IMG/VR virus record: IMGVR_UViG_3300030380_003294
Strand: one strand, 5' to 3'
Source of the DNA: a virus
Length of the DNA: 64,000 nt
How positions within the stretch are numbered: the stretch's first letter is position 1; each line of letters opens with the position of its first letter. Below, piece by piece: positions 1 to 64,000 of the stretch. The position numbers and the translations under genes are program-made. The notes under the pieces were generated by a model that was not told the origin of the DNA, searched no databases, and saw nothing but the letters and a program-made list of their open reading frames with translations.

Positions 1-233
1 TTTTCAATGCCATCACAAATCATGTCATCCTTATACATGTAGTTAATAAAGTTGGGACGGAATGACAAGTGATTAGCAATCTTCAGAAAGCAACCGCCAA
101 TATAATCGTTGACACGAGGTTTCTCTAGTCCCTTCTCTTCAGCAACTTGCACTCGACGTTTGTATTCGATGATTGCTGCTAGGAACTTTTGGTTATCAAC
201 GTAGTGTTGTTTCTTTTTGGCGACTCGCTTCAT
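1..233 (-). CDS. g55: Late-transcription sigma factor gp55, 5' part (truncated by window start)
   Basis: Manual translation from ATG at 233: MKRVAKKKQHYVDNQKFLAAIIEYKRR...YIGGCFLKIANHLSFRPNFINYMYKDDMICDGIE. The HYVDN and RPNFINY-x-YxDDMI-x-DGIE motifs are those of T4-like gp55. It lies downstream of uvsW, as in cyanomyophages. Not in the ORF track. Confidence 0.95.
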   Translation of the reverse strand, partial: MKRVAKKKQHYVDNQKFLAAIIEYKRRVQVAEEKGLEKPRVNDYIGGCFLKIANHLSFRPNFINYMYKDDMICDGIE

Positions 234-254
234 ATGTGTTTAAGTGCTGTTGAT

Positions 255-282
255 ATTATAGCACACTTGACAAGATTGTCAA
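255..282 (-). promoter_or_regulatory. Sigma70-type promoter for g55 (TTGACA-16nt-TATAAT, extended TG)
   Basis: Minus strand reads TTGACA ATCTTGTCAAGTGTGC TATAAT: perfect -35 and -10 boxes with TGn, 21 nt upstream of the g55 ATG. Confidence 0.8.
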
Positions 283-309
283 ATGCATGTACAATAACAC
301 TGTAAGGGT

Positions 310-753
310 TCAAGGGTTGTTCTTAGCTTTAAAGATCTTCTCAAAGAGTTTCCTATAGTCTTCAGTGTTACCAATATATCCGATTGATTTATCTGCCTTA
401 ATATGGTATCCTGCTTGCGGACCTGAGGGGTTGTAACCGTTTTCAGTCATGAGATAAGATTCATACAATAGTTGAACTTCTCTACTCATGGTTGCAATAC
501 ATACCACATCTTTTTCTCTCACCACAAAAAACTCCTCATCAGAGAGTTGCTGCCACTTCACAAAACCTACCCCACGCATGACTTTGTTTTCATTCATGGG
601 TTTGTTTATTACTTGAACCATTACTGGATCTTGTAAAAATGTTAGTGACTCATTCTCGTCGGACGTGATGATTGCCTTGGCGAGCACTTCTTCTCCATTA
701 GTAAGTTTGAAAATGCCAAAAAAATCTTCGTCGTGTTTGATGTGATTAATCAT
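310..753 (-). CDS. Conserved cyanophage hypothetical protein between uvsW and g55 (possible Sm-like fold)
   Basis: 147 aa, with an IFKLTNGEEVLA N-terminal motif; 4-nt overlap with the uvsW stop; conserved position. Confidence 0.75.
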   Translation of the reverse strand: MINHIKHDEDFFGIFKLTNGEEVLAKAIITSDENESLTFLQDPVMVQVINKPMNENKVMRGVGFVKWQQLSDEEFFVVREKDVVCIATMSREVQLLYESYLMTENGYNPSGPQAGYHIKADKSIGYIGNTEDYRKLFEKIFKAKNNP

Positions 754-2213
754 TTTAATTTTACGTTTATGATCTCATAATGAAATTTTTCTTGACTGTA
801 TACTTTAACTCTTTCTAATAAATGATTCAAAGTATAGTTATTTCCACGGTCTGTAGAAATGTCATCCGCAATGTCATATAAAGTCGCTTGTGATTTGTTT
901 TCTCCCTTTCTTAATACACGCCCAATGGACTGTAAGTTTCTAATTCTTGATTTAGAAGGAGAAGCAAAAATTACATTATGCAAGTTTTTGATGTTAATCC
1001 CTGTAGAGAACGTTCCGTAAGAGGCAATGATGATAGCATCGTCAGATACTTCAGTAAGTTGTCGAATCTCTTCTCGATCATCAACGTCTACACCGCCATG
1101 TACGAAATATACTGGACGTCCTGTGAAACTATTTATCATGTTGTAAAGAGGTTCTCCGTGACGCTCTACATAGTTGAAGAGGATAAGTGTATTACCTTCT
1201 AGATCATTTGCGAGATTGCGAATAAATTTGTTTCGCCCCTCATGCTCTACGAGGTAAGTCATTTCATCCTGATACCCCTCAAATAGTTTTTCTTGATGTT
1301 TTAAGAGTATAATCTTAACCTTAAGTTTTGCAATATAACCTTGTTTCATTAACTCGTTTGTTCTTGTTACTTGAGTACATCTTCCGAACAACCCTTCCAG
1401 AACTAATTGATTTACATTTGTACCATCTAGTGTTCCTGTAAATCCATATCTATACTTACAGTTATGCAACTTAGACATCAAAGAGGTAAGAGATTTAGCT
1501 TTGAATTGGTGCGCCTCGTCACCGATCACGACATCAAACTTGCTAAACCATTGACTCGGTTCCTTATAAATCGATTGCCAAGTGGTGATTATTACATCAG
1601 CATCCGTATATTTATCTTGCCCCGAATATACCTTGTGGCAATAGTCAGACGCCCTCCATCCATAGGATTCAAAATCTTTGTACATTTGCTCCACAAGAGA
1701 CGTCGTGGGAACTACAATAAGAACTCTTCTATCTAAACCATTATGATACCTAACCAATGAATAGATCATCAAGGATTTCCCACTGGCAGTTGGTGACAAT
1801 AGGAGTCTTCTGTTGTATCTCAGGCATTCGTATATTGCTTGATATTGGTAGTCGCGCACCTTCACAGGAAGACGTAAGGATTTCACATATCCTGCAACTG
1901 CCTCAGGAGTCACAAACTTATTTACATCTTCGGGGTGACCAAAATTTTCATCGGTCTCCGTCTCATACTCGTATCCCTTCTTCTTTGCGTAGTCAACCAA
2001 ATAATCATAGAGACCACAAAAGATCTCCCCTGTAGCAGGAGAGAATAATCTTATCTTTCCATCCCATCCTCTCCACCTTTTTTGTTTCTGCATGAACTTT
2101 GCAGACTCAACCTCAAAGGTAAAGAAATCTGATAACTCGTAATTGATATGAGGTTCTGCTTGAACCTTAAGATACACCTCGTTCTTCTTCTTAATCTTAA
2201 GGTCCATACTCAT
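750..2213 (-). CDS. uvsW: UvsW RNA-DNA/DNA-DNA helicase (SF2)
   Basis: Walker A SPTASGKS, DEAH box, GFTGTL and QSIGRVLR motifs; adjacent to uvsY. Confidence 0.97.
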   Translation of the reverse strand: MSMDLKIKKKNEVYLKVQAEPHINYELSDFFTFEVESAKFMQKQKRWRGWDGKIRLFSPATGEIFCGLYDYLVDYAKKKGYEYETETDENFGHPEDVNKFVTPEAVAGYVKSLRLPVKVRDYQYQAIYECLRYNRRLLLSPTASGKSLMIYSLVRYHNGLDRRVLIVVPTTSLVEQMYKDFESYGWRASDYCHKVYSGQDKYTDADVIITTWQSIYKEPSQWFSKFDVVIGDEAHQFKAKSLTSLMSKLHNCKYRYGFTGTLDGTNVNQLVLEGLFGRCTQVTRTNELMKQGYIAKLKVKIILLKHQEKLFEGYQDEMTYLVEHEGRNKFIRNLANDLEGNTLILFNYVERHGEPLYNMINSFTGRPVYFVHGGVDVDDREEIRQLTEVSDDAIIIASYGTFSTGINIKNLHNVIFASPSKSRIRNLQSIGRVLRKGENKSQATLYDIADDISTDRGNNYTLNHLLERVKVYSQEKFHYEIINVKLK

Positions 2214-2246
2214 AGTGCAATCGTCACTACACTATGTATCAGGAAA

Positions 2247-2675
2247 TCAAGACCCTTCTTTCCACTTAGTCCATTCGATAGCGTTTTTGATTTGGAAGTT
2301 TCTGGTATTGATTTGTTTCAGAACATTCTCTAAGAAATATAATACTTGCTCAATATAATCAATCTTATAACGTAACTTACGGATCTCTTCATCAGCATCG
2401 ATGAACATCCAAATTTCTTCTTTAGTAGTAAGTTTTAAATCAAATGGCATCTCTTTGTAGATTTGAGATGGTGCTTTACCTTTATAGTAAATCCATTTGT
2501 CTTTCTTAAGTGCATTTAACTCACCCTCTTTCTCTTTCTTCATAAGAGAGTAAGTATTGTAAAATTCCAGATACCTTTGATGTAACTGAGGAATCTTAAT
2601 TGACTCCTCACAATACAAATCACTATCAATCACACAGTCCTGTTTCCAGAGTTCCTGTAGTTTATCTAAGTTCAT
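2247..2675 (-). CDS. uvsY: UvsY recombination mediator
   Basis: 142 aa with IPQLH..YL, KW.YY.GKA and R.FQIKNAIEW motifs; immediately upstream of uvsW. Confidence 0.92.
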   Translation of the reverse strand: MNLDKLQELWKQDCVIDSDLYCEESIKIPQLHQRYLEFYNTYSLMKKEKEGELNALKKDKWIYYKGKAPSQIYKEMPFDLKLTTKEEIWMFIDADEEIRKLRYKIDYIEQVLYFLENVLKQINTRNFQIKNAIEWTKWKEGS

Positions 2676-2856
2676 TTAAGTAATCTTTTTCATTTTGATA
2701 GATGTGTTCTTGTCCTTGCCAGATTTTATATCCTTGGACAAGTTCGGGTACTAACCATTCATGTACTGGTAAGCAGTACTTCCAGTTTACAGGTTGAATA
2801 CAATTCAACACGACCACTTCATAGAATGCTACCAAGTGAATCCAGAACGTTAGCAT
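2662..2856 (-). CDS. Hypothetical protein (64 aa, hydrophobic N-terminus)
   Basis: Start re-assigned to the ATG at 2856, which makes a TAATG overlap with the upstream stop; MLTFWIHLVAFYEVVVLNCIQPVNWKYC... Confidence 0.6.
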   Translation of the reverse strand: MLTFWIHLVAFYEVVVLNCIQPVNWKYCLPVHEWLVPELVQGYKIWQGQEHIYQNEKDYLNELR

Positions 2857-3101
2857 TAGACACCTTGCTCTTTGTTCTGTTCCAACCACTCTTTCATTGT
2901 TGTCTGATATCCAGACTCACGAGAGGGAGGTTCCTTGATCCCCTTGATCTTCTTGTAGTCTTGATGCATCGCTCCCAGTAACCAACTTTGAGAAAGACTT
3001 GTCGGTCCTTCTTTCAACAATCGGATTTGTGATTTGGAGAGACCACTTTTCATCTCCAAATACTCCTGTCTCCACGATGTGTGGGGTGATTTGTCTGTCA
3101 T
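2856..3101 (-). CDS. Conserved cyanophage hypothetical protein (81 aa)
   Basis: Strong GGAGG Shine-Dalgarno just before the ATG; WRQEYLEMK...GPTSLSQSW motif; translationally coupled to the next ORF. Confidence 0.7.
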   Translation of the reverse strand: MTDKSPHTSWRQEYLEMKSGLSKSQIRLLKEGPTSLSQSWLLGAMHQDYKKIKGIKEPPSRESGYQTTMKEWLEQNKEQGV

Positions 3102-3318
3102 TTTCCTCCCATAGGGAATGTATCTGGTCTACTTGACGATCAACGTCGTCCATGACCATCAGTATTTTACCATCAATCCATAATTTATGCAACCATTCAA
3201 TACATATTTCTGCAATTAATGATAGCGGTGGTTTCTGTTTTGCTGCCCACCTTTTAGATTTAGTATACCAATTATCTTCACCACCCCAGGTATGTTCAAA
3301 CTTGTGTTCAAACTTCAT
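2917..3318 (-). CDS. Hypothetical protein (133 aa; C-terminal 185 nt overlap the next gene)
   Basis: ATGA overlap with the g3 stop supports the start. Confidence 0.6.
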   Translation of the reverse strand: MKFEHKFEHTWGGEDNWYTKSKRWAAKQKPPLSLIAEICIEWLHKLWIDGKILMVMDDVDRQVDQIHSLWEENDRQITPHIVETGVFGDEKWSLQITNPIVERRTDKSFSKLVTGSDASRLQEDQGDQGTSLS

Positions 3319-3869
3319 CGTCTTGTCTGTGTGTTAACATTTCTGATTTCATAAATCAGATACTTGAAAGTAACACTCGCAGTTAAGTAATCTGTATCTG
3401 TATTAGTAACGTTAAAGTCCAGTGTACTCAATGATACTGGAAACATATCTCTAAAAACAACGTCAAAGTTTGCTCCGTTGTTATTGTTTAATACTTGTAG
3501 TGTACCATCAGATGTTTTTGCAGAATTCTCATTGATACCTATTTCACTGTTATTACGCATCCATTCAGTTCTTTCATTGGCATTATCAGGAGTACCTAGT
3601 GCACGAACCCAGTTATGGATTTCCATGTAGTTCCTTAGATCTTCATCTACAACAAAGTCTAGAGTCAGTTCACTGTAGTTCATGTTTCCTTCGATAGGAA
3701 TAGGCACAAAACCTCTGGTAGGAATGTTGACCTCTCCAAGTCTTATCTCAGGGATATTTGCTTTTTGACACAAGAACGAAACCTTCCGTGCTTTCTCCAA
3801 GAGGAATACAAATCCTATGGGAGACAGATAGTTTTTATTCGTTAGTTGGTCTTGATACCAGTTTGCCAT
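3315..3869 (-). CDS. g3: gp3 tail tube terminator / tail completion protein
   Basis: NYLSPIGF, SFLCQKANIP, FVVDEDLRNYMEIHNW and FPVSLSTLDF motifs typical of T4-like gp3. Confidence 0.92.
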   Translation of the reverse strand: MANWYQDQLTNKNYLSPIGFVFLLEKARKVSFLCQKANIPEIRLGEVNIPTRGFVPIPIEGNMNYSELTLDFVVDEDLRNYMEIHNWVRALGTPDNANERTEWMRNNSEIGINENSAKTSDGTLQVLNNNNGANFDVVFRDMFPVSLSTLDFNVTNTDTDYLTASVTFKYLIYEIRNVNTQTRR

Positions 3870-3870
3870 G

Positions 3871-4461
3871 TTATGCGTTTATGTTTTCTAACCATGATGT
3901 AGCAATGTACTTATCACCAGATAGAGGAGGATTACCTCTATGTACATGGGTAAAACCTGCAGGCCAAATCATAAACTGACCACGAGTAGGTTTAAATCTT
4001 TTAGACTGATATAAAAACTCAGTCTCTCCACCTTCATTTACATCATTGAGATACATCATAGTTGCAAGAATTCGACGATTACACCCTAAGGATCCGTCTT
4101 CAGAATGCCAAGAGTGATATCCCTCTTGCGGTAAAGTCTTCTGTACATTTAGATATACTTGTTGATATCTATAATGTAGGAGATGTTCAAACTTATCGAT
4201 ATACTCTTCGAGACATCGACCAGTAACCTCATTATATTCTCGCATCCATTGATAACCGCAGTTCTGATCCAACATAAAGTCTTCAGTAGCAAGACATGTG
4301 TCTTTGCGAGCATGTGCTTTACGTTCTCTACCAAATAAACCTTTACGTTTAAAGGTGGAACCTACGTTATTCTGATATTCCCAGTAATCAATCAACGGTT
4401 GGGTATTATATTCAGTATCAAAAATACCTATAAACCCATCATATCTGATGTCAGTAATCAT
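3871..4461 (-). CDS. 2OG-Fe(II) oxygenase (prolyl-4-hydroxylase-like)
   Basis: GYHSWHSE (HxD/E), MMYLNDVNEGGETEF, WPAGFTHVHRG and KYIATSW; a typical cyanophage 2OG-Fe(II) family member. Confidence 0.92.
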   Translation of the reverse strand: MITDIRYDGFIGIFDTEYNTQPLIDYWEYQNNVGSTFKRKGLFGRERKAHARKDTCLATEDFMLDQNCGYQWMREYNEVTGRCLEEYIDKFEHLLHYRYQQVYLNVQKTLPQEGYHSWHSEDGSLGCNRRILATMMYLNDVNEGGETEFLYQSKRFKPTRGQFMIWPAGFTHVHRGNPPLSGDKYIATSWLENINA

Positions 4462-4480
4462 AATGAATCATTGTGTTTAG

Positions 4481-4627
4481 TTATTTAGTCTCTTTTTCTA
4501 AGAGAACATTGTGTGCTGTGCCATGCCCTTTATAATTATCAGTGTCATAGTAACCTCCTCTAGTACCAAAGTATAGAGTGGCAGCAACAAATGGGATAGC
4601 ACTAAACAGTAATGCAGTTGCTAACAT
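4481..4627 (-). CDS. ndhP: NdhP-like small subunit of photosynthetic complex I (NDH-1L), 48 aa
   Basis: Manual translation MLATALLFSAIPFVAATLYFGTRGGYYDTDNYKGHGTAHNVLLEKETK: one TM helix followed by the NdhP signature FGTxxG(F/Y)YDTDxYxGxGxAH. ATG abuts the upstream TAA. Below the ORF-track cut-off. Confidence 0.85.
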   Translation of the reverse strand: MLATALLFSAIPFVAATLYFGTRGGYYDTDNYKGHGTAHNVLLEKETK

Positions 4628-4927
4628 TTAATCTCTCTGCCTCCAGTCATCGCTACGTTCTTGATGAAACCAATCTACAATTTCGTCTGGTCCATTGAAA
4701 CCCCTTTTGTGATTACTTGAATCGGGGTCTCCAATATTCAAGTGATTAAGAAAAGAATCGTCAGGATTCGTATTCATTCTTCTTGCTGTGTTTAACATTC
4801 CTCTCGCACTTGTATTTGCCTTTGCTAATTTTTGTGCCCAGATCATGTCTTCTATAGAAACATCTTGACCTGCTGCGATTGATTTACAAATTCCTTCTAA
4901 ACGAAGACGATACTGAGTAGATAACAT
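4628..4927 (-). CDS. Conserved cyanophage hypothetical protein (99 aa)
   Basis: MLSTQYRLRLEGICKSIA...DMIWAQKLAKAN...DDWRQRD; lies directly upstream of the ndhP-like ORF. Confidence 0.8.
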   Translation of the reverse strand: MLSTQYRLRLEGICKSIAAGQDVSIEDMIWAQKLAKANTSARGMLNTARRMNTNPDDSFLNHLNIGDPDSSNHKRGFNGPDEIVDWFHQERSDDWRQRD

Positions 4928-4941
4928 ACAAAAAATGGTAT

Positions 4942-4967
4942 TAAAAAAGGACTAACTCCTTAGTCCT
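4942..4967 (-). terminator. Intrinsic terminator downstream of the ncRNA
   Basis: Minus strand AGGACTAA-GGAG-TTAGTCCT followed by TTTTT. Confidence 0.65.
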
Positions 4968-4982
4968 ACTACTTATAATATT

Positions 4983-5185
4983 AAGAAGGGAGGGTGATTG
5001 GATTACTTCATACCAACATAACCAGGGAATCGCTAAAGCGAAATTTAATACTGGTTAACTAGACACCTCTTGGTCAGAGTTCAATCCTTTAGGGATTGCG
5101 AGCACCACCTCTGAGTCTATACATTACCCCGCCTATTTCCAACAGGGTTGTTCTGTCACACCCGTGTCAATTCCGTCGAATCAAC
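4983..5185 (-). ncRNA. Structured ncRNA, manA RNA motif-like (~200 nt)
   Basis: Non-coding gap with several stems (GUUGAUUC/GAAUUGAC, CAAUCC/GGAUUG, UCAGAG/CUCUGA, UAACCAG/CUGGUUA, UCGCU/AGCGA). It also has AGGCGGGGUAAUG, GUGGUG and a 3' C-rich CACCCUCCC segment, recalled as characteristic of cyanophage manA RNAs. Confidence 0.7.
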
Positions 5186-5220
5186 ATTTATAATATAACA
5201 TAAAAAAAGAGGGACGTCAA
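5186..5220 (-). promoter_or_regulatory. Sigma70-type promoter (TTGACG-17nt-TATATT) plus late-like TATAAAT box upstream of the ncRNA
   Basis: -35 at 5220-5215 (in the terminator loop), -10 at 5197-5192 with TG extension, TATAAAT at 5192-5186. Confidence 0.6.
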
Positions 5221-5228
5221 GTCCCTCT
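5202..5228 (-). terminator. g23 intrinsic terminator
   Basis: AGAGGGAC-TTGAC-GTCCCTCT followed by a T-run, 21 nt after the g23 stop. Confidence 0.85.
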
Positions 5229-5249
5229 GTGTTGGTATGTAAATATGAA

Positions 5250-6629
5250 TTACATGAGGTTGGCAACTTGTACACGTCTGTAGTACTTGTTAGCATTCGC
5301 TGTAAGTGCACCAGAACCTTGAGTAAGTCCGCCTGAGAATGGGTTAGAGACCATGCCGTAACGAGTCTTGAAACCAATTTTTGGTTGGAAGGTGTTAGGG
5401 TTGATTGCTCTAACTTGCTGCAATGGAACGTAAGGGCAGTAGAATAATCCTGCGTCATAAGGAGAAGTACCCTTATAACCTGCAACATAGAAGTGCTTAT
5501 CAGCAACGTTAGCAGAGTAAGGATCAACGTAAACCTTGATGCGTCCGTTAAGAGTACCAACAAGAGTAGAGGAAGTATCGTCTACACCAGTTAAGGCGTT
5601 GTTACCCTGTAAACCAGGAGCATAGTCAAGGACACCTGCCATACCGAGAGCAGAAGCAACGTCTGCAGAGCAGATCAAGATGTTGCCCTTCCCGCGACGA
5701 GTTTGCTGACCGATAGCGTTAGCATCTCTTTCGATCTGGAACAGAAGTCCTTTGAACTTCTCAACAGACCATCTACCGTTTGAGTCAACATCGAGGTCGA
5801 AGATACCACCGTTAGCAGTATTGTTCTGAGCACCTGCAACAGCGTTAGTGTAGATGGTACGAACAACTTCACGGTTGATTTCAGCAAGGATCTCAGTTGA
5901 GAGAATGTTGCTCAACTCTTGCTCTGCATCAAGACCGTGAATTGCTTTCAAGTCTTGAGCAAGTTCGATGCTGTACTCTGCTTTCAACGCTCTTGCCTTG
6001 GCAGTTACAGTCACCTTCTCGATGGAGAAACCCATCTCTCTGAACGCAGTGTTAGATGCACTGTCGTCTAAACCTTCAACGGTTGAAGTAGACATGCCTT
6101 GAGCATCGCCTGTTAGTTCGTAAGTTCCAGGAGAACCATCGTTAAGAACAGCAGGGTTGTTGCCTTCAGCGTCGTTGTTTGCAGAACTGGAAGCACCAGG
6201 ATCGTAAGAAGAACCTGCACCACCAGAGAAACCTGCGTTAGGCTCATTGAAGAATGCTTCGTCGTAACCAGATGCGTTAGGATCTCTTTCGCTACCGTAG
6301 TTAGTACGCATCGCAAAGATAAGTCCAGTAGGACCTGTCATTGGTTGAACACCCGCGATGTCATAGGCGATCAACTGAGGCATTGATCTTCTGATCAATG
6401 AAATGAGCACTGGGTCGAAACCTGCAACAGGACCTGTGGCGGTGCTGCTACCAGTGTAACCAGTGGTTTGAAGAGTTTCAGAAAGAATCTGACCTTCTTC
6501 GATTTGTGCTTTTTCTTGGTTTTCTAAGAGTTGAGCGACAACACCTTTCTTATAAGAGTCACCGATCTCAGGGAGAGCGTCGTGATTAAGAACGGGTGCC
6601 CACTTCTCTTGTAGTTTTTGAACGGTCAT
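5250..6629 (-). CDS. g23: Major capsid protein gp23
   Basis: LQEKWAPVL, FDPVLISLIRR, GVQPMTGPTGLIFAMR, RALKAEYSIELAQDLKAIHGLDAE and FQPKIGFKTRYG. Confidence 0.99.
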   Translation of the reverse strand: MTVQKLQEKWAPVLNHDALPEIGDSYKKGVVAQLLENQEKAQIEEGQILSETLQTTGYTGSSTATGPVAGFDPVLISLIRRSMPQLIAYDIAGVQPMTGPTGLIFAMRTNYGSERDPNASGYDEAFFNEPNAGFSGGAGSSYDPGASSSANNDAEGNNPAVLNDGSPGTYELTGDAQGMSTSTVEGLDDSASNTAFREMGFSIEKVTVTAKARALKAEYSIELAQDLKAIHGLDAEQELSNILSTEILAEINREVVRTIYTNAVAGAQNNTANGGIFDLDVDSNGRWSVEKFKGLLFQIERDANAIGQQTRRGKGNILICSADVASALGMAGVLDYAPGLQGNNALTGVDDTSSTLVGTLNGRIKVYVDPYSANVADKHFYVAGYKGTSPYDAGLFYCPYVPLQQVRAINPNTFQPKIGFKTRYGMVSNPFSGGLTQGSGALTANANKYYRRVQVANLM

Positions 6630-6666
6630 TCGTTTTTACCTTTTAGAGTAGTAGTTTAATTTACAA

Positions 6667-7698
6667 TTATTTGGACCAACGAGCAATAGCGTCAACGTAT
6701 TTCGACATTGTGCCACTCGCTGTAGATTCTACAAGGGGTTCAGATGCTTCTTCGGTGGGTTCGCTTGCAGATTCTGCAATCTCAGCCTTCCTAGTGAAGT
6801 ATGATTCCTTGATAGTTTCGACTTTCTTACGAAAATCTTCTTCATTTTCAAACTCAACACCCTCTGCTAATGATGCTAACTTCTCCTTTTGGGTTTCAGC
6901 AAGACCAGTAGCACACTCGTACACGATTTCCATTTTAATAAAGTCACCAATCTGCTTGTTCAATGCAACATTGGTTTCGATTGTTTCGTTGAGTTTCGCT
7001 TCCATATCATCTAACTCTCCAACCATACCGTCAAGTAAGTTGAATTTTTCCTCAGGCACGCTAAAGTTGTGCTCAAGGAAAAGACTTTTTAGACCATTGA
7101 AGAATGACTCACTCATCTCAGTCTTAATACCGTGCTCGACCTGGAGTGCATTTTCCTTCATCCAGTTGTCAGCAGCATAAGATAAGTAATCATCAACCTT
7201 CTCGGCTAATTCTGTTTTGATTTTTTCGACTTCTTCAGTCAGAGACTCTTCAAATGCCTCTTGCAACGCTTGGACTTCTGCATTAACCTTTTCGGTTACG
7301 ACTGCCTCGAAGATTGTTGCTGCTCTGTTTCTGAACTCTTCTGAGAGTTCTTCACCAGCGACAAGAGCGTCAACATCTTGACTAAAGTCGTACTTGGTTT
7401 CAGAGATCGCTTCTTCGCCATCTTCGGTTTCCTCCATTTTAGCGGATGCGTCAGAAGGTTTCGTGCTAGGAACAGGTGCTTTCTTCACCGAACCCGAAGC
7501 AGATGCTCCTGCGTTCTTAGTTCCTTTCGCTCCTTCTTCTGAATCAGTGTTAACATCGATCACCTTAGGTGCACCACCTTTCGACGTGTCGATAGGGTCA
7601 CCAGGTTTTGCTTTCGCGTTAACTGCTGTTTTGGATTGGGTAGCACCTTCGGTCACTTCCTCCATGTTATCAAGATTTTTTTCGAGGGTCTCAGCCAT
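6667..7698 (-). CDS. g22: Prohead core scaffold protein gp22
   Basis: Acidic coiled-coil with LSEEF...AATIFEA and KVDDYLSY...WMKEN; lies between g21 and g23. Confidence 0.95.
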   Translation of the reverse strand: MAETLEKNLDNMEEVTEGATQSKTAVNAKAKPGDPIDTSKGGAPKVIDVNTDSEEGAKGTKNAGASASGSVKKAPVPSTKPSDASAKMEETEDGEEAISETKYDFSQDVDALVAGEELSEEFRNRAATIFEAVVTEKVNAEVQALQEAFEESLTEEVEKIKTELAEKVDDYLSYAADNWMKENALQVEHGIKTEMSESFFNGLKSLFLEHNFSVPEEKFNLLDGMVGELDDMEAKLNETIETNVALNKQIGDFIKMEIVYECATGLAETQKEKLASLAEGVEFENEEDFRKKVETIKESYFTRKAEIAESASEPTEEASEPLVESTASGTMSKYVDAIARWSK

Positions 7699-7736
7699 TT
7701 GTTTAAACTCCGTTATGCATTAGCGTTGTCTGTATT

Positions 7737-7744
7737 TATTTATA
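7737..7744 (-). promoter_or_regulatory. T4-type late promoter TATAAATA (g22/g23)
   Basis: Exact TATAAATA 38 nt upstream of the g22 start. Confidence 0.85.
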
Positions 7745-7746
7745 AA

Positions 7747-8391
7747 TCACAAACTCTTTAAAAACGACTCAAACGCGGAAACTTTGCGTTCTTGTAAGTT
7801 GATAAGGGTTGCGTGATCAATTTCTGTTTTAATTTGAGCAACAGTAGACTCTTTTAGAACTCCATTATCCCAAACCCACTCTTTACCTTCCATAATTCCA
7901 TCAACAAAAGCATCAGGTGCAGAAGGATCAGCAACAATATCTGCTGCTGTAGCGAGCATGAAGTCATCCATAACAACATTGCAGTTCTCTTCCTTACGGA
8001 TAGAACCCATCCCACGGGATGAAACACCGAGTTTTACACCCTCGTCTAGTAATGACTTGGCGACTTTACCCATAGGTGTGTCAAGTAGTTTCGCTTTACC
8101 AATGAAGTTGTTTCCATCTTCTTTGAGCGACATGATTTTATGTGATACCCTATCCAAGTTAATAGACGGACCATCAGGATGACCTAATTCTCCAAGGGCA
8201 CGCCCTTTTTGAATGTAGTTCTCATCATATTTAGCGACTTCTTTAGATAAAGTCTTGAGTGGATACATCCTATTGTTACGGTTTTTCAGTTCCGCTTGTA
8301 AGAAGATTCCCTCAATGAAGTAATTCTTCTTGCCTTCATTCTCTTCACAGAGAAAATCGACATTGTTAATCTCTTCAGCGATCAGTCTCAT
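7747..8391 (-). CDS. g21: Prohead protease gp21
   Basis: IEGIFLQ, NRNNRMYP, ALGELGHP, GVSSRGMGS and DIVADPSAPDAFV. Confidence 0.97.
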   Translation of the reverse strand: MRLIAEEINNVDFLCEENEGKKNYFIEGIFLQAELKNRNNRMYPLKTLSKEVAKYDENYIQKGRALGELGHPDGPSINLDRVSHKIMSLKEDGNNFIGKAKLLDTPMGKVAKSLLDEGVKLGVSSRGMGSIRKEENCNVVMDDFMLATAADIVADPSAPDAFVDGIMEGKEWVWDNGVLKESTVAQIKTEIDHATLINLQERKVSAFESFLKSL

Positions 8392-8689
8392 CTGTTTGTT
8401 CCTCAGTTTCGGGTTGTTCTTCGTCGGTTACCTCAGGGGTTTCGACGTTTCCTTGTGTAGGTTCTGGGATTTCTTCTGTATTATCAGGAAGTTCATCTGC
8501 GATTTCATCCGCAGCATCCTGAGCAGTGTCATCCAATTCAAAACCCATACTCTGTGCAAATTCAAGTTTTCGTGCTTGAACAGCATCGTATGCAGCAGCA
8601 GATAAGGCATCGTTTACCGAATCAACTGCTTTCGCTTTTTCGTCACCAAAAATTTGATTGACGATCTGTTGTGCGATTTCGCTAGGCAT
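8375..8689 (-). CDS. Small acidic protein between g20 and g21 (position of T4 prohead core proteins gp67/gp68)
   Basis: 104 aa with a very acidic C-terminus; synteny; late box ACTAAATA at 8715-8708. Confidence 0.7.
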   Translation of the reverse strand: MPSEIAQQIVNQIFGDEKAKAVDSVNDALSAAAYDAVQARKLEFAQSMGFELDDTAQDAADEIADELPDNTEEIPEPTQGNVETPEVTDEEQPETEEQTDETDR

Positions 8690-8718
8690 AATAACTCCTA
8701 CTGTATCTATTTAGTAAC

Positions 8719-10311
8719 TTAGAACTCTCCTCTGCGTAAATCACCTGGATCTACCTGCGGAGGTTGTTCTCCACCCTGATCGGGAGGGGCAGCATTAGGG
8801 TCCATAGCAGGATCCATTTCCGCTGCAGGATCAGCAATAACACCAGATTCCATCTCAGATTCAACCTGTTTGTCAATTTCTTTTTGCTCCTGTGCAGTTT
8901 GCTTAAGGATCTGTGTTCTGATATACTCCACGGAGAAGTATTTACCAACATAAGGATCCATTACATTAACCATGTTCATCCTTTCATTACGGATCTCAAT
9001 CTCCTTGAGTTCTGTAAAGTAGTTGTCAGCAATGTAATCATATTGGATATGTTCTTTCATATCCTCCCACTCTTCAAGTGTTACCACACCTTTTAGAATG
9101 AGTTGTGTTTTTAAGAGATCATGGAATAATTCTGAGAATCTCTTACGGAGACGTGCAATAAACTTTTGGAACTTAACTTCATCACGAGTGATTTCCGCTG
9201 CGCGACCAATGTTGAATGTAGTCTCTGTTTCTAATCTTGATGATGGAACGTTGAGTGCTTTGTATAACTTCTTCTGGAAGTACTTGACGTCCTCAAGTTC
9301 TCCAAGATTTTGTCCACCTGGGAGCGTAGTGATTTCAGTTCCTCTACCGCCTTCCCTTCTGGGTAACCAGAAGTCTTCGAGCATAGACATGAACTTCTTA
9401 TCATCTTTGATTTCTCCTGTGTTTGCATCATACACTAACTTGTTACGATACCTACCCATAACTTCACGGAGGTATTGCTCCGCTTTGTTCTTAGGTAAGT
9501 TACCAACGTCAATATAGAAGATACGACGTTCTGGTGCTCTACTCAAACGGTAGATAACCAGAGAGTCTTCAATCATTCGCAGTTGGTTTACTGCTTTGAT
9601 TGCTTTATGTAGGTGCGATAGCACCATGTTCTTATTGAGATCCTGGATACCAGAATGACAATAAGTGATTGAGTCAGGTGCAATCTTCATGCCCTGATTA
9701 GTAGAATTCTTTAAACCCTTAGGGTTGTAGAGATAGTAACTTGCTGATTGCTGTGTAAGTTGTTGATTAAGATCAACACCGCGAAGTTGGTCTGGTTTCT
9801 TTTGTTCGTACTCAGTTACTTTGCGAATCTTACGAGGGTCAATATATCTAAGTTCTACAAGTCCGTCACTGGGATTCTTGGGGTCAATCACCTTATGATA
9901 GAATAATCTACCGTCAACGTACCAACGACGGAAAATTTCATAAGAGCGATTATCAAAATCTAACAGACGAAGAATTTCTTGAAACTCTTCTCTGATTAAC
10001 TTCTTAATCTTATCTGACTGCTTTAAGTTGCTTAATTCAACCTCAACAGGTACATCATCAAAGTTACCACAAATCGTCTCGTTGACGACATCATCTACAG
10101 CACTATCCGCTTCTGGTTGAAGAACCATCTCTCTATAACGAGTGATTAGTTCATATTCATTACGAATAGTCCCATCAAAATCTACAGAGTATCCATAGTA
10201 ACCGCCACCGACAATCGGTTGCGATCCATCCATACTATCCTTCTGAACAAAAGAAGGTCCCTTAGGAACCTTCTTTGCTCTTTGGAGTGAAAATCCAAAA
10301 AGTTGAGACAT
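8719..10311 (-). CDS. g20: Portal protein gp20
   Basis: FRRWYVDGR, YRLSRAPERRIFYIDVGNLPK, EDFWLPRREGGRGTEITTLPG and EITRDEVKF. Confidence 0.99.
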   Translation of the reverse strand: MSQLFGFSLQRAKKVPKGPSFVQKDSMDGSQPIVGGGYYGYSVDFDGTIRNEYELITRYREMVLQPEADSAVDDVVNETICGNFDDVPVEVELSNLKQSDKIKKLIREEFQEILRLLDFDNRSYEIFRRWYVDGRLFYHKVIDPKNPSDGLVELRYIDPRKIRKVTEYEQKKPDQLRGVDLNQQLTQQSASYYLYNPKGLKNSTNQGMKIAPDSITYCHSGIQDLNKNMVLSHLHKAIKAVNQLRMIEDSLVIYRLSRAPERRIFYIDVGNLPKNKAEQYLREVMGRYRNKLVYDANTGEIKDDKKFMSMLEDFWLPRREGGRGTEITTLPGGQNLGELEDVKYFQKKLYKALNVPSSRLETETTFNIGRAAEITRDEVKFQKFIARLRKRFSELFHDLLKTQLILKGVVTLEEWEDMKEHIQYDYIADNYFTELKEIEIRNERMNMVNVMDPYVGKYFSVEYIRTQILKQTAQEQKEIDKQVESEMESGVIADPAAEMDPAMDPNAAPPDQGGEQPPQVDPGDLRRGEF

Positions 10312-10365
10312 TTTTTAAGATCATTAATGTTCCTGTTTTATTTAGGAACTTTCTAAAAGTTGTTT

Positions 10366-10965
10366 TTAATTGTCAGTTTTGATTTCGCCTTTCGTTGGAG
10401 TCCAGTACTGTACTTGAAGTTCTACGGTAAACTCGGAGATGGCATCATTACTTCCGTAATCAAGATCGATAGCAGAAATATTAGTTGGGAAGCAATCGTA
10501 GAAACGATACTTAGCAATGGGTTTGTGCTTCTTCTCTGCAAGAGGGTTACCAGTGTTACCATCCGCATCGGTTGGAGCAAATCTATCAAACTGAGTGACA
10601 TACATGTCTTTGAAATAAGCAGTATCATCAGAAGCGGAAGTAACGTTCTGAGTGTATGCTTGAATCTTTTCTGCCCATGACTCAAACGCATTACGGAGAA
10701 CGAAATTACTATCGTTCATAACTGTAATAGTCCAAGGTTCAAAGGTTCTGTCTCCTGCAATCTTAAGAACACGACCTCTGTAAGGAACTTCAACAACACC
10801 TACCTGAGTTGCGGGTAAGTTTGCTGCCCTCACGGTAAACGCTCCAAGACTTGCTGCTGCATCACCGCCAGTTACCCCAGTAGGAAAACTCACGTTGCAT
10901 TGGAAGAGGTTAGGTCTAGAAAAGTCACCTCTGACTCTTGATTTAAAAGTTTGAATTCCTGCCAT
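10366..10965 (-). CDS. g19: Tail tube protein gp19
   Basis: RPNLF, VPYRGRVLKIAGDRTFEPWTITVMND and FPTNISAIDLDY. Confidence 0.97.
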   Translation of the reverse strand: MAGIQTFKSRVRGDFSRPNLFQCNVSFPTGVTGGDAAASLGAFTVRAANLPATQVGVVEVPYRGRVLKIAGDRTFEPWTITVMNDSNFVLRNAFESWAEKIQAYTQNVTSASDDTAYFKDMYVTQFDRFAPTDADGNTGNPLAEKKHKPIAKYRFYDCFPTNISAIDLDYGSNDAISEFTVELQVQYWTPTKGEIKTDN

Positions 10966-10978
10966 GATAGGTTAATAT

Positions 10979-11015
10979 AAAACGCTTTGTCCTATTATTT
11001 AGAACAAAGCGTTTT
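10979..11015. terminator. 12-bp inverted repeat between g18 and g19 with a late box (TCTAAATA) in its loop
   Basis: AAAACGCTTTGT (10979-10990) pairs with ACAAAGCGTTTT (11004-11015); minus-strand TCTAAATA at 11003-10996. Confidence 0.6.
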
Positions 11016-11036
11016 TTCAGAGGTTTTTATTTAGTT

Positions 11037-13289
11037 TTAACTTGCGACTTCGCTGAAGGAAACTCCAGTTCTAGTAGCAACGAAGGTTAGAGTAATGTAG
11101 TTGATAGTTCTAGTTGGTTTCACGAAGATCTCAGCATTGAACTCTCCTCTATCTACTGCCTCAGGTGGGTTGTTAGATGCATCGCACTTAACTAAGAAGT
11201 CAGTTACACCACGACGACCTTGTACATCTCTCAAGAATGGTTCAACAATGTTGAGGAAGAGTCCTCTTTGTTGCTCATCATTCTGTTCAAAGAGTTGTGA
11301 CTTAGCAGCAGTAGCAATCACTCTTTCGATTACAAGGAACAGACGTCTAACATTGATTCTGTCGAAGGCAGAAGCGAATGATTGTGCAGTCTTGTCTCCG
11401 AAGAGTACGATACCTTGACCAGGGAAAGAAACGATTGGGTTAACTCTTGCAGAGTAAAGTCTATCACGCTGAGTCTTGTTAGGAGTGAATGCAAGTTTGA
11501 TTGCATTTCTAACTTGACCGCGAGCAAAACCTGCAGGTGAGAACCAAGGTTCAGAAGTTTCAGTAGTCTGTAAGCAAAGACCTGCAACGTCACCATTACA
11601 AGGGATGTAACGATATACGTCGTTGTACTTATCATAGATGTACTTGTAACCAGAATCAAACACCATGTAGTTACTTGAAGGTAACTGATCAAAGAAGTTG
11701 ATAATGTTGTTAGTTTGTAATGCTGCGCTGCTAACACCAATCACGTTTCCTCTACGAGGAGAAACGAATAGCATGCAATCTCTACGCTCTTCAATGATAC
11801 TTACAAGAGAAGCAATTTTAGCAATAGCACCTGCATCATCAGCACCAGAAGGACCTGCTAAGATGAAATCGATTGTCTGTGACTCTGGGTCATCAACCAA
11901 TCCATATGCAGTCGAAAGTTCAGATGAAGTAACAGTATACTCACCACCAGAAAGTGCATAGTCAGCACCGCTTCCGAGGCGATAGTAGAAAGTAGAGTTT
12001 TCATCCGTTCCAAGAGTAACGTCTCCTTGAGGATAGTTTGTAGTACCTGCAGTTGAACGAAGTACGTTAAAGTTTCTACTTGCTGCTGCAAAACCCCAGT
12101 CACCTGCAGAGGCAGATGCGCCTACAGCAAATGTTCCAGTTTCATGTGAACCCCAGAAGATATAAGCAGACTTTTGCTTAATGACTTCAACATAGTAGTT
12201 TGCTTCACCAAGAGAAGATCTACCATCAGATGCTTTAGAAACACCGATGAAACGCTCAAGAACTGCACCAGGTGTACCAGTGATTTTTCCGTCAACGTCA
12301 GTAACTAAGATGTGAAGTTCATCTCTGAATGCTCCTTGAGCAGTTCCGAATGCTGAAGTTCCAGGTCTAGGAGCAACATTCACCCACTTTTGGTTTGGAA
12401 GATACTCACGCTCATCATACTCAACTCTTACTGAACTGATTGAAACAGCAGTAGAGTTTGTATCAGAGATGCTGTCTGCTGCAGCAAAGTCAATACTTCC
12501 TTTGTCTTTTACGATATAAACACGTCTCTCAATACCACCATTTGAAATGATAGCAGTGTTAGAACCCTGAGTAATAGTTTGACCATCGGCAAGAATACCA
12601 GTGATACCACCAGAAGGAAGACCAATCTCAAGTTTCTTATTACCTGCATCCCATGCTAAAACAGTAACTGTTTGTGCAGAACCAGAAATACTAATAGTAG
12701 TTGTAGTACCAGGTACGAAGGTTCCAACAACAGTGTTGACTGAAAGAACAATGCTGTACTTAAATACTTTACCCGCAGCACCAGATGCTGCACTTAATGC
12801 TTCGGAAGATACGAATTCGTGATCGTTACCTGATCCAGGAGCAGGAACAACAGCAATTTGATCAGCACCTGCGTCTGTTACGAACACACCGATTGAGTTA
12901 CCCTTTGCACCAGGAGTTCTTGCTCCCCAGTTCCAGTTGTTACTTGCTGCTTCGTAACTAGTTTCGTAGTCTTGTAAATTCTTAATTTTAGGTGCAGTAC
13001 CTGCGTTTACTGCGTTCTTTAAGTTAGTGCTATCAGCACGGATGGTTTTAAGAACACCACCATATGCTAAGAACTGTGCTGCAGTATACCAGTACTCGAA
13101 GTTATTGTCATTTGGTTCACCAAACTGTGCTACCAGTTCTCTTTCAGAACCAATTTGAATTACCTCTTCAACAGGACCTAACTCAAAAGGTGCTGCGATC
13201 ACACCGACATTCGCGGTAGATAAGGTTGAAATTGTTGTCAGATCTCTTTCCTGGACTACAACTCCAGGTGAGGATTGATTACTTGCCAT
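11037..13289 (-). CDS. g18: Tail sheath protein gp18
   Basis: SPGVVVQERDLT, PWFSPAG, GDKT...SAFDRINVRRLF and FVKPTRTINYITLTF. Confidence 0.98.
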   Translation of the reverse strand: MASNQSSPGVVVQERDLTTISTLSTANVGVIAAPFELGPVEEVIQIGSERELVAQFGEPNDNNFEYWYTAAQFLAYGGVLKTIRADSTNLKNAVNAGTAPKIKNLQDYETSYEAASNNWNWGARTPGAKGNSIGVFVTDAGADQIAVVPAPGSGNDHEFVSSEALSAASGAAGKVFKYSIVLSVNTVVGTFVPGTTTTISISGSAQTVTVLAWDAGNKKLEIGLPSGGITGILADGQTITQGSNTAIISNGGIERRVYIVKDKGSIDFAAADSISDTNSTAVSISSVRVEYDEREYLPNQKWVNVAPRPGTSAFGTAQGAFRDELHILVTDVDGKITGTPGAVLERFIGVSKASDGRSSLGEANYYVEVIKQKSAYIFWGSHETGTFAVGASASAGDWGFAAASRNFNVLRSTAGTTNYPQGDVTLGTDENSTFYYRLGSGADYALSGGEYTVTSSELSTAYGLVDDPESQTIDFILAGPSGADDAGAIAKIASLVSIIEERRDCMLFVSPRRGNVIGVSSAALQTNNIINFFDQLPSSNYMVFDSGYKYIYDKYNDVYRYIPCNGDVAGLCLQTTETSEPWFSPAGFARGQVRNAIKLAFTPNKTQRDRLYSARVNPIVSFPGQGIVLFGDKTAQSFASAFDRINVRRLFLVIERVIATAAKSQLFEQNDEQQRGLFLNIVEPFLRDVQGRRGVTDFLVKCDASNNPPEAVDRGEFNAEIFVKPTRTINYITLTFVATRTGVSFSEVAS

Positions 13290-13335
13290 TGTTTAAAACT
13301 CCTAGATTAGGTCCGTACGTCGGGTTGTCTAGGAT

Positions 13336-13343
13336 TATTTATA
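13336..13343 (-). promoter_or_regulatory. T4-type late promoter TATAAATA (g18)
   Basis: Exact consensus 46 nt upstream of the g18 ATG. Confidence 0.85.
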
Positions 13344-13354
13344 AAAAACGAACT

Positions 13355-15007
13355 CTATCTAAACTCCCACATGTACGACTTGTCTCCATACTCCGCGACT
13401 TTCCAGACATCGCCCTGAGCGTCTGCGAAGTACTCGTCATCCATACCATCAGAAACGAATCCGAAGGGTGACATATCCTGCTCGATTGCATCTCTTTGAT
13501 CTGCATAGATCCGCGCACGCACATCGTTATCGTGCATCTCTTTGAAGTAAGGTTGTGTTGCCATCCATGAGAATATAACCAAACACATTGCTAGGTCATC
13601 GTTACAACCATCCTCCGCTTGGAATGTTTGACCCTTTGCAATGAATGTAGTTAGTTCTGCAATAGTATCGTAGTCTGGAATGACTAGTTTATCTTCTTCG
13701 ATTAATGCTTTAAGGTTTGAACATCCAACTTGCTTTGTGGCAGTTGACATCTTGATACCCAGTTGAGTCTTCTTACCAGAGAATCCTTGACCTAATTGTT
13801 GTCCTGCTCTACCACGCATAGATGCCATGAGTAAATTCTCATACTCCAGATCATATTGAATGATATCCGCAACCTGTCCACCAATATCATTTACCTCACA
13901 TAGAATGTATGCGTTATTGTAATTCTTTGCCACGTCTACTACAATGTTTGGTAAGACGATGGGTTTTACTTCATTATTCTTATATCTAGCAACTAATCTA
14001 TATGGTAACTCTGACGTATCAAATACTGTAAATGCTGAATAGTCATGTCCTACACCACGAGACACGTCTACAGTTAATATGTAATCATGCTCTGGTATAA
14101 CCTGTTCAAACAGTGCAAGACCTCTATTCTCTTTGATAGGATCATGATATGCCATGGTCCTGAGTTTACTAGGACTAATCAATGTATCAACAGATCCTAA
14201 GAACTCACACTCAAACTCAACTTTAAACTGTGCTTCAGATGTGTTCTTGATTGTTTGTTCTTTCCAAACCTCATCTCTTCCAGGAACTTGTGACCAATGA
14301 ACCTCTGTAGGAACGTATTCATTTTGATTACGCTCTGCATCGTGCCACAATTTATAGAACATATTCATCCCGTGAGGGGTAGAAATGATAATAACCTTTG
14401 TGGACTTACCAGAAGAAATAGTAGGATAGACAGAACTGAAAAACTGGTCAGCAATATGATTCGGAACGAACGCGAATTCGTCCAGAAATATAACGTTAAA
14501 GGACATACCCCGAACAGCACTAGCAGAAGTAGAAGCAGCGAGGATTTTACTTCCGTTCTCCAGTTCGAGTGACCCTTTGTTCCAACCGAGAATACCTTGT
14601 TGCAACCATTTAGGGAGATTCTCATAAGAAAGTTGTAAGCGTCCCAACATCTCTCTTGCAGTTGCTGCTTTGTTTGCGAGGATTGCGACATTTACGTTAT
14701 CATTGAATAGTACATACCATAGTAGATATGCTGTAACGATTGTAGATTTACCTGACTGTCTTGGTAACTTAGCAATATTAAATCTATTATCATGGAACTT
14801 TGATACCATGTCCTCTTGGAAGTCATACATTTTAAATGGTATGACACCTTCATCAAGAGAAACGATTTTGATATACTTTCGGATAAAGTAAACAGGATTC
14901 TCAGCGCACTTCAAATACTCAGCAATCTGTTTCTTCGTAAAGTTCGTAGAAACATTTGCCTTTTTAAGATTAGGATTACCTAAGTAGATTTCCTGTTTAA
15001 CTGCCAT
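13355..15007 (-). CDS. g17: Terminase large subunit gp17
   Basis: YLGNPNLK, LPRQSGKST (Walker A), IFLDEFAF (Walker B), IIISTPHG, VDVSRG and NDDLAM. Confidence 0.99.
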   Translation of the reverse strand: MAVKQEIYLGNPNLKKANVSTNFTKKQIAEYLKCAENPVYFIRKYIKIVSLDEGVIPFKMYDFQEDMVSKFHDNRFNIAKLPRQSGKSTIVTAYLLWYVLFNDNVNVAILANKAATAREMLGRLQLSYENLPKWLQQGILGWNKGSLELENGSKILAASTSASAVRGMSFNVIFLDEFAFVPNHIADQFFSSVYPTISSGKSTKVIIISTPHGMNMFYKLWHDAERNQNEYVPTEVHWSQVPGRDEVWKEQTIKNTSEAQFKVEFECEFLGSVDTLISPSKLRTMAYHDPIKENRGLALFEQVIPEHDYILTVDVSRGVGHDYSAFTVFDTSELPYRLVARYKNNEVKPIVLPNIVVDVAKNYNNAYILCEVNDIGGQVADIIQYDLEYENLLMASMRGRAGQQLGQGFSGKKTQLGIKMSTATKQVGCSNLKALIEEDKLVIPDYDTIAELTTFIAKGQTFQAEDGCNDDLAMCLVIFSWMATQPYFKEMHDNDVRARIYADQRDAIEQDMSPFGFVSDGMDDEYFADAQGDVWKVAEYGDKSYMWEFR

Positions 15008-15231
15008 TAATCTCTGTCAATATTCAACTGGTGGTATTGGTGTTCCAATAAACCTTTATAAAGAATGTCTCTCATTACAAACATTGCTTGCTGTTCCTCA
15101 GGATCACCACCTGCCCAGTTTTGCAATGATTTTTCTACACAACTGTGGAGTAACCTAAGGTCTTGATGATATAGTTTCAAATGGTAATCATGATCATCTA
15201 GTTCATCAAATTCTGGTTGATCGTCAATCAT
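15007..15231 (-). CDS. Hypothetical protein (74 aa)
   Basis: Coupled to both neighbours by overlaps; W.GGDPEEQ motif. Confidence 0.7.
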   Translation of the reverse strand: MIDDQPEFDELDDHDYHLKLYHQDLRLLHSCVEKSLQNWAGGDPEEQQAMFVMRDILYKGLLEHQYHQLNIDRD

Positions 15232-15440
15232 TGATTCTTTTTGTTAAAGTACTTGTTTATGACGTCTATCTGATCTTGGTATTTTGCAATTATATTCAAT
15301 TCAGTTTCAATCGCTTCTGTAATATCCGAGTGTTCTCCGATACCTGCAGGATTGGTTAAATAAACTTCTACGTTTGCAACATGCTTTTGAATATCTCCAT
15401 GTGCATGTGCAAGTAATGCTTTAATTAATTGCTCCCTCAT
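15228..15440 (-). CDS. Conserved hypothetical protein (70 aa)
   Basis: Start re-assigned to the ATG at 15440 (ATGA overlap with the pcyA stop); HVANVEVYLTNPAGIGEHSDI motif. Confidence 0.75.
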   Translation of the reverse strand: MREQLIKALLAHAHGDIQKHVANVEVYLTNPAGIGEHSDITEAIETELNIIAKYQDQIDVINKYFNKKNQ

Positions 15441-16192
15441 AATTTTGGTTTGTCGAATAATACCTGTTCTATATAGGTATTTGCCCAAGAGGTATCAAAC
15501 CACTGGGATAACACTGCTCTTGTTTTAGTGTTCTTTCTTTGTTGATTTACATAATAAAGTTGGTCATCATAACGTCTCAGTACATCCAACCACTCCATGT
15601 CTTCCTGAGATTCTCTGACCATCTGAGTGTATATCTTTATGTATTCCTTAGTACACTCATAGAACTTGTCAATTTCGCTACCGTTTTTCAATCTTTGAAA
15701 TTTGCAGTACGGTGAAAAGACATCACCCCACTCTGGTAAATGCCTTGGTTCAAAGTTATATTGATTACTTACATCACGAATGTCATCGTACATGTAGTCT
15801 AATTGTTTATGAAAGGGAGAGATATCTACAATAGCAGCAGTGACATTACCATTTGCAACTACAATATCACACCCAAAGACAGGTAGATCATATGAAGGAT
15901 CTGGCCAAAAGACAGAGTGAAGTATCTCTACATTAGGTGTGATTGCTCGTTCTAAATGTATGCGTCTCAATCCTTGACAAGTCCATAGACGATTGACTAT
16001 AGTCACACCATCTTTATGAACCTCAGAGTAATCTGAAACAACTTCCTCACATTTAGGAAGACCAATAGTTGCTGCCTTGATTAGAAGATCAAGTTTATAG
16101 CATGGTCCCGTGCTGTCTTCTAATCTCTCTAAGTTCGTCAAAGTTTTTTTGTTTGGTACCACCATCATATTCCCAGGCATAACCTTCGTCAA
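15437..16192 (-). CDS. pcyA: Phycocyanobilin:ferredoxin oxidoreductase PcyA (start uncertain)
   Basis: LRRIHLE, ILHSVFWPDPSYDLPVFGCDIV, AAIVDISP, LPEWGDVFS and QQRKNTKTRAVL: a ferredoxin-dependent bilin reductase of the PcyA type. Confidence 0.92.
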   Translation of the reverse strand: MTKVMPGNMMVVPNKKTLTNLERLEDSTGPCYKLDLLIKAATIGLPKCEEVVSDYSEVHKDGVTIVNRLWTCQGLRRIHLERAITPNVEILHSVFWPDPSYDLPVFGCDIVVANGNVTAAIVDISPFHKQLDYMYDDIRDVSNQYNFEPRHLPEWGDVFSPYCKFQRLKNGSEIDKFYECTKEYIKIYTQMVRESQEDMEWLDVLRRYDDQLYYVNQQRKNTKTRAVLSQWFDTSWANTYIEQVLFDKPKL

Positions 16193-16553
16193 TCATTTGT
16201 TCGTTTAGAGACATTTCTGCATCTCCAATATATAACCAACCTAGCAACCTACCATATTTACCGACACCACCTTTTAATTCTGTTCTAATTGAGAGTTCAT
16301 CTTCTCCGTCTATTGCCCCCTCAAGTTTCTCCTTAAGCCAGTTAGTTGCATCGATGCCCAGTTCTTTTTCTTCGAGGTCTCTTGTCCTTTTTTCTGGCGT
16401 ATCAACTCCTGCAACTCTAACTCTTTCTTTCTTGTATAAGTCAAACCCAAGATCAATGGTGACGTCAATAGTATCACCGTCAAGAACACGATTGATCTCC
16501 GTTACTCTGAAGTTGTAACAACTCTTCCTGCTTGGGGGTATCATCGCTGCCAT
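16095..16553 (-). CDS. Staphylococcal-nuclease (thermonuclease)-like protein
   Basis: VLDGDTIDV, RVAGVDTPE, GKYGRLLG and LNEQMIDEGYA. Confidence 0.9.
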   Translation of the reverse strand: MAAMIPPSRKSCYNFRVTEINRVLDGDTIDVTIDLGFDLYKKERVRVAGVDTPEKRTRDLEEKELGIDATNWLKEKLEGAIDGEDELSIRTELKGGVGKYGRLLGWLYIGDAEMSLNEQMIDEGYAWEYDGGTKQKNFDELREIRRQHGTML

Positions 16554-16683
16554 CTTCTAACTCCTTGAATGATAATCTTAGTATATAGACAATATACCAA
16601 GTAGTTATTGCAAGAAGTATTATAAGCATAATAATTACACTCCAAACAGGATCACTTAAGTTTTCATGTGCTTTTAATATCAT
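16480..16683 (-). CDS. Small single-TM hypothetical protein
   Basis: PVWSVIIMLIILLAITTWYIVYIL hydrophobic helix; ATGA overlap with the upstream ORF. Confidence 0.6.
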   Translation of the reverse strand: MILKAHENLSDPVWSVIIMLIILLAITTWYIVYILRLSFKELEDGSDDTPKQEELLQLQSNGDQSCS

Positions 16684-16856
16684 CCTAAGACAGGATCATC
16701 ATCCTCTTTGATACAATATTCAGCAGCATGGGGATTATTAAATTCTGGTATATCTTCCTTCGCTTGATTGATAGCATTGTAAGCATCAATGGCATACTCG
16801 CAGATCTCATAATGATGATTCTGGTTGTCATGCCAACCTACGGTGTAGTGGTGCAT
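16680..16856 (-). CDS. Small His-rich conserved hypothetical protein (58 aa), not in ORF track
   Basis: Manual translation MHHYTVGWHDNQNHHYEICEYAIDAYNAINQAKEDIPEFNNPHAAEYCIKEDDDPVLG; AAGGAG Shine-Dalgarno; late box AATAAATA at 16887-16880. Confidence 0.8.
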   Translation of the reverse strand: MHHYTVGWHDNQNHHYEICEYAIDAYNAINQAKEDIPEFNNPHAAEYCIKEDDDPVLG

Positions 16857-16882
16857 AACTCTCCTTTCTTAGGTCCTATTAT

Positions 16883-17122
16883 TTATTTGGGTTTATGGTC
16901 CTTCATGCCATCATGGTTACCGTCTCCTGGCAAAGCACCAGTAGCGATATAGGTGACAGCATCAACCGACCCCTGTAATCTGGTAAGATCAGAATCAAGT
17001 TTCACATATTCATCATATGCTTCTTTTAATTCTGCTTGTCTAGCAGTAAGTTGTTTGATTCTTTTATCAAAACGTTGTAGTAACTGCTGTGGACTTTCAG
17101 TTTCCTTAGGTCTAATTTTCAT
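16883..17122 (-). CDS. Small coiled-coil hypothetical protein (79 aa)
   Basis: Heptad pattern; ATGA overlap with the PTOX stop; resembles ORF 30167-30397. Confidence 0.7.
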   Translation of the reverse strand: MKIRPKETESPQQLLQRFDKRIKQLTARQAELKEAYDEYVKLDSDLTRLQGSVDAVTYIATGALPGDGNHDGMKDHKPK

Positions 17123-17628
17123 AGTGATAAAACTAATTTCATTGCCTGACGTAGTTCTTCTGCATGTTGCAGTTCATCGTCACGAATCGCCACTATCTTA
17201 GCATCGTCTGGATGACTTGTCAAGTATTGTTCATATGTATGTGCTGCATGGTGCTCGATCTGTTCATTTATGTGATAAGCATTTACTGGATCAACGAGGT
17301 AGTAAACAACCATAATCCAGTAATAAAGCAACACCAAGTGTCTGGCAAACGCTCTATCAACCCAATGGTCTGCACCGCCCCGACGTTCCATTTCCTCCAA
17401 GTGTTCTGTTTCATTTAGAGTTTGTGCAAAATGTTCTTTCATTAAATGTATATGTTCTGGTCCTCGTAAACCTAATGATTCACGAAAATGTAACACACTC
17501 ATAAAAGAGAAATAGGGTGCACGAGCAATCTCCTCAAGCACCCAAAATCTAGGTATGTCTCTCCCCCTGTAGAGATAATCTATGATTGTTACAGTGAGAG
17601 ATAGTATTAAATTGTTGATCCGTTTCAT
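17119..17628 (-). CDS. ptox: Plastoquinol terminal oxidase (PTOX / alternative oxidase family)
   Basis: RFWVLEEIARAPYF, NETEHL (ExxH), EQIEHHAAHTY and IRDDELQH (ExxH) di-iron ligands. Confidence 0.95.
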   Translation of the reverse strand: MKRINNLILSLTVTIIDYLYRGRDIPRFWVLEEIARAPYFSFMSVLHFRESLGLRGPEHIHLMKEHFAQTLNETEHLEEMERRGGADHWVDRAFARHLVLLYYWIMVVYYLVDPVNAYHINEQIEHHAAHTYEQYLTSHPDDAKIVAIRDDELQHAEELRQAMKLVLSL

Positions 17629-17629
17629 T

Positions 17630-17725
17630 TTAAAGTGTAGTATACGCTAATGGAAATAGAGTAAACATTGCTGTGCCAATTATACCAAATAAAATTGCTG
17701 CTGAAACGACTGTATGTCTTTCCAT
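17630..17725 (-). CDS. 31-aa single-TM peptide upstream of PTOX (possible NdhQ-like)
   Basis: Manual translation MERHTVVSAAILFGIIGTAMFTLFPLAYTTL; the stop lies 1 nt from the PTOX ATG. Not in the ORF track. Confidence 0.55.
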   Translation of the reverse strand: MERHTVVSAAILFGIIGTAMFTLFPLAYTTL

Positions 17726-17777
17726 AGTTGAACATATAAAGACGTAACTACTTATAATAGTAACTAAGTCTTTATAC

Positions 17778-18029
17778 TTAGTCCTGTTCGGATTTCCTGT
17801 TATTTCTTTCGTATTCTTCCATCAATCCTGCAATCATTCCACGACGATATTCCCATGTCTGTCCACTAGTAGAACCCTTACATGGATTGATACATCGTTC
17901 ATCACCATAATCATTACATACAAGTCCTGCTAGATCATGAGGACACCCTTCTTTTCCTGTAGACCAGAAGAGTTGTCCTCCCATCCATTTCGCATCACAC
18001 TTGGGACACACCTTTGTGGAGAAGTCCAT
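17778..18029 (-). CDS. Cys-rich hypothetical protein (possible metal binding)
   Basis: CPKC...GCPHDLAGLVCN...RCINPC: 6 Cys in 83 aa. Confidence 0.75.
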   Translation of the reverse strand: MDFSTKVCPKCDAKWMGGQLFWSTGKEGCPHDLAGLVCNDYGDERCINPCKGSTSGQTWEYRRGMIAGLMEEYERNNRKSEQD

Positions 18030-18064
18030 ACGTTGTTAGTCGAAGATCTATTGTCTATTATATA

Positions 18065-19333
18065 TCAACAATTCCAAGCACGCAAGGATTTGCTCAATCT
18101 ATCTTCACCTGTGTTATTTGATGGTTTCTGTCTCTTTCTCATACCTTTCATTCTTGCACAGAAGGATGCCCGTCTGGGATTTCCAACCTTCTTTGAAGGT
18201 GCTTTAAGGTCAGATCCTGGATTCTCTTTTTCATAAGACTTTCGTCCTTTTTCATTGAGTCCTCCTTCTTTATTCTGTCCTGACTTTTTTGTCCATGCTG
18301 CTCCTTCTTCGACATTAGTGGTCTCCTCTTTTTTTACGCAGCGGTTGTACGTTTTACCAAAAAGTTTTTGAGTGCCTTTTTTCTCATAACCTTTCCAACA
18401 CTTCTTCGCTTCTTCAAAGGAGGTTTCTTCTCTATTGTATGCAGGAACTTTAGCACCTTTCACACCACGACGTGCTTTGTGCTCTTCCCTACGCTTCTCA
18501 ATAGTTTTACCTCGTTTACCCTCAGGGTCAAACATGCCAGGATCATCATGCCCAGGTCCACTTCTTCTATAGTTTCTGATAGATGCTTTACCGTAATCGC
18601 TACGACCTTTATCTACCTTTGCTTCATTCTGCAGATTGTCTAAGTCATCTAATGCTTCACTAGACCAATACACTTCTGCTTCTTCATTCTTAGGGCGACA
18701 GTCAGGTACTAACTTACCACCCTTCATTTTCATACCAACTTTTTTATGTGTTTTCCAACATTCTGCTTGAAACTCAGAGAAAGTTTTGAGTCCTTCAAAC
18801 TCTTCTTTCTTACTCTTGTTTCCCCAATTCTTTGCACCAACTTTTCGGCATTTGACAAGTGCACCGCTTGCATAAGCACTTGGCCAAACTGAATAACGAG
18901 ACTTTACCTTATGGTAACATGCATCCTTTTCACCTTCCGTAATTTCTTTTTTTGAATTAAGATGTTTCTTAATACGGTCGGACTGACCTTTATGCATCTT
19001 GGATGCACCATCAAGTTCTTTGGATAATTTTTTTAGGTTAAGTTCTTCTGTGTTCACGTTGATTGCCTTACCTTTACGATCAGGATTCGGATCTTTAGCA
19101 TTCTTGCGACGGAATGCTGCTTCCTCCTCATCCTTATTTAGGTTGCGTTTCATTTTACTTGAACCGCACTTTGGTTTTGTGGTCTGTCCAGGTTGTTTGG
19201 CACAGGGTTTTCCTGCATATTTGCCACCGAGTTGAACCCAACCAGGCTTGCCATCACTAGACCTACTCTTGCCAAACCAGTCACGGAGAGAATTATCACC
19301 GCTTTTGTTTTCAACGATCTTTTCATTATCCAT
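18065..19333 (-). CDS. Highly basic modular protein; putative internal head polyprotein
   Basis: 422 aa of Lys/Arg-rich modules separated by acidic linkers ending in Glu; internal LKTFSEFQAE. Confidence 0.75.
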   Translation of the reverse strand: MDNEKIVENKSGDNSLRDWFGKSRSSDGKPGWVQLGGKYAGKPCAKQPGQTTKPKCGSSKMKRNLNKDEEEAAFRRKNAKDPNPDRKGKAINVNTEELNLKKLSKELDGASKMHKGQSDRIKKHLNSKKEITEGEKDACYHKVKSRYSVWPSAYASGALVKCRKVGAKNWGNKSKKEEFEGLKTFSEFQAECWKTHKKVGMKMKGGKLVPDCRPKNEEAEVYWSSEALDDLDNLQNEAKVDKGRSDYGKASIRNYRRSGPGHDDPGMFDPEGKRGKTIEKRREEHKARRGVKGAKVPAYNREETSFEEAKKCWKGYEKKGTQKLFGKTYNRCVKKEETTNVEEGAAWTKKSGQNKEGGLNEKGRKSYEKENPGSDLKAPSKKVGNPRRASFCARMKGMRKRQKPSNNTGEDRLSKSLRAWNC

Positions 19334-19985
19334 AATGGTATGCAGGTTTGTTAGTTTTACCTAGTTTGCCTTTTCTGACCTTTGTGCCAGAAGTTTCTCC
19401 AAAACCACCAGGATTTTTACCTGGTTTTGCTTTACCTAAAGTCATAGACTTATCAGGTTTTTTGTTCTCAGTATCATGAAGTCTAGCAGGTTTACCTGCT
19501 TTCTTAGTGATCACTGATTCTTGACCATGCTTTCTACCGAGACGACGCATGACCTTGCCGAAACGTCTCTTAGACATTCCCTTTCCAGGACTCGTTTGGT
19601 ATGAAACCTCACGTCCTGTACCTTCGCCTGATGAATATTTATATTCACCAACGCCTTTTTTGTATCCAATTCCTTTTTTCTTTAAATCTTTTTCGAGAGA
19701 CTTTCTACTTTCTCTGTTTTTCTTTTCGTCAGTTCCACGGTCAGCAGAAATATTGCCAGTCGTTTTAGACTGTGCTTTGGAAAGCATTCTTGTGGTAGGA
19801 TTGCCTTCAACTAGTTTGATAAAATCTTTGTAGTACATAACTTTTAGATTTTCTTTTTGTGCTAATTTATTTGCTGTTGCGTACATTACGCTTTTAGCAT
19901 CATCACCGTAAAGGCGTTTGAAACTTTTACCTTTACGTTTCATTGCCTTTACGATCTTTTCTGCTTTCTGGTTAACTGCGGGCAT
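19326..19985 (-). CDS. Basic protein with putative SAM-lyase (T3 SAMase-like) domain
   Basis: ISADR...N..SR..L...L, GVGEY-x10-E-V-S and LGRKHGQESVI match the recalled SAM-lyase pattern. The domain is preceded by MYYKDFIKLVE. The ORF itself is secure; the function is inferred. Confidence 0.6.
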   Translation of the reverse strand: MPAVNQKAEKIVKAMKRKGKSFKRLYGDDAKSVMYATANKLAQKENLKVMYYKDFIKLVEGNPTTRMLSKAQSKTTGNISADRGTDEKKNRESRKSLEKDLKKKGIGYKKGVGEYKYSSGEGTGREVSYQTSPGKGMSKRRFGKVMRRLGRKHGQESVITKKAGKPARLHDTENKKPDKSMTLGKAKPGKNPGGFGETSGTKVRKGKLGKTNKPAYHYG

Positions 19986-19986
19986 C

Positions 19987-20526
19987 TTAACCTCCGACTA
20001 CTTGAACCTCTTCAACAACGATTGCACCAGAACCTGCAGTAATTTTAACTGCACGCTTGACTACTGCTTGCTTACCAGAGTATGCATATGTGTAATCAGC
20101 AGAAGCACTAGATGAATCAACATCAGTGCTAATAGAGTTAGGAGTTACAGCAGTAACTTTCTTACCTACAGTTCCTGCAGATAGAAAGTTTGAATCGATT
20201 GCAGGAGATGTACCGTCATCTTCTACAGCGATGAAATCATCAACAGAGAATGGATGAGTGTTTGTCATCTCACCGATGTTAGTTCCAAGTTGATAATCAG
20301 CAGTACTATCATCTACTGCTTTAGTAATTCTTGCTTGACCAGGTTTTGCTCCTGACTTAAGTAGAAGTGCTTGATTTTGTACCAATGTAATAGCAGGTCC
20401 ACCGTTGAATGATACAGTAGATGCTGCTGCTGTAGCAAGCACTCTATAGTATCCAGTTTGCACTACTTGATATTCAGTTGCAGATCCTGCAACAGCGTTC
20501 GTACTTAATACTTTTAATACAGGCAT
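19987..20526 (-). CDS. Hypothetical, probable virion structural (beta-rich) protein
   Basis: 179 aa rich in Ala/Thr/Val/Ser; late box CCTAAATA just upstream (about 20556-20563). Confidence 0.7.
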   Translation of the reverse strand: MPVLKVLSTNAVAGSATEYQVVQTGYYRVLATAAASTVSFNGGPAITLVQNQALLLKSGAKPGQARITKAVDDSTADYQLGTNIGEMTNTHPFSVDDFIAVEDDGTSPAIDSNFLSAGTVGKKVTAVTPNSISTDVDSSSASADYTYAYSGKQAVVKRAVKITAGSGAIVVEEVQVVGG

Positions 20527-20538
20527 TGTCGTGTCGAG

Positions 20539-20967
20539 TTATTTCGTGTCCTTTTTATTTAGGTCCTTTTGCTGCTTCAACATTTTTTGCAACTCGGCAG
20601 TGCTACCAACAAACATAGTGTTAGTAGTATTGTTTACAATCTTTGTGTCGTCAGCATCAAGTTCTTTCATCTTCTTTTGAAGATCGATCAACTTATCTGC
20701 TACATCTCCCACATTTTTGATAAGTTGCCCTGCAACTTCATAAGCGCGAGGATGATCCGATGATCTCGCCACGTCAAGTATCCCATCAACTGCCTCCTGA
20801 CCTTTCATGACCAGATTATGTAGTTGTGCTCTACTTACTTCGTAGTCTTGCTTAACATCTTGTGTGTCGGATTTCTTAAGAGTTGGTTTTACATTCTCAA
20901 CATGTTTTTGCAATTCGGAGGGTTCTGCTCCGAATGCATCATTCAAACCACCAAACGGATCTGCCAT
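20539..20967 (-). CDS. g16: Terminase small subunit gp16
   Basis: DYEVSRAQL, HPRAYEVAGQLIK and FVGSTAELQKML. Confidence 0.95.
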   Translation of the reverse strand: MADPFGGLNDAFGAEPSELQKHVENVKPTLKKSDTQDVKQDYEVSRAQLHNLVMKGQEAVDGILDVARSSDHPRAYEVAGQLIKNVGDVADKLIDLQKKMKELDADDTKIVNNTTNTMFVGSTAELQKMLKQQKDLNKKDTK

Positions 20968-21998
20968 TAGATTGCCTCATCATTACCACTTACGAAGTTT
21001 TTCTTCTTCATATCTGTAAACTCAGATTTCATTTCACCGAAACCAAAGTCATCATCACTATCTATAAGATCGTGATCTGCCTGATCTACCTTGAATACGT
21101 TAGCACCACTAGCATGTGCACCTGCAGTAGTTCCTTCATGTGCTCTAAGAACAGATAGACTTGTACCTGATACTTTAGTAACTCTCATCAACTCAGTGCC
21201 AATGTAGATATTATCAGACTTAGCAATACCACTTGCATCAGCAACTGCAATCAAGTTATCATTAGTATCAGCAGCAGCAGATAGAGTTGTAACAACGACT
21301 CCATCTCTGTCTTGAATAGACTGAGGTGTTGCCTGATAACGTACTTCTCTTGGTGCTTTGTTGACGTCTGTATTCGAGTAGTAATCGACGCTTGACTTCT
21401 TGATAACCTTGGACTCTGTAACAGGACCGTATAGGTATGTCTTTGCAGTAAAGGATAATGTATAGATGATTGCTCTACGTTGTGAGAAGTCTCCCTCGTA
21501 GGAATCTTCATACTCAATATTGTTTAGTACAACAGGGATATCTCTAATTTCACTCATCTCAGGCAGTAACTTAACTGCAAGATTATAATGAGGTTGGAAT
21601 ACTGGTAAGATTTGTTCTAAGATTTGCAAACCATCTTCTTGATTCTTGGAGATGATTGCCAACTCAAAACCAATATTATATGGCACAGGCATAAACACAT
21701 TTTTGTTTTTTGTGTTTGAACTTGCGATTTTAATTTTCTGTGTAGGTGCTACCTTTCTAGCACTATCGTAATTAACACCAGTGATCTCAAACCCAATACG
21801 GGGTAGAGTAATTTGAACCCGTTTGTTTGTAGGGTCAGGTACTTGGTCTAGACGCGCCAGGAACTTATCTTTTGGACCATATGCCAAAGGCACCTTCATC
21901 ACTTCATCTTGACGACGAAGTTCGATATTGTTGAATAAAGTTCCAAACGCAACAATAGTCTTTCTGAATATTTCGTGGTATGAGTAGTTTCCTAACAT
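20967..21998 (-). CDS. g15: Tail sheath stabiliser/completion protein gp15 (with extra C-terminal domain)
   Basis: FGTLFNNI, VPLAYGPKDKFL, LPRIGFE, PVPYNIGFEL and QILEQILP. Confidence 0.95.
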   Translation of the reverse strand: MLGNYSYHEIFRKTIVAFGTLFNNIELRRQDEVMKVPLAYGPKDKFLARLDQVPDPTNKRVQITLPRIGFEITGVNYDSARKVAPTQKIKIASSNTKNKNVFMPVPYNIGFELAIISKNQEDGLQILEQILPVFQPHYNLAVKLLPEMSEIRDIPVVLNNIEYEDSYEGDFSQRRAIIYTLSFTAKTYLYGPVTESKVIKKSSVDYYSNTDVNKAPREVRYQATPQSIQDRDGVVVTTLSAAADTNDNLIAVADASGIAKSDNIYIGTELMRVTKVSGTSLSVLRAHEGTTAGAHASGANVFKVDQADHDLIDSDDDFGFGEMKSEFTDMKKKNFVSGNDEAI

Positions 21999-22924
21999 TA
22001 GATTGTTCCATCAGTTACAGATCCGACCGTTCCGAATGGATTTGTTTCGGTGAAGTCGATAATATCATTATCTAAAGTCTCAAAGTCATTATTCTGATCA
22101 AACTCTGAGTTAGTATTATTGATTGTATTATATGTAGCAGTTGTCCAAGATGCGCTGCTAGTGCCTCCTGTGATCGTCTCAGGGACTGAGAACGTACCAG
22201 AACGATTGATAACAATAAGAGTCCTAGTACCAGAGTCAAATGACTTAACTTCAGCAGTAACATTGGATGTACCACCAGTTACAGTTTCACCTGCAGTAAA
22301 TGTACCAGATCCTCCTGCTACCAGACCAACTGTAATCGCATTTGCGAACGCAGTCTCGATAGCATCCAGATCTGTAATACCAGTATTAATTTCCTCATCA
22401 CTGAATTCAAAGAGTTCACACTGACATTCCCAAACATAACCTTTACCTAATTGGTAGAAAGGTTTCTCTGCTTCTACAAATGTAATTGAGAACAGGTGTT
22501 TAGTTACTGGGAACCAGATTAAATCCCCTTCGTTCGGTCTTCCTTCGACGTTAAGCGTTGTAGAGTCGTCAACATGCTCTTTAAATTTTTCACGGGAGAA
22601 TATAAAAGTTGTCTTGTCTTCGATACGGACTCCAAATTTGCTAAGTAACTCACCTTGCCCTTCCCATCCTTCAACATTATTGACATATGCTCGGATAGGT
22701 TTCGCGCTTTCAAATTTTGAATCCGAGTCTTCTCCAAAGACTGTATCTTTGTTGACAATCGTTCTCGGAACATAGTAAATATCTTGCCCATAAATTTCAA
22801 TAGTTTCTACAATAAGATTTTCAATGAACTTTTGCTCTTGTGCAGAACCGTTAATGTTCAGTCTTGCACTATTGCTATAGTCTGATTGTACATAATCCTG
22901 TGCGGGAGTGTTGGAGATTGCCAT
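21998..22924 (-). CDS. g14: Neck protein gp14 (with inserted beta domain)
   Basis: IEIYGQDIYYVPR, LSKFG, RPNEGDLIWFP, PFYQLGK and DFTETNPFG. Confidence 0.95.
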   Translation of the reverse strand: MAISNTPAQDYVQSDYSNSARLNINGSAQEQKFIENLIVETIEIYGQDIYYVPRTIVNKDTVFGEDSDSKFESAKPIRAYVNNVEGWEGQGELLSKFGVRIEDKTTFIFSREKFKEHVDDSTTLNVEGRPNEGDLIWFPVTKHLFSITFVEAEKPFYQLGKGYVWECQCELFEFSDEEINTGITDLDAIETAFANAITVGLVAGGSGTFTAGETVTGGTSNVTAEVKSFDSGTRTLIVINRSGTFSVPETITGGTSSASWTTATYNTINNTNSEFDQNNDFETLDNDIIDFTETNPFGTVGSVTDGTI

Positions 22925-22930
22925 TTCGGT

Positions 22931-23737
22931 TTACCCTACCAAGTCTAAAGGTGGAAGTTCATATGTTGATCTAATCTGTTCTTCAAGATCTTTCTTGAAT
23001 TGACTAGCATCATCTAAAATTTGTCTACCATTTAAGGTAACACCGCCAAGCATTTGAATACCATCATACTTACTTAGGTTCCTTCCCCATTGCTGTTGAA
23101 ATAATGCTTCGACATAATCCTTCAACCAGTTGTCGTTAAACATGTTTGTATATGTTGTAGGATCTTGCCTCAATGACATTTCAACTAATAGAAAATCACC
23201 CGCTGTCAAATCTGCCCAATCCATATCAAGATATAATCTACCTTGATGCTCATTAAATCGAACTCTACGATCTCTTTGTGAGTTAGTAACCCAGTCAAGA
23301 GTCTCAAGATACTGTGAAGTTAAGAAGTAATGTAGAATGTGTCCATGCGTCATAGCATAGATGTCATTCAAAAAGATCTGATACTTGATGTTAAAGATAT
23401 TTCCAGGAACGATACTTGACGCACCGATCTGAGAATACACATGGTTTACACCTAAAGTTCCAGGTGGCAGATCAACATAATTGTTTTGCTCAAACCAAGC
23501 ACTACCACCTGCTTGTGTAGTTCCTTGTGCTGCAGTTTTGATAGCATCAGTCACCTCAATTTTCATAAAGGTTTTGTAACTACCATTGTAGTGATACTCT
23601 TGGTAGTAGTCGATTGCCTCTTCGATTAAATCATCTAGTTGCTCATCGGCAACGTTGATGTCAATCGTAGGAAATCCTAATCTACGAAGAGCATAGTTCT
23701 TTAGTTCTGTTTTACTTGCGGGTCTAGTAGCAGACAT
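22931..23737 (-). CDS. g13: Neck protein gp13
   Basis: LKNYALRRLG.P.I.INV, WLKDY and QWGRNLSKYDGIQMLGGVTLNG. Confidence 0.96.
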   Translation of the reverse strand: MSATRPASKTELKNYALRRLGFPTIDINVADEQLDDLIEEAIDYYQEYHYNGSYKTFMKIEVTDAIKTAAQGTTQAGGSAWFEQNNYVDLPPGTLGVNHVYSQIGASSIVPGNIFNIKYQIFLNDIYAMTHGHILHYFLTSQYLETLDWVTNSQRDRRVRFNEHQGRLYLDMDWADLTAGDFLLVEMSLRQDPTTYTNMFNDNWLKDYVEALFQQQWGRNLSKYDGIQMLGGVTLNGRQILDDASQFKKDLEEQIRSTYELPPLDLVG

Positions 23738-23743
23738 AACTTA

Positions 23744-26700
23744 TTAACTGAATGAGGATATGGTCAAGGCGGTAACATCATTAGCACTGACGACTTCTCC
23801 TTTCTTGAAGAATCCGTCAACATTATCAACAGTGACTTGGTTAGTTCCAAGGGCAGTGATAACACCTGTGGTACCAGAAGTAGCACCAGTAACGGTTGCT
23901 CCAACTTCCATCGTTGTGATGTCAGTAAGAGTTAGAGTTGCATTAGTTGCAACGGTAGCAGTATTCACTGTACCACCTGATCCTGGGTTTGATCCATCAA
24001 GACCAGTTGGTTGAACAATAGTGATTGTCTCACCAACAGCATAACCAGTTCCACCGTCATTGATAGTAACGTTGGTAATTGCACCTGCGGATGCAGTAAT
24101 ATTTACAACCAAACTTGCAGATCCAGAACCTCCAGTCGTTGCTAGAGCAGTTCCTGTAACATAATTTGATCCACCTGTCAAGGTTGCCAAGTTGAACGAC
24201 AATACTTTACCTGCATTGGCGTTAGTGATTGTAACTGTATCTGTGATCAGATAGTCACTACCACCTGCATTAACTGCAGCAGCAGTGATGTTTCCATCAG
24301 CATCGACTGTGGTGTCAACAGTCAATCCAGTTGCACCAGATGCAGCACCAGAGGTTGCAACTCCAGTAGCAGCAGAGAATCCTCCACCACCACCGACACT
24401 AACACCAGTGGTAACAACTGCACCAGGAGTAGGATCACCAGACAAGTTCAAAGTCAGAGTAGTGCTAGTTGCAAGGTTAGTTAACATTGCTCTTAGTTGC
24501 TCATACGCATTATCAAGTTTTGCTTGAACTCTTGCTTCAGTGTAGTACTGGTTAGTTCCTTCTGCAAGGTTTGTAGTAGTCTTCTCAGAAAGATCGAGGT
24601 TACCACCAGTCTGCAGAGCGACACGAGCGTCTGCCCTAGCATTTGTATAGTAAAGGTTTGTACCCTCACTAAGATCACTAGTAGACTTAGCAGCAAGACT
24701 GAGGTTTGCACCAGTTGCAGCAGCAACACGGGCATCAGCACGGGCGTTAGTAAAGTAGAGGTTTGATCCTTCAGTAAGGTTTGCAGTAGTCTTAGCAGCA
24801 AGACGTGTATCAAAACGTGCATCAGTATAGAAGAGTTTGCTACCTTCAGTGATGTTGCTAGTATTGATATCTGCTTGAGTAACAGATAGTTCACCACTAC
24901 CAGACAACTCAATACCTGTTCCGTAAGTAAAGTGTGTCCTTGTTCGAGCAGCAGTGGTGAACAGGTTGCTTGATCCTTCAGTTACGTTATCAGTATCAAT
25001 ATCTGCTTGAGTTACAGTCAGTGTGTATGTATTCGCAGCATCGTTATATGCCTTAGTAATACCAGTTCCTGCTGTGATAAGAGCATTTACTCTATCATCA
25101 ACTCTTTCGTCAGTGTAGTAAAGGTTAGATCCTTCAGTAATATCTCCTGTGTTAAACTCAGTAAAGTCAATCGCCAAGTCAGCAGAGGTAAGTTTTACAC
25201 CTTTGCCATATGTGAAGTGAGTTCTGGTTCTTGCAGCAGTAGTAAAGAGGTTTGAAGATCCTTCAGTTACGTTATCGGTATTGATATCGGACTGAGTGAC
25301 CGAGAGTGTATATGTATTATTTGTATCATCATAAACTCTAGTGATACCAGTGCTTGCAACGAACAGAGCATTGATTCTGTCATCAACTCTTTCGTTAGTA
25401 AAGTAAAGGTTAGATCCTTCAGTAAGATCACCAGTGTCATGATTTGAGATGTCAGATACCTGACCAGTTACATTACCTACTAATGCAGCAGTAATAATGT
25501 TAGCAGCAAAGTTACCAGATCCGTCTCTAATTACTAGGTTGTTAGCAGAGTTACTACTCGCACTAGCAACGTTAATTGTAGTATTACCAGAAACACCATT
25601 AGCATTAGTAAGGGTAATTCCTGAGGAAGCGGTGACTTGGAGAGTTCTTTGGGCATAAGTTCCAGTTCCTGTACGAACGACATATCCTGTTCCAGACATG
25701 GCAGCAAGACCAGTGCTATCAGCATCAACAAACGTTGTGTTGATAGTAGGAGCAGAACTTCCATCTACAGATACAGAACCTTGAACAACACCTGCAAGGG
25801 TGAATGTTCTAGCAGTCTTCCAAGCGTCAGCAGTAGATGCGTTTCCTAAGAAACCTGCACCCGAACCTGTGCCAGAAGCAGCAGTAATTTGATTAGCAGC
25901 AAAGTCACCAGATGCATCACGATTAACAACTGTAGAGACTGTTGCAGCAGTCGCAGTTGTCATACCATCTAGTAAGTCTGCGTTAAGATTATTAATTTTA
26001 TCAGTTGTTGGAATGACAAGAGCAGGACCAGATGATACCTGAGAGATAATCTGACCATCAACAGTTGCAGTTCCATCAACATTTAAGTTATTATCAATGT
26101 CAACAGATGTACCTGCACCAGTGACATGGATAGAACCAATTCTTAATGCACCGTCAGTACCAGTGAATACTTCAGAGGAGTTACTTGCACTAGTTAAGAG
26201 TGCAAATTCTGAAGAGGATCTGTCAAAACCAAAGAAACCGAGTTTGGCAGAACCATCAAAGTAACGGAATTCAACACCACGATCTTTACCATCGTTAGAT
26301 GAAGGTGCAGTGTCGCCACCAACGGTGATGATAGGATCATCGATTGTAGTGACAGTGCTGTTAATAGTAGAAGTTGTACCATTAACGGTAAGGTTTCCAG
26401 TAACAACAAGATCAGATTGTAATGCTGTGTCGCCTACAACAGTTAGTTGACCTTGTGATACAACATTACCATTATCAGTATCAACTGTAAACTTATCTAC
26501 ACCAGAACCATTTTGAACTTTGAAGAACTTATTATCTGCTGTGACAGTAACATTATCGTGAGTTACCAAACCTCCAGAAATATCAGCACTACTATTAAGA
26601 TCTAATGCACCAGTTAATTCAGTGCCACCATAAACTCTCAATCCTTCACCAACAGCAAGGTTCTTAGCAATACCTGCACCACCACTGAGACGGAATGCAC

Positions 26701-29700
26701 CATCAGCAGAATAAGATCCAGAAAGAGTTTGTTGGGTATTTCTAGTGATCGTAGTGACGTTAGAAATGCCAACAGTATTATTGATTTGAGTAGCACCACC
26801 AATCGTTGTTTCACCTGCAATGATAGTATTACCATTGTCACTATCAACAGTAAACTTATCTACTCCAGAACCATTCTGAACTGCAAACTCTTCGTTAGCA
26901 GCGTTGAGGATAAGTGAATCATTAATAGTTGTCTGACCTTGAACAACCAGAGTACCATCAGTTGCAATGTTACCTGTGGAAGAGGCAACAGTCATCTTAT
27001 CAGTTGTGCCAGATCTAACAGCAAAGTTAGCGTCAACGTCTAAGGTGCCGTTAATCTCAGTATTGTTAGCAACAGTCAGTGTACCACCAAGAGTTGTATT
27101 GTTATCTACGTTAAGTGTAGAGTTCAACTCAGTGTGACCATCAGCAGTCAGTGTGCCTTCAATATTAGTATTACCAGTTACGTTATCAACGAAGAACTTA
27201 TCAGTCGTTCCATTTCTAACCGCAAAGTCTGCGTCAACATCGAGAGTACCGTTGAAGTTTACGTTATCATTAACAGTCAGTGTACCTTCAATAGTTGTAT
27301 CACCAGTTGCACCAATAACAGTGAACTTCTCACTATCACCAGAGTTCTTTTTACCAACTGAGAATCTCTCTCCTGATCCTGTAGCACCAACGTACAGGGA
27401 TTTCATAATACCTGCACCACCATGTGCCTTTAAGGTGGAGAAGTTATGAGATGCATAGGAAGGAGATGCCTGATAAGTGTCACCGAAACGACCTCTGTAT
27501 CTGACTCTCAACCAGTTCAATCTAGATTCAGTCTCTGTCGCACTATCCTTAATCTCAAGAGGACCGTTGACGTGTAACGTACCATCGATCAGAGCAGAAC
27601 CTGCAATGTATGCACCACCATCAACTCTTAGTGAACCATAGTCATTAGATTGAATCTCCCAAGTACCAGTAGTTCCGTTCTTCGCAGTGGTGATATCGTT
27701 TGTGCTTTCGGAGTGAATATTACCTGCGATTGCAACGTTACCGTTTGCATCGATATCATTAGAGAAGGTTGCAATGTTTGTAACACCCAATGTACCTGCA
27801 ATAGATGTGTTACCAGAAGCAGCAACAACGTTAAACTTGTTAGTGTTAACGTTAAAGTTACCAGTTACATCTAAGATACCTGCAAGAGAACCATTACCAG
27901 TTGTAGATTGGAACTCAACTTTAGTAGTTCCAGATCCATTGTTTAATTGTAATGTCTTAGAAGCACCCTGTAAAACTACGTTATCATCAAAACGAGATGT
28001 ACCATGAATGCGAAGGTTGGTATCAATATCAACTGAACCACCGATATTAACATCATCACCAATACCTGCACCACCTGCAACTACCAGATCACCAGTAGTA
28101 TTAGAGGTGGAGTTTGTGTTTGTAGTAAGTTTTAAGTTACCACCGATTATACCAGACGCTGTTCCTGTAAATACTTCTGAAGTATTTGTGGCGTCGTGTA
28201 AAAACGTAAATCCTCCGACATGTCCTCCAAGGTCTGTGTAAGAATCGTCGTAACCAAAGAATCCAACTCTTGCTTGAGAGTCGTAATATCTGAATTCAAC
28301 TCCACGATCTTTATTGTCATCACTAGAAGGAGCAGTATCGCCACCAAGAGTGATAATGGGATCATCAACGGTCGTAACCGTGCTATTAACTGTTGTAGTT
28401 GTTCCATCTACTTGTAAATCTCCATGAACACGAACTAATCCAGTGATTGCTCGATCATCACCTGGATCAAGGTGCATGGTAGCATTAGAAGTTGCAATAT
28501 AATTGTCTTGGAATCTCGCATCTTCAACATGGACTTTACCAGTAGCAGCAGATGCATCGATATCAACAACGTCTTCTGCTGTTAATGTTAGTGTGCTTGT
28601 GCCAGAACCTGCGTTTGTAGAAGCAACAGTAAAGTTTCTATTAGTTGCAGTATTCTGAGTTAGTTCAATATTGAGGTTTCCATCCCCAGTCTTATCAATC
28701 TGTTGAGCAGTTGCTCCATCAAGAAGAATATCAGGATCAGATATAACGGTACGGACATTGATATCAACTTCGCCAGCTCCGCTGTCCCCCGTATTATTTG
28801 CGCCAAACAGTAGGTTACCACTAGTGTCATTAACCTTAACATAATTTAGATAGTTGAATCCTCTGTAACCAGATGTTGCTGTAAGTTCTTGATCGAGTTC
28901 AAAAGTTTCTAATGTATTACCATCAGCGAAACCAACTCTATTATTCTGTAATTGATTATTATCTACACCTTGGGCAGAAATTGTAACATGTCCGTTGCTG
29001 TCAACGTCAAAGTCTTCTTGTGCAAAGGATGCAAGACCTTTTTGCTCCGTTGCCTCGGCAGCGAGATATCTCCACCCGCCAGAGTCGCCAGAAGCATGAG
29101 TAGGAGCACCTTGCCCTGCAGCAATACCAGTGATTGCCTGGTAGACCTTTGAGGCATTTTGAATGATATCATATCTAACGTAAGTAGTACCTGCTGCATA
29201 GTTAGCGTACTTACTACCTTCTGTTGCGGTAGCGATAGGTACATTTGTAGCACTTGTTAGACGACCTCTGTCGTCAACTGTAAATTTGACTGCGTTAACT
29301 GTCTCTGTACCAAAGGGTTCTGAACTAGAACCAACAGCATTTACGGATGTCAGGGATTCCGTATTATAATTACCTGCTGTTACAGGAGTCGCAATAATGT
29401 CGATTGTTGGGTTTCCACTAATACCACCACCATTGGTAATAGCAATTCTACCTGCAGTACCTGCAATAGTTCTGGTCTGCATATTACCACCAGAAGTTCT
29501 AGAAATTAAACCAGTGGTAGTAAGACCTGCAATAGAAACAAGGTCTAAGTCATATGGTTGAGCAGATGAACCTTCAACGGTTCCGTTTAAATTATAATCT
29601 GCAAGAGTTGTTGGGTTTGAAGCATTTGTAATTCTACCTTTTGCGTCTACAGTTACCTTTGTATAAGTTCCTGTAGCAGTATCAGTACCATCATAATGTG

Positions 29701-30085
29701 GTAATGTAGAGATAAGACTGATAGAAGAAGTTAAGTTGAGGTTTTGTGAACCGTCAAATACACCAGATGCTTGTACGTCACCAGAGAGTTGAATTTGTCT
29801 AGTTGAAGCAAGACGTGCAGCAGTAGAAGAGTTACCAATAAGAGTTGCAGTTACCGTACCTGCAGCAAAGTTACCGTCAGCATCTCTTTGTACAAGAGTG
29901 TTGGCAGTATTAGACGTTGATTCGACAGGACGTTCATACCGCAAGGTATTCCATGCAGTGACACCATCACCAATCTTAAATCGACCAGTGTCTAGTTCAA
30001 TGCCAAGTTCACCTTGAGCAAGGGTTGGGTTTGAGTTTGCCCATTCCTGAGCACCCCCTCTTCTTAACTGAATTCTATTTGCCAT
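23744..30085 (-). CDS. Large fibre protein (2,113 aa) at the fibritin/whisker position
   Basis: N-terminal RIQLRRG...NPTLAQGELGIELDTGRFKIGDG.TAW (Mtd-N/hyaluronidase-like anchor); Thr/Gly-rich beta repeats; immediately upstream of g13. Confidence 0.85.
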   Translation of the reverse strand: MANRIQLRRGGAQEWANSNPTLAQGELGIELDTGRFKIGDGVTAWNTLRYERPVESTSNTANTLVQRDADGNFAAGTVTATLIGNSSTAARLASTRQIQLSGDVQASGVFDGSQNLNLTSSISLISTLPHYDGTDTATGTYTKVTVDAKGRITNASNPTTLADYNLNGTVEGSSAQPYDLDLVSIAGLTTTGLISRTSGGNMQTRTIAGTAGRIAITNGGGISGNPTIDIIATPVTAGNYNTESLTSVNAVGSSSEPFGTETVNAVKFTVDDRGRLTSATNVPIATATEGSKYANYAAGTTYVRYDIIQNASKVYQAITGIAAGQGAPTHASGDSGGWRYLAAEATEQKGLASFAQEDFDVDSNGHVTISAQGVDNNQLQNNRVGFADGNTLETFELDQELTATSGYRGFNYLNYVKVNDTSGNLLFGANNTGDSGAGEVDINVRTVISDPDILLDGATAQQIDKTGDGNLNIELTQNTATNRNFTVASTNAGSGTSTLTLTAEDVVDIDASAATGKVHVEDARFQDNYIATSNATMHLDPGDDRAITGLVRVHGDLQVDGTTTTVNSTVTTVDDPIITLGGDTAPSSDDNKDRGVEFRYYDSQARVGFFGYDDSYTDLGGHVGGFTFLHDATNTSEVFTGTASGIIGGNLKLTTNTNSTSNTTGDLVVAGGAGIGDDVNIGGSVDIDTNLRIHGTSRFDDNVVLQGASKTLQLNNGSGTTKVEFQSTTGNGSLAGILDVTGNFNVNTNKFNVVAASGNTSIAGTLGVTNIATFSNDIDANGNVAIAGNIHSESTNDITTAKNGTTGTWEIQSNDYGSLRVDGGAYIAGSALIDGTLHVNGPLEIKDSATETESRLNWLRVRYRGRFGDTYQASPSYASHNFSTLKAHGGAGIMKSLYVGATGSGERFSVGKKNSGDSEKFTVIGATGDTTIEGTLTVNDNVNFNGTLDVDADFAVRNGTTDKFFVDNVTGNTNIEGTLTADGHTELNSTLNVDNNTTLGGTLTVANNTEINGTLDVDANFAVRSGTTDKMTVASSTGNIATDGTLVVQGQTTINDSLILNAANEEFAVQNGSGVDKFTVDSDNGNTIIAGETTIGGATQINNTVGISNVTTITRNTQQTLSGSYSADGAFRLSGGAGIAKNLAVGEGLRVYGGTELTGALDLNSSADISGGLVTHDNVTVTADNKFFKVQNGSGVDKFTVDTDNGNVVSQGQLTVVGDTALQSDLVVTGNLTVNGTTSTINSTVTTIDDPIITVGGDTAPSSNDGKDRGVEFRYFDGSAKLGFFGFDRSSSEFALLTSASNSSEVFTGTDGALRIGSIHVTGAGTSVDIDNNLNVDGTATVDGQIISQVSSGPALVIPTTDKINNLNADLLDGMTTATAATVSTVVNRDASGDFAANQITAASGTGSGAGFLGNASTADAWKTARTFTLAGVVQGSVSVDGSSAPTINTTFVDADSTGLAAMSGTGYVVRTGTGTYAQRTLQVTASSGITLTNANGVSGNTTINVASASSNSANNLVIRDGSGNFAANIITAALVGNVTGQVSDISNHDTGDLTEGSNLYFTNERVDDRINALFVASTGITRVYDDTNNTYTLSVTQSDINTDNVTEGSSNLFTTAARTRTHFTYGKGVKLTSADLAIDFTEFNTGDITEGSNLYYTDERVDDRVNALITAGTGITKAYNDAANTYTLTVTQADIDTDNVTEGSSNLFTTAARTRTHFTYGTGIELSGSGELSVTQADINTSNITEGSKLFYTDARFDTRLAAKTTANLTEGSNLYFTNARADARVAAATGANLSLAAKSTSDLSEGTNLYYTNARADARVALQTGGNLDLSEKTTTNLAEGTNQYYTEARVQAKLDNAYEQLRAMLTNLATSTTLTLNLSGDPTPGAVVTTGVSVGGGGGFSAATGVATSGAASGATGLTVDTTVDADGNITAAAVNAGGSDYLITDTVTITNANAGKVLSFNLATLTGGSNYVTGTALATTGGSGSASLVVNITASAGAITNVTINDGGTGYAVGETITIVQPTGLDGSNPGSGGTVNTATVATNATLTLTDITTMEVGATVTGATSGTTGVITALGTNQVTVDNVDGFFKKGEVVSANDVTALTISSFS
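24520..25445 (-). repeat. Eight T-x-(D/N)-(L/V/I)-x-EG-(S/T)-(N/K)-(L/Q)-(Y/F)-(Y/F/T)-T-x-x-R repeats in the fibre
   Basis: For example TGDLTEGSNLYFTNER, TDNVTEGSSNLFTTAAR (x2), TANLTEGSNLYFTNAR and TSDLSEGTNLYYTNAR; GATCCTTCAGT recurs in the DNA. Coordinates approximate. Confidence 0.85.
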
Positions 30086-30123
30086 TTTGTTAGGACAACT
30101 CTATACGGTTTATGCTTCCAAGT

Positions 30124-30131
30124 TATTTATG
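30124..30131 (-). promoter_or_regulatory. Late promoter variant CATAAATA (fibre/neck operon)
   Basis: NNTAAATA box located after a terminator and 38 nt before the fibre ATG. Confidence 0.7.
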
Positions 30132-30136
30132 CTAGT

Positions 30137-30160
30137 AAAAAGGGGTTCTTTATGAACCCC
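30137..30160 (-). terminator. Intrinsic terminator ending the baseplate operon
   Basis: GGGGTTC-ATAAA-GAACCCC-TTTTT on the minus strand. Confidence 0.85.
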
Positions 30161-30166
30161 CTATAA

Positions 30167-30397
30167 TTACTCTTCAGTTTCTTCGTCGGGAGGATGTGAC
30201 ATTGTTTCGGGTTCACCCCCTGCACCGTAGTATTCTAGGGTTTCGATTGCCCCTTGAAGTTTCAGTGCTTGGACTTCATTCTGTTTAATTTTAGCAGAGA
30301 GTTCTTGGTTCTCTTTAATGAATCCTGCATATTGTTCTTTGAACTGCTTAAGCATCTCCTCTTGAGACACTTTTTCAACAGGTGCTGATGTGGTCAT
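30167..30397 (-). CDS. Small coiled-coil hypothetical protein (76 aa)
   Basis: Heptad repeats, LKLQGAIETLEY. Confidence 0.75.
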   Translation of the reverse strand: MTTSAPVEKVSQEEMLKQFKEQYAGFIKENQELSAKIKQNEVQALKLQGAIETLEYYGAGGEPETMSHPPDEETEE

Positions 30398-30400
30398 AAT

Positions 30401-30625
30401 TTAATCAGATTTTTGGACTAACGTTAGTAAAAGTGATTTGATCTCACTCATGTCTGATTTTAACTCAGAAACTTCATTTTGTAAAGTAGCAAAATCCTCT
30501 TTTGTTCTTTTGCTTGCTGAATGTGCGAGCATATACTTTTGATAAGTATCTTGATCGGCACAGTTAAAGGATCCCGATTGGGAATCCCTAAACCAATTTT
30601 CTTTTCCTTTTACGGGTTGATACAT
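30401..30625 (-). CDS. Small conserved protein downstream of the large structural gene (74 aa)
   Basis: V.G....FRD..SG N-terminus and coiled-coil LKSDMSEIKSLL; TAATG overlap with the upstream gene. Confidence 0.8.
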   Translation of the reverse strand: MYQPVKGKENWFRDSQSGSFNCADQDTYQKYMLAHSASKRTKEDFATLQNEVSELKSDMSEIKSLLLTLVQKSD

Positions 30626-33600
30626 TATACAGCAAGGGCGATTGCTCGCAAGTCTTGAAGGATCGGAGTTAAAGACTGGTTCGGTGATGTGAATACAATC
30701 TTGATTTGATATTGATCAAAATTCAAACCAGATACTTCATATTCATAATCTTTGAATATCGTCTTCTCTGTAGTAGGAGGTACATTTGCACCCGCATCAG
30801 GGAAGAACTCAAATCCAAATGTTTCGATTGGATCGGTAGAACCAGTTGGACGTACTCTATATAGGACCTTAATGAAAGTGTTTGCAGGACGGTATCCTGT
30901 GAACAGAACTTTAATAGCACCAGATGGATTAACAAGATCAGCAGAGCGAGTAATGTACACTGCATCATGTAAATCACCAACACTTAACTTAGCAGTATTA
31001 GGATTAGCAGGACTATTAATCCTATTCATAACAGTAGTCATTGACATTCTGTCTGTATCAATTAGAGGTGATACGTTTCCTTTATTACTTGTAAGTGTTA
31101 GGTCTAATCTAAAGGACTTAGCACCTGCAAGTTCACTAGATTCATTAATGCTAGAGCAAATTAACTGAGGAGCAGATAATAAATTATCCTCACTTAAGAT
31201 GATATCGGAGAATACGCCATCGTTAGAGAACGATTCTTGCAATCTAGTGTTACCATCATTAATTGATGTACCACTAATACCATTGATTCTAGCAGTAATA
31301 CCTGTCTCAGGTAACAACATTCTCTCAATCTGTGGGACCAAGATATCATATTGAACATTTTGAGTTGCAACTGCACCAAAACCGCCAGATCTAATACCAA
31401 GTCTACCAATAGAACTGGTAGCGATTTCATAAGTATCAAGGGTTGGATTGAGGATACCATTATGTGTCTTGTTAATTTCAATCAGAGGAATACCATCAAG
31501 GTTATAACACTCAACTATAGACTCATCAACGTGAGATACTGCAGTTGTTCCATCAAGTCCTCTTTCACTTAAAGTGATGGTTTGGAAATCACCTGAGATA
31601 GCAGTGTAAGAAACAATCTCAGTTCCTGCATCACTAATAATTCTTGCATAACCCTTAACCGTAGCACTGATAGTAGCACCATTAATAATTGTATGGAATG
31701 CAGAAGCATCATTAACATTCAGAGATGTATCAGATGCTGAGATAGCAGCAGTTAAGTAAGTTGGGGATACTTCAGATTTGATTCCAGAAATAATAACATT
31801 GTTTGCAGAACTATGCATACAGTGATTACTATGTGCAATACGAACCTTTCTCTGAGAAGTGGAATAAGTTGGAGTTGCAGTAGGATATCCATCACTAACT
31901 GCTGATGCTTCAATAGCATCTCCAGAATAAGTTACGGATGAAACAGTTGCAGTAACAGAAGATGAACCTCCAGTGATAGTTTCAGCAGGAGATGTTACAA
32001 AATCGGTAGAGACGAAACTCAATGTTAATGTGTTTGATCCTGCAGTCCAAGATACAACTTCAGCAGTAGGAGCAGTAGCAGAGTTACCAGTGATTGTTTC
32101 ACCAACTGTGAAGTCACCAGATGCACCACTCACAACCATTGTTGCAGTGGTCTTAGATGATACAATTCTATTTGAGATTACACCACCAGTATTAGATCCT
32201 GCAGCAAATGTTCCAGTAATATCTTTAACCGTTAGGATAACTCCACCAGTAGTTACAGTTCTCTTGGCAATAGTACCTTGAGCAAGAGTAGTCTTCTGAT
32301 AGATTCTAGCACCAACAGTGTATGGAAGTGTAGTAGAGTTAAGAACAAGATCAATCTCAGGAATAAATGTCTGAACTGGATCTGCTTGTAAGTTCAACTT
32401 ACCACCATTACCAATATCAAGAGGAGCATTATTTAATGTCACGGTAGACAACCCAGAGGTATCAAACTCTGCTCTATTGACTTTAAACTTCAAGTCTTCA
32501 TACTGGTCAGCAGTCCATGTAGATGCGTTCTGTGATTTAAACAGCACACCTGCATATGGTTGCTCAGAGATAGTTCTGTCACCAGTAATATCAATCTCAC
32601 CCATTCTGGAAATCCAGATTTGATATTCATTAGAGTCAGAAAGAAGAACAAAACAATGTTCAATCGACTGTGGAATATAAACGGGTGCTTTGAATGTAAA
32701 CTTAGTTGCAACAGCAGCAGTTTCAGATAACTGAATCTGAGATGGTTCTAAAGTTACATCAGAGAAAGGTAGGATACTTGTGGTAGGATATCCATTTTCC
32801 ATGGTTCTAACCTGCATGGATACAGGAATGTTTGTATCTTTCTTGAAGAAGTATACTTCGACAGATGTCAAGAACACACCACCTTCTTCATCAGAAATAA
32901 AGGATTGAGCGAGAGGGTCATACCAACCAATCTGTCTGGTTTCAGTTCTGATTGTATTGAAGTTTCTAGTCTGGTTAACAGTGTCACGAACAATTTCAGC
33001 ATTTCTAACAGCAAGAACGTTCTCACGAACTCTGTTCAATGTACCACTTGCTTCGTATTCTGCTTCAGCAGAAGATGCAACTGCACCTGCAAGACGTGAA
33101 TCGGTATCGGAAGTAGAAAGTCTGACAGTTCTAGTACCTGTTGCCCAACGGGGGTTAGTATCAACAGAAGCAGGAGGAATAAAGAATGATGCTTGCATCT
33201 TACCAAAACGGTCTGAAACAAGACGACGATCTTTAACAACTGCTCTAGCACCAGAATCAGCAACTAACACTTCACCAACTTGAATATTACCATAGAACTG
33301 ACCAACAGCATTAGATGCTAATGCATCGGTATCAATGTTCAAGTATGCAGTAGTAGAAGCATATGATGTTGCCATCACTGTATCATCATATGGATTGTTT
33401 ACATATAAATCATCAGGGTTTGCAACTCTCAATACACAACCACTATTCTGTCCTCTTACCGTTTCACCAGGAATGAAAGGTGTGGAGTTTGTACGGGCAT
33501 CAGTAGAAGGGTTCTTGATAAGTTCAATCAACTTAGGAGTGAAATAATCAGATACTTTCTTACCATCGAAGAAGGAATAGAAACGAGTTCTGGGTTTCAG

Positions 33601-36600
33601 TCTTTCAACATTAACCTTAACGTTTCTAGATCTAATCCAAGGAATAGCAGTAGAGGAAACAACACTATCACCAAGAGATTGTCTGTCAATTCTAGGAATA
33701 ACTCTGGAACGAATACCAGATCTAGTTTGTCTAGTGGTAGTAAGTAGAGTTTCTGTTCTATTAACACGACGCATACCACGACCACCCCAAACACCAGGAC
33801 TAGGAGATCTACCACGGTCCATCTCTAACCAGAAGGAGTTTCTAGTAACTCTAGATCCAATAGTTCTACTTGTAGTCCATTGATCTCTCCATGCGTTCCA
33901 CTGAATAGGAGCAAAACCATTCTGGTCAACTCTAAGTTCAGAGGATACTGCTTCAAAATCACCTTCAATCTGTGTAACTCTTTGAGGTAATCTTTGAGTT
34001 TCCAACCAGTCATCAGATGCAGGAGTTAGATCGATACGTCCAATATATGTGAATACGTTGAATGGGTTGATGTTCTCAACTCTAGAAGCATATGGTTGGT
34101 TGATGATAGTCAACTCAGCATATGGAAGAGTGATAATTGGTCCCGTCTTCTGATAATTACTAGATAATGTTGTATTGACTTCTAAAGGAACGTTAGTTGT
34201 ATAATGAGAGGAATGTAATTCTCCAGATGCAAAGTCTAATGAAGAAGCAAAGTCTTCATGTGAAGTTTCAGACTTACTGTGATCAGAGAAATCATCTACA
34301 ATGAATCCATTCTTTAATCTATCCTTTCCGTCAGCATCAATAATCTTAGTATTGAATGTGTCAGACTCAAGCATGTTGAGTGAAGTATAGTATTCAACTT
34401 GATCTAACCTACGTTCAATACCACCGATGTCACGCATGGTGTAACGTCTGTTATCTGATCTAGTGATGACAATATCAGTCTCAGGGTCAAAACCATATGG
34501 TTTATGAGACATGGTTGCTAGAAGCATACCATCTTTAAGATCGTCAGGTTCCTTAGGTAACTCAGAAGATTTACCTTTAATAAGTTGGAATTCACCTGCA
34601 GGTGTTAAGAATGCTTTATCAATTCTAGGTAAGAACCAGTCAAAATCACAACGGAAATCACTTTGAATCTTAGGAACATCAAAGATAGTAGCATTTGGTG
34701 TACCTGATACATTGAATACTCTTGACTTAAAGTCAAATGTAGAACAGTTAACAAAAGCAGGAGATGCTACTGTACCAGTACCACTATAAAGATTCTTACA
34801 ACCAGGTCTAAAGTCTAAGAAATCTGCAAGATAGGTTGTTTTAAAGAATGGAATATCGGTATATGCTGTATCAAGATATGATTGACCACCGAAGTAATCA
34901 CCAGTTGCAGAGTGTGTATAGTAATCAATCACCATCAGAACTTTTCTGATAGGAGTTGCTACACCTTTTTTACGAGTGATCTTAGAGATATCGTAAATGA
35001 AACCAGTCTGATTTACTTCTAAGAAATAATTGTCAGTGATAACTTTAGATCCTGCAATAACAGATCCAACACTGTCGTTAATGATTGCACTAATAGCAGT
35101 TCCATTACTGTCAAAACCATCAATGGTTTCACCTGACTGTAGTGTGCCACTAATATAAACAAGACTTAGTTTCAAAGTACCTGAGCTGAATGCAACAACT
35201 TTTGCTCTTGCTTTAGAAGTTCTACCAGTAACGATAGTGCCTGTAGCAAAGAAAGTAGGTTCAACCAGAGTTACAGAAGGAAGAACAGGATCATTGTCAT
35301 CATTAGACTCATATACAGCGTGTAATCTGTAGCAGTCTACAAGACCAAGAGATAGATCTCTGTCTTGAATTCTTGTTCCGTATAGATTTGAATATGTTAA
35401 ATTATAATTTTGCTTATCAAGATTTTCTACTGTCTTATTAACTTTAAGAACAAACATCTGTTGACCAGATTTTGTTTTTCTCTGAGTCACGTTCTTCGAG
35501 ATAGTTGCAGTAACTTTAATCGAAGTAATGTTAGTTAAGTTATCAATCTGAATAGTTGTCCTATCAGAACTGGTGAACGTGGTATAACCAACAGCACCAG
35601 AGTTGGTAGTATTGATAGTGATCTGATCACCGACAGGGTGAGTGCTATTTGAACCTGCAAGTACGGTGAAGGTATAGTTTGTATCTGAAATTGCTTGGAA
35701 CTGTTCATTCTCAGGGAGAGTAATAGAAATAGAGTTAGAAGCAACGGTCTGTGCGTCAAAAGTTCTTCTAACGATCATAGATTCGTCAGAAATACTCTTG
35801 ATATACTTCTTAGGCATCTCACTTAAGAGATTTGCATTCTCAATGTTATTCAACTTAGAACGCTGTCTAAGCAATGCGGTATAAGTTCCTGCAGAAGGAG
35901 CAGCACCACCAGGACCAGGAGTTACATTAACTGTTTGTGCAGCGTAATTAAAGATTGTGGAAACTTGAGAACCAGTTAGTGAAGTTGGATTAATTTTATC
36001 TACTTCAACATATTGAGTTCCATTAAAGAAGATTCTATCACCAGGTTTTAAATCTAAAGCAAAGTTTGATTGTGAACCAGTAATCTTTTCAGAACCACCT
36101 GATGCATCATAAGTGAATGTACTACCTTGAATAACTTGAATGTCACTTAAGATAATGTCAGAAGTAAATTCTGTAGCATTTGTACTTTCATCTCTAGAAA
36201 CAATCTGTCTAGTATCAGAGAATGAATAACCATGAACAACTTCGATAGTATCAACATTCAAATTATCAACGGTAACCATTTCACCAACAGTGAAAGAACC
36301 TTCAACTTGATAACATTTAATATGATCACTTCCACTAATTGCATCTACAAGATATGCTCTTGCACCAGAAGTTGCACCAACAAGAAGAGAACCCGCTGAA
36401 ATATTAACAGAGGATGCTAATTCTAAAACAGTAAACATCTGAATGTCAAACAAGTTGACATTGTAAGTATCATCAGCATCTCCAAAGGTTGTATTATCAC
36501 CATCAGAAGTATGCTCAATCGCAGCAAGTCTTGCAAAACCAATAATGTTACCTGATTGCTGTCCTGGAGTTGCTGTATAAGTATCCCTTAATTCAATAGT

Positions 36601-37854
36601 TTGATATGCATTGGCAAGAGATGAACCTGTAGCATTAGGGAAACCGTGAATATTATTGACAATAACATTATTACCCATCTCAAATGGAATAATAGTGTTC
36701 TGTGCTGAGTTAGTCTCTCTTGGTTTTTCTAAGTCAACGTATGTTGGAGATAGAGTCTTAACTCTGTATCCTCTAACATATGCAGTTCCTGGACCAAACT
36801 CAATAGAATATAATCTTTCTGCTGCAACATTACCTTGAGCAGTTGTAGATCCAGATTCATATACACCATTGTTAAAACCATCATCAAGATTTTCTCTAGC
36901 AGTAATCTTGAAATCTTTAACAACATAGTCACCAGATTCCTCAAAGGTTCTGGTTGCCATAGATCTTTCTAATTCATCATATGCACTTCTATCAACAAGT
37001 TTCTCAACTTTACTATTATTGATTCTTAATAGTTCTAAGAAATCTTTATCAGCGTCATCAGTTAGAAGTTTCTTAACTAATCTTGTGGTGATTCTAAATC
37101 TATGAGAACCAGGAGCAGCATAGTTACTTGTTCCAGCAGCGTTATCATTGAGACTAAGGTCATCCTCTGGAGTAATAATGGATTCTTGAATATCAAGTCC
37201 GATACGATAGGAGGGGTTGCTTCCATACTGATCTAATAGTAAGTATTGGTATTGTACGTCAACAAAGAATCCTCTGATGAAGTATACACCTTCTTGAATA
37301 TATGCTACTGAACCTTGTTGTAATGCAGCAGTAGGAAGTAATTGAGCGAAGGGAGAACCAACCTCAATCAAAGTTGTACCGAACGTAATCTCAGTATCAG
37401 TGATTAACTGTTCATTATTTGAAAATGTCTGTTGAGTATTTTGTGTTCCACCAGATTCAATATATTTAATGTAGAGTGTAATATAACCTTTCGATGAATC
37501 TGCAGAAGAGATACTGAATAATACTTTTGCCTTTACACCAGAAGTAAGACCCTCAATGATCTTTCCATTCAGTTGAGTTCTATACAACTCAACATCAGCA
37601 CCCAAGAATGATTCTTGTAACTGGATAGCGTCTACGTTTAGATCATAACCGACTTGACCAGGGATAACCATGGATCCATCTTTGAAAAGATGCGAACCTA
37701 CGTTCTCTACCTGATTCTGCATAATAGACTGCAGAGTCGTTAGTTCTCGTGCTTGGATTGGGAACCCAGGACGAAATAGCACTCGATAAAAGTTTTTCGT
37801 TTTATCGAAATCGTCGTAGTATGGGGTGACGTTTAGATTGGTGTTTTGTGCCAT
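30625..37854 (-). CDS. Large virion structural protein (2,409 aa; VrlC/DUF4815-like)
   Basis: N-terminal NLNVTPYYDDFD..KNFYRVLFRPGFPIQARELTTLQSI, RYTMRDIG..ERR, KNGFIVDDF and DPLAQSF; follows g8 in cyanomyophages. Confidence 0.85.
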   Translation of the reverse strand: MAQNTNLNVTPYYDDFDKTKNFYRVLFRPGFPIQARELTTLQSIMQNQVENVGSHLFKDGSMVIPGQVGYDLNVDAIQLQESFLGADVELYRTQLNGKIIEGLTSGVKAKVLFSISSADSSKGYITLYIKYIESGGTQNTQQTFSNNEQLITDTEITFGTTLIEVGSPFAQLLPTAALQQGSVAYIQEGVYFIRGFFVDVQYQYLLLDQYGSNPSYRIGLDIQESIITPEDDLSLNDNAAGTSNYAAPGSHRFRITTRLVKKLLTDDADKDFLELLRINNSKVEKLVDRSAYDELERSMATRTFEESGDYVVKDFKITARENLDDGFNNGVYESGSTTAQGNVAAERLYSIEFGPGTAYVRGYRVKTLSPTYVDLEKPRETNSAQNTIIPFEMGNNVIVNNIHGFPNATGSSLANAYQTIELRDTYTATPGQQSGNIIGFARLAAIEHTSDGDNTTFGDADDTYNVNLFDIQMFTVLELASSVNISAGSLLVGATSGARAYLVDAISGSDHIKCYQVEGSFTVGEMVTVDNLNVDTIEVVHGYSFSDTRQIVSRDESTNATEFTSDIILSDIQVIQGSTFTYDASGGSEKITGSQSNFALDLKPGDRIFFNGTQYVEVDKINPTSLTGSQVSTIFNYAAQTVNVTPGPGGAAPSAGTYTALLRQRSKLNNIENANLLSEMPKKYIKSISDESMIVRRTFDAQTVASNSISITLPENEQFQAISDTNYTFTVLAGSNSTHPVGDQITINTTNSGAVGYTTFTSSDRTTIQIDNLTNITSIKVTATISKNVTQRKTKSGQQMFVLKVNKTVENLDKQNYNLTYSNLYGTRIQDRDLSLGLVDCYRLHAVYESNDDNDPVLPSVTLVEPTFFATGTIVTGRTSKARAKVVAFSSGTLKLSLVYISGTLQSGETIDGFDSNGTAISAIINDSVGSVIAGSKVITDNYFLEVNQTGFIYDISKITRKKGVATPIRKVLMVIDYYTHSATGDYFGGQSYLDTAYTDIPFFKTTYLADFLDFRPGCKNLYSGTGTVASPAFVNCSTFDFKSRVFNVSGTPNATIFDVPKIQSDFRCDFDWFLPRIDKAFLTPAGEFQLIKGKSSELPKEPDDLKDGMLLATMSHKPYGFDPETDIVITRSDNRRYTMRDIGGIERRLDQVEYYTSLNMLESDTFNTKIIDADGKDRLKNGFIVDDFSDHSKSETSHEDFASSLDFASGELHSSHYTTNVPLEVNTTLSSNYQKTGPIITLPYAELTIINQPYASRVENINPFNVFTYIGRIDLTPASDDWLETQRLPQRVTQIEGDFEAVSSELRVDQNGFAPIQWNAWRDQWTTSRTIGSRVTRNSFWLEMDRGRSPSPGVWGGRGMRRVNRTETLLTTTRQTRSGIRSRVIPRIDRQSLGDSVVSSTAIPWIRSRNVKVNVERLKPRTRFYSFFDGKKVSDYFTPKLIELIKNPSTDARTNSTPFIPGETVRGQNSGCVLRVANPDDLYVNNPYDDTVMATSYASTTAYLNIDTDALASNAVGQFYGNIQVGEVLVADSGARAVVKDRRLVSDRFGKMQASFFIPPASVDTNPRWATGTRTVRLSTSDTDSRLAGAVASSAEAEYEASGTLNRVRENVLAVRNAEIVRDTVNQTRNFNTIRTETRQIGWYDPLAQSFISDEEGGVFLTSVEVYFFKKDTNIPVSMQVRTMENGYPTTSILPFSDVTLEPSQIQLSETAAVATKFTFKAPVYIPQSIEHCFVLLSDSNEYQIWISRMGEIDITGDRTISEQPYAGVLFKSQNASTWTADQYEDLKFKVNRAEFDTSGLSTVTLNNAPLDIGNGGKLNLQADPVQTFIPEIDLVLNSTTLPYTVGARIYQKTTLAQGTIAKRTVTTGGVILTVKDITGTFAAGSNTGGVISNRIVSSKTTATMVVSGASGDFTVGETITGNSATAPTAEVVSWTAGSNTLTLSFVSTDFVTSPAETITGGSSSVTATVSSVTYSGDAIEASAVSDGYPTATPTYSTSQRKVRIAHSNHCMHSSANNVIISGIKSEVSPTYLTAAISASDTSLNVNDASAFHTIINGATISATVKGYARIISDAGTEIVSYTAISGDFQTITLSERGLDGTTAVSHVDESIVECYNLDGIPLIEINKTHNGILNPTLDTYEIATSSIGRLGIRSGGFGAVATQNVQYDILVPQIERMLLPETGITARINGISGTSINDGNTRLQESFSNDGVFSDIILSEDNLLSAPQLICSSINESSELAGAKSFRLDLTLTSNKGNVSPLIDTDRMSMTTVMNRINSPANPNTAKLSVGDLHDAVYITRSADLVNPSGAIKVLFTGYRPANTFIKVLYRVRPTGSTDPIETFGFEFFPDAGANVPPTTEKTIFKDYEYEVSGLNFDQYQIKIVFTSPNQSLTPILQDLRAIALAV

Positions 37855-39386
37855 TAGAACTCGATTACGATTTTGATGTCTTCTACTTGGTCGTTAGCAC
37901 GACTAATTGATCTCCTATTATCTATGTACACAACCTGACCAGTGTTTGAAGCAACTTCGGGTTTTGCATAACCGTTGTTGAACTTCATACCCAGATCATA
38001 TTCTGTGTTGTTGATAGTTCTAGAAGATGAGTTGGGAACAGCAGGGAAGTTGACGTCGGGTTGTCCTGCAGCACCAGAGGTTGCACCACTGATTACGTTA
38101 GAACCGTCAAACTCATTCTGTGTACCAGTAACTTCTGGGAAGATACCGTCAACTGCGTTCTGATAATACTTCAGAAGTTTAGTTGTAGCATTCCAAGAAA
38201 TCACTCTTCCACGAGCAGTAACGTTGGTTCCACCAACAACTCGTGTTTGTGTGATGATCTCATCAGGAACGTAGTTACCTTGGAATGTAGGAGCGAAGAT
38301 AACTGCTTTAGCAGCAGAAATCGTCAAGTCAGAGATAAGTTCCGATGTACCAAATTTAAGTGGGTTTGTGATAAGACCGATACGACGATAGTCATTATCA
38401 ACAGGGAAGTCACCCGCACCCTCATCGTATGAGAGTTTAGCGTTAATCATAACCCTAAAGGCACCGATTTCTGTAACAGCATCTGCACCATGCCCACCAG
38501 GAGGAGGCAAGATAACGTCAACTTGTCCACCAGTACCAGTACCGATACCAGTGATATTATCAATGGTGATTTTACCGAATGTATATCCAGTACCACCAGA
38601 TGTCACCGTGGCAGAGATAACTTTACCACCGTCAACAACAATAGAAACACGACCACCAGTTCCGTCACCGTTGATCGCTACGTTATCGTATGTTCCGTTG
38701 TTGTAACCAGAACCTGCAGCATTAATAACAACAGTATCGACTTCACCTGCAACTGCGTTGGTTTGGACTGCAGCGTTTGTGAAGACAGGCATGTAGTCGT
38801 TAGAGAAGAATTTAAGAACACTAGCAACGGGGATAGTGTACATATACTTCCAACGATAACCATCACCTGTTGTAATGATACTAGTGCTAGTGCCAGTAGG
38901 CTCAACTGTACTAGGTTTACCATTTGGATCTGAAGGAGATGTACCATTGTAGATACATTTGTATACTTGATACTGAGAGTTTACAACGTAAAAATCAGAA
39001 TCATAGAGTTTAGTAGCACCAGATGCAGCAGTCTTTGATGGGGAATAGTCATGACGATACATGTCATAAGTAAAACCCAATCCACCAGTAGTTTGTTCTG
39101 GAGAAACCCAGTCAATTCTACGACAAACTTGAACGGTATCTGAAGCGAGGACACGTTTCATCGACACCATGTCGTCATAAGAACCAGAAAACTCTGAGAA
39201 AGAGTCCACTGCCTGAGGCGGTGAGTTCTCATTATCCCAAGGTTGCGGTCTTCCAATAAACAAATACAAACGATCTCTCGTTGCACCTGCTACATCGTCA
39301 CTCTGGGTCGAATCAGGACCTTCGAGTGCCTTGATGAACTTTTTCGCAGAAAATATTCTAAACTGATCAGTAAGTAGGGCTGCCAT
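37854..39386 (-). CDS. g8: Baseplate wedge protein gp8
   Basis: LYLFIGRPQPW, YDMYRHDY, VYKCIYNG, DGYRWKYMYTI and YIDNR....R...Q.EDIKIVIEF. Confidence 0.93.
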   Translation of the reverse strand: MAALLTDQFRIFSAKKFIKALEGPDSTQSDDVAGATRDRLYLFIGRPQPWDNENSPPQAVDSFSEFSGSYDDMVSMKRVLASDTVQVCRRIDWVSPEQTTGGLGFTYDMYRHDYSPSKTAASGATKLYDSDFYVVNSQYQVYKCIYNGTSPSDPNGKPSTVEPTGTSTSIITTGDGYRWKYMYTIPVASVLKFFSNDYMPVFTNAAVQTNAVAGEVDTVVINAAGSGYNNGTYDNVAINGDGTGGRVSIVVDGGKVISATVTSGGTGYTFGKITIDNITGIGTGTGGQVDVILPPPGGHGADAVTEIGAFRVMINAKLSYDEGAGDFPVDNDYRRIGLITNPLKFGTSELISDLTISAAKAVIFAPTFQGNYVPDEIITQTRVVGGTNVTARGRVISWNATTKLLKYYQNAVDGIFPEVTGTQNEFDGSNVISGATSGAAGQPDVNFPAVPNSSSRTINNTEYDLGMKFNNGYAKPEVASNTGQVVYIDNRRSISRANDQVEDIKIVIEF

Positions 39387-39424
39387 TTGCTAGGTACTAT
39401 TGTCCTCCTGTTTATTTATCGTAG

Positions 39425-42400
39425 TTACGAACGAACAACTGTAGAATACTCAATACCCTTAATTCTATAAGAGGCACCGCCATTTCCAGTAAGGTTCTCG
39501 CCACCCAACACTGCTTGTGCTGCAGCGTTTGCACCTGTAGTATCACCACTCGCATTTGTAAATGTTACAGTTGGGTGAAGATTGTAGGTGCCATCTACCG
39601 TTTGAGGGATTCCATACCCTCCATTATTAATGGTGATTGATGCAACTTGGTCTCCTGCAGTTGTCATTACAACAGTACCAGTTGCTTGAATATCACCAGT
39701 ATTCTCGATTGCTATTGTTGGGACTCCAGTATAGTTTGTTCCTGGATTTGCAATAATAAAGTCAATAATAGTGTTCTTAGAAGAAAACTCATATAACAAT
39801 CCACCGATACCAACGTTAACATTACCTGTATTATAAGGTATGATGTCCTTAACAACTAAGAGACCAGTTGCAGGTGTCCAAGATACAACCGTACCTCTGA
39901 CTCCAGATATTGATCCAGTCACAACCTCATTAACACTAAAGTTTTGACTGTTACCTGATGGAACATCTAATGTGATATTTAGGATAGCAGGATGTGATAC
40001 ACCATCAGAGAGTCCACCTGCCTCAATAACAGTTGCATACTTGAATGGAATATCAGCGTCTTTAATGCTGTCACCAACTTGGAATAGAGTTGTGTTAGTA
40101 CCACCTTGTGTCTCTTCAATACCATAAAGTGAACTAAAGATTCCACCATCAAGACTAATTTGATTTTCAAAATCAGTAGAAGTGTTCACCAGATCAGGAA
40201 TACCATCTCCTGCACCTGCATTTTCAGCAATATCTTGGAAATCTTTGTCTTGTATTGATCCAATAGGAATTGTAAATGTTGTGATGGTAGATCCTGTAGC
40301 ATCAATAACAACGTGTGGCAATACACCAGAACCAGAAGATGCTGCAACACCTGCATCAAATTGAACAATAGCATCTTCTGTAGATGGTCTACCACCATCA
40401 ATAAATGCTAGTTCATCAACTTCAAACGTTACAAGTAATTCTCTTGTGGAAGGATCATAATCATATACTTTTGCAACTTTATTACTTGCATTTTCAACAC
40501 GACGTATAACTCTGTCACCAACGTTAAATTTATAATTTGATAATCCTGTAGCAGTATTGTTCTGTGCTGTATCTAGTACAACTCTCTGATCATAATTAAA
40601 GTTTACACCACGAGTTAGACCAGTAAATCTTCCTGCACTCTTACTAGTATATGCAATGGTTTCTTTGTTGACAATGATTTGACCAGATCCAGGATATGCA
40701 TCTGTAGAGTCAACATAGATATTTGCATCATTTGCACCAACATCTTTTACAAGACCAGTTAAGTAGATTGCACTAGAGTTAAATGCCTGTCTTGCTCTAG
40801 TCTTACGCTTAAGATTTACAAGTTTGGTGAAGATAATGTTTGGTACAGAAGTATATCCTTCACCTGGATCTGTAATTGTAATACCTGTAACAGCACCTTG
40901 AGAAATTTGTGCTGTTGCTTTAGCACCAATACCTCCACCACCAGTGATAAGAACAAATGGTTCTTCTTGATAGAACTCACCTGGGTCTACAATATTGACA
41001 GATGTAACCTTACCAAGAGTGTCAATCTCAGCAGCACCTTGTGCACCTTGTCCACCACCACCTTCAAAGATGAGTGTTGGAGGAGATGCATAACTTCTAC
41101 CTTGATTAAGTAGAGATAGACCAGTAACTGTTTGAACAACAGGACTACCTACTGCACCAGTTCCTTGTCCTCCTAAAATTTTTGCTTTTGCAGGTCCAAA
41201 ATAATTATCACCCTTTCTAGTCATCTTGATATAAGAGACTGATCCGTTATCTGCTAGTACAACATCTCCAGTTGCTAACGTTGGGAAAGTATTAGGTTGT
41301 GCAGGAACGGGATCACCTTCAAACAGTGGTGCACCATAATACCTTGGACCGATGATGTATGGGAATGCAGGATTCCCACTACCATCTTCAGACATAAAGT
41401 AAGCGTAAGTTCCATTGGGATACTCTGGAGTTACGCCAAACTTTCCATTATATTCATCTAAAGTTCCGACAGATGCATCGTAAATGTAATCTGATGTAAG
41501 ATCACCCAAGATGTAACCGTCATTAACTAATCTGAGTCCATACCCAGAGTTGATATAAGAAAAGAGATACAATACTCCAGGTGAATCAACTGGGACTGTA
41601 AATCTTACTTCACGAGTTGTTGCTAATTCAAACCCAGAAAGATATTGCTGATAAGTAACACTCGATCCATCAATCCAGTACGAGATACCATTTCCAGAGT
41701 AAAGAACTGAAGCGTCACCAGTAATAACAGGATTATTAGAGTGCCAACCGTCCGTCTGCGTAGAAATGAGTATATGGTTTGAACCGTCATTGGTTGAGTC
41801 ATTTTGATTAAAAATGTAAGTTTTTCCTCTATACAGATTCAGAAACTCAGGTGATGAACCATTGAATGCAAACTTACCATTAGCAACAGTAACATTATAA
41901 GTTACCGTGCTTGCGGTGTTCACGATGGGTCTTGCACCTTGAAGTTCTGCAGTATTCCTTAAACGGTAACTAGAGGTTTCCCTAGCAACAGCACCCGAAC
42001 TGTTGTAACCATATGGTCCGTAGATCGGGTATCCGTCAAAGGACATACCAACAATTTTACTGTGACCATCTACATGTCTTGAATAATCAATATTTCCACC
42101 TGCCTCTGTGCCGAAGTGATCTTCGACATAGTAGGTATTCATGTTTTCTTCTTCCTCTTCCTCCTCAGCAGTGGTATCGAGGATCATATAACCTTCGTCA
42201 CCTGCATAACCAGACATGTATTGATGATAAGGACAATGATAATAAATCCTTTGTGTCTCATCACCATTCATGATGAAGATTGGTTGGAAATTCTGTTCGT
42301 AATCTGCAGCATACGCCCCAGATGCACCTGTACTATTGTAATATAACGTTCCATTAGGATCTCTGAGATTACCATCAGGAGTGGTGCTGAATCTCATTGG

Positions 42401-43681
42401 GTGTCCTTGTGTATGGACACTTGTTGGTTGGTTAGTTGCCCAATAAGGATTGATTAATACATTTGCAGGGTTTCTAAATTCACTTTGAACCCAAATGATT
42501 AGATAATTCTTTTGTACTTTGATACCCTCTGGAGCAAAGTAGAAAACACCTGGGGTAAAGTTACCAAACTCGTGTGCATCAGGACCAAATTCAATATAGA
42601 AAATACCACCAGGGAATTTAATAGGATCAGCAGATACTCTAAATTTGAATCCATTAGAACCCAAACAAAGATCACCATTTGAAAAATCATCACCAGTAAC
42701 TTGTCTGAGGTAAATTCTTGTAATTATTCCTGCATTATTTCTTACAATTTTTGCAATCTCACCACGTCCAGTTCCAGATATTTCATCTACAATTCTTCCA
42801 ACTTCTATAGTTCCCAAAGTTTCATCAACATTATCAACAGTGAGCATGATATTGTCAAACTCGGATTTAATACTCCAGTAGAATACTTCCTGCAATCCAA
42901 ACTGGAATACACCATTTGTTAATGCAAACTCATCAATCGTTTTACTAGTGTGATAGTAGTAAATTTGATTATCAATAAACGCATCATATGCATTATTACC
43001 CTTAACATAATCATACTTGACCACATCAATAGGGAAGTTTACTGGAGCATTACCAGTAAGACCCCAATCAGGAGTGTGTATGAGACCACCATTTGCTAAT
43101 ATACCAAGTGTCCTATTAGATGATAATCCTCTAGTTCCTGGATTTGGAACATCTTTACCACCTCTATAAACAAATGTTTGATCAAAATTTCTATCGATAA
43201 TAACATCCGACCCACCAGGTTTTCTCTCATCCAAATAAAGTTGAGATGGTTTTGGTGTATTATCAGATACTATTCTAAGTCTGTCAGTTTTTGTAGTTCC
43301 ATTTAATACAAATGATCCTTTAGTTACAGCATTTTGTATTACATCTAATTGACTTGGATATGATTGCCAAATTCTATTGATATCAAATGAATCTACTACG
43401 TTTGGTGTTTCTTGCTCAGGAATGATCTGCAAACGTAACGGATCGTATCCTCTTCCTCTGTTTAAAACTCTGACGTGTGTGATTCTACCAGAATCAGTAT
43501 CAATAATTGGATATAATAATGCTGCCACATCTGGTGTGCCACAACCAGTGATTGTTAAACGTGGAGGATCTGCAGGATCATACCCTGATCCTCCGTTTAA
43601 AACTTTTACTGCACGAACACCGAATACCTCATCAAAGATGGGTTCGATACTTGCACCTGTTCCTGGGACAGTCCTTGCCAT
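39425..43681 (-). CDS. Virion structural protein with YHYH-type and cupredoxin-like domains (1,418 aa)
   Basis: HSKIVGMSFDGYPIYGPYG...LDEYNGKFGVTPEYPNGTYAYF; GHP...YYHCPYHQYM; G-x-G-Y/P repeats. Confidence 0.8.
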   Translation of the reverse strand: MARTVPGTGASIEPIFDEVFGVRAVKVLNGGSGYDPADPPRLTITGCGTPDVAALLYPIIDTDSGRITHVRVLNRGRGYDPLRLQIIPEQETPNVVDSFDINRIWQSYPSQLDVIQNAVTKGSFVLNGTTKTDRLRIVSDNTPKPSQLYLDERKPGGSDVIIDRNFDQTFVYRGGKDVPNPGTRGLSSNRTLGILANGGLIHTPDWGLTGNAPVNFPIDVVKYDYVKGNNAYDAFIDNQIYYYHTSKTIDEFALTNGVFQFGLQEVFYWSIKSEFDNIMLTVDNVDETLGTIEVGRIVDEISGTGRGEIAKIVRNNAGIITRIYLRQVTGDDFSNGDLCLGSNGFKFRVSADPIKFPGGIFYIEFGPDAHEFGNFTPGVFYFAPEGIKVQKNYLIIWVQSEFRNPANVLINPYWATNQPTSVHTQGHPMRFSTTPDGNLRDPNGTLYYNSTGASGAYAADYEQNFQPIFIMNGDETQRIYYHCPYHQYMSGYAGDEGYMILDTTAEEEEEEENMNTYYVEDHFGTEAGGNIDYSRHVDGHSKIVGMSFDGYPIYGPYGYNSSGAVARETSSYRLRNTAELQGARPIVNTASTVTYNVTVANGKFAFNGSSPEFLNLYRGKTYIFNQNDSTNDGSNHILISTQTDGWHSNNPVITGDASVLYSGNGISYWIDGSSVTYQQYLSGFELATTREVRFTVPVDSPGVLYLFSYINSGYGLRLVNDGYILGDLTSDYIYDASVGTLDEYNGKFGVTPEYPNGTYAYFMSEDGSGNPAFPYIIGPRYYGAPLFEGDPVPAQPNTFPTLATGDVVLADNGSVSYIKMTRKGDNYFGPAKAKILGGQGTGAVGSPVVQTVTGLSLLNQGRSYASPPTLIFEGGGGQGAQGAAEIDTLGKVTSVNIVDPGEFYQEEPFVLITGGGGIGAKATAQISQGAVTGITITDPGEGYTSVPNIIFTKLVNLKRKTRARQAFNSSAIYLTGLVKDVGANDANIYVDSTDAYPGSGQIIVNKETIAYTSKSAGRFTGLTRGVNFNYDQRVVLDTAQNNTATGLSNYKFNVGDRVIRRVENASNKVAKVYDYDPSTRELLVTFEVDELAFIDGGRPSTEDAIVQFDAGVAASSGSGVLPHVVIDATGSTITTFTIPIGSIQDKDFQDIAENAGAGDGIPDLVNTSTDFENQISLDGGIFSSLYGIEETQGGTNTTLFQVGDSIKDADIPFKYATVIEAGGLSDGVSHPAILNITLDVPSGNSQNFSVNEVVTGSISGVRGTVVSWTPATGLLVVKDIIPYNTGNVNVGIGGLLYEFSSKNTIIDFIIANPGTNYTGVPTIAIENTGDIQATGTVVMTTAGDQVASITINNGGYGIPQTVDGTYNLHPTVTFTNASGDTTGANAAAQAVLGGENLTGNGGASYRIKGIEYSTVVRS

Positions 43682-43684
43682 TTA

Positions 43685-44929
43685 TTATGATACGACGTTG
43701 ATAGTTCCTTGCATTGCTGCATGGAGTGTACACTGATAATAAAGAGTTGATGGAGCATCAAATGGAACTGTCCAGTAAAGAACAGTAGTTCCACTACCAC
43801 TTTGACCAGTAGTATAAGGTGTTCCAGATAAACCTTGAGTGGATTGAATTCTAAATGGGTGTCCACCACCTTCAACAGTATTGTCAAAGGCATAGGTGAA
43901 ACCTCTATGCACATAAAGCGTAGGGTCACGGTTCTCACCTGCAGGAAGTCCTGGACCGTTGATGAGATAGTCACTACTTGAGTTTTCTACGGGTGCACCT
44001 AACTCATACCAAAGGATAGGACCAGTAGTAGGAGTAGGAACCCAGTCAGTTCCGTTATAGAACAGACCATCACCCTGAGTCAATCCTGACATGTTAGTAT
44101 CAGTCAAAGCACTCAAAGTAGTAGTCAAAGTTCCAGAGAAGTTTACCGTTACAGTGTCTCCAGAAACTGCAGTAGTAATGTTAGTACCACCTGCAATAGT
44201 TAGCGTATCTGTTTGACTATTAGCAGTTGTAGATCCTGTGTCACCTGCAACAGAAGCAAACGTGTTAATACTACCAATACCTGCAGAGTCATTAGCAGGT
44301 AACCATTTGCTGCTAGAAGCATTCCACTTTAAAACTTGATCATTACTAGGAGGAGTTGTACTTGTATCAACGTCTGCAAGTAAATTAATACTTGAATACT
44401 CTGTTACTAATTTTGCTCTTGTATCTCCAACACCACCTGCGGTGATATTAATGTTTACATATGGATTATCGTCACCATTAACCGTAAAGTAATAACCAGT
44501 ATACCCTGCAGCAGCAGGAGCAACACCTAATGAATTATATTCGTTCTTATAAGAAAGAGTAGTTGGAATATCTACACCACCAGTCGCACCATCGAAAGTT
44601 GAAGTAACACCACCTGCAGCAAGAGTAATATCTCCAGTTCCGTTCGTAGCGAGTGGAATATTACCATTTGATGAAGAAATAATGCTATTTCCATTTACAT
44701 CTAACGCTGCAGTGAGGTTAGTGTAATCTGATGGTAGAAATGTACTACCGTTGTATCTTAAAACTTGTCCTACAGCAGGGTTAGTGGTACTGACAGTGAG
44801 TGTCGTACCATTACCTAGTGCAGTATATAGTTCATTGAAGTTATCATTGACCTTATCGCCTCCGACTCTCAGGGTATCCCCTGTGTTGTCATTTGCCGAT
44901 GTGCCAAGACCGATGGTTTGCTTAGCCAT
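43685..44929 (-). CDS. gp9/gp10-like baseplate tail-fibre connector with C-terminal cupredoxin-like domain
   Basis: MAKQTIGLGTSANDNTGDTLRVGGDKVNDNFNELY is the gp9/gp10 N-terminal motif; C-terminus GHPF...LYYQCTLHAAMQG. Confidence 0.8.
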   Translation of the reverse strand: MAKQTIGLGTSANDNTGDTLRVGGDKVNDNFNELYTALGNGTTLTVSTTNPAVGQVLRYNGSTFLPSDYTNLTAALDVNGNSIISSSNGNIPLATNGTGDITLAAGGVTSTFDGATGGVDIPTTLSYKNEYNSLGVAPAAAGYTGYYFTVNGDDNPYVNINITAGGVGDTRAKLVTEYSSINLLADVDTSTTPPSNDQVLKWNASSSKWLPANDSAGIGSINTFASVAGDTGSTTANSQTDTLTIAGGTNITTAVSGDTVTVNFSGTLTTTLSALTDTNMSGLTQGDGLFYNGTDWVPTPTTGPILWYELGAPVENSSSDYLINGPGLPAGENRDPTLYVHRGFTYAFDNTVEGGGHPFRIQSTQGLSGTPYTTGQSGSGTTVLYWTVPFDAPSTLYYQCTLHAAMQGTINVVS

Positions 44930-44952
44930 TACTCGCTACGATTTTTAGTTAT

Positions 44953-47900
44953 TTATGGGGTTTCTGGGTCTACCAACTCTTCACCGTATTGTGAAAGGTC
45001 GGGAGCAACATAATCATCAGGAACAACAGTGTCAATACTGATTCCTGGATTTTGATATCCAGTACCAGTTGCACTAAGTTCAACACCTGCAACACCAACC
45101 AAGGCACGGATGTTACCATCGAAACCAGAGATGGAGTCGATTCTCACGGTAGGTCTAGAAGTGTATCCAGAACCTCCACCAGTGACTTGAACTTTGTCAA
45201 TGAATCCAGATGTCAAGAGCGCAGTTGCAGATGCGTTCTGACCGAAGACAGATCCAAGATAATCAAAAGTGATCAGAGAGTTAGAAGATTCAATAACAGC
45301 AACTTCTCTGTCTGCAGTCTCACCCTGAATGTCAATAAAGTCACCAGGTTCAATCGGTGGTACAACTTCAGCAGCATCAACGTCTGCCTCAGAACCAACA
45401 TAGGAGAATGCGACGAAAGTAGATCCGAATCTAGGAATCTCAGAGAAGATGATTCTAGAACCAACAATCTCAAAACCAACTCCAGGTTCTTGGATCACAC
45501 CGTTGAGCGAACAGATGATGTTGTTCTCAGGTCTGATCACACTAGACTGAACACCTTCAGTTAGTGTCAAGGAGTAGAACACATCATTACGCTTAAGGTT
45601 GAAGGACTGTCTCAATGAGTCAAACTCGAATGAGATATCATCCAACTGTCTAAGTTTACCAATGTAGAATCCAGTGAAGGATGCTCCAAGATCAGGTGCT
45701 TCAGTAAACTGAATCTGGTTCGAGAACGCTGTGTATGCGTTTGTAGCACCTGGAGGTTGTAAGATACCATTAACGAAGATTAAGAGGTGTCCTGCGGGAT
45801 CTGGGAGGTATGCAGTACCATTATTCTGTGAGAGATCGAAGGTAGTTTGTGTACCATCGAATCCCTTGAAGGATCTCTTGACTCTTGCCTTAAGATCAAC
45901 CTGAGTAAGGATAACAGCACCGTATGAATCAGGTCCCTTGATAGCATCTCTAATTCCAAATGTTCCAGTAACATCGCTGAGATACAGACGCTTGTTGATA
46001 CCATCTGGGCGAACATCCTGCACGAGAGCAGCACCTGCACCTGCAGTGGTCACGATAGTTGAGATAGAAGCATATCCAACGGGGAATGTTGCTGCTAACC
46101 CGTAATCACCAATCTGATCACCCTGAGAGAATGTACCTTGGAACTCAACCATGTAGACATAGTTGTTAGCAATATCTACGTCAGTGATAATACCGAATGT
46201 GGCAGAATCTTGAACACCTGATATAACCTTATAAAGTCTGTTACCAACAGTAAAGTTGTTGAGACCACTAATAATATTAATACCAAATCTCTTGTATCCA
46301 ACAGATGCAATTCTGTCACCAACACCAATATCAAGTCCTGCATACTTAGAAACTGTAATGAACTGTCTAGAAGCAGAAGGATAAACAACTGCGGTTTTTT
46401 CAAATGTTCCAAGTAAGGATTCAGTATCAACGGTTAATTTACCACCAGTGTTGTCGGTAACTGCTGCCTCTGCCTTCAAGAATGAAGTAGGTTGTGCAGT
46501 TGCACCAGAGGTGTAACCTTTGAATGGAATGTCAGCAACGAAGTCACCCTTAAGATCAATAATATGAACACGAGTTTCAATAGCACTGATCTGAGCAGTA
46601 GTAGAGTTAGTTGCACCAACAATGTTGTCTGTAATTGCCCATGGACCTGCAGTAATCTTGACGTCAAGATACTTGTAGTTAGCATCTTCATGGAATCCAT
46701 AAACAACACCAGTGATAGAAGGAGCACCTTGTTTTGCAACAACTTCATTCATTGTGTAAGGACCGTCAGTGATATCACCGTCGATTCTAAATCTGGAGTA
46801 AACCTGTACTACTAAACCTTCATTCAGAGTAATTGATTCAACCTCAGCAGAAGCATCACTGAGTAATCCGTATACAAAATCAGCAGGATTAAGTCCACCA
46901 TTGTAACCAACAGGAATATTTCTAGTTCCAAACTTCTTAGTAGGAAGACTGATTCCATTGTAAGTTGTAAGACCGATGTAAGAAGTATCGTTACTTAACT
47001 GATTAGTAATGATCTGCAACAGATATCTAATTGCTGCAGAAATAGAATCCTTAGTATAGTTTGCAGCATCAGCAGAACTGTAGAAGGAATAGAATCCTGC
47101 AGCAGTAGAAGGAGATGTCAAACTATTATCCAGAGCAGCAATCATGTATTGCTCTAACAATTCAAGAATGTAGTTCTTAGTATTGAATTCGGTATCAGAG
47201 AAGAATGTCTTACCACTCTGAGATTGATAAGGATCGAGTCCACCTTTAGTGAGTTTTGCACCCCAAACAAGGACTCCAGTAGAACCATCACCAGTCCAAA
47301 CAGTAGCACCACTACCACTCTTGATGATAAATTTAGATCTTAGAGTTGTGAATCCGAAGGAGAACGTACCAGTAATGAAGCATCTATACCAACCATCTCC
47401 AAGAGGAATTGCACCAAATTGATCTACAGTAATACCACCCTGAGGAGTAAATGCTGTTCCAGTTGCACCAGTTGTAAGATTGAGGTCGAAGAATGCATTT
47501 TGCTCTCCTGCACCACCTGGATCAAGTTGCATTTGGAATCTGATTGATTGTGAACCAGATGTCTTGACAAATCCAGAGAAAGTAAATTGCTGAGTTTCAG
47601 TTTGACCAACAGCACCAGTATCAAACGATTCATTAGTAGTATCGAAAGTAACTGTTCCAGAGTCAAAGGTTTCAAAAGCAGTTAAGTTGAAATCTCTGTT
47701 AATTTCATGCTGACCATTTTGACCATTGTTAGGAGTAACATCTTCTGCAGTCTGAGTATCATCAGGAGCAAGACCTTGGTTAGCAGTAATAGTTACATTA
47801 GTTGTAGGTGTCCAGTTGATTTGATATGCCTCAGGATTAGTCCAGAGGTTTGTACCTGCAATTTGACCAGAGATGTTAGAAGTAATAAGTCTTGCACTTG

Positions 47901-50900
47901 AAAGAGTTCTAACATTAGCAACTTCGGTATACCAATCATAAGGACTACCAACAGCACCAACGGTAGCAGTTGCACCAGAGGTTTTACCTGTCAACGTATT
48001 AGATGCAACCCATGCAGTTCCTGTAAATGGACCAATAACAAAGAAGTTAGTTTCCGAATCATATTCAAGAACAGTTGCATAACCGCCAACATTAGATCTT
48101 ACAACTTCACCAACTTGGAATGCACCAGTTACACTAGAAATAGTAATACCATATGCAGTTGTCTTCTTCTTAGTATCTGTTATGACAAGATCATGAATAA
48201 CATCATTTACAGTTTGATTTACAAAGTCATCATAGACCCAAGATCCCGCACCAAACTGAGCAACAGTCTGAGTTTGAATCTCTTGTAAGTAGTAGTTACG
48301 GTTGTAAAGAATATGCTTGGCAGCACTTCTACCAATCGTCTTAGCAGGAGCAAGAATATTAACAGCAATCTCAATAAGTTCAGACCATCTGTTCTTAACA
48401 CTTGCTGCGTCAGTGATAGTTAAGGCATCACGAACTGCAGCATCATCGGTATGTAATGCTGAATATGCACCTGCTGTGCCACCTGTGTCCTCACCATTTG
48501 CATAGAGTAAATTATCGATTGCTTTCTTACCAAGTGCTTCAAGTTGCTCGATACCATATACGGTAGCAAGTAGTTCTTGTTCAACACCTTGAGAAATATT
48601 GAGAGTTAAAGCAGCAGTTAGATACTTGGAGATAGCATCGATAGTAGAGTTATTTCCACCAGTCTGTAAATCAGAGATTGCACTCTCAATAATGAGTTTC
48701 AAGTCTCTCTGACATTTTGCTTCACCAAGGGCACCGTTAGGATACTGGAATGCTTGATATTGAATACTGTTTAGCAGATATGTAAACTCAGTAGTGATGA
48801 GTCCAGTAATTTCTTCTGCGATAAAGTTTCTATTGAAGTAAAGTCTATCAGCAGCAATCTCAAAATCAGAACCAGTTGGAGCGATGATATCATTAATTGT
48901 AGTTACGAGGTTATCAATCGCAGTCTTGACGTTTGCACATCCACCTGCATCATTAGTAATACCCCAGTCACCAACGATAATACCGTCAGTGTTATCGTAA
49001 GTTAAATCGCCAGTAACTGCTTGCTTGGCATAGAATCCAAGTCTTTCGTGTGCATAAACAGATTGCCAAACTTGTAATCTGATATGTTGTAGTTCACCGC
49101 TTGCACCGATGTAGAATTTAGCAGCAGTAATAGTTTCTAAATTACCACCATCATAAAGATCATCTGCTAATCCGTCTAAGATCAATCCAAGGTCAGTCTT
49201 ACAACGTAACGTACCATCAGTAGATGTACCGTTAGCATTTCTAGGCATGTTAAGTGCAAGATCTGGATATCTTGTGAGCATATCAAATGCTGCTTTATCA
49301 ACGATAACCTTTCTGTTTGCACGAATCAAGTTAGCAGCATCACGGAATCTACCACGAGCATCTTCATCAATTTGATTGGTATAGATTTGATCAGTAGTTC
49401 CATTGTGATAATCAACAATGAATGGAACTTCACTGTAAGCATTAACTGTTCCACCAACAAACTCATATGCAGGAGAAACTTTAGTAACAGTTGCCAAATG
49501 ATCAGTTGGTGATGCAGCAGCAGCGTTTTCTAAGGTGTCTGTGATGATATCAAGTAAGTTATTGTTAGTAGTGACAACATCAGCACAATCAGTAAGACTG
49601 TACTCAGATTTTGTAATACCATTGCTTACTGCACTTGAGAAGGTGTGAGAGTATTGATCATCAGCACTTGATGCGCCAACGTTGATAGTAAACGTATCCG
49701 TGGTGTGGGCAGAGATCTTGAGGACTTGCTTAGAAGCAGGATCAGTAGATCTTGGGTATGCGGTAATCTTTTGGTTTCCATCTTTAGAACAAGTGAATGA
49801 TATTGCACCATCAGCAAGGAATACAGAGTCACCTGCAACTGTAATACCATTAGTAGTAGCAGATACGAAGGTGTGAGTGTAGTTACCGCCAGAAACGACT
49901 GCACTGGAGGTTGCACTTGCAAATGTATGTGTGCTTGTATTGGAATCAGTTCCAATGTCAACCGTGATAGTATTGTTCTTCTTAATGATTCCATTTGCAG
50001 ATGCAGATACGAAAGTATGAGCAAACTGATCAGCAGCACTAGAAGGACCAACATTAACAGTAAATGTATTGTCTGTCTTAGCAGAGATTCTTAACCATCT
50101 TCCAGAGAAAGGATCAGTGGAACGAGGATAAGTCTTAGTCTCATGATTACCATCTTTAGTGCAGGTGAAGGAGAGTGAATTATCAGCAATTCTGATCTTA
50201 TCTCCTACAACAAATCCATGAGCATTCTGAGTGATTTGTAAAACACCAGTTGCAGGATCATAAATTGCTCCTGTAGCAGTTGATGTTACACCATTTTGTG
50301 TGATAGAAACAATCTTATCAGAAGCAGGAAGAGTTCCATTTCCACCAGTTCCTCTAGAGAAGGTCAATGAATCTTGTGCAATCTTAATTGACTGACCAAC
50401 TTCCAAGTTATTATTAGGAAGTGTTAGAACAGCGATACCAGTTGAAGGATCGTAAGTTGCACCTGTTGGTTGATAGTTAACAGCAGTTGACTTACCTACA
50501 TTTAGTTCAAAAGTATTTGTAGTCTTATTCTGAACTTCTAACCAACCTAAAGCAGCAGGATCGTTAGGTCTTGGATAGGTATGGTTTGTAGAATTGCCAT
50601 CCATTGAACATGTAAATGTAATGGAGTTGTCTGCAAGTTGAATCCTATCACCATTTTGTAAATTATGACCATTAGAAGTAATAGTCAAAATACCAGTGGT
50701 AGCAACGTATGTCGCGTTTGTTGCAGTGATAGTAGAGTCACTTACCAGTCCATGACCAGAAGAAGTGACAACCATCTCACCAGTGGCAGGGTTGTATGTT
50801 GCACCAGAAGGAGTAACTTGAGTTACAGATTGTGAGAGGTAGTCAGACTCAGTAATTGTAGTATCAAACTTCTGAGTGAATCCATGATCACCTTGAACAG

Positions 50901-53900
50901 ACCATGGAGTGTTATTAACAACATACTTAAGTAACTTACCAACAGTTTCATAAGTGAATAAAGATTCAACAAGATCATCAGAAACATGCAACAGAGTGAC
51001 TGGGTTTGTAGTTCTGTCAACATAAAGTGCAGCAGCATCCCAGACATGGTTGTTAGATCCATTTCTAAGATCCTCTACCATTGCATCTAAGATATCTTTA
51101 ACATCATCTTCACAGTTAATCTCTCCACCAACAACAGTGAAGTAAGGATAACGTTCCTTCATGATATACACTGCTTCTTGAGCAATGAACTCTCTGTTAA
51201 GAATGACTAGATCAGCAGCATTGATGTATCTGTGTGTCTTCTGGTTAAATCCTCCAGTAGCACCAGTTTGGCGTTGTGTTTCACGAATAGCATCATTGTT
51301 AAAGTATTCGTCAATAGTAAAGTCTTGTGTGCCAGACCAATCATCAGTATAAGTTTGTGCATCAGCACCATCTAAGTGATAGAGTAACTTAGCGTTATTA
51401 TCACCTTGGAAGATACCGTTTTGAGGAGTGAATGGTACTGAAGAGTAACGAGTTGTAGATGATAATCTAATTTCATCAATATGACCGATGAAACCATTAG
51501 CACCTGCGTAATCCATACCAACTCTAAATGGTTTGGCAACATAAGAAGTGCTATCAGTTCCTGTTCCTCTTTCTACACCATCAAGGAAAATCTTAGTTGT
51601 AGTGCTAGATCTTTGAACAACAACATGTGTCCAAGTATCAGCAGTAACAGTAGTTGCTCCAGATGTTACTAGATCAGAACCATTTACATTGTATCTTACT
51701 TGTCCTGCTTCAAGGTATAGTCTACCTGCAACTTCAGATGCAGATGATGCTCTAAAGTCGAAGATAGTTCTTGTACCAGTAATATCGCTAGGACGGATAT
51801 AACATTCAATAGTGAATCCTGCAGAACCCCATGCAAAGTCAGAGGATGAATCTGTAGAGATATAATCACCTGCACCATCTAACAGTAGTGATGAAAGACC
51901 AAATTTCTTCTGTGCAGTATCTAACTGAGCATTACCAGAGAATGTTGCGATGTTATAATCTAAACCACCACGTTGTGATCTAGCAATCTTACCAAGGAAG
52001 ATAGTGGAACGTGCAGAGTTTGCACCAACAACTTCTGCCTTTGTATCTCTAGATCTAATGACTTGTCCTGCTTGGAAGAAACCAGAACCAATTCTATCGG
52101 TAAAGGTAAGTTTTCTAATTCTGGCACCTTCACTTGCTTGGAAATCACCAACATTATTACCGTATTCTACTTTGTAGTTACGAATGTATTCGTTTTCTTG
52201 TAAAGTGCCAACTGCATTATCATAAGGAATGACATAATTATTGACCTGCTCATTTGCAGGGAAACTACTATCAAAGGCAGTAGTATTGTCAGTGAAATCA
52301 ACGACACCAATCTGAGATTTGGAAATGTCATCAAGGACAACGTTTGGATAAGTCTGTGATGTAATTCTGTTGAATAGTAATCCAAAGAAGGAAGAACCTT
52401 CTGAAATATTAACCTGTCCAATAAACTCATTAGTTGTAGGATCTTGATAAGTTGCAGTAGCAGTTACACTAGCAACAACACCAGACTGTGCACCGATAAT
52501 AACATCATTCAACTGAATATCGAATAATCCAGGTGTAGATTGATAAGTACCCGCAACCTTACTCAAAGTAAGTGCATTAGTAACAGAAATATCAGTTCCA
52601 TATACAGGTGAATCTTCCTGATGAGCAACTGCTAGAGTTCCGTTCTGTCCTCTAGTTACAGTAAGAGTTGTAGATTCTGAACCAGTAGTAACACTGTCAA
52701 CTCTAAAGATTTCAGATCCTAACTGATAATTAGTTCCTGCAGCAAATACTCCTGCAGTGACTGCATAGTCAGCAGCAGTATTATCTGTTTTAAATGCAAC
52801 CATCTCAATAGATGTAGTTGCAGCACCGACTGTGTAACGTAACTGAGCAAGAGGAGTTTCAGCACCACTAGCAAGGTTGATCTGTTCAACTTTTGCAGTA
52901 TCACCAGTAAGGTTAGTAACATTCTCACCGAATATGAACAATCCGATGTTAGAAATGTTAGTAACAGCAACAATGTTAGCAGCAAAACCAGTTGCACCAA
53001 CAGTTGCTAGTTCACCGATAGTGTAAGTTCCTTGGGTGATGAAACCATTGATGGTATCACCAACGACAGTTGTAACAGTCAATCTTGCAGTACTAGAAGT
53101 ACCAACCAGAGTCATTCCTGGAGTTGGGAAGATACCACTAATATTGGTAAAGGTTACCGCAACAGTAGAAATTGGATTGATAGTAACATTGACATACTTG
53201 ATACTTGCAGGAGGTTGTGGTGGTTCTGCAAAGACGATTGAATCACCTTGAATCTCAAATGCAGTTCCAGGAGTTTGTACAACACCATTAAGAACAATCA
53301 TCAACTGGTTAGCGTTGGCAACAACGTTACCACCATCAACAGTTAGTGGGAAGGAGATCTTCTGACCATCGAACTGATTAGAAATATCATCAAGTCTTTG
53401 TACAACAGAAGTTAGAATGTTCTCAGAAGAAGTTAATCGCTTCTGTCTGAATAGTACTTCTGTATTATTAAATTCTGAGTAAACAGGTTCAACCAGAGCA
53501 AAGTTCTGAATATTAGGAACGATTGCATCTCTTGCAAGTTCAACAGATTTTGTTAACTGGAATGAAGTCTCTTTATTAGGAATAAATCCATAATCGTTAA
53601 GATCTAATTCACCAAATACTTTGAACGATGCAGGGTGAACGTTCTTGATAAGAATCTCTTTCCACTCACCGATAGAAACAGCAGACTTAACAGCATAAGA
53701 GAAGTCCTGATAGTAGTACGAGTCTTGGATCTTCTGAATAATCTCAGATGGTTTACCAACATCATCGATAAACTGACCAGTAGTCTTAGTAATAGAACCA
53801 ATTTCAAGAACACCTTTAGCAACCTTGATATCGGTCATGATACCAGAAGATTTAGAAATCACACCAGTGATTCTTTGACCAGTAGAGAATTCTCCAGTAT

Positions 53901-56900
53901 AGTCAACAATCTTAAGAACTCTAGGTCCAACTTGCCAACCTGCGTTAGTAGAAACAAATCCAGTAGCAGTTGCAGCAGTAAGTGAATCACCTTGATATAC
54001 AAGTTCACCTTCAAGGAAAGTAGAAGTAACAACGTTTGCAGTTGCACTACCACCGAAGGATTCAGTTAATACTTGCTGACGACCTGTACCTGCGTTGACA
54101 TATGATAATGCATCACCCAATGCAGCGTTAGCAGGAGTAATGGCAAGTTTTAATTGATCTGGTTCAAGAGAGTTAGCAGAACCTGCAATAGCATAGTAAG
54201 TAGTAGTTCCATTCAATCTACCAACAGCACCTGCAGATAGAGGGAATTCAACTCCATCACCAGTATCAACAGCATTCAGTGTAACAGCAGCACCGTTTTG
54301 AATACCATGTGGGAAAGCAAACTGTAGGAGTCCTAAGTCAAGGTTAACAACATAGTTGAAAGAAGATCTCAGTGATACAATAGGTGTTGAAGAATAACCT
54401 GCACCTGGATCTTTTACGATAATAGTATCAAGACGACCGTTCTTAATGGTTGCTTCTGCAATAGCACCAGAACCGCCACCACCAGTGATGACAACAGCAG
54501 GTGCTTGAGAATAACCAGTACCAGGATCAGTAACTGTAATACTATCAAGAATACTTGTAGATGTTAACTGAGCATTGATTGGGAATGTAATCTCAGGACG
54601 TAAAGTATAGTCATGAGGATAATCATAACCAAAGTTGTTGTTCTTAAGTTTCTTAATCTTACCAACACTAGAACCTTGAGTGAAGATAGATGCACCAGAA
54701 CCGAATGGAGGAATAACAACGACAACCTCAGCACCAGATCCAGTCAAACCAGATCCTAAGATGCCAGAAACTGACTCAATATCAATCGATGCAGTAGTAT
54801 ATCCTTTACCAGGAGATGTAACATCAATCTTTTGAATTTGACCAGGAATGGTTACACCGTTAGCATCAGTTCCATCAGCAACAGTGATAGAAACAAATCC
54901 ACCTTCACCATCACCTGCAATAGGAACACCTGCGTATTCTCCTACAGCATATTCAGTTCCAGGATCATTAATTTGAATTCTTTCAATTTGTCTGGTTGAT
55001 TGAATAGCAGAGACAATAGGCAATCTGGTATAGAAACCACCTGGGTTTACAATACGAACAGAGTCGATAGATCCAACTGCTCTTGTAGATGAAGTTCCAT
55101 AACTTGTTTGGTTGATATCAGCAGCACCTTCTGGTTCGTTAAGAAGAGGGAACTTGATAATATCAGCACCACGAGTAATGGTTTGACCTGCAATAGAAGA
55201 GATCTCAAAATTACCCTTATATGGAGAATCTACAACATCAAGGTAACTACCAGGTACAACAGGAGAATCATCACCAGTTCTAGAAGGATCAAAGTAATAT
55301 GAGATGTTAGTAACAATACTTTCGTCAACTTTTAGTTTTACAGAAGGTGTAGGAGCACCTGCACCACTGATACCAGGGGTTCCAACTCTTTCAATAGAGT
55401 TGAATGAATATTCAAGTTTGTATAGACTATCCTTAGCAAATGATAAGTTACCACCAACCAGTGAGGAATGACTTAAGTCAAAGATGTATTGGTGACCATA
55501 GTACATCTTCAGAGTTGGAGACTTCATGAAGATATTGACATTTCCTGCAGTTGTAGCAGGTGAACTCACTGCTGCTTGATCTAACTTGTAAGTAAACTCA
55601 AGAGGACTAATTACTTGATCGACTGGGAATGCACCATCGTATTCATCATAGGTTACACCACTAACTTCTTGAGATGGGTTGCCATCAACGTAAATGACAT
55701 CTCCTTTAGAAAGATAATGACTAGTGTCAGTAATTACATAAACTTCATCACTATTAGCAACAGAAGAAACTTGTAAGATCTTATCAAGGTTTGCGACTAA
55801 AGTGATCTTAAGAACACCAGTCAGATTAGTAACCTGTATAGTGCTTCTTGCTGAGTTGAATGAAACATCGCCAGAAGAAAGTTGTACAACAGAACCAACA
55901 ATGAATGGGGAAGAACCAGATACTTCATCAATTCTTACAGAATAATCTTCGGTCGCAAATGGTTTGAACTTAGCAAACGAATCAAGATTTTGACTACCTG
56001 CAGCATTGTAAGTACCATCTAAGTTGTACTTATCAAGATCAATATCAAAAGTTCCTGGAGTTGTATTAACAACCAGTGGGAATGAGAAGTTTTCAATGAT
56101 ATTGATATCATTAGGAATAGGTCCAACAATACCATAAGTTGATTGTTCGTTGAACTGTTCAGTTATTAAATTACCAGTAGCAGTGTCATTAGTCCATGTG
56201 TTGTTGTTTACAGCAAGGTAAACTTTATTATTCTCATTATCAATTCTTACAATGTAACCGCTATTGACAAACTGTCCAGAATCATTGTTTAAACGTAGTT
56301 TAGTACCAACACTAAATCTAAATGCCTGATTAATCGTTAACTCTTGTATATTATCAATCTTGATTGTAGGAGTAACCTTGAAGAAATATCTGTCCTTAAC
56401 AACAGCAGATACGTTAAGTTTCTGAGATCCAGGTGAAGGAACAGTAGCAGTTCTAGAACTCCAAACATCTTGAGTATAAGTAAGAGTTTCAGTTCCAGGA
56501 GTCATATTGATTGTAGCATCATCAAAGTCAAGAGATTGGAATCCTGCTTCTGATAAAGAATAACCAGTATTCTGCATAGTGAGTGTACTACCAATGACGG
56601 GAGTAACTGCAGTTCTAGTAAATCCTAATTGAGTATTAGTTTGTGTAGAAATTGTACCAAGTCTTGCAGAATCAGCGTTCTTATCAACTTTAAGTGCAAA
56701 ACCATCATAATCAATCAAATCATATCTGTTAAGGTTAGTAGTGAACCATGCAGTATCAGACCAAGTATATGAGAATCCAAATGCACCTGTAGTTGGGAAT
56801 ACAGAAACATCAGAAGGAACAGTAGGAGTGATTGCTCTATTTCTTAATCTAAAGTTATCAACCTGGAACTGACCTTGCTCATTAACTCTAAAGTTACCTG

Positions 56901-59900
56901 CAGAACCAGATCTGCCAGGAATTTGACCAACATAAAGATGCTTACTACCAAGAGCAGTAGAAGGAACTGTAGATTGAATTGCTTGAATACCGTTAACATA
57001 TACGGTAAAGACATTTCCTTCTTTCTTCAATCCAATGAATTGCCATGTGTTATCGGCAAACATGTTATTGAGACTGGACTGTCCTGCACCAGATGCATTG
57101 TTAATCTTAGTAGATCCATTAGTTACAACAAGTTCTAAGTATCCAGTGCTTACATCATAATACAACCAAAGACCACCAGTTGCCTCTTCAGCATCACCGA
57201 TAGCAATAAGAGTATGTTGAGTAATACCAGAAACTGCAGTTGTAGCAGTATTCTTGAATATCATCATCTCAACAGTGAAATCACTATTGAGTTTTGCCCC
57301 TAATTGAGCAGAAGTAATTTGTAAGTTAGATTGAGTCCAAGTACTTTGACCAGTTGCATAACCATTAATCTTAGCAACATTATCAGCATATGTGATAGAG
57401 TTGTTTGTTGATGTAGAAGTTAATGTATAATGAGTAGTTGTATCAGCATTAGATCCTGATGTGAATGGGAAGATAAACTCATTTCTATTCCACTGAGTTT
57501 GACCTGCAACATGGATATCACCAGAATTATCAACATCTACAGCATATGCTGTGATGCCTTCAATATTATTTTGAGTAAACTGATTGGTGGTGTGATTCTT
57601 GATCTTTCCATCATATCCAATCTTAACAGTATCAACTGTAGTTAAAGTATCTGTATTATTAGTGCTAGTAAATGCAATATTCAAATCACCAAAGATATCG
57701 ATTGCAGAACTAGGAGCAACACTTACTGATCCTCCAGATGGAGCAACATAACGATAATTCCAGATAAATGTGCCATTTGCATCAATCTTACCAACCCAGA
57801 AACTATCTTTAGTAGTATCATCAGATTTAAGTCTTAGACCACCAGTAACATAAAGTTCTTTAAATTCATCAATAGTGATACTAGTATTCATGATTGAATA
57901 CAAACTATTAGTAAACTGTTTGATCCAATTTACAGTAATTGCATTAGTACCAAAAGCAATCTTAGCAACACCAGTATCGATGTCTGCTTCATTTACAGTG
58001 CTTGCAAGTTCTAAGGATGCATATACATCAGTTCCATCAATAACAATATCGGTAATCTTCTCTGACTTATTAGGAGAAGCAAGTTTTCTCTTAATTGCAA
58101 AGTTACCACTAGTATCAATAGATGCAATAAAGGCATCATAAGGTGCACCAGAGTTAGTATTGGTATATCCTCCAATAATGAATCTAGTATCAGAGTATTT
58201 CTGAATTGCAGTGATAAAGTCGCCACGAGTAGAACCAGAGATACCTGCATAACCTTTTTGGAAGGTTAATGCTGCACTTAGTCCGTTTGCTGCTTCAGTA
58301 TACTTACAAAGAACGATATCAGGATTATATGCAGCAAGAATAGAACTATTGGGACTGTTTTGACCAACAACCCAAATATCCTTACCATCAACATATAATT
58401 TAAGGAATTCAGAGTCTTCCTGACCACCTGCAAGTTCTAAACTTGCTTCCCACTCTTTAACACCAGTAGCAGAAAGTTTTGCAACAACTGCAACATCATT
58501 TGATGCAGCATCATAAGTTTTACCACAGATATAAACTTCTTTAGAATCATTGATATAAACATCACTGATTTTAACGTAATTTCTATTTACAAACTTAGCA
58601 ACGTAATAATCTGCTTTCTTAAAGACCTGAGGATGAGATAAGATGACACGAGGGTTACTTGTATAACCATAACCAGAGTTAATAATATTAACAGTGTCAA
58701 TAGAACCAACAGAACTTACAACTGCTTCAAGTCTACCACCAGTTCCGTTACCATCAATAATAATGGTTGGGGGAATGTCAGTATTATAACCTGATCCAGT
58801 TTGATTAATTACAATTTGTTCAATACCTTTAAACTGTCTAACTGTAAACGTCTTATTGGTATTGTCCATAACAGGAGTATAGTCAATAAAGACACTATCT
58901 CCTGGTTGTAGGTTGTGAGGATTGACTGTAGTAAGTTTACCGAAGTTATTACCACTAATGTTCTCAAATGTATATGCTTCGACTGCTTCACCTCTAATTC
59001 TAGCAACACGAGCAGAAACACCACTACCATCAGTATCAGAATTATCAAAGATCAATCTGTCATTGACCTGATAGTTAATACCTGGGTTCTCAACTGTAAA
59101 TCCAGTTACAGAAGCGTCTTCAAACTTAGTAGTAGTTTCAACTTCAATATCAACCTTAGAGTCAAACTTAACTTTAGGGAAATAGTCAAATAACTGTAAT
59201 GGTGACTCTTCAAAGACTTGATCGGGATCATCAGTTTCATCTTGCTCGATAACACCGCTTCTATCTTCGTCTTCTATGTCAAACAGTAAGATATCACCAT
59301 TCTCTAGTGTTAGAGCGTTTGTAGAGGCATTTGGTGCCCTCTCAACGTCAATATCAACATTCTCGTAAGGATCACGATATCTAACAACTCCAGTAGGAAT
59401 GTTTTGCTGTACCGCAGTAGGACTTAAGTTCCAAGTATCAACAACAGAGTTGAAATCAGGACCCATCACATATGGGAACAGTGGATTACCATCTTCAGTA
59501 GCATCAATAGTAACAAAGTAGCAATATCTACCTTCTGGATACTCAGGAGTCTTACAGAATCTACCATTGTACTGATCTAATGCACCAAGACCAAAAACGT
59601 ATTCATAGTCTTCAATAAACTTACCTGCTGCTTCTGCAGAAAGTAAAGGTCCCGCTGTTCTGACGGGATTTGGATTAGAGTCAACATTATAGACAAGATT
59701 TGTCTTGAGTCTATAGGAGGTGTTGAGTTTTGTGATGGAAGATGATTGATCAGTAGGATCGGAGTAACCATAAGGACCATAAATCGGGTTACCATCAAAT
59801 GCCCAACCAATAATAGGAGAGTGAATCAATCCCTCTTCTCGTTCCTTAATTAATCCTGCTGTATTCTCAAATAAGTTATCACCAAGGATGTATCTCAGTG

Positions 59901-62900
59901 TTTGAGGATTTGATAAGTGAGCATACTCACCACCATACTGGTTATTAAATCCCTCAAAGACAGAACCCTTAGCATTATCAAATGTAGTAGTTTCTTGTAA
60001 GTTATATGTCCATTCAAAAACGTTAGCACTAAATGCTGCCTCTGCACCAACAGAGTTTAGATTGATAATTGTAGTTCCTTGAGTATATCCAATACCTTTG
60101 TTAATAATAGTGATACCAGTCACTCTACCCGCATTTTCACCATCAGTATCGATGGTTGCTCTAGCAACAGCACCAAAACCTTGACCTTGAATAGTAATCT
60201 CAGGAGCAGTTGTATATCCAGAACCTGCAGAGATGATAGCAATAGAAATAATTCTACCGTTAGCAACGATTGCTTGTGCAACAGCACCACTACCAGAACT
60301 TAATGTGACATTAGGAGTAGAGGTGTAGGATTGACCACCTGATCCAACAGTAACTGCTTGAATAGGACCACGAACAGATGCAGTTGCTTGTGCACCAGTA
60401 CCACCGCCACCAACAATAGTGATAGAAGGTTGTGAGGTATATCCAGTACCGCCTGAGTTGATTAGAATTCTAGATACAACGCCTTTTGTAATAATAGCAG
60501 TTGCAGACGCTCCAGAACCGCCTCCACCAACGATAGAGACCAGAGGAGAAGAAGTAAACCCAGAACCCGCTGCAGTAACAGTGATTTCGGAGACAGAACC
60601 GTTAACAGTAACGCTTGCAGTTGCTCCAGTTCCTCCACCACCACTAATTGTTAAAACTGGTGGAGATGCAGCATCATAGTCTTTACCCGCATTTGTAATA
60701 GCAACACTAGTTACAGCACCAAAAGTTTTCTTAATAGTTGACTTGTAAGACCAGATAGATACGCCATTTACCCAAGTTCCAATAGGACCTGGATTAACAC
60801 TGTTCTTAGTAGAGATTGTTTGTGAAACAATCGGGAAACGATTTAATTTACGTTGGTTTCCTGGAAGAAGGGCAGATCCTGGGAAAGGACCAATCTTGTA
60901 GTTAGGAATACCAGTAGATGCTAAGTAAGCATGCTGTGTATTGAAGAACGAGTTCTGAACGTTAGTTGTATAAGGACCAACAGCATTCAATACTGCAGTG
61001 CTATCAGACTTACCTTTGTTTAAGTCAACAGATACTAGAATATTACCTTGTGGTGTTACAGTTGCAGGTTGAGGTAATTGATATTGGAATACAGTATTAC
61101 TATCTCTAGATGTTACAAGGAACGTTCCGTTATAGATGATTGGGTTTGCACCATAAACAGTAACCTGATCACCAACCAACAAACCATGATTGTTTGAGCA
61201 AGTAATAGTTGCAAACTGATTGTTAATGCCTCCAAACGTAACGCTAGTTACATTAATAAGTTTTTTTACGTTATATAACCATGTCGTCAAGTGGGGATCG
61301 ATGCTAGTTCCACCTAGTTTCGACACAGTGAGTTTATCACCAGGTAAGTAATAGGATCCAGTGTCAGTAAGGGTAGTCTGTTGTGCATCAACAATACCAA
61401 CAACATTCAAGACAACTTCTTGAGGAGTGCCTTTATTAACGAATACAGTGAAGTTGGATGTAACTTGAGTTGCAGAATCCCAATCTTCTACAATATTGTT
61501 AGCAGAACGAGTACACTCAATAAACTGGTTAAGTGATTTCTCTTTGTATTGTACAAGTTCAGATCCAGTACCTCTACCAATTACAAACTCACCGTTTCTT
61601 TCTGGCCAACCAATAGTAGAGTCAACCGTAATGATTGAATCGGTTGTATTAAGAGGTTCTGCAAGTTTTGTTTTGTATGGTACGGTAAACGTCCCAACAA
61701 TAGTTTCTTCAGAGAGAACAAGTTCAAAAATCTCTACATCTGAAGTTTTGATTGAAATATAGTTTTCAACTAGTGCACTTGCATTAGTTACATTAGGATC
61801 TGCAATATCTGCTTCTTGAGTAAGCAAACCATCTCTAATATCATCAGGATTACCACTTACTAAGGTTGCACGCAAAATGGTATCAATAGACCAAGTTGCA
61901 GCAGAGGGTTTAATAATTTGGTCTTTTGGATATGTAACCGTTACAGTTTCACCGTAAAGTAACTTGAACAGATATGCAATACTGAATGAAGTACCTTTAG
62001 ATGAATAAAAATCTTTAATAGTTTTGATCGCTGTACGAACATCGATCTTCTTATAGTCAAGTTCTGGAACATCTGGTAAGAATTGTTCTGTATACTTGTC
62101 TAATAATCTCTTGATAAACAACGCATCAAGACATTTTACATTTGCGCCAATAGCAGCACTTGCAGCAATAGTATTGTTGGTGAATACCGCGTTACCATCC
62201 TCAGTATACTTTGTAATTCCAGATGCTGCTCTTGCACATCCAGTAAACGCTGCTTTGTTGTATCCATTACCCGCTTCTGTTACAACAAAACCAGTAACTT
62301 CATTTAATCCAATCTCAACAGATGCTTTTGCTTGAGGAGGTGCTTGAATTACAATCTCAGGAGGATTAGCAGCAGAATATCCGCTACCAAAGGCAGTAAT
62401 ATTAATATCTGTAATTTGACCGTTGAAAATTGAAGCAACAGCAGTTGCACCAGTTCCACCGTTGATTCTATTGTCTACAATGTACACTGAAGGCACATCA
62501 TCATATCCGCTGCCACCATTCAGTAGATCAACTCTAATAACACGCCCATCACCATCAACAATGGTTTCTAATACTTGTGCACCTACAGGATCGATAATAG
62601 CAACCCTAGGTGTAGTAGTGTATCCTTGCCCCGCATTCAAAACTGTAATGCTGGCGACTTTACCATCAGCAAGATCTGCTCTCAATGCTGCCTTGATTGG
62701 GTTAGAACCAGTTGGTTCATCAACATATACAATAGGAGCAGTAGTGTAACCAAAACCTCCGTCAGTCACGGGGATTGACATTAACTGCTCATTAGTAATC
62801 ACGGGAGATCCCAGTTTAGCACCACCAGGTTGAATAAAGGTGATTCTAGGAGTAAAAGTATAACCAGAACCAGAATTTGTAATATCAAGACCAGTAACAG

Positions 62901-63999
62901 CACCATCAGTAACAGTTGCTGAAATAGTTGCTTGACTAGAACCAGTTTTAGTTGGTGATTGTACTTGCACCACAGGAGGGTTAGAGACGCTGTAACCTCT
63001 TCCACCCTCTAATAAGGAGATTGCCTTGATACCGTTGACAAGGGCAGTTGCAGCACCACCAGAACCGTTCTCAGAGTCAATACTAACTTGAGGAGGATAT
63101 TCAAAACGATATCCAGAACCAATTTCACTGGATACAATGCTTGTTAAGTTTCCAAGATTATCTACACGAGAAAATCCAACCGCACCTGCACCGAAAGAGG
63201 GGATTGGTGCTTCTATAGAATGAATTGATAAGAAACGACCATTAAGAGGTGCTATCTTAAATACAAACTGATCTTTATCGATAAAGTAGTCAACTTTTGG
63301 TACAAGAAGTCTATTATCGTAAATTACGTTTAAATACTCTTCAACTTCTGGTTCATACTTTACACCATTACGAGTCATGGTAAATTGCTTCTTACCATCT
63401 CCAAAAGCACCAGAAAGATTGTCTAAATTGTAAATGGTGTTCTCAACAAAACCGCTGAGATAGTAGATATAGGTTGAACCTGCATCATCAGCAGGAATCT
63501 TGGTTCTGGGTGCAGTAGTGAATACAATGTTTGATCCCGAAATTGTGTAATCAACATTAGGGATTAAAATCTTACCATACAAAGATACAATCAGATGCTG
63601 TGCTGAAGGAGGAGCAATCGGACTGTCTTGGGATGTTAATGGGAATTGAGTAGCAGTGCTATCAAATGAGGAAAGGAGACTTGCAAGAGTAGTCCACTTA
63701 AGTTTTACCTGCTCATAAGAAATACCTGGAGACAGGGCAACACTAGGAGACTTATCAACACTTTCGTAGAATATAACTTCATCACCAACTAGAATAGATC
63801 CATTCTCTTCTAGGAAAGGATCAATACTTTCTACAACGATCTTATCATCTGTTACACTAACTGGTTCTACAACCGTAGTTGCACCATCTAGGATACCGAT
63901 ATCAAGTTTGTCGATATCGAGATACTGAAGGAAGTTATTAAGTATGTTTTGCCCCAGACCAGTTTTTTCTTGAGACTTGTAGTAATACTCAAGAAACTT
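44953..63999 (-). CDS. g7: Giant gp7-type baseplate wedge initiator (>6,340 aa; 5' end outside window)
   Basis: The frame stays open from the track start (63582) to the window end (KFLEYYYKSQEKTG...). It contains KDFYSSKGT..S...LFKLLYG and KIQDSYYYQDFSYAVKS...W......VHPA.FKVFG, plus YHYH, LamG-like, propeller-like and many repeat domains. Confidence 0.85.
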   Translation of the reverse strand, partial: KFLEYYYKSQEKTGLGQNILNNFLQYLDIDKLDIGILDGATTVVEPVSVTDDKIVVESIDPFLEENGSILVGDEVIFYESVDKSPSVALSPGISYEQVKLKWTTLASLLSSFDSTATQFPLTSQDSPIAPPSAQHLIVSLYGKILIPNVDYTISGSNIVFTTAPRTKIPADDAGSTYIYYLSGFVENTIYNLDNLSGAFGDGKKQFTMTRNGVKYEPEVEEYLNVIYDNRLLVPKVDYFIDKDQFVFKIAPLNGRFLSIHSIEAPIPSFGAGAVGFSRVDNLGNLTSIVSSEIGSGYRFEYPPQVSIDSENGSGGAATALVNGIKAISLLEGGRGYSVSNPPVVQVQSPTKTGSSQATISATVTDGAVTGLDITNSGSGYTFTPRITFIQPGGAKLGSPVITNEQLMSIPVTDGGFGYTTAPIVYVDEPTGSNPIKAALRADLADGKVASITVLNAGQGYTTTPRVAIIDPVGAQVLETIVDGDGRVIRVDLLNGGSGYDDVPSVYIVDNRINGGTGATAVASIFNGQITDINITAFGSGYSAANPPEIVIQAPPQAKASVEIGLNEVTGFVVTEAGNGYNKAAFTGCARAASGITKYTEDGNAVFTNNTIAASAAIGANVKCLDALFIKRLLDKYTEQFLPDVPELDYKKIDVRTAIKTIKDFYSSKGTSFSIAYLFKLLYGETVTVTYPKDQIIKPSAATWSIDTILRATLVSGNPDDIRDGLLTQEADIADPNVTNASALVENYISIKTSDVEIFELVLSEETIVGTFTVPYKTKLAEPLNTTDSIITVDSTIGWPERNGEFVIGRGTGSELVQYKEKSLNQFIECTRSANNIVEDWDSATQVTSNFTVFVNKGTPQEVVLNVVGIVDAQQTTLTDTGSYYLPGDKLTVSKLGGTSIDPHLTTWLYNVKKLINVTSVTFGGINNQFATITCSNNHGLLVGDQVTVYGANPIIYNGTFLVTSRDSNTVFQYQLPQPATVTPQGNILVSVDLNKGKSDSTAVLNAVGPYTTNVQNSFFNTQHAYLASTGIPNYKIGPFPGSALLPGNQRKLNRFPIVSQTISTKNSVNPGPIGTWVNGVSIWSYKSTIKKTFGAVTSVAITNAGKDYDAASPPVLTISGGGGTGATASVTVNGSVSEITVTAAGSGFTSSPLVSIVGGGGSGASATAIITKGVVSRILINSGGTGYTSQPSITIVGGGGTGAQATASVRGPIQAVTVGSGGQSYTSTPNVTLSSGSGAVAQAIVANGRIISIAIISAGSGYTTAPEITIQGQGFGAVARATIDTDGENAGRVTGITIINKGIGYTQGTTIINLNSVGAEAAFSANVFEWTYNLQETTTFDNAKGSVFEGFNNQYGGEYAHLSNPQTLRYILGDNLFENTAGLIKEREEGLIHSPIIGWAFDGNPIYGPYGYSDPTDQSSSITKLNTSYRLKTNLVYNVDSNPNPVRTAGPLLSAEAAGKFIEDYEYVFGLGALDQYNGRFCKTPEYPEGRYCYFVTIDATEDGNPLFPYVMGPDFNSVVDTWNLSPTAVQQNIPTGVVRYRDPYENVDIDVERAPNASTNALTLENGDILLFDIEDEDRSGVIEQDETDDPDQVFEESPLQLFDYFPKVKFDSKVDIEVETTTKFEDASVTGFTVENPGINYQVNDRLIFDNSDTDGSGVSARVARIRGEAVEAYTFENISGNNFGKLTTVNPHNLQPGDSVFIDYTPVMDNTNKTFTVRQFKGIEQIVINQTGSGYNTDIPPTIIIDGNGTGGRLEAVVSSVGSIDTVNIINSGYGYTSNPRVILSHPQVFKKADYYVAKFVNRNYVKISDVYINDSKEVYICGKTYDAASNDVAVVAKLSATGVKEWEASLELAGGQEDSEFLKLYVDGKDIWVVGQNSPNSSILAAYNPDIVLCKYTEAANGLSAALTFQKGYAGISGSTRGDFITAIQKYSDTRFIIGGYTNTNSGAPYDAFIASIDTSGNFAIKRKLASPNKSEKITDIVIDGTDVYASLELASTVNEADIDTGVAKIAFGTNAITVNWIKQFTNSLYSIMNTSITIDEFKELYVTGGLRLKSDDTTKDSFWVGKIDANGTFIWNYRYVAPSGGSVSVAPSSAIDIFGDLNIAFTSTNNTDTLTTVDTVKIGYDGKIKNHTTNQFTQNNIEGITAYAVDVDNSGDIHVAGQTQWNRNEFIFPFTSGSNADTTTHYTLTSTSTNNSITYADNVAKINGYATGQSTWTQSNLQITSAQLGAKLNSDFTVEMMIFKNTATTAVSGITQHTLIAIGDAEEATGGLWLYYDVSTGYLELVVTNGSTKINNASGAGQSSLNNMFADNTWQFIGLKKEGNVFTVYVNGIQAIQSTVPSTALGSKHLYVGQIPGRSGSAGNFRVNEQGQFQVDNFRLRNRAITPTVPSDVSVFPTTGAFGFSYTWSDTAWFTTNLNRYDLIDYDGFALKVDKNADSARLGTISTQTNTQLGFTRTAVTPVIGSTLTMQNTGYSLSEAGFQSLDFDDATINMTPGTETLTYTQDVWSSRTATVPSPGSQKLNVSAVVKDRYFFKVTPTIKIDNIQELTINQAFRFSVGTKLRLNNDSGQFVNSGYIVRIDNENNKVYLAVNNNTWTNDTATGNLITEQFNEQSTYGIVGPIPNDINIIENFSFPLVVNTTPGTFDIDLDKYNLDGTYNAAGSQNLDSFAKFKPFATEDYSVRIDEVSGSSPFIVGSVVQLSSGDVSFNSARSTIQVTNLTGVLKITLVANLDKILQVSSVANSDEVYVITDTSHYLSKGDVIYVDGNPSQEVSGVTYDEYDGAFPVDQVISPLEFTYKLDQAAVSSPATTAGNVNIFMKSPTLKMYYGHQYIFDLSHSSLVGGNLSFAKDSLYKLEYSFNSIERVGTPGISGAGAPTPSVKLKVDESIVTNISYYFDPSRTGDDSPVVPGSYLDVVDSPYKGNFEISSIAGQTITRGADIIKFPLLNEPEGAADINQTSYGTSSTRAVGSIDSVRIVNPGGFYTRLPIVSAIQSTRQIERIQINDPGTEYAVGEYAGVPIAGDGEGGFVSITVADGTDANGVTIPGQIQKIDVTSPGKGYTTASIDIESVSGILGSGLTGSGAEVVVVIPPFGSGASIFTQGSSVGKIKKLKNNNFGYDYPHDYTLRPEITFPINAQLTSTSILDSITVTDPGTGYSQAPAVVITGGGGSGAIAEATIKNGRLDTIIVKDPGAGYSSTPIVSLRSSFNYVVNLDLGLLQFAFPHGIQNGAAVTLNAVDTGDGVEFPLSAGAVGRLNGTTTYYAIAGSANSLEPDQLKLAITPANAALGDALSYVNAGTGRQQVLTESFGGSATANVVTSTFLEGELVYQGDSLTAATATGFVSTNAGWQVGPRVLKIVDYTGEFSTGQRITGVISKSSGIMTDIKVAKGVLEIGSITKTTGQFIDDVGKPSEIIQKIQDSYYYQDFSYAVKSAVSIGEWKEILIKNVHPASFKVFGELDLNDYGFIPNKETSFQLTKSVELARDAIVPNIQNFALVEPVYSEFNNTEVLFRQKRLTSSENILTSVVQRLDDISNQFDGQKISFPLTVDGGNVVANANQLMIVLNGVVQTPGTAFEIQGDSIVFAEPPQPPASIKYVNVTINPISTVAVTFTNISGIFPTPGMTLVGTSSTARLTVTTVVGDTINGFITQGTYTIGELATVGATGFAANIVAVTNISNIGLFIFGENVTNLTGDTAKVEQINLASGAETPLAQLRYTVGAATTSIEMVAFKTDNTAADYAVTAGVFAAGTNYQLGSEIFRVDSVTTGSESTTLTVTRGQNGTLAVAHQEDSPVYGTDISVTNALTLSKVAGTYQSTPGLFDIQLNDVIIGAQSGVVASVTATATYQDPTTNEFIGQVNISEGSSFFGLLFNRITSQTYPNVVLDDISKSQIGVVDFTDNTTAFDSSFPANEQVNNYVIPYDNAVGTLQENEYIRNYKVEYGNNVGDFQASEGARIRKLTFTDRIGSGFFQAGQVIRSRDTKAEVVGANSARSTIFLGKIARSQRGGLDYNIATFSGNAQLDTAQKKFGLSSLLLDGAGDYISTDSSSDFAWGSAGFTIECYIRPSDITGTRTIFDFRASSASEVAGRLYLEAGQVRYNVNGSDLVTSGATTVTADTWTHVVVQRSSTTTKIFLDGVERGTGTDSTSYVAKPFRVGMDYAGANGFIGHIDEIRLSSTTRYSSVPFTPQNGIFQGDNNAKLLYHLDGADAQTYTDDWSGTQDFTIDEYFNNDAIRETQRQTGATGGFNQKTHRYINAADLVILNREFIAQEAVYIMKERYPYFTVVGGEINCEDDVKDILDAMVEDLRNGSNNHVWDAAALYVDRTTNPVTLLHVSDDLVESLFTYETVGKLLKYVVNNTPWSVQGDHGFTQKFDTTITESDYLSQSVTQVTPSGATYNPATGEMVVTSSGHGLVSDSTITATNATYVATTGILTITSNGHNLQNGDRIQLADNSITFTCSMDGNSTNHTYPRPNDPAALGWLEVQNKTTNTFELNVGKSTAVNYQPTGATYDPSTGIAVLTLPNNNLEVGQSIKIAQDSLTFSRGTGGNGTLPASDKIVSITQNGVTSTATGAIYDPATGVLQITQNAHGFVVGDKIRIADNSLSFTCTKDGNHETKTYPRSTDPFSGRWLRISAKTDNTFTVNVGPSSAADQFAHTFVSASANGIIKKNNTITVDIGTDSNTSTHTFASATSSAVVSGGNYTHTFVSATTNGITVAGDSVFLADGAISFTCSKDGNQKITAYPRSTDPASKQVLKISAHTTDTFTINVGASSADDQYSHTFSSAVSNGITKSEYSLTDCADVVTTNNNLLDIITDTLENAAAASPTDHLATVTKVSPAYEFVGGTVNAYSEVPFIVDYHNGTTDQIYTNQIDEDARGRFRDAANLIRANRKVIVDKAAFDMLTRYPDLALNMPRNANGTSTDGTLRCKTDLGLILDGLADDLYDGGNLETITAAKFYIGASGELQHIRLQVWQSVYAHERLGFYAKQAVTGDLTYDNTDGIIVGDWGITNDAGGCANVKTAIDNLVTTINDIIAPTGSDFEIAADRLYFNRNFIAEEITGLITTEFTYLLNSIQYQAFQYPNGALGEAKCQRDLKLIIESAISDLQTGGNNSTIDAISKYLTAALTLNISQGVEQELLATVYGIEQLEALGKKAIDNLLYANGEDTGGTAGAYSALHTDDAAVRDALTITDAASVKNRWSELIEIAVNILAPAKTIGRSAAKHILYNRNYYLQEIQTQTVAQFGAGSWVYDDFVNQTVNDVIHDLVITDTKKKTTAYGITISSVTGAFQVGEVVRSNVGGYATVLEYDSETNFFVIGPFTGTAWVASNTLTGKTSGATATVGAVGSPYDWYTEVANVRTLSSARLITSNISGQIAGTNLWTNPEAYQINWTPTTNVTITANQGLAPDDTQTAEDVTPNNGQNGQHEINRDFNLTAFETFDSGTVTFDTTNESFDTGAVGQTETQQFTFSGFVKTSGSQSIRFQMQLDPGGAGEQNAFFDLNLTTGATGTAFTPQGGITVDQFGAIPLGDGWYRCFITGTFSFGFTTLRSKFIIKSGSGATVWTGDGSTGVLVWGAKLTKGGLDPYQSQSGKTFFSDTEFNTKNYILELLEQYMIAALDNSLTSPSTAAGFYSFYSSADAANYTKDSISAAIRYLLQIITNQLSNDTSYIGLTTYNGISLPTKKFGTRNIPVGYNGGLNPADFVYGLLSDASAEVESITLNEGLVVQVYSRFRIDGDITDGPYTMNEVVAKQGAPSITGVVYGFHEDANYKYLDVKITAGPWAITDNIVGATNSTTAQISAIETRVHIIDLKGDFVADIPFKGYTSGATAQPTSFLKAEAAVTDNTGGKLTVDTESLLGTFEKTAVVYPSASRQFITVSKYAGLDIGVGDRIASVGYKRFGINIISGLNNFTVGNRLYKVISGVQDSATFGIITDVDIANNYVYMVEFQGTFSQGDQIGDYGLAATFPVGYASISTIVTTAGAGAALVQDVRPDGINKRLYLSDVTGTFGIRDAIKGPDSYGAVILTQVDLKARVKRSFKGFDGTQTTFDLSQNNGTAYLPDPAGHLLIFVNGILQPPGATNAYTAFSNQIQFTEAPDLGASFTGFYIGKLRQLDDISFEFDSLRQSFNLKRNDVFYSLTLTEGVQSSVIRPENNIICSLNGVIQEPGVGFEIVGSRIIFSEIPRFGSTFVAFSYVGSEADVDAAEVVPPIEPGDFIDIQGETADREVAVIESSNSLITFDYLGSVFGQNASATALLTSGFIDKVQVTGGGSGYTSRPTVRIDSISGFDGNIRALVGVAGVELSATGTGYQNPGISIDTVVPDDYVAPDLSQYGEELVDPETP

Positions 64000-64000
64000 A

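Follow-up and report, generated by a model that had tools for sequence, protein, structure and literature searches.

The window analysed here is the whole stretch of 64,000 nucleotides of viral DNA (IMG/VR record IMGVR_UViG_3300030380_003294), and the gene of concern is ORF219. The original prediction had placed an open reading frame at 19326-19985 and was silent on strand; a 219-residue frame with an ATG start is found there, and it lies on the minus strand. The genes and signals to which the argument refers are as follows.

6667..7698, minus strand: gp22 scaffolding core protein (T4_CASP, E 2.2e-79), presumed docking partner of the leader
7747..8391, minus strand: gp21 prohead protease (Peptidase_S77, E 4.3e-32), presumed processing enzyme
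18065..19333, minus strand: ORF422, overlapping ORF219 by 8 nt; Lys-rich, with several two-Cys modules and a C-terminal DUF6321
19326..19985, minus strand: ORF219, 219 aa plus stop, ATG start, pI 10.3
19987..20526, minus strand: DUF7243 protein (T4-GC403), between gp16 and ORF219
19991..19995, minus strand: ribosome-binding site (GGAGG), 5 nt upstream of the M1 start codon
20539..20967, minus strand: gp16, small terminase subunit (profile match)

From gp13 through ORF422 the genes abut and are all on one strand, and gp23 is also encoded in the window. The gene had been described as next to terminase. This holds for gp16 in so far as it is nearby, one gene (DUF7243) away; the two do not adjoin, and the large terminase gp17 is 4.3 kb downstream. 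The stop codon TAA of the gene upstream of ORF219 is at 19987-19989, and, with the GGAGG site ahead of M1, translational coupling of this gene to ORF219 is probable. When the sequence was read directly, no comparable site was seen ahead of M50. For transcription signals, no minus-strand terminator was found in 17000-24500, and a scan for sigma-70 promoters and terminators gave nothing above shuffled expectation. The late-promoter motif TATAAATA has 3 occurrences in the window, a number no higher than chance would give; none is just upstream of ORF219 and one is inside it.

The body of S-SM1 gp115, the T4-GC119 virion protein, has its homologue in ORF422, which also contains an internal LKTFSEFQAE. 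S-SM1 has one uninterrupted gene where the window has ORF219 plus ORF422. It was also considered whether ORF422 is the 424-aa virion protein S-SZBM1_190, and the comparison came out against identity. In cyanophages, the gp16-gp17 region is rich in metabolic genes such as PTOX, bilin reductase and plastocyanin.

What is ORF219 made of? It may be divided into three parts, and the residues of the putative active site can be placed on the third.

19839..19985, minus strand: N-terminal module, residues 1-49; helical hairpin with helices 3-17 and 19-46, model pLDDT 52-68
19806..19838, minus strand: CTS-like leader or junction MYYKDFIKLVE, residues 50-60, ending in an L-V-E site of gp21 type
19329..19805, minus strand: T3-type SAM lyase domain, residues 61-219; PF23780 at residues 79-185, fold match
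19641..19649, minus strand: G113-E114-Y115, aligned with Svi3-3 G56-V57-Y58 (ribose packing; sulfonium cation-pi contact)
19602..19610, minus strand: E126-V127-S128, aligned with Svi3-3 E69/S71 and T3 E68 (SAM amino group, ribose); E126 invariant
19515..19523, minus strand: Q155-E156-S157, aligned with Svi3-3 Q104-E105-S106 and T3 Q94-D95; Q155 invariant

All the motifs read in the original prediction are present: MYYKDFIKLVE and the G after it at residues 50-61, GNISADR-x6-N-x3-R-x2-L-x3-L at 77-101, GVGEY-x10-E-V-S at 111-128 and LGRKHGQESVI at 149-159. The claim that the protein is unusually Lys-rich is also correct, with 43 Lys and 14 Arg (together 26% of the 219 residues), a basicity on par with that of the T4 internal proteins. 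ORF219 falls in PHROG 12788 (E 3.5e-119), which is annotated as unknown function. Its counterparts in cyanophages P-RSM1 and P-RSM4, annotated as hypothetical proteins, are 90-91% identical to it, and the orthologues of P-RSM4, P-RSM1, P-SSM4 and S-TIM4 together span 76-91% identity. At E<=1e-3 a total of 322 homologues is reached; the best 120 listed share 70-99% identity with ORF219, mostly with full query coverage. The core of the protein has long invariant stretches among homologues.

The profile matches behind the assignment to SAM lyases lie far beyond chance. A single-protein phmmer search of ORF219 against PDB sequences did not find SAM lyase and returned chance matches to G-alpha and L21e; a profile built from close homologues only did not find it in the PDB either, again with chance matches only. 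Because both searches missed the SAM lyases, a profile of the divergent family was used, and it matched T3 SAM lyase (7ock/8bb1) with E 7.4e-6 and Svi3-3 with E 0.01. Against Pfam S-AdoMet_lyase (PF23780), ORF219 has E 7.2e-6 and 26.4 bits (27.2 bits for residues 50-219 alone), which is 1-2 bits under the curated cut-off of 28 bits. Among its relatives 37 of 38 match PF23780, with a best E of 3.1e-22, and a precomputed match is on record for most close homologues. An AlphaFold model of ORF219 has a pLDDT of 77, with the core above 90, in which the domain consists of a helix at 63-73, a beta-barrel core and Lys-rich C-terminal strands. Searched with Foldseek, the model has only SAM lyases at ranks 1-5. 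VIA-align gives Z 13.4 against T3 SAM lyase 8bb1_E (127 aa aligned within model residues 72-219, rmsd 2.9 A), Z 8.0 against Svi3-3 6znb, Z 6.9 against the best unrelated chain and Z 5.1 against the SAM-AMP lyase 9gad. The structural comparison that had been suggested therefore favours the predicted family, and every neighbour in the ESM Atlas is named SAM lyase family.

The conserved residues point the same way. In alignments of 38 and 56 sequences no columns are invariant except G113, E126 and Q155; the Y115 column is Y, F or W across the family, and E156-S157 is present in ORF219. In active SAMases, the strictly conserved SAM-binding residues are G56, E69 and Q104 in Svi3-3 numbering (PMC7877911). 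These correspond to G113, E126 and Q155 of ORF219, the latter two also to E68 and Q94 of T3. What is shown for ORF219 is its homology, its modelled fold and its conserved motifs. Its identity as a SAM lyase, first proposed from motifs, is well supported by profiles, modelled fold and substrate-binding residues.

A comparison with the two best-known relatives tells more about what kind of lyase it may be. With T3 SAM lyase (SAMase, gp0.3; PDB 7OCK, 8BB1), 127 of 147 residues align, among them those of the C-terminal strands in the nine-stranded monomeric barrel, and the motifs follow in the same order: VSAFRS in T3 and ISADRG in ORF219, then GCY and GEY, E68 and E126, Q94-D95 and Q155-E156. The T3 motifs quoted in the original prediction (VSAFRS, GCY-x10-E, QDCVL) agree with the alignment to PDB 7ock. 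By analogy, ORF219 would be expected to split SAM into MTA and homoserine lactone, and to be used against SAM-dependent defences. The differences are also considerable. The two proteins are only 14-16% identical, and ORF219 is strongly basic with a 60-residue N-terminal extension carrying virion-protein and CTS-like elements. The T3 enzyme is the product of the first early gene of a podovirus, while ORF219 is in a presumably late structural block of a T4-like myovirus. The N-terminal tail by which T3 SAMase binds MetK (contacts M1-N9) has no recognisable counterpart in ORF219; since conservation of the contact residues has been reported only among close T3 relatives, MetK binding is not a family-defining feature. 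With Svi3-3 (PDB 6ZM9, 6ZMG, 6ZNB), the residues G56, Y58, E69, S71 and Q104-E105-S106 are matched by G113, Y115, E126, S128 and Q155-E156-S157, the QES triplet being identical. Svi3-3 is, however, a domain-swapped trimer whose active sites lie between subunits, and the model of ORF219 is nearer to the closed barrel of T3 type, as the two Z scores show. A homotrimer like that of Svi3-3 was set aside because the better fit of the model is to the barrel of T3 type, monomeric in its MetK-bound form. The modelled lyase domain is complete and of T3 type, and probably a monomer.

Then what is the part ahead of the enzyme? The T4-GC119 virion protein (S-SM1 gp115) starts with the same kind of module as residues 1-49 of ORF219, and many cyanophages, as well as Pelagibacter phage HTVC008M, have this module on its own. 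Behind it, residues 50-60 resemble the capsid-targeting sequence (CTS) of T4. The T4 CTS is MKTYQEFIAE, in which positions 4 and 7 serve targeting and positions 8 and 10 serve processing, and gp21 cuts after L/I-x-E. In ORF219 such a site ends the leader (L58-V59-E60, followed by G61), and Y52, D54, F55, I56 and E60 are invariant among 19 homologues. The leader region has pLDDT under 50, so the model indicates a flexible linker, and the predicted cut after E60 would leave a mature N-terminus GNPTTR... The proposed likeness to a CTS with a gp21 site thus stands as to the motif and the L-x-E site, with the qualification that the peptide is internal, behind the conserved 49-aa module; function of the T4 CTS has been demonstrated only at the N-terminus. 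The spacer is also two residues longer than that of T4 (I-K-L-V-E against I-A-E). We infer from sequence that ORF219 may work like a CTS protein; with its motif internal, it is not classed as a member of the CTS family.

The family at large makes this reading more convincing. Stand-alone relatives begin with MKTF/YxEF(I/L)xE, matching the T4 sequence. The leader is N-terminal in P-SSM2 gp114 (MRTFQEFLQLCE, then GG after the predicted cut) and in GD virus 1 gp48 (MKTFSEFLGE, then SG), and a metagenomic variant starts at MYYKDF. In 24 of 36 polyprotein forms the motif is internal and directly before the lyase domain, for example TYKEFIAE followed by GN. Altogether, it is found in 36 of 73 family members and in 0.2% of shuffled controls. 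The same leader heads unrelated ORFs, 5 in P-SSM2 and 13-14 in GD virus 1, and a DNA pattern for the motif recovers ipI, ipII and ipIII in T4 as a positive control. Peptidase_S77 is encoded by 5 of 5 other carrier phages tested. In P-RSM1, the closest complete relative, only one or two other ORFs have such a leader, so the leader code is weak in this lineage. A reading of residues 50-60 as CTS and gp21 site is, on these sequence comparisons, supported much better than could be known from the window alone; an alternative reading of the leader is a structural helix or a junction of module shuffling. A complex prediction for gp22 with ORF219 residues 1-75 gave "no answer" with a score of 0.00, which is uninformative either way, and the role of gp22 as docking partner is presumed by analogy with T4.

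[quoted passage not shown] Their leaders likewise have an aromatic residue at positions 4 and 7, an aliphatic one at position 8 and Glu within L/I-x-E; the cargo is basic, the genome also codes for gp21 and gp22, and the anti-restriction logic would be that of IPI*. They differ in that the motif of ORF219 is internal, with a longer spacer and another module ahead, and in that its cargo is an enzyme of a known family and not a stoichiometric inhibitor; packaging and cleavage are what we infer here.

Is there any evidence from virions? S-CREM2 gp6, annotated as "SAM hydrolase (virion protein)", gave 19 unique peptides from purified virions by mass spectrometry in 2023 (PMC10665884). It is 37% identical to ORF219 over 117 aa (E 3e-13), comes from a T4-like cyanophage and has a leader of its own, MKDFDSFLEEF...SLEE followed by SS. 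Its authors already proposed injection countering restriction and drew no link to a targeting signal or gp21 processing (PMC10665884). Unlike in ORF219, the lyase domain comes first and a C-terminal extension of 270 aa follows it, and the gene is in another genome region, beside a DNA methylase and nucleases. This paper was the only one found in a search for literature on CTS in cyanophages or packaged SAM lyase. Both T4-GC119, which shares the N-terminal module of ORF219, and T4-GC403, the family of the DUF7243 neighbour, are virion proteins of S-SM1, with 13 counts for the former and an abundant 60 peptide counts for the latter (Sullivan 2010 supplements). S-SZBM1_194, a fusion ending in the lyase domain, was not among the 30 proteins detected in the S-SZBM1 virion proteome. 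This negative is weakened because Lys-rich proteins yield poor tryptic peptides.

Taken together, we consider it somewhat more probable than its opposite that this marine T4-like cyanomyovirus makes ORF219 as a late protein of three parts, in which an N-terminal module and a targeting and processing motif precede a SAM lyase that is packaged and injected. It gives the following scenario. The gene would be co-transcribed and translationally coupled with those of neck, terminase and virion proteins. The N-terminal part may bring the basic 24-kDa precursor to the prohead and into its gp22 scaffolding core. Cleavage by gp21 after L58-V59-E60 in the flexible linker would then leave a 17-kDa enzyme starting with GNPTTR in the head with the DNA, and the two would enter the cell together at infection. 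Judging from homology, fold and invariant residues, G113/Y115, E126 and Q155-E156-S157 would serve to convert SAM to methylthioadenosine and homoserine lactone. As the T3 analogy suggests, SAM-dependent defences (type I/III restriction, BREX-like) would probably be blunted, and this ahead of phage gene expression.

The evidence for the enzyme is identical if the lyase is active in the cytoplasm late in infection and never packaged, where it might prevent progeny DNA from being methylated or divert the metabolism of methionine, MTA and polyamines, the leader being a mere N-terminal helix or linker of an enzyme subfamily. The missing S-SZBM1_194 fits this explanation, as do the internal position of the motif in ORF219, the ribosome-binding site that serves M1 and the many metabolic genes between gp16 and gp17 of cyanophages. 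However, the same leader stands on many unrelated proteins of the same phages and on T4 ipI-III, and the leader-bearing family is found only in phages encoding a T4-type prohead protease. Moreover, the homologue gp6 is well covered by peptides from purified S-CREM2 virions, and the neighbours of ORF219 on both sides are from virion-protein families. We regard an unpackaged enzyme as unlikely. Still less likely, in our judgement, is a packaged basic internal head protein that is mainly structural (DNA condensation, charge neutralisation) or acts on another SAM-derived substrate, e.g. SAM-AMP of type III CRISPR. The pI of 10.3 and the 26% of Lys plus Arg, as in T4 internal proteins, the link to a Lys-rich modular virion protein and the existence of SAM-AMP lyases of the same fold speak for it. 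Against this reading, the residues invariant across 25-90% identity are exactly those that bind SAM, which argues for catalysis on a SAM-like substrate, and the fold match to T3 SAM lyase is far better than that to the SAM-AMP lyase.

One may also ask whether ORF219 has any selected function at all. The uninterrupted S-SM1 gene where ORF219 and ORF422 overlap by 8 nt, and the great variation between phages in architecture, would both be expected if a SAM lyase cassette had been inserted in a T4-GC119 gene, which was split into ORF219 and ORF422 and is now decaying. We find this highly improbable: the homologues are numerous, with the best 120 of 322 at 70-99% identity and mostly full-length, the core has long invariant stretches, and the catalytic residues and a good ribosome-binding site are intact.

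If the packaged lyase is real, it may belong to a wider arrangement, which we put forward as a possibility a little short of probable. In marine T4-like phages, the junction x-(T/S)-(F/Y)-x-x-(F/Y)-(I/L)-x-E followed by G/S, placed at N-termini and between Lys-rich polyprotein modules, would bring an exchangeable set of enzymes into the head, to be cut free by gp21. The block of DUF7243, ORF219 and ORF422 between gp16 and gp17 would be the counterpart of the T4 internal-protein loci, with ORF219 delivering a ready-made SAM lyase with the DNA. It would be the first metabolite-destroying counter-defence enzyme injected by a phage, and a different answer to the problem of timing: T3 must switch on its SAM lyase gene before any other, while a capsid-borne enzyme would act before transcription. 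SAM-dependent defences would then be an important pressure on the abundant picocyanobacteria of the ocean and their phages. The leader would offer a simple sequence rule predicting injected cargo among the "hypothetical" proteins of marine T4-like phages, and natural leaders or junctions might be used to load foreign proteins into T4-like phages other than those of coli. As for annotation, orthologues of ORF219 are labelled "hypothetical protein" throughout the GenBank cyanophage records examined, and ORF219 can now be named a SAM lyase family protein.

The gene under study, ORF219, is a single ATG open reading frame of 219 aa lying where the original prediction had placed it, and all the residue strings quoted there are present in the protein. 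The window belongs to a T4-like cyanomyovirus, and the orthologous proteins of Prochlorococcus phages P-RSM1 and P-RSM4 are 90-91% identical to the ORF219 product. On the minus strand gp13, gp14, gp15 and gp16 (small terminase) are followed by a DUF7243 gene, ORF219 and ORF422 (Lys-rich, DUF6321), then by small ORFs, PTOX, an SNase-like nuclease and a bilin reductase, and then by gp17, gp18, gp19, gp20, gp21, gp22 and gp23.

Features of the locus
15437-16192, minus, bilin-reductase-like ORF in the gp16-gp17 gap
16095-16553, minus, SNase-family nuclease (PF00565) in the same gap
17119-17628, minus, PTOX in the same gap
18065-19333, minus, ORF422, Lys-rich two-Cys modules (CWKGY...C type) and a DUF6321 end
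19326-19985, minus, ORF219
19987-20526, minus, DUF7243 protein (gene cluster T4-GC403), between gp16 and ORF219
7737-7744, 13336-13343 and 19636-19643, minus, T4-type late-promoter boxes TATAAATA, three in the window

The start of ORF219 follows the DUF7243 stop after 1 nt and is preceded by a GGAGG site, ORF219 and ORF422 overlap by 8 nt, and there is no minus-strand terminator in 17000-24500. Two late-promoter boxes lie directly upstream of gp22 and gp18, and the third falls on the GEYKY codons within ORF219, some 300 nt ahead of ORF422; the total count of boxes in the window is not above chance. The gp16-gp17 gap, which holds the three genes at 15437-17628 (minus), is the known hyperplastic region of cyanomyoviruses.

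Is the product a SAM lyase, as had been proposed? Pfam S-AdoMet_lyase (PF23780) matches residues 79-185 with E 7.2e-6 and 26.4 bits, slightly short of the curated cut-off (28). Among 1.8 billion representatives searched, 105 relatives were found. A precomputed PF23780 match is present in most close homologues among the matches listed, and 37 of 38 aligned family members match it (best 3.1e-22). The profile of this 38-member alignment finds T3 SAM lyase (7ock/8bb1) with E 7.4e-6 and Svi3-3 (6zm9) with 0.01, pairing VSAFRS of T3 with ISADRG, GCY with GxY, E68 with E126 and Q94-D95 with Q155-E156; E68 and Q94 are the mutated catalytic pair of the T3 enzyme. Only G113, E126 and Q155 are invariant across the alignments, which contain 38 and 56 sequences with identities as low as 24%. 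Active SAM lyases have exactly three strictly conserved residues, Gly56, Glu69 and Gln104, all SAM-binding, with Tyr58 and Glu105 alongside (Guo et al. 2021, PMC7877911). Pfam DUF3293 is matched by 18 of the 38 members (best E 7.4e-6) and weakly by ORF219 (E 0.013); its fold may be related to that of the SAM lyases.

The AlphaFold2 model reaches pLDDT 77 and exceeds 90 in its core. When it was compared by Foldseek with 350,542 chains, the top five matches were all SAM lyases. VIA-align superposes residues 72-219 on T3 SAM lyase over 127 aa (Z 13.4, rmsd 2.9 A) and gives Z 8.0 for Svi3-3, the next unrelated chain scoring 6.9. Since the model aligns over residues 72-219, the Lys-rich "tail" belongs to the nine-stranded barrel of T3 type, a barrel that is a monomer when complexed with MetK. 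Thus Pfam, family profile, invariant residues and fold all back the claim: membership of the SAM lyase family is settled, the lyase fold is nearly certain, and that the enzyme is active as a SAM lyase is a strong inference which we hold to be quite probable. The names now used in Pfam and the ESM Atlas allow the family assignment to be derived; GenBank records label the homologues "hypothetical".

The T4 capsid-targeting sequence (CTS) is MKTYQEFIAE (PMC8442874); its residues 4 and 7 count for targeting and 8 and 10 for processing, and the prohead protease gp21 cleaves after L-x-E or I-x-E (PMC9026906). The predicted CTS-like leader with a gp21-type site is present and conserved, but it is internal (residues 50-60, MYYKDFIKLVE) and not N-terminal. 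Y52, F55, I56 and E60 line up with CTS positions 4, 7, 8 and 10 and are invariant in 19 homologues, with variable residues between them, and residues 48-60 are linker-like in the model (pLDDT <50). Residues 1-49 form a helical module shared with the N-terminus of S-SM1 gp115 (gene cluster T4-GC119), and the remainder of gp115 is homologous to ORF422, so that the locus looks like a T4-GC119 gene split in two, apparently by insertion of a leader-plus-lyase cassette.

The strongest argument for a putative capsid-targeting role of the leader is comparative. Nearly all stand-alone family members start with it (caret, gp21-type site): MRTFQEFLQLCE^GG in P-SSM2 gp114, MKTFSEFLGE^SG in Paraglaciecola GD virus 1 gp48, and MKTYQEFMLE... 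and MKTFNEFISE^SS in metagenomic members. One variant of the ORF219 protein begins at MYYKDF, with stop codons upstream. Where the domain ends polyproteins of 435-763 aa, the motif is internal and directly ahead of it (TYKEFIAE^GN, KTYREFIAE^GN, LKRFSDFIQE^GN). The strict motif occurs in 36 of 73 members versus 0.2% of shuffles. Isolates with leader-bearing members are all large myoviruses, and the five leader-carrying phages tested all encode a T4-type prohead protease. The window itself encodes gp21, gp22 and gp23, and in gp23 an L-S-E makes a plausible propeptide site.

For one distant homologue, association with virions has been published. [quoted passage not shown] In purified S-SM1 virions both T4-GC119 (13 counts) and T4-GC403 (60 peptide counts, among the better-detected proteins) were found (Sullivan et al. 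2010, Suppl. Table 8). S-SM1 gp115, to whose body ORF422 is homologous, is a proven virion protein. ORF422, which begins with MDNEKIVE^N and has a CTS-like LKTFSEFQAE in its interior, resembles a polyprotein processed by gp21. No paper was found in the literature tying this SAM lyase to the T4 CTS/gp21 system, nor one that describes cyanophage leaders of CTS-like type.

How might the enzyme work? The gene would be co-transcribed and translationally coupled with neck, terminase and virion-protein genes, and the N-terminal part would bring the basic precursor into the scaffolding core of gp22. Cleavage by gp21 after L58-V59-E60 would leave a 17-kDa enzyme starting GNPTTR in the head, which would enter the cell with the DNA. 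There it is expected, from homology, fold and invariant residues, to convert SAM to methylthioadenosine and homoserine lactone, and SAM-dependent defences would be weakened before phage gene expression. Packaging of ORF219 is reasonably probable, and on balance we lean towards this mechanism as a whole.

A late SAM lyase staying in the cytoplasm is unlikely. In its favour and against packaging, the 707-aa S-SZBM1_194, whose C-terminal domain is of this family, is absent from the 30 proteins of the S-SZBM1 virion proteome, a weak negative because trypsin digestion makes Lys-rich proteins hard to detect; the S-CREM2 peptides and the recurrent leader point to the head. That the protein is packaged and basic but mainly serves another role, or acts on a different substrate, is still less probable in view of the three invariant residues. 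A decaying insertion, for which the split gene might speak, is very improbable beside the conserved enzyme core.

Would other proteins share the packaged route? The DNA pattern M-K-T-(F or Y)-x-(E or Q)-(F or Y) finds ipI, ipII, ipIII and gp61.1 in T4 as positive control, five true ORF starts in P-SSM2, and ten in GD virus 1 versus one in the control. The proteins so found in P-SSM2 and GD virus 1 have nothing else in common, and almost every one of them carries (I/L/V)-x-E at positions 8-10. An ORF scan of Paraglaciecola Antarctic GD virus 1 gives 13-14 ORFs starting MK(T/S)(F/Y)xx(F/Y)(I/L/V)xE, eight of them clustered at about 24-27.5 kb, including the SAM lyase gp48, and others at 6388, 7805, 20162 and 53022; together they are a candidate injected-cargo set. 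The ORF at 53022 has a 2H-phosphoesterase-like HxT motif. T4 gp61.1 (NC_000866 18966-19130), a 54-aa hypothetical protein starting MKTFKEFIKE^D, may be an unrecognised packaged peptide, since it shares the leader of ipI-III. Neighbours of SAM lyase genes in other cyanophages that carry this leader too are PSSM2_115 (P-SSM2 100269-100529), starting MKSFKQFLEE^A, and SSZBM1_192 (S-SZBM1 122628-123125), starting MKTFKQYITE^A. In P-RSM1, the closest complete relative of the window, the only clear CTS-like leader found at an N-terminus is that of a 385-aa ORF at about 84485 on the minus strand, starting MKKFSAFLSE^AE.

Follow-up and report, generated by a model that had tools for sequence, protein, structure and literature searches.

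A modular basic protein encoded between the terminase genes of a T4-like cyanophage, plausibly a variant of the T4 internal-protein system in polyprotein form

[quoted passage not shown] Its sequence is MKTYQEFIAE (PMC8442874), in which positions 4 and 7 set targeting and positions 8 and 10 set processing (PMC9026906), and the same residues were read here directly from the T4 ipII and ipIII sequences. An Asp at position 10 stops processing in T4 while leaving targeting intact. From T4 Alt a 6-aa propeptide is removed at ITE-6 and a C-terminal segment at LTE-619. Many L/I-x-E sites are cleaved in T4 gp22, gp67 and gp68, and some of the resulting peptides stay in the head. The inner-body or ejection proteins of phiKZ, 201phi2-1 and SPN3US are head-internal; gp21-like proteases process them at several x-x-Glu sites, and some of them are DNA-associated.

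The window, the 64,000-nt stretch of viral DNA analysed here, comes from a T4-like cyanomyovirus whose closest records are metaG-MbCM1 and P-RSM1, with about 85–89% nucleotide identity. It encodes a 422-aa modular basic protein (18065–19333, minus strand, stop codon included), which can plausibly be read as the T4 internal-protein system in a polyprotein variant, with processing that we infer by comparative analysis. Like the T4 internal proteins, the members of its family are small, basic and Lys-rich, occur in virions and have hypervariable mature parts (PMC9026906, PMC3012670). The 10-aa leader of relatives, M-K-T/S-F/Y-x-x-F/Y-hydrophobic-x-E, matches MKTYQEFIAE at positions 4, 7, 8 and 10, the putative scissile bond likewise joins Glu to a small residue, and the phage has gp21 and gp22. 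Unlike them, it has a mature part without sequence homology to theirs, no internal-protein family being found among its Pfam and PHROG matches and no resemblance to T4 ipII or ipIII beyond the leader. It also differs in its conserved Cys pairs, in the position of its gene between g16 and g17, in a degenerate 8-aa N-terminal leader, and in that the T4 proteins are single units cut once whereas here several putative cargo units are strung together with internal leaders and sites. The leader MDNEKIVE resembles the ITE-6 propeptide of Alt, although Alt is a single large enzyme. The peptides derived from the T4 core are acidic scaffold remnants, in contrast to the folded basic modules found here, and the phiKZ, 201phi2-1 and SPN3US proteins differ in coming from giant phages, in being large with long propeptides and S/A-x-E specificity, and in lacking a CTS-type 10-mer. 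The window protein belongs to DUF6321 (PF19846), T4-GC119 and phrog_727, labels that carry no function.

Locus and module organisation

The structural genes g23, g22, g21, g20, g19, g18 and g17 lie on the minus strand of the window. Past g17 and an accessory block follow, tightly spaced, the gene under study, a 219-aa ORF, a DUF7243 gene, g16, g15, g14 and g13, which places the gene between the terminase genes g16 and g17, inside the late structural block; this position is kept in dozens of divergent T4-like marine loci. As in the T4-type phages with internal proteins, both the gp21 prohead protease (Peptidase_S77, PF03420, E 4e-32; 7747–8391, minus strand), the presumed processing enzyme, and the gp22 scaffolding core protein (PF25623, E 2e-79; 6667–7698, minus strand), the presumed docking partner of the leaders, are encoded in the window. 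The late-promoter box TATAAATA occurs in three exact copies on the coding strand and is correctly placed ahead of g22 and g18. The third copy (19636–19643, minus strand) lies within the SAM-lyase-like 219-aa gene, 310 nt upstream of the start of the gene under study, and overlaps invariant E-Y-K-Y codons, so it was given no weight as a late promoter. The DUF7243 protein (19987–20526, minus strand) is the orthologue of S-SM1 SSM1_114 (T4-GC403), a cluster with 60 peptide counts in the S-SM1 proteome and among its most abundant non-T4 virion proteins (PMC3037559).

The 422-aa protein (48 kDa at full length) contains 102 Lys and Arg against 60 Asp and Glu residues (pI 9.8, net charge +42), and it matches phrog_727 (E 2.8e-154). 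Its ten Cys residues form five pairs (44/56, 139/162, 192/212, 312/332 and 392/422), all of them kept in homologues, in agreement with the preliminary description of this DNA, which had counted five modules with one Cys pair each. The total of about seven mostly two-Cys modules given there was revised: when module borders were set by BLAST of protein parts against 120 homologues, six modules (M1, residues 14–95; M2, 134–172; M3, 192–214; M4, 238–300; M5, 312–334; M6, 344–422) and one helical basic linker were obtained. Modules are 80–100% conserved among homologues, while the linkers differ by insertions and deletions.

The chain opens with an acidic 8-aa leader and putative propeptide, MDNEKIVE, which ends in an I-V-E site (19310–19333, minus strand, as are all features of the protein). 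Residues 9–133 (18935–19309) hold module 1, with the pattern NKSGD..LRDWF..GKPC..PKC..RRKN..INVxTE, and the basic helical linker ending in ITE-133. Residues 134–191 (18761–18934) comprise module 2 (DACYHKV..SAYASGALVKCRK, three short helices in the AlphaFold2 model), an acidic linker and a CTS-like string. Module 3 (residues 192–237, 18623–18760) is a CW..C beta-hairpin closed by C192/C212 and followed by an acidic tail ending LQNE. Residues 238–308 (18410–18622) carry the Cys-free module 4 (AKVDKGRSDYGKASIRN...), which is optional and occurs in some homologues only, and residues 309–343 (18305–18409) carry module 5, again a CW..C beta-hairpin (pLDDT ~92) and a paralogue of module 3. Module 6 (residues 344–422, 18068–18304) is DUF6321, the sole Pfam family matched by the full protein (residues 353–420, E 2e-20, 73.4 bits against a gathering cutoff of 28.5; 78.9 bits for the isolated module). 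Modules 1–5 scanned singly against Pfam at E values up to 10 gave nothing meaningful, and a search of the ESM Atlas returned unnamed viral clusters only, in which a minority of the members carried DUF6321 or DUF5872.

An AlphaFold2 model built from 60 sequences (mean pLDDT 60) predicted folded pieces of 20–40 residues. The beads at residues 138–165, 185–214 and 316–334 reached pLDDT 80–92, and linkers at 2–17, 93–101, 123–134, 174–182, 218–224, 240–268, 292–303 and 338–358 fell below 50. Together with the net charge profile, in which basic blocks alternate with acidic stretches, these linkers bear out the proposed alternation of basic modules with acidic linkers ending in Glu. Modules 3 and 5 were modelled as identical Cys-clamped beta-hairpins (pLDDT 82–92) and module 6 as helical. 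The claim that two of the modules are paralogous likewise held for this pair, which match each other in BLAST and align without gaps over C-x19-C with 8/21 identical residues, a score reached by 0.1% of shuffles. The idea that the Cys pairs bind zinc was weighed but not adopted: each module offers two Cys without His partners.

In homologues the modules are autonomous and, as had been predicted, their order is reshuffled at the linkers, an example being M1-M5-M2 in S-CREM2. This plasticity bears on whether the protein could be an external or portal-proximal accessory, either a capsid decoration or a DNA clamp associated with terminase or portal, as the location of its gene between those for the small and large terminase subunits and the abundance of the neighbouring DUF7243 protein (T4-GC403) in S-SM1 virions might suggest. 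The T4-GC119 gene, present in 15 of 16 cyanomyoviruses (S-PM2 lacks the cluster), ranges from 276 to 2985 nt (PMC3037559), with modules gained, lost and shuffled. Such a size range and module turnover are unlike a stoichiometric structural part; moreover, the chain is modelled mostly as disordered beads and the CTS-like leaders described below point to the scaffolding core, so that an external location appears very improbable.

Leader strings and junction sites

The N-terminus of the window protein, MDNEKIVE, lacks aromatics at positions 4 and 7, the T4 targeting determinants, and does not qualify as a CTS, although it is closed by an L/I-x-E site, IVE-8; many relatives do have the N-terminal CTS feature that is missing here. 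An internal string, LKTFSEFQAE (residues 182–191, 18761–18790), had been described as a close mimic of the T4 CTS. The likeness extends to 6/10 residues, positions 4, 7 and 10 among them, but not to processing position 8, which is occupied by Gln, and the string lies in a predicted helix (AlphaFold2).

Among 240 family members, a CTS-like 9-mer with the T4 determinants was found in 75 copies, where 0.19 would be expected. Of these, 20 are N-terminal and 55 internal, and each stands directly ahead of a module start, as in MKTYKEFISE|AKKCW and MKTFKEFFAE|NKSGD. A DNA pattern of the N-terminal leader matched exactly three genes in T4, ipII, ipIII and 61.1, and its reversed control gave no match. 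In marine T4-like records it matched module genes and, besides these, a stand-alone gene for a SAM-lyase-like protein, a ligase-like ORF, a Gly-rich peptide and two adjacent S-SZBM1 genes; in the 64,000-nt window no ORF starts with a CTS leader.

Several of the genes matched by the leader pattern lie outside the family. T4 gene 61.1 (NC_000866, 18966–19130), which encodes a hypothetical protein of 54 aa and adjoins the primase gene 61, starts with the CTS-type sequence MKTFKEFIKE, and the Gly-rich rest of the protein is similar to that of a marine peptide, MKTFKQYVKE|DGMGGG..GEPGV..KKKK, itself encoded near a primase gene. A ligase-like protein (IMG/VR record, 5625 onward), over 400 aa long and bearing a KYDG motif of the nucleotidyl-transferase type, starts with the CTS-type leader MKSFISFLKE and is possibly capsid cargo. 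In S-SZBM1 the DUF6321 gene starts MKTFKQYITE and is directly followed by gp085 (1788–2105 of the locus examined), an acidic 105-aa protein of unrelated sequence starting MKSFKSFLSE; these are the only two leader-pattern matches in the 178-kb genome.

Eight linker ends had been put forward as gp21-type sites, with (I/L)-x-E as the gp21 rule. Strict (I/L)-x-E sites in the 422-aa protein are IVE-8, ITE-133 and LNE-361, the last inside DUF6321, and only the first two coincide with the eight listed sites; in the remaining six, P3 is V or F, or else P4 is hydrophobic. A strict site at every linker was accordingly rejected, and a broader rule allowing I, L, V, F or M at P3 was tested because the strict one fails. 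Ahead of module 1, hydrophobic-x-Glu occurs at most four residues away in 50/51 distinct 16-aa contexts (14% in shuffles), regardless of the upstream part, which may be a short leader or helical module, a Cys-rich ribbon, or a spacer rich in Gly and Asn. Stand-alone relatives of module 1 begin right at the P1' residue (MSKSGD, MANKSGD). The site is needed only when there is an upstream part, and so behaves as a processing site, unlike an element of the fold. At the other junctions P3 is hydrophobic in 40–75% of contexts and in the rest it is mostly P4 (VTNE|A, LQNE|A and FQAE|C are examples); the linkers are rich in Glu anyway, which weakens the argument away from module 1. The residue after the junction Glu is nearly always A, G, S, N or K. 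Across relatives the Glu sites at the junctions are kept while the linkers vary, and most candidate cut sites of the window protein fall in linkers of pLDDT below 50.

Within DUF6321, residues 359–361 (window region 18250–18258) belong to the sequence GGLNEKG in the cyanomyoviruses examined, that is, a strict L-x-E within the domain. Its counterpart in non-T4 phages is GGLNARG, GGLNAKG, GGLTAAG or GGLTKAG, and in one T4-like marine record GGLNQKG.

The uneven quality of the junctions raises the question of how far the chain is divided. The protein might be packaged essentially intact, with only the leader removed at IVE-8, as a multi-domain DNA-coating chain in which the linkers act as spacers. 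The module 1 site is by far the best conserved and the other junctions are looser, QAE-191 lies within a predicted helix, module order is mostly collinear in close homologues, and the T4 internal proteins are cut once only (PMC8442874), all of which agrees with such a chain. Against it, the 55 internal CTS-like leaders with their Glu recur ahead of internal modules, the strict site ITE|GEK ahead of module 2 is widely conserved, and stand-alone genes start at the P1' residue of internal junctions, namely GNPTT for the SAM-lyase-like protein and AKKCW for module 5. Packaging as an intact chain is hence regarded as unlikely, though it is the alternative to be taken most seriously, and a precursor divided at several joints is preferred.

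The SAM-lyase-like neighbour and its leader

The 219-aa SAM-lyase-like gene (19326–19985, minus strand) is located upstream of the gene for the 422-aa protein, which it overlaps by 8 nt. Its product has a small N-terminal helical module, which also heads T4-GC119 proteins of other phages, followed by the leader MYYKDFIKLVE|G (residues 50–61; E60 and G61 invariant), continuing GNPTT, and then by the SAM-lyase-like domain. This domain scored 26.4 bits with PF23780, under the cutoff of 28, and most relatives have a precomputed PF23780 match. In an AlphaFold2 model of low confidence (pLDDT 54), the top Foldseek match was the phage SAM lyase 6zm9 (E 4e-3), among generic ferredoxin-like folds, and a PDB sequence search with the neighbour gave no SAM lyase match. 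Its assignment as a SAM lyase is accordingly only probable.

In another T4-like phage the SAM-lyase-like domain is a separate gene starting MKSFQQFMAE|GNPTT, and in S-SZBM1 it forms the C-terminus of a longer annotated ORF, after ITYREFIAE|GN. The proposal that the adjacent gene joins the 422-aa protein in a head-cargo system thus gains comparative support, since the neighbour and its relatives share the same layout of leader and site; the enzymatic identity assumed in that proposal is kept only as probable.

Virion association, protease correlation and proposed role

S-SM1 SSM1_115, the T4-GC119 orthologue with common modules and the same g16–g17 position, is recorded as a 'structural protein' of purified S-SM1 virions with 13 peptide counts (Sullivan 2010, Supplementary Table 8, PMC3037559), and the S-CREM2 homologue ORF160 gave 7 unique peptides in CsCl-purified virions (PMC10665884), both values coming from tryptic proteomes in which fragment sizes were not reported. 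The expected occurrence of the family in virions was in this way confirmed by published proteomes for two phages; in Syn9, where the gene is present, the protein was undetected in virions (PMC3037559). A SAM hydrolase was likewise reported in the S-CREM2 virion (PMC10665884). The DUF6321 protein is unmentioned in the P-SCSP1u cryo-EM paper, and in the literature searched no paper was found linking the T4-GC119, DUF6321 or phrog_727 family to the CTS or to the leader and junction grammar.

Strongly basic proteins may be carried along when virions are purified. With its net charge of +42 the window protein could in principle be made during infection for nucleic-acid binding or host takeover inside the cell, adhering to virions or DNA by charge during purification, and would then not be capsid cargo. 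Its absence from the Syn9 virion data, the caution of the S-CREM2 authors that abundant proteins may co-purify (PMC10665884) and the location of DUF6321 among early-type small genes in the pelagiphage HTVC034P would fit this possibility. It is nonetheless improbable, given detection in two independent CsCl-purified proteomes, the consistent placement of the gene among head and packaging genes, and a leader and site grammar that follows the presence of S77. As regards placement, besides the g16–g17 position in T4-likes, the DUF6321 gene adjoins scaffold, capsid or terminase genes in 5/7 non-T4 phages examined, which ties the family to head assembly. As regards the protease, S77 is encoded in 5/5 complete T4-like genomes with leader- or site-bearing forms (S-SM1, Syn1, S-ShM2, S-SZBM1 and S-CREM2) and absent from 5/5 complete non-T4 genomes (P-SCSP1o, HTVC034P, MEP401, HTVC131P and CRP-901), a correlation over 10 genomes that is confounded with phylogeny (T4-like or not). 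In the same five non-T4 phages the modules are separate leaderless mini-genes; non-T4 DUF6321 proteins have 78–101 aa and start MAKTP.., MAQKK.. or MVAKK.., and in CRP-901 modules 2 and 1 are neighbouring ORFs of 54 and 91 aa. What these data show directly is the motif grammar, together with its conservation and the way it correlates with S77.

Other small basic proteins were noticed around the non-T4 relatives. In T7-like cyano- and pelagi-podoviruses a conserved protein of roughly 50 aa and very basic composition (..GLYANIH.KR.RI.AGSGEKMR..G.KG.PT..) follows the stand-alone DUF6321 gene (it precedes it in HTVC131P), and both adjoin scaffold or capsid genes. In Roseobacter phage CRP-901 a row of barely annotated or unannotated basic mini-genes (2483–3260 of the locus examined) comprises the M2-like 54-aa and M1-like 91-aa ORFs, another ORF of 47 aa and a protein of 85 aa labelled 'HVA1 family', which ends ..RYWSCKAW, and is flanked by two large proteins with a common N-terminal motif.

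The reading favoured here, with a probability of roughly 55%, is that the 422-aa protein is the precursor of head cargo that is loaded by CTS-type leaders and trimmed by gp21, and whose basic modules stay with the packaged DNA. The precursor would be made late, along with neck and terminase genes. Short amphipathic leaders of the T4 CTS type, represented in the window protein by a degenerate N-terminal leader and one internal copy, would bring it into the prohead's scaffolding core. In the disordered acidic linkers gp21 (S77) would then trim after the Glu of hydrophobic-x-Glu sites. As candidate cut sites these would be graded, IVE-8 being certainly conserved, ITE-133, FEE-308 and VEE-343 probably so, and QAE-191 and QNE-237 less surely. 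The Lys-rich, Cys-paired mini-domains so released (35–125 aa, net charge +5 to +15) would remain with the DNA in the head and accompany it into the cell. Loading into the head and trimming by the head protease are thought probable, and separation of the modules from one another is perhaps a further step. Both the location inside the head and the cuts themselves are deduced from comparison; the module roles are conjectural and would most likely be charge neutralisation or DNA binding, interference with the host or its defences in the first minutes of infection being an alternative.

More tentatively, and with less confidence than in the precursor itself, it may be proposed that marine T4-like phages load exchangeable mini-cargoes by means of a portable grammar, in which a CTS-type leader is combined with a hydrophobic-x-Glu joint, and that these cargoes reach the cell along with the DNA as a first-strike set, serving takeover or acting against host defences. 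The cargoes would be basic Cys-paired modules, the SAM-lyase-like enzyme, the ligase-like protein and Gly-rich peptides, carried as single genes or as reshuffled polyproteins cut by the prohead protease. If this is true, it would account for a very abundant 'dark matter' protein family of the ocean and would make the T4 CTS an ancient tag, kept from coliphages to cyanophages.

T4-GC119 / DUF6321 occurs in nearly all T4-like cyanophages, with at least 8000 candidates in a large-database search, and has so far been labelled just 'structural' or 'hypothetical', without function. The cargo model would extend the T4 capsid-targeting signal to ocean phages and would provide a sequence rule by which capsid-travelling cyanophage proteins, the probable SAM lyase included, may be predicted. 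If the model is true, phage cargo would evolve by the shuffling of mini-domains at protease joints.
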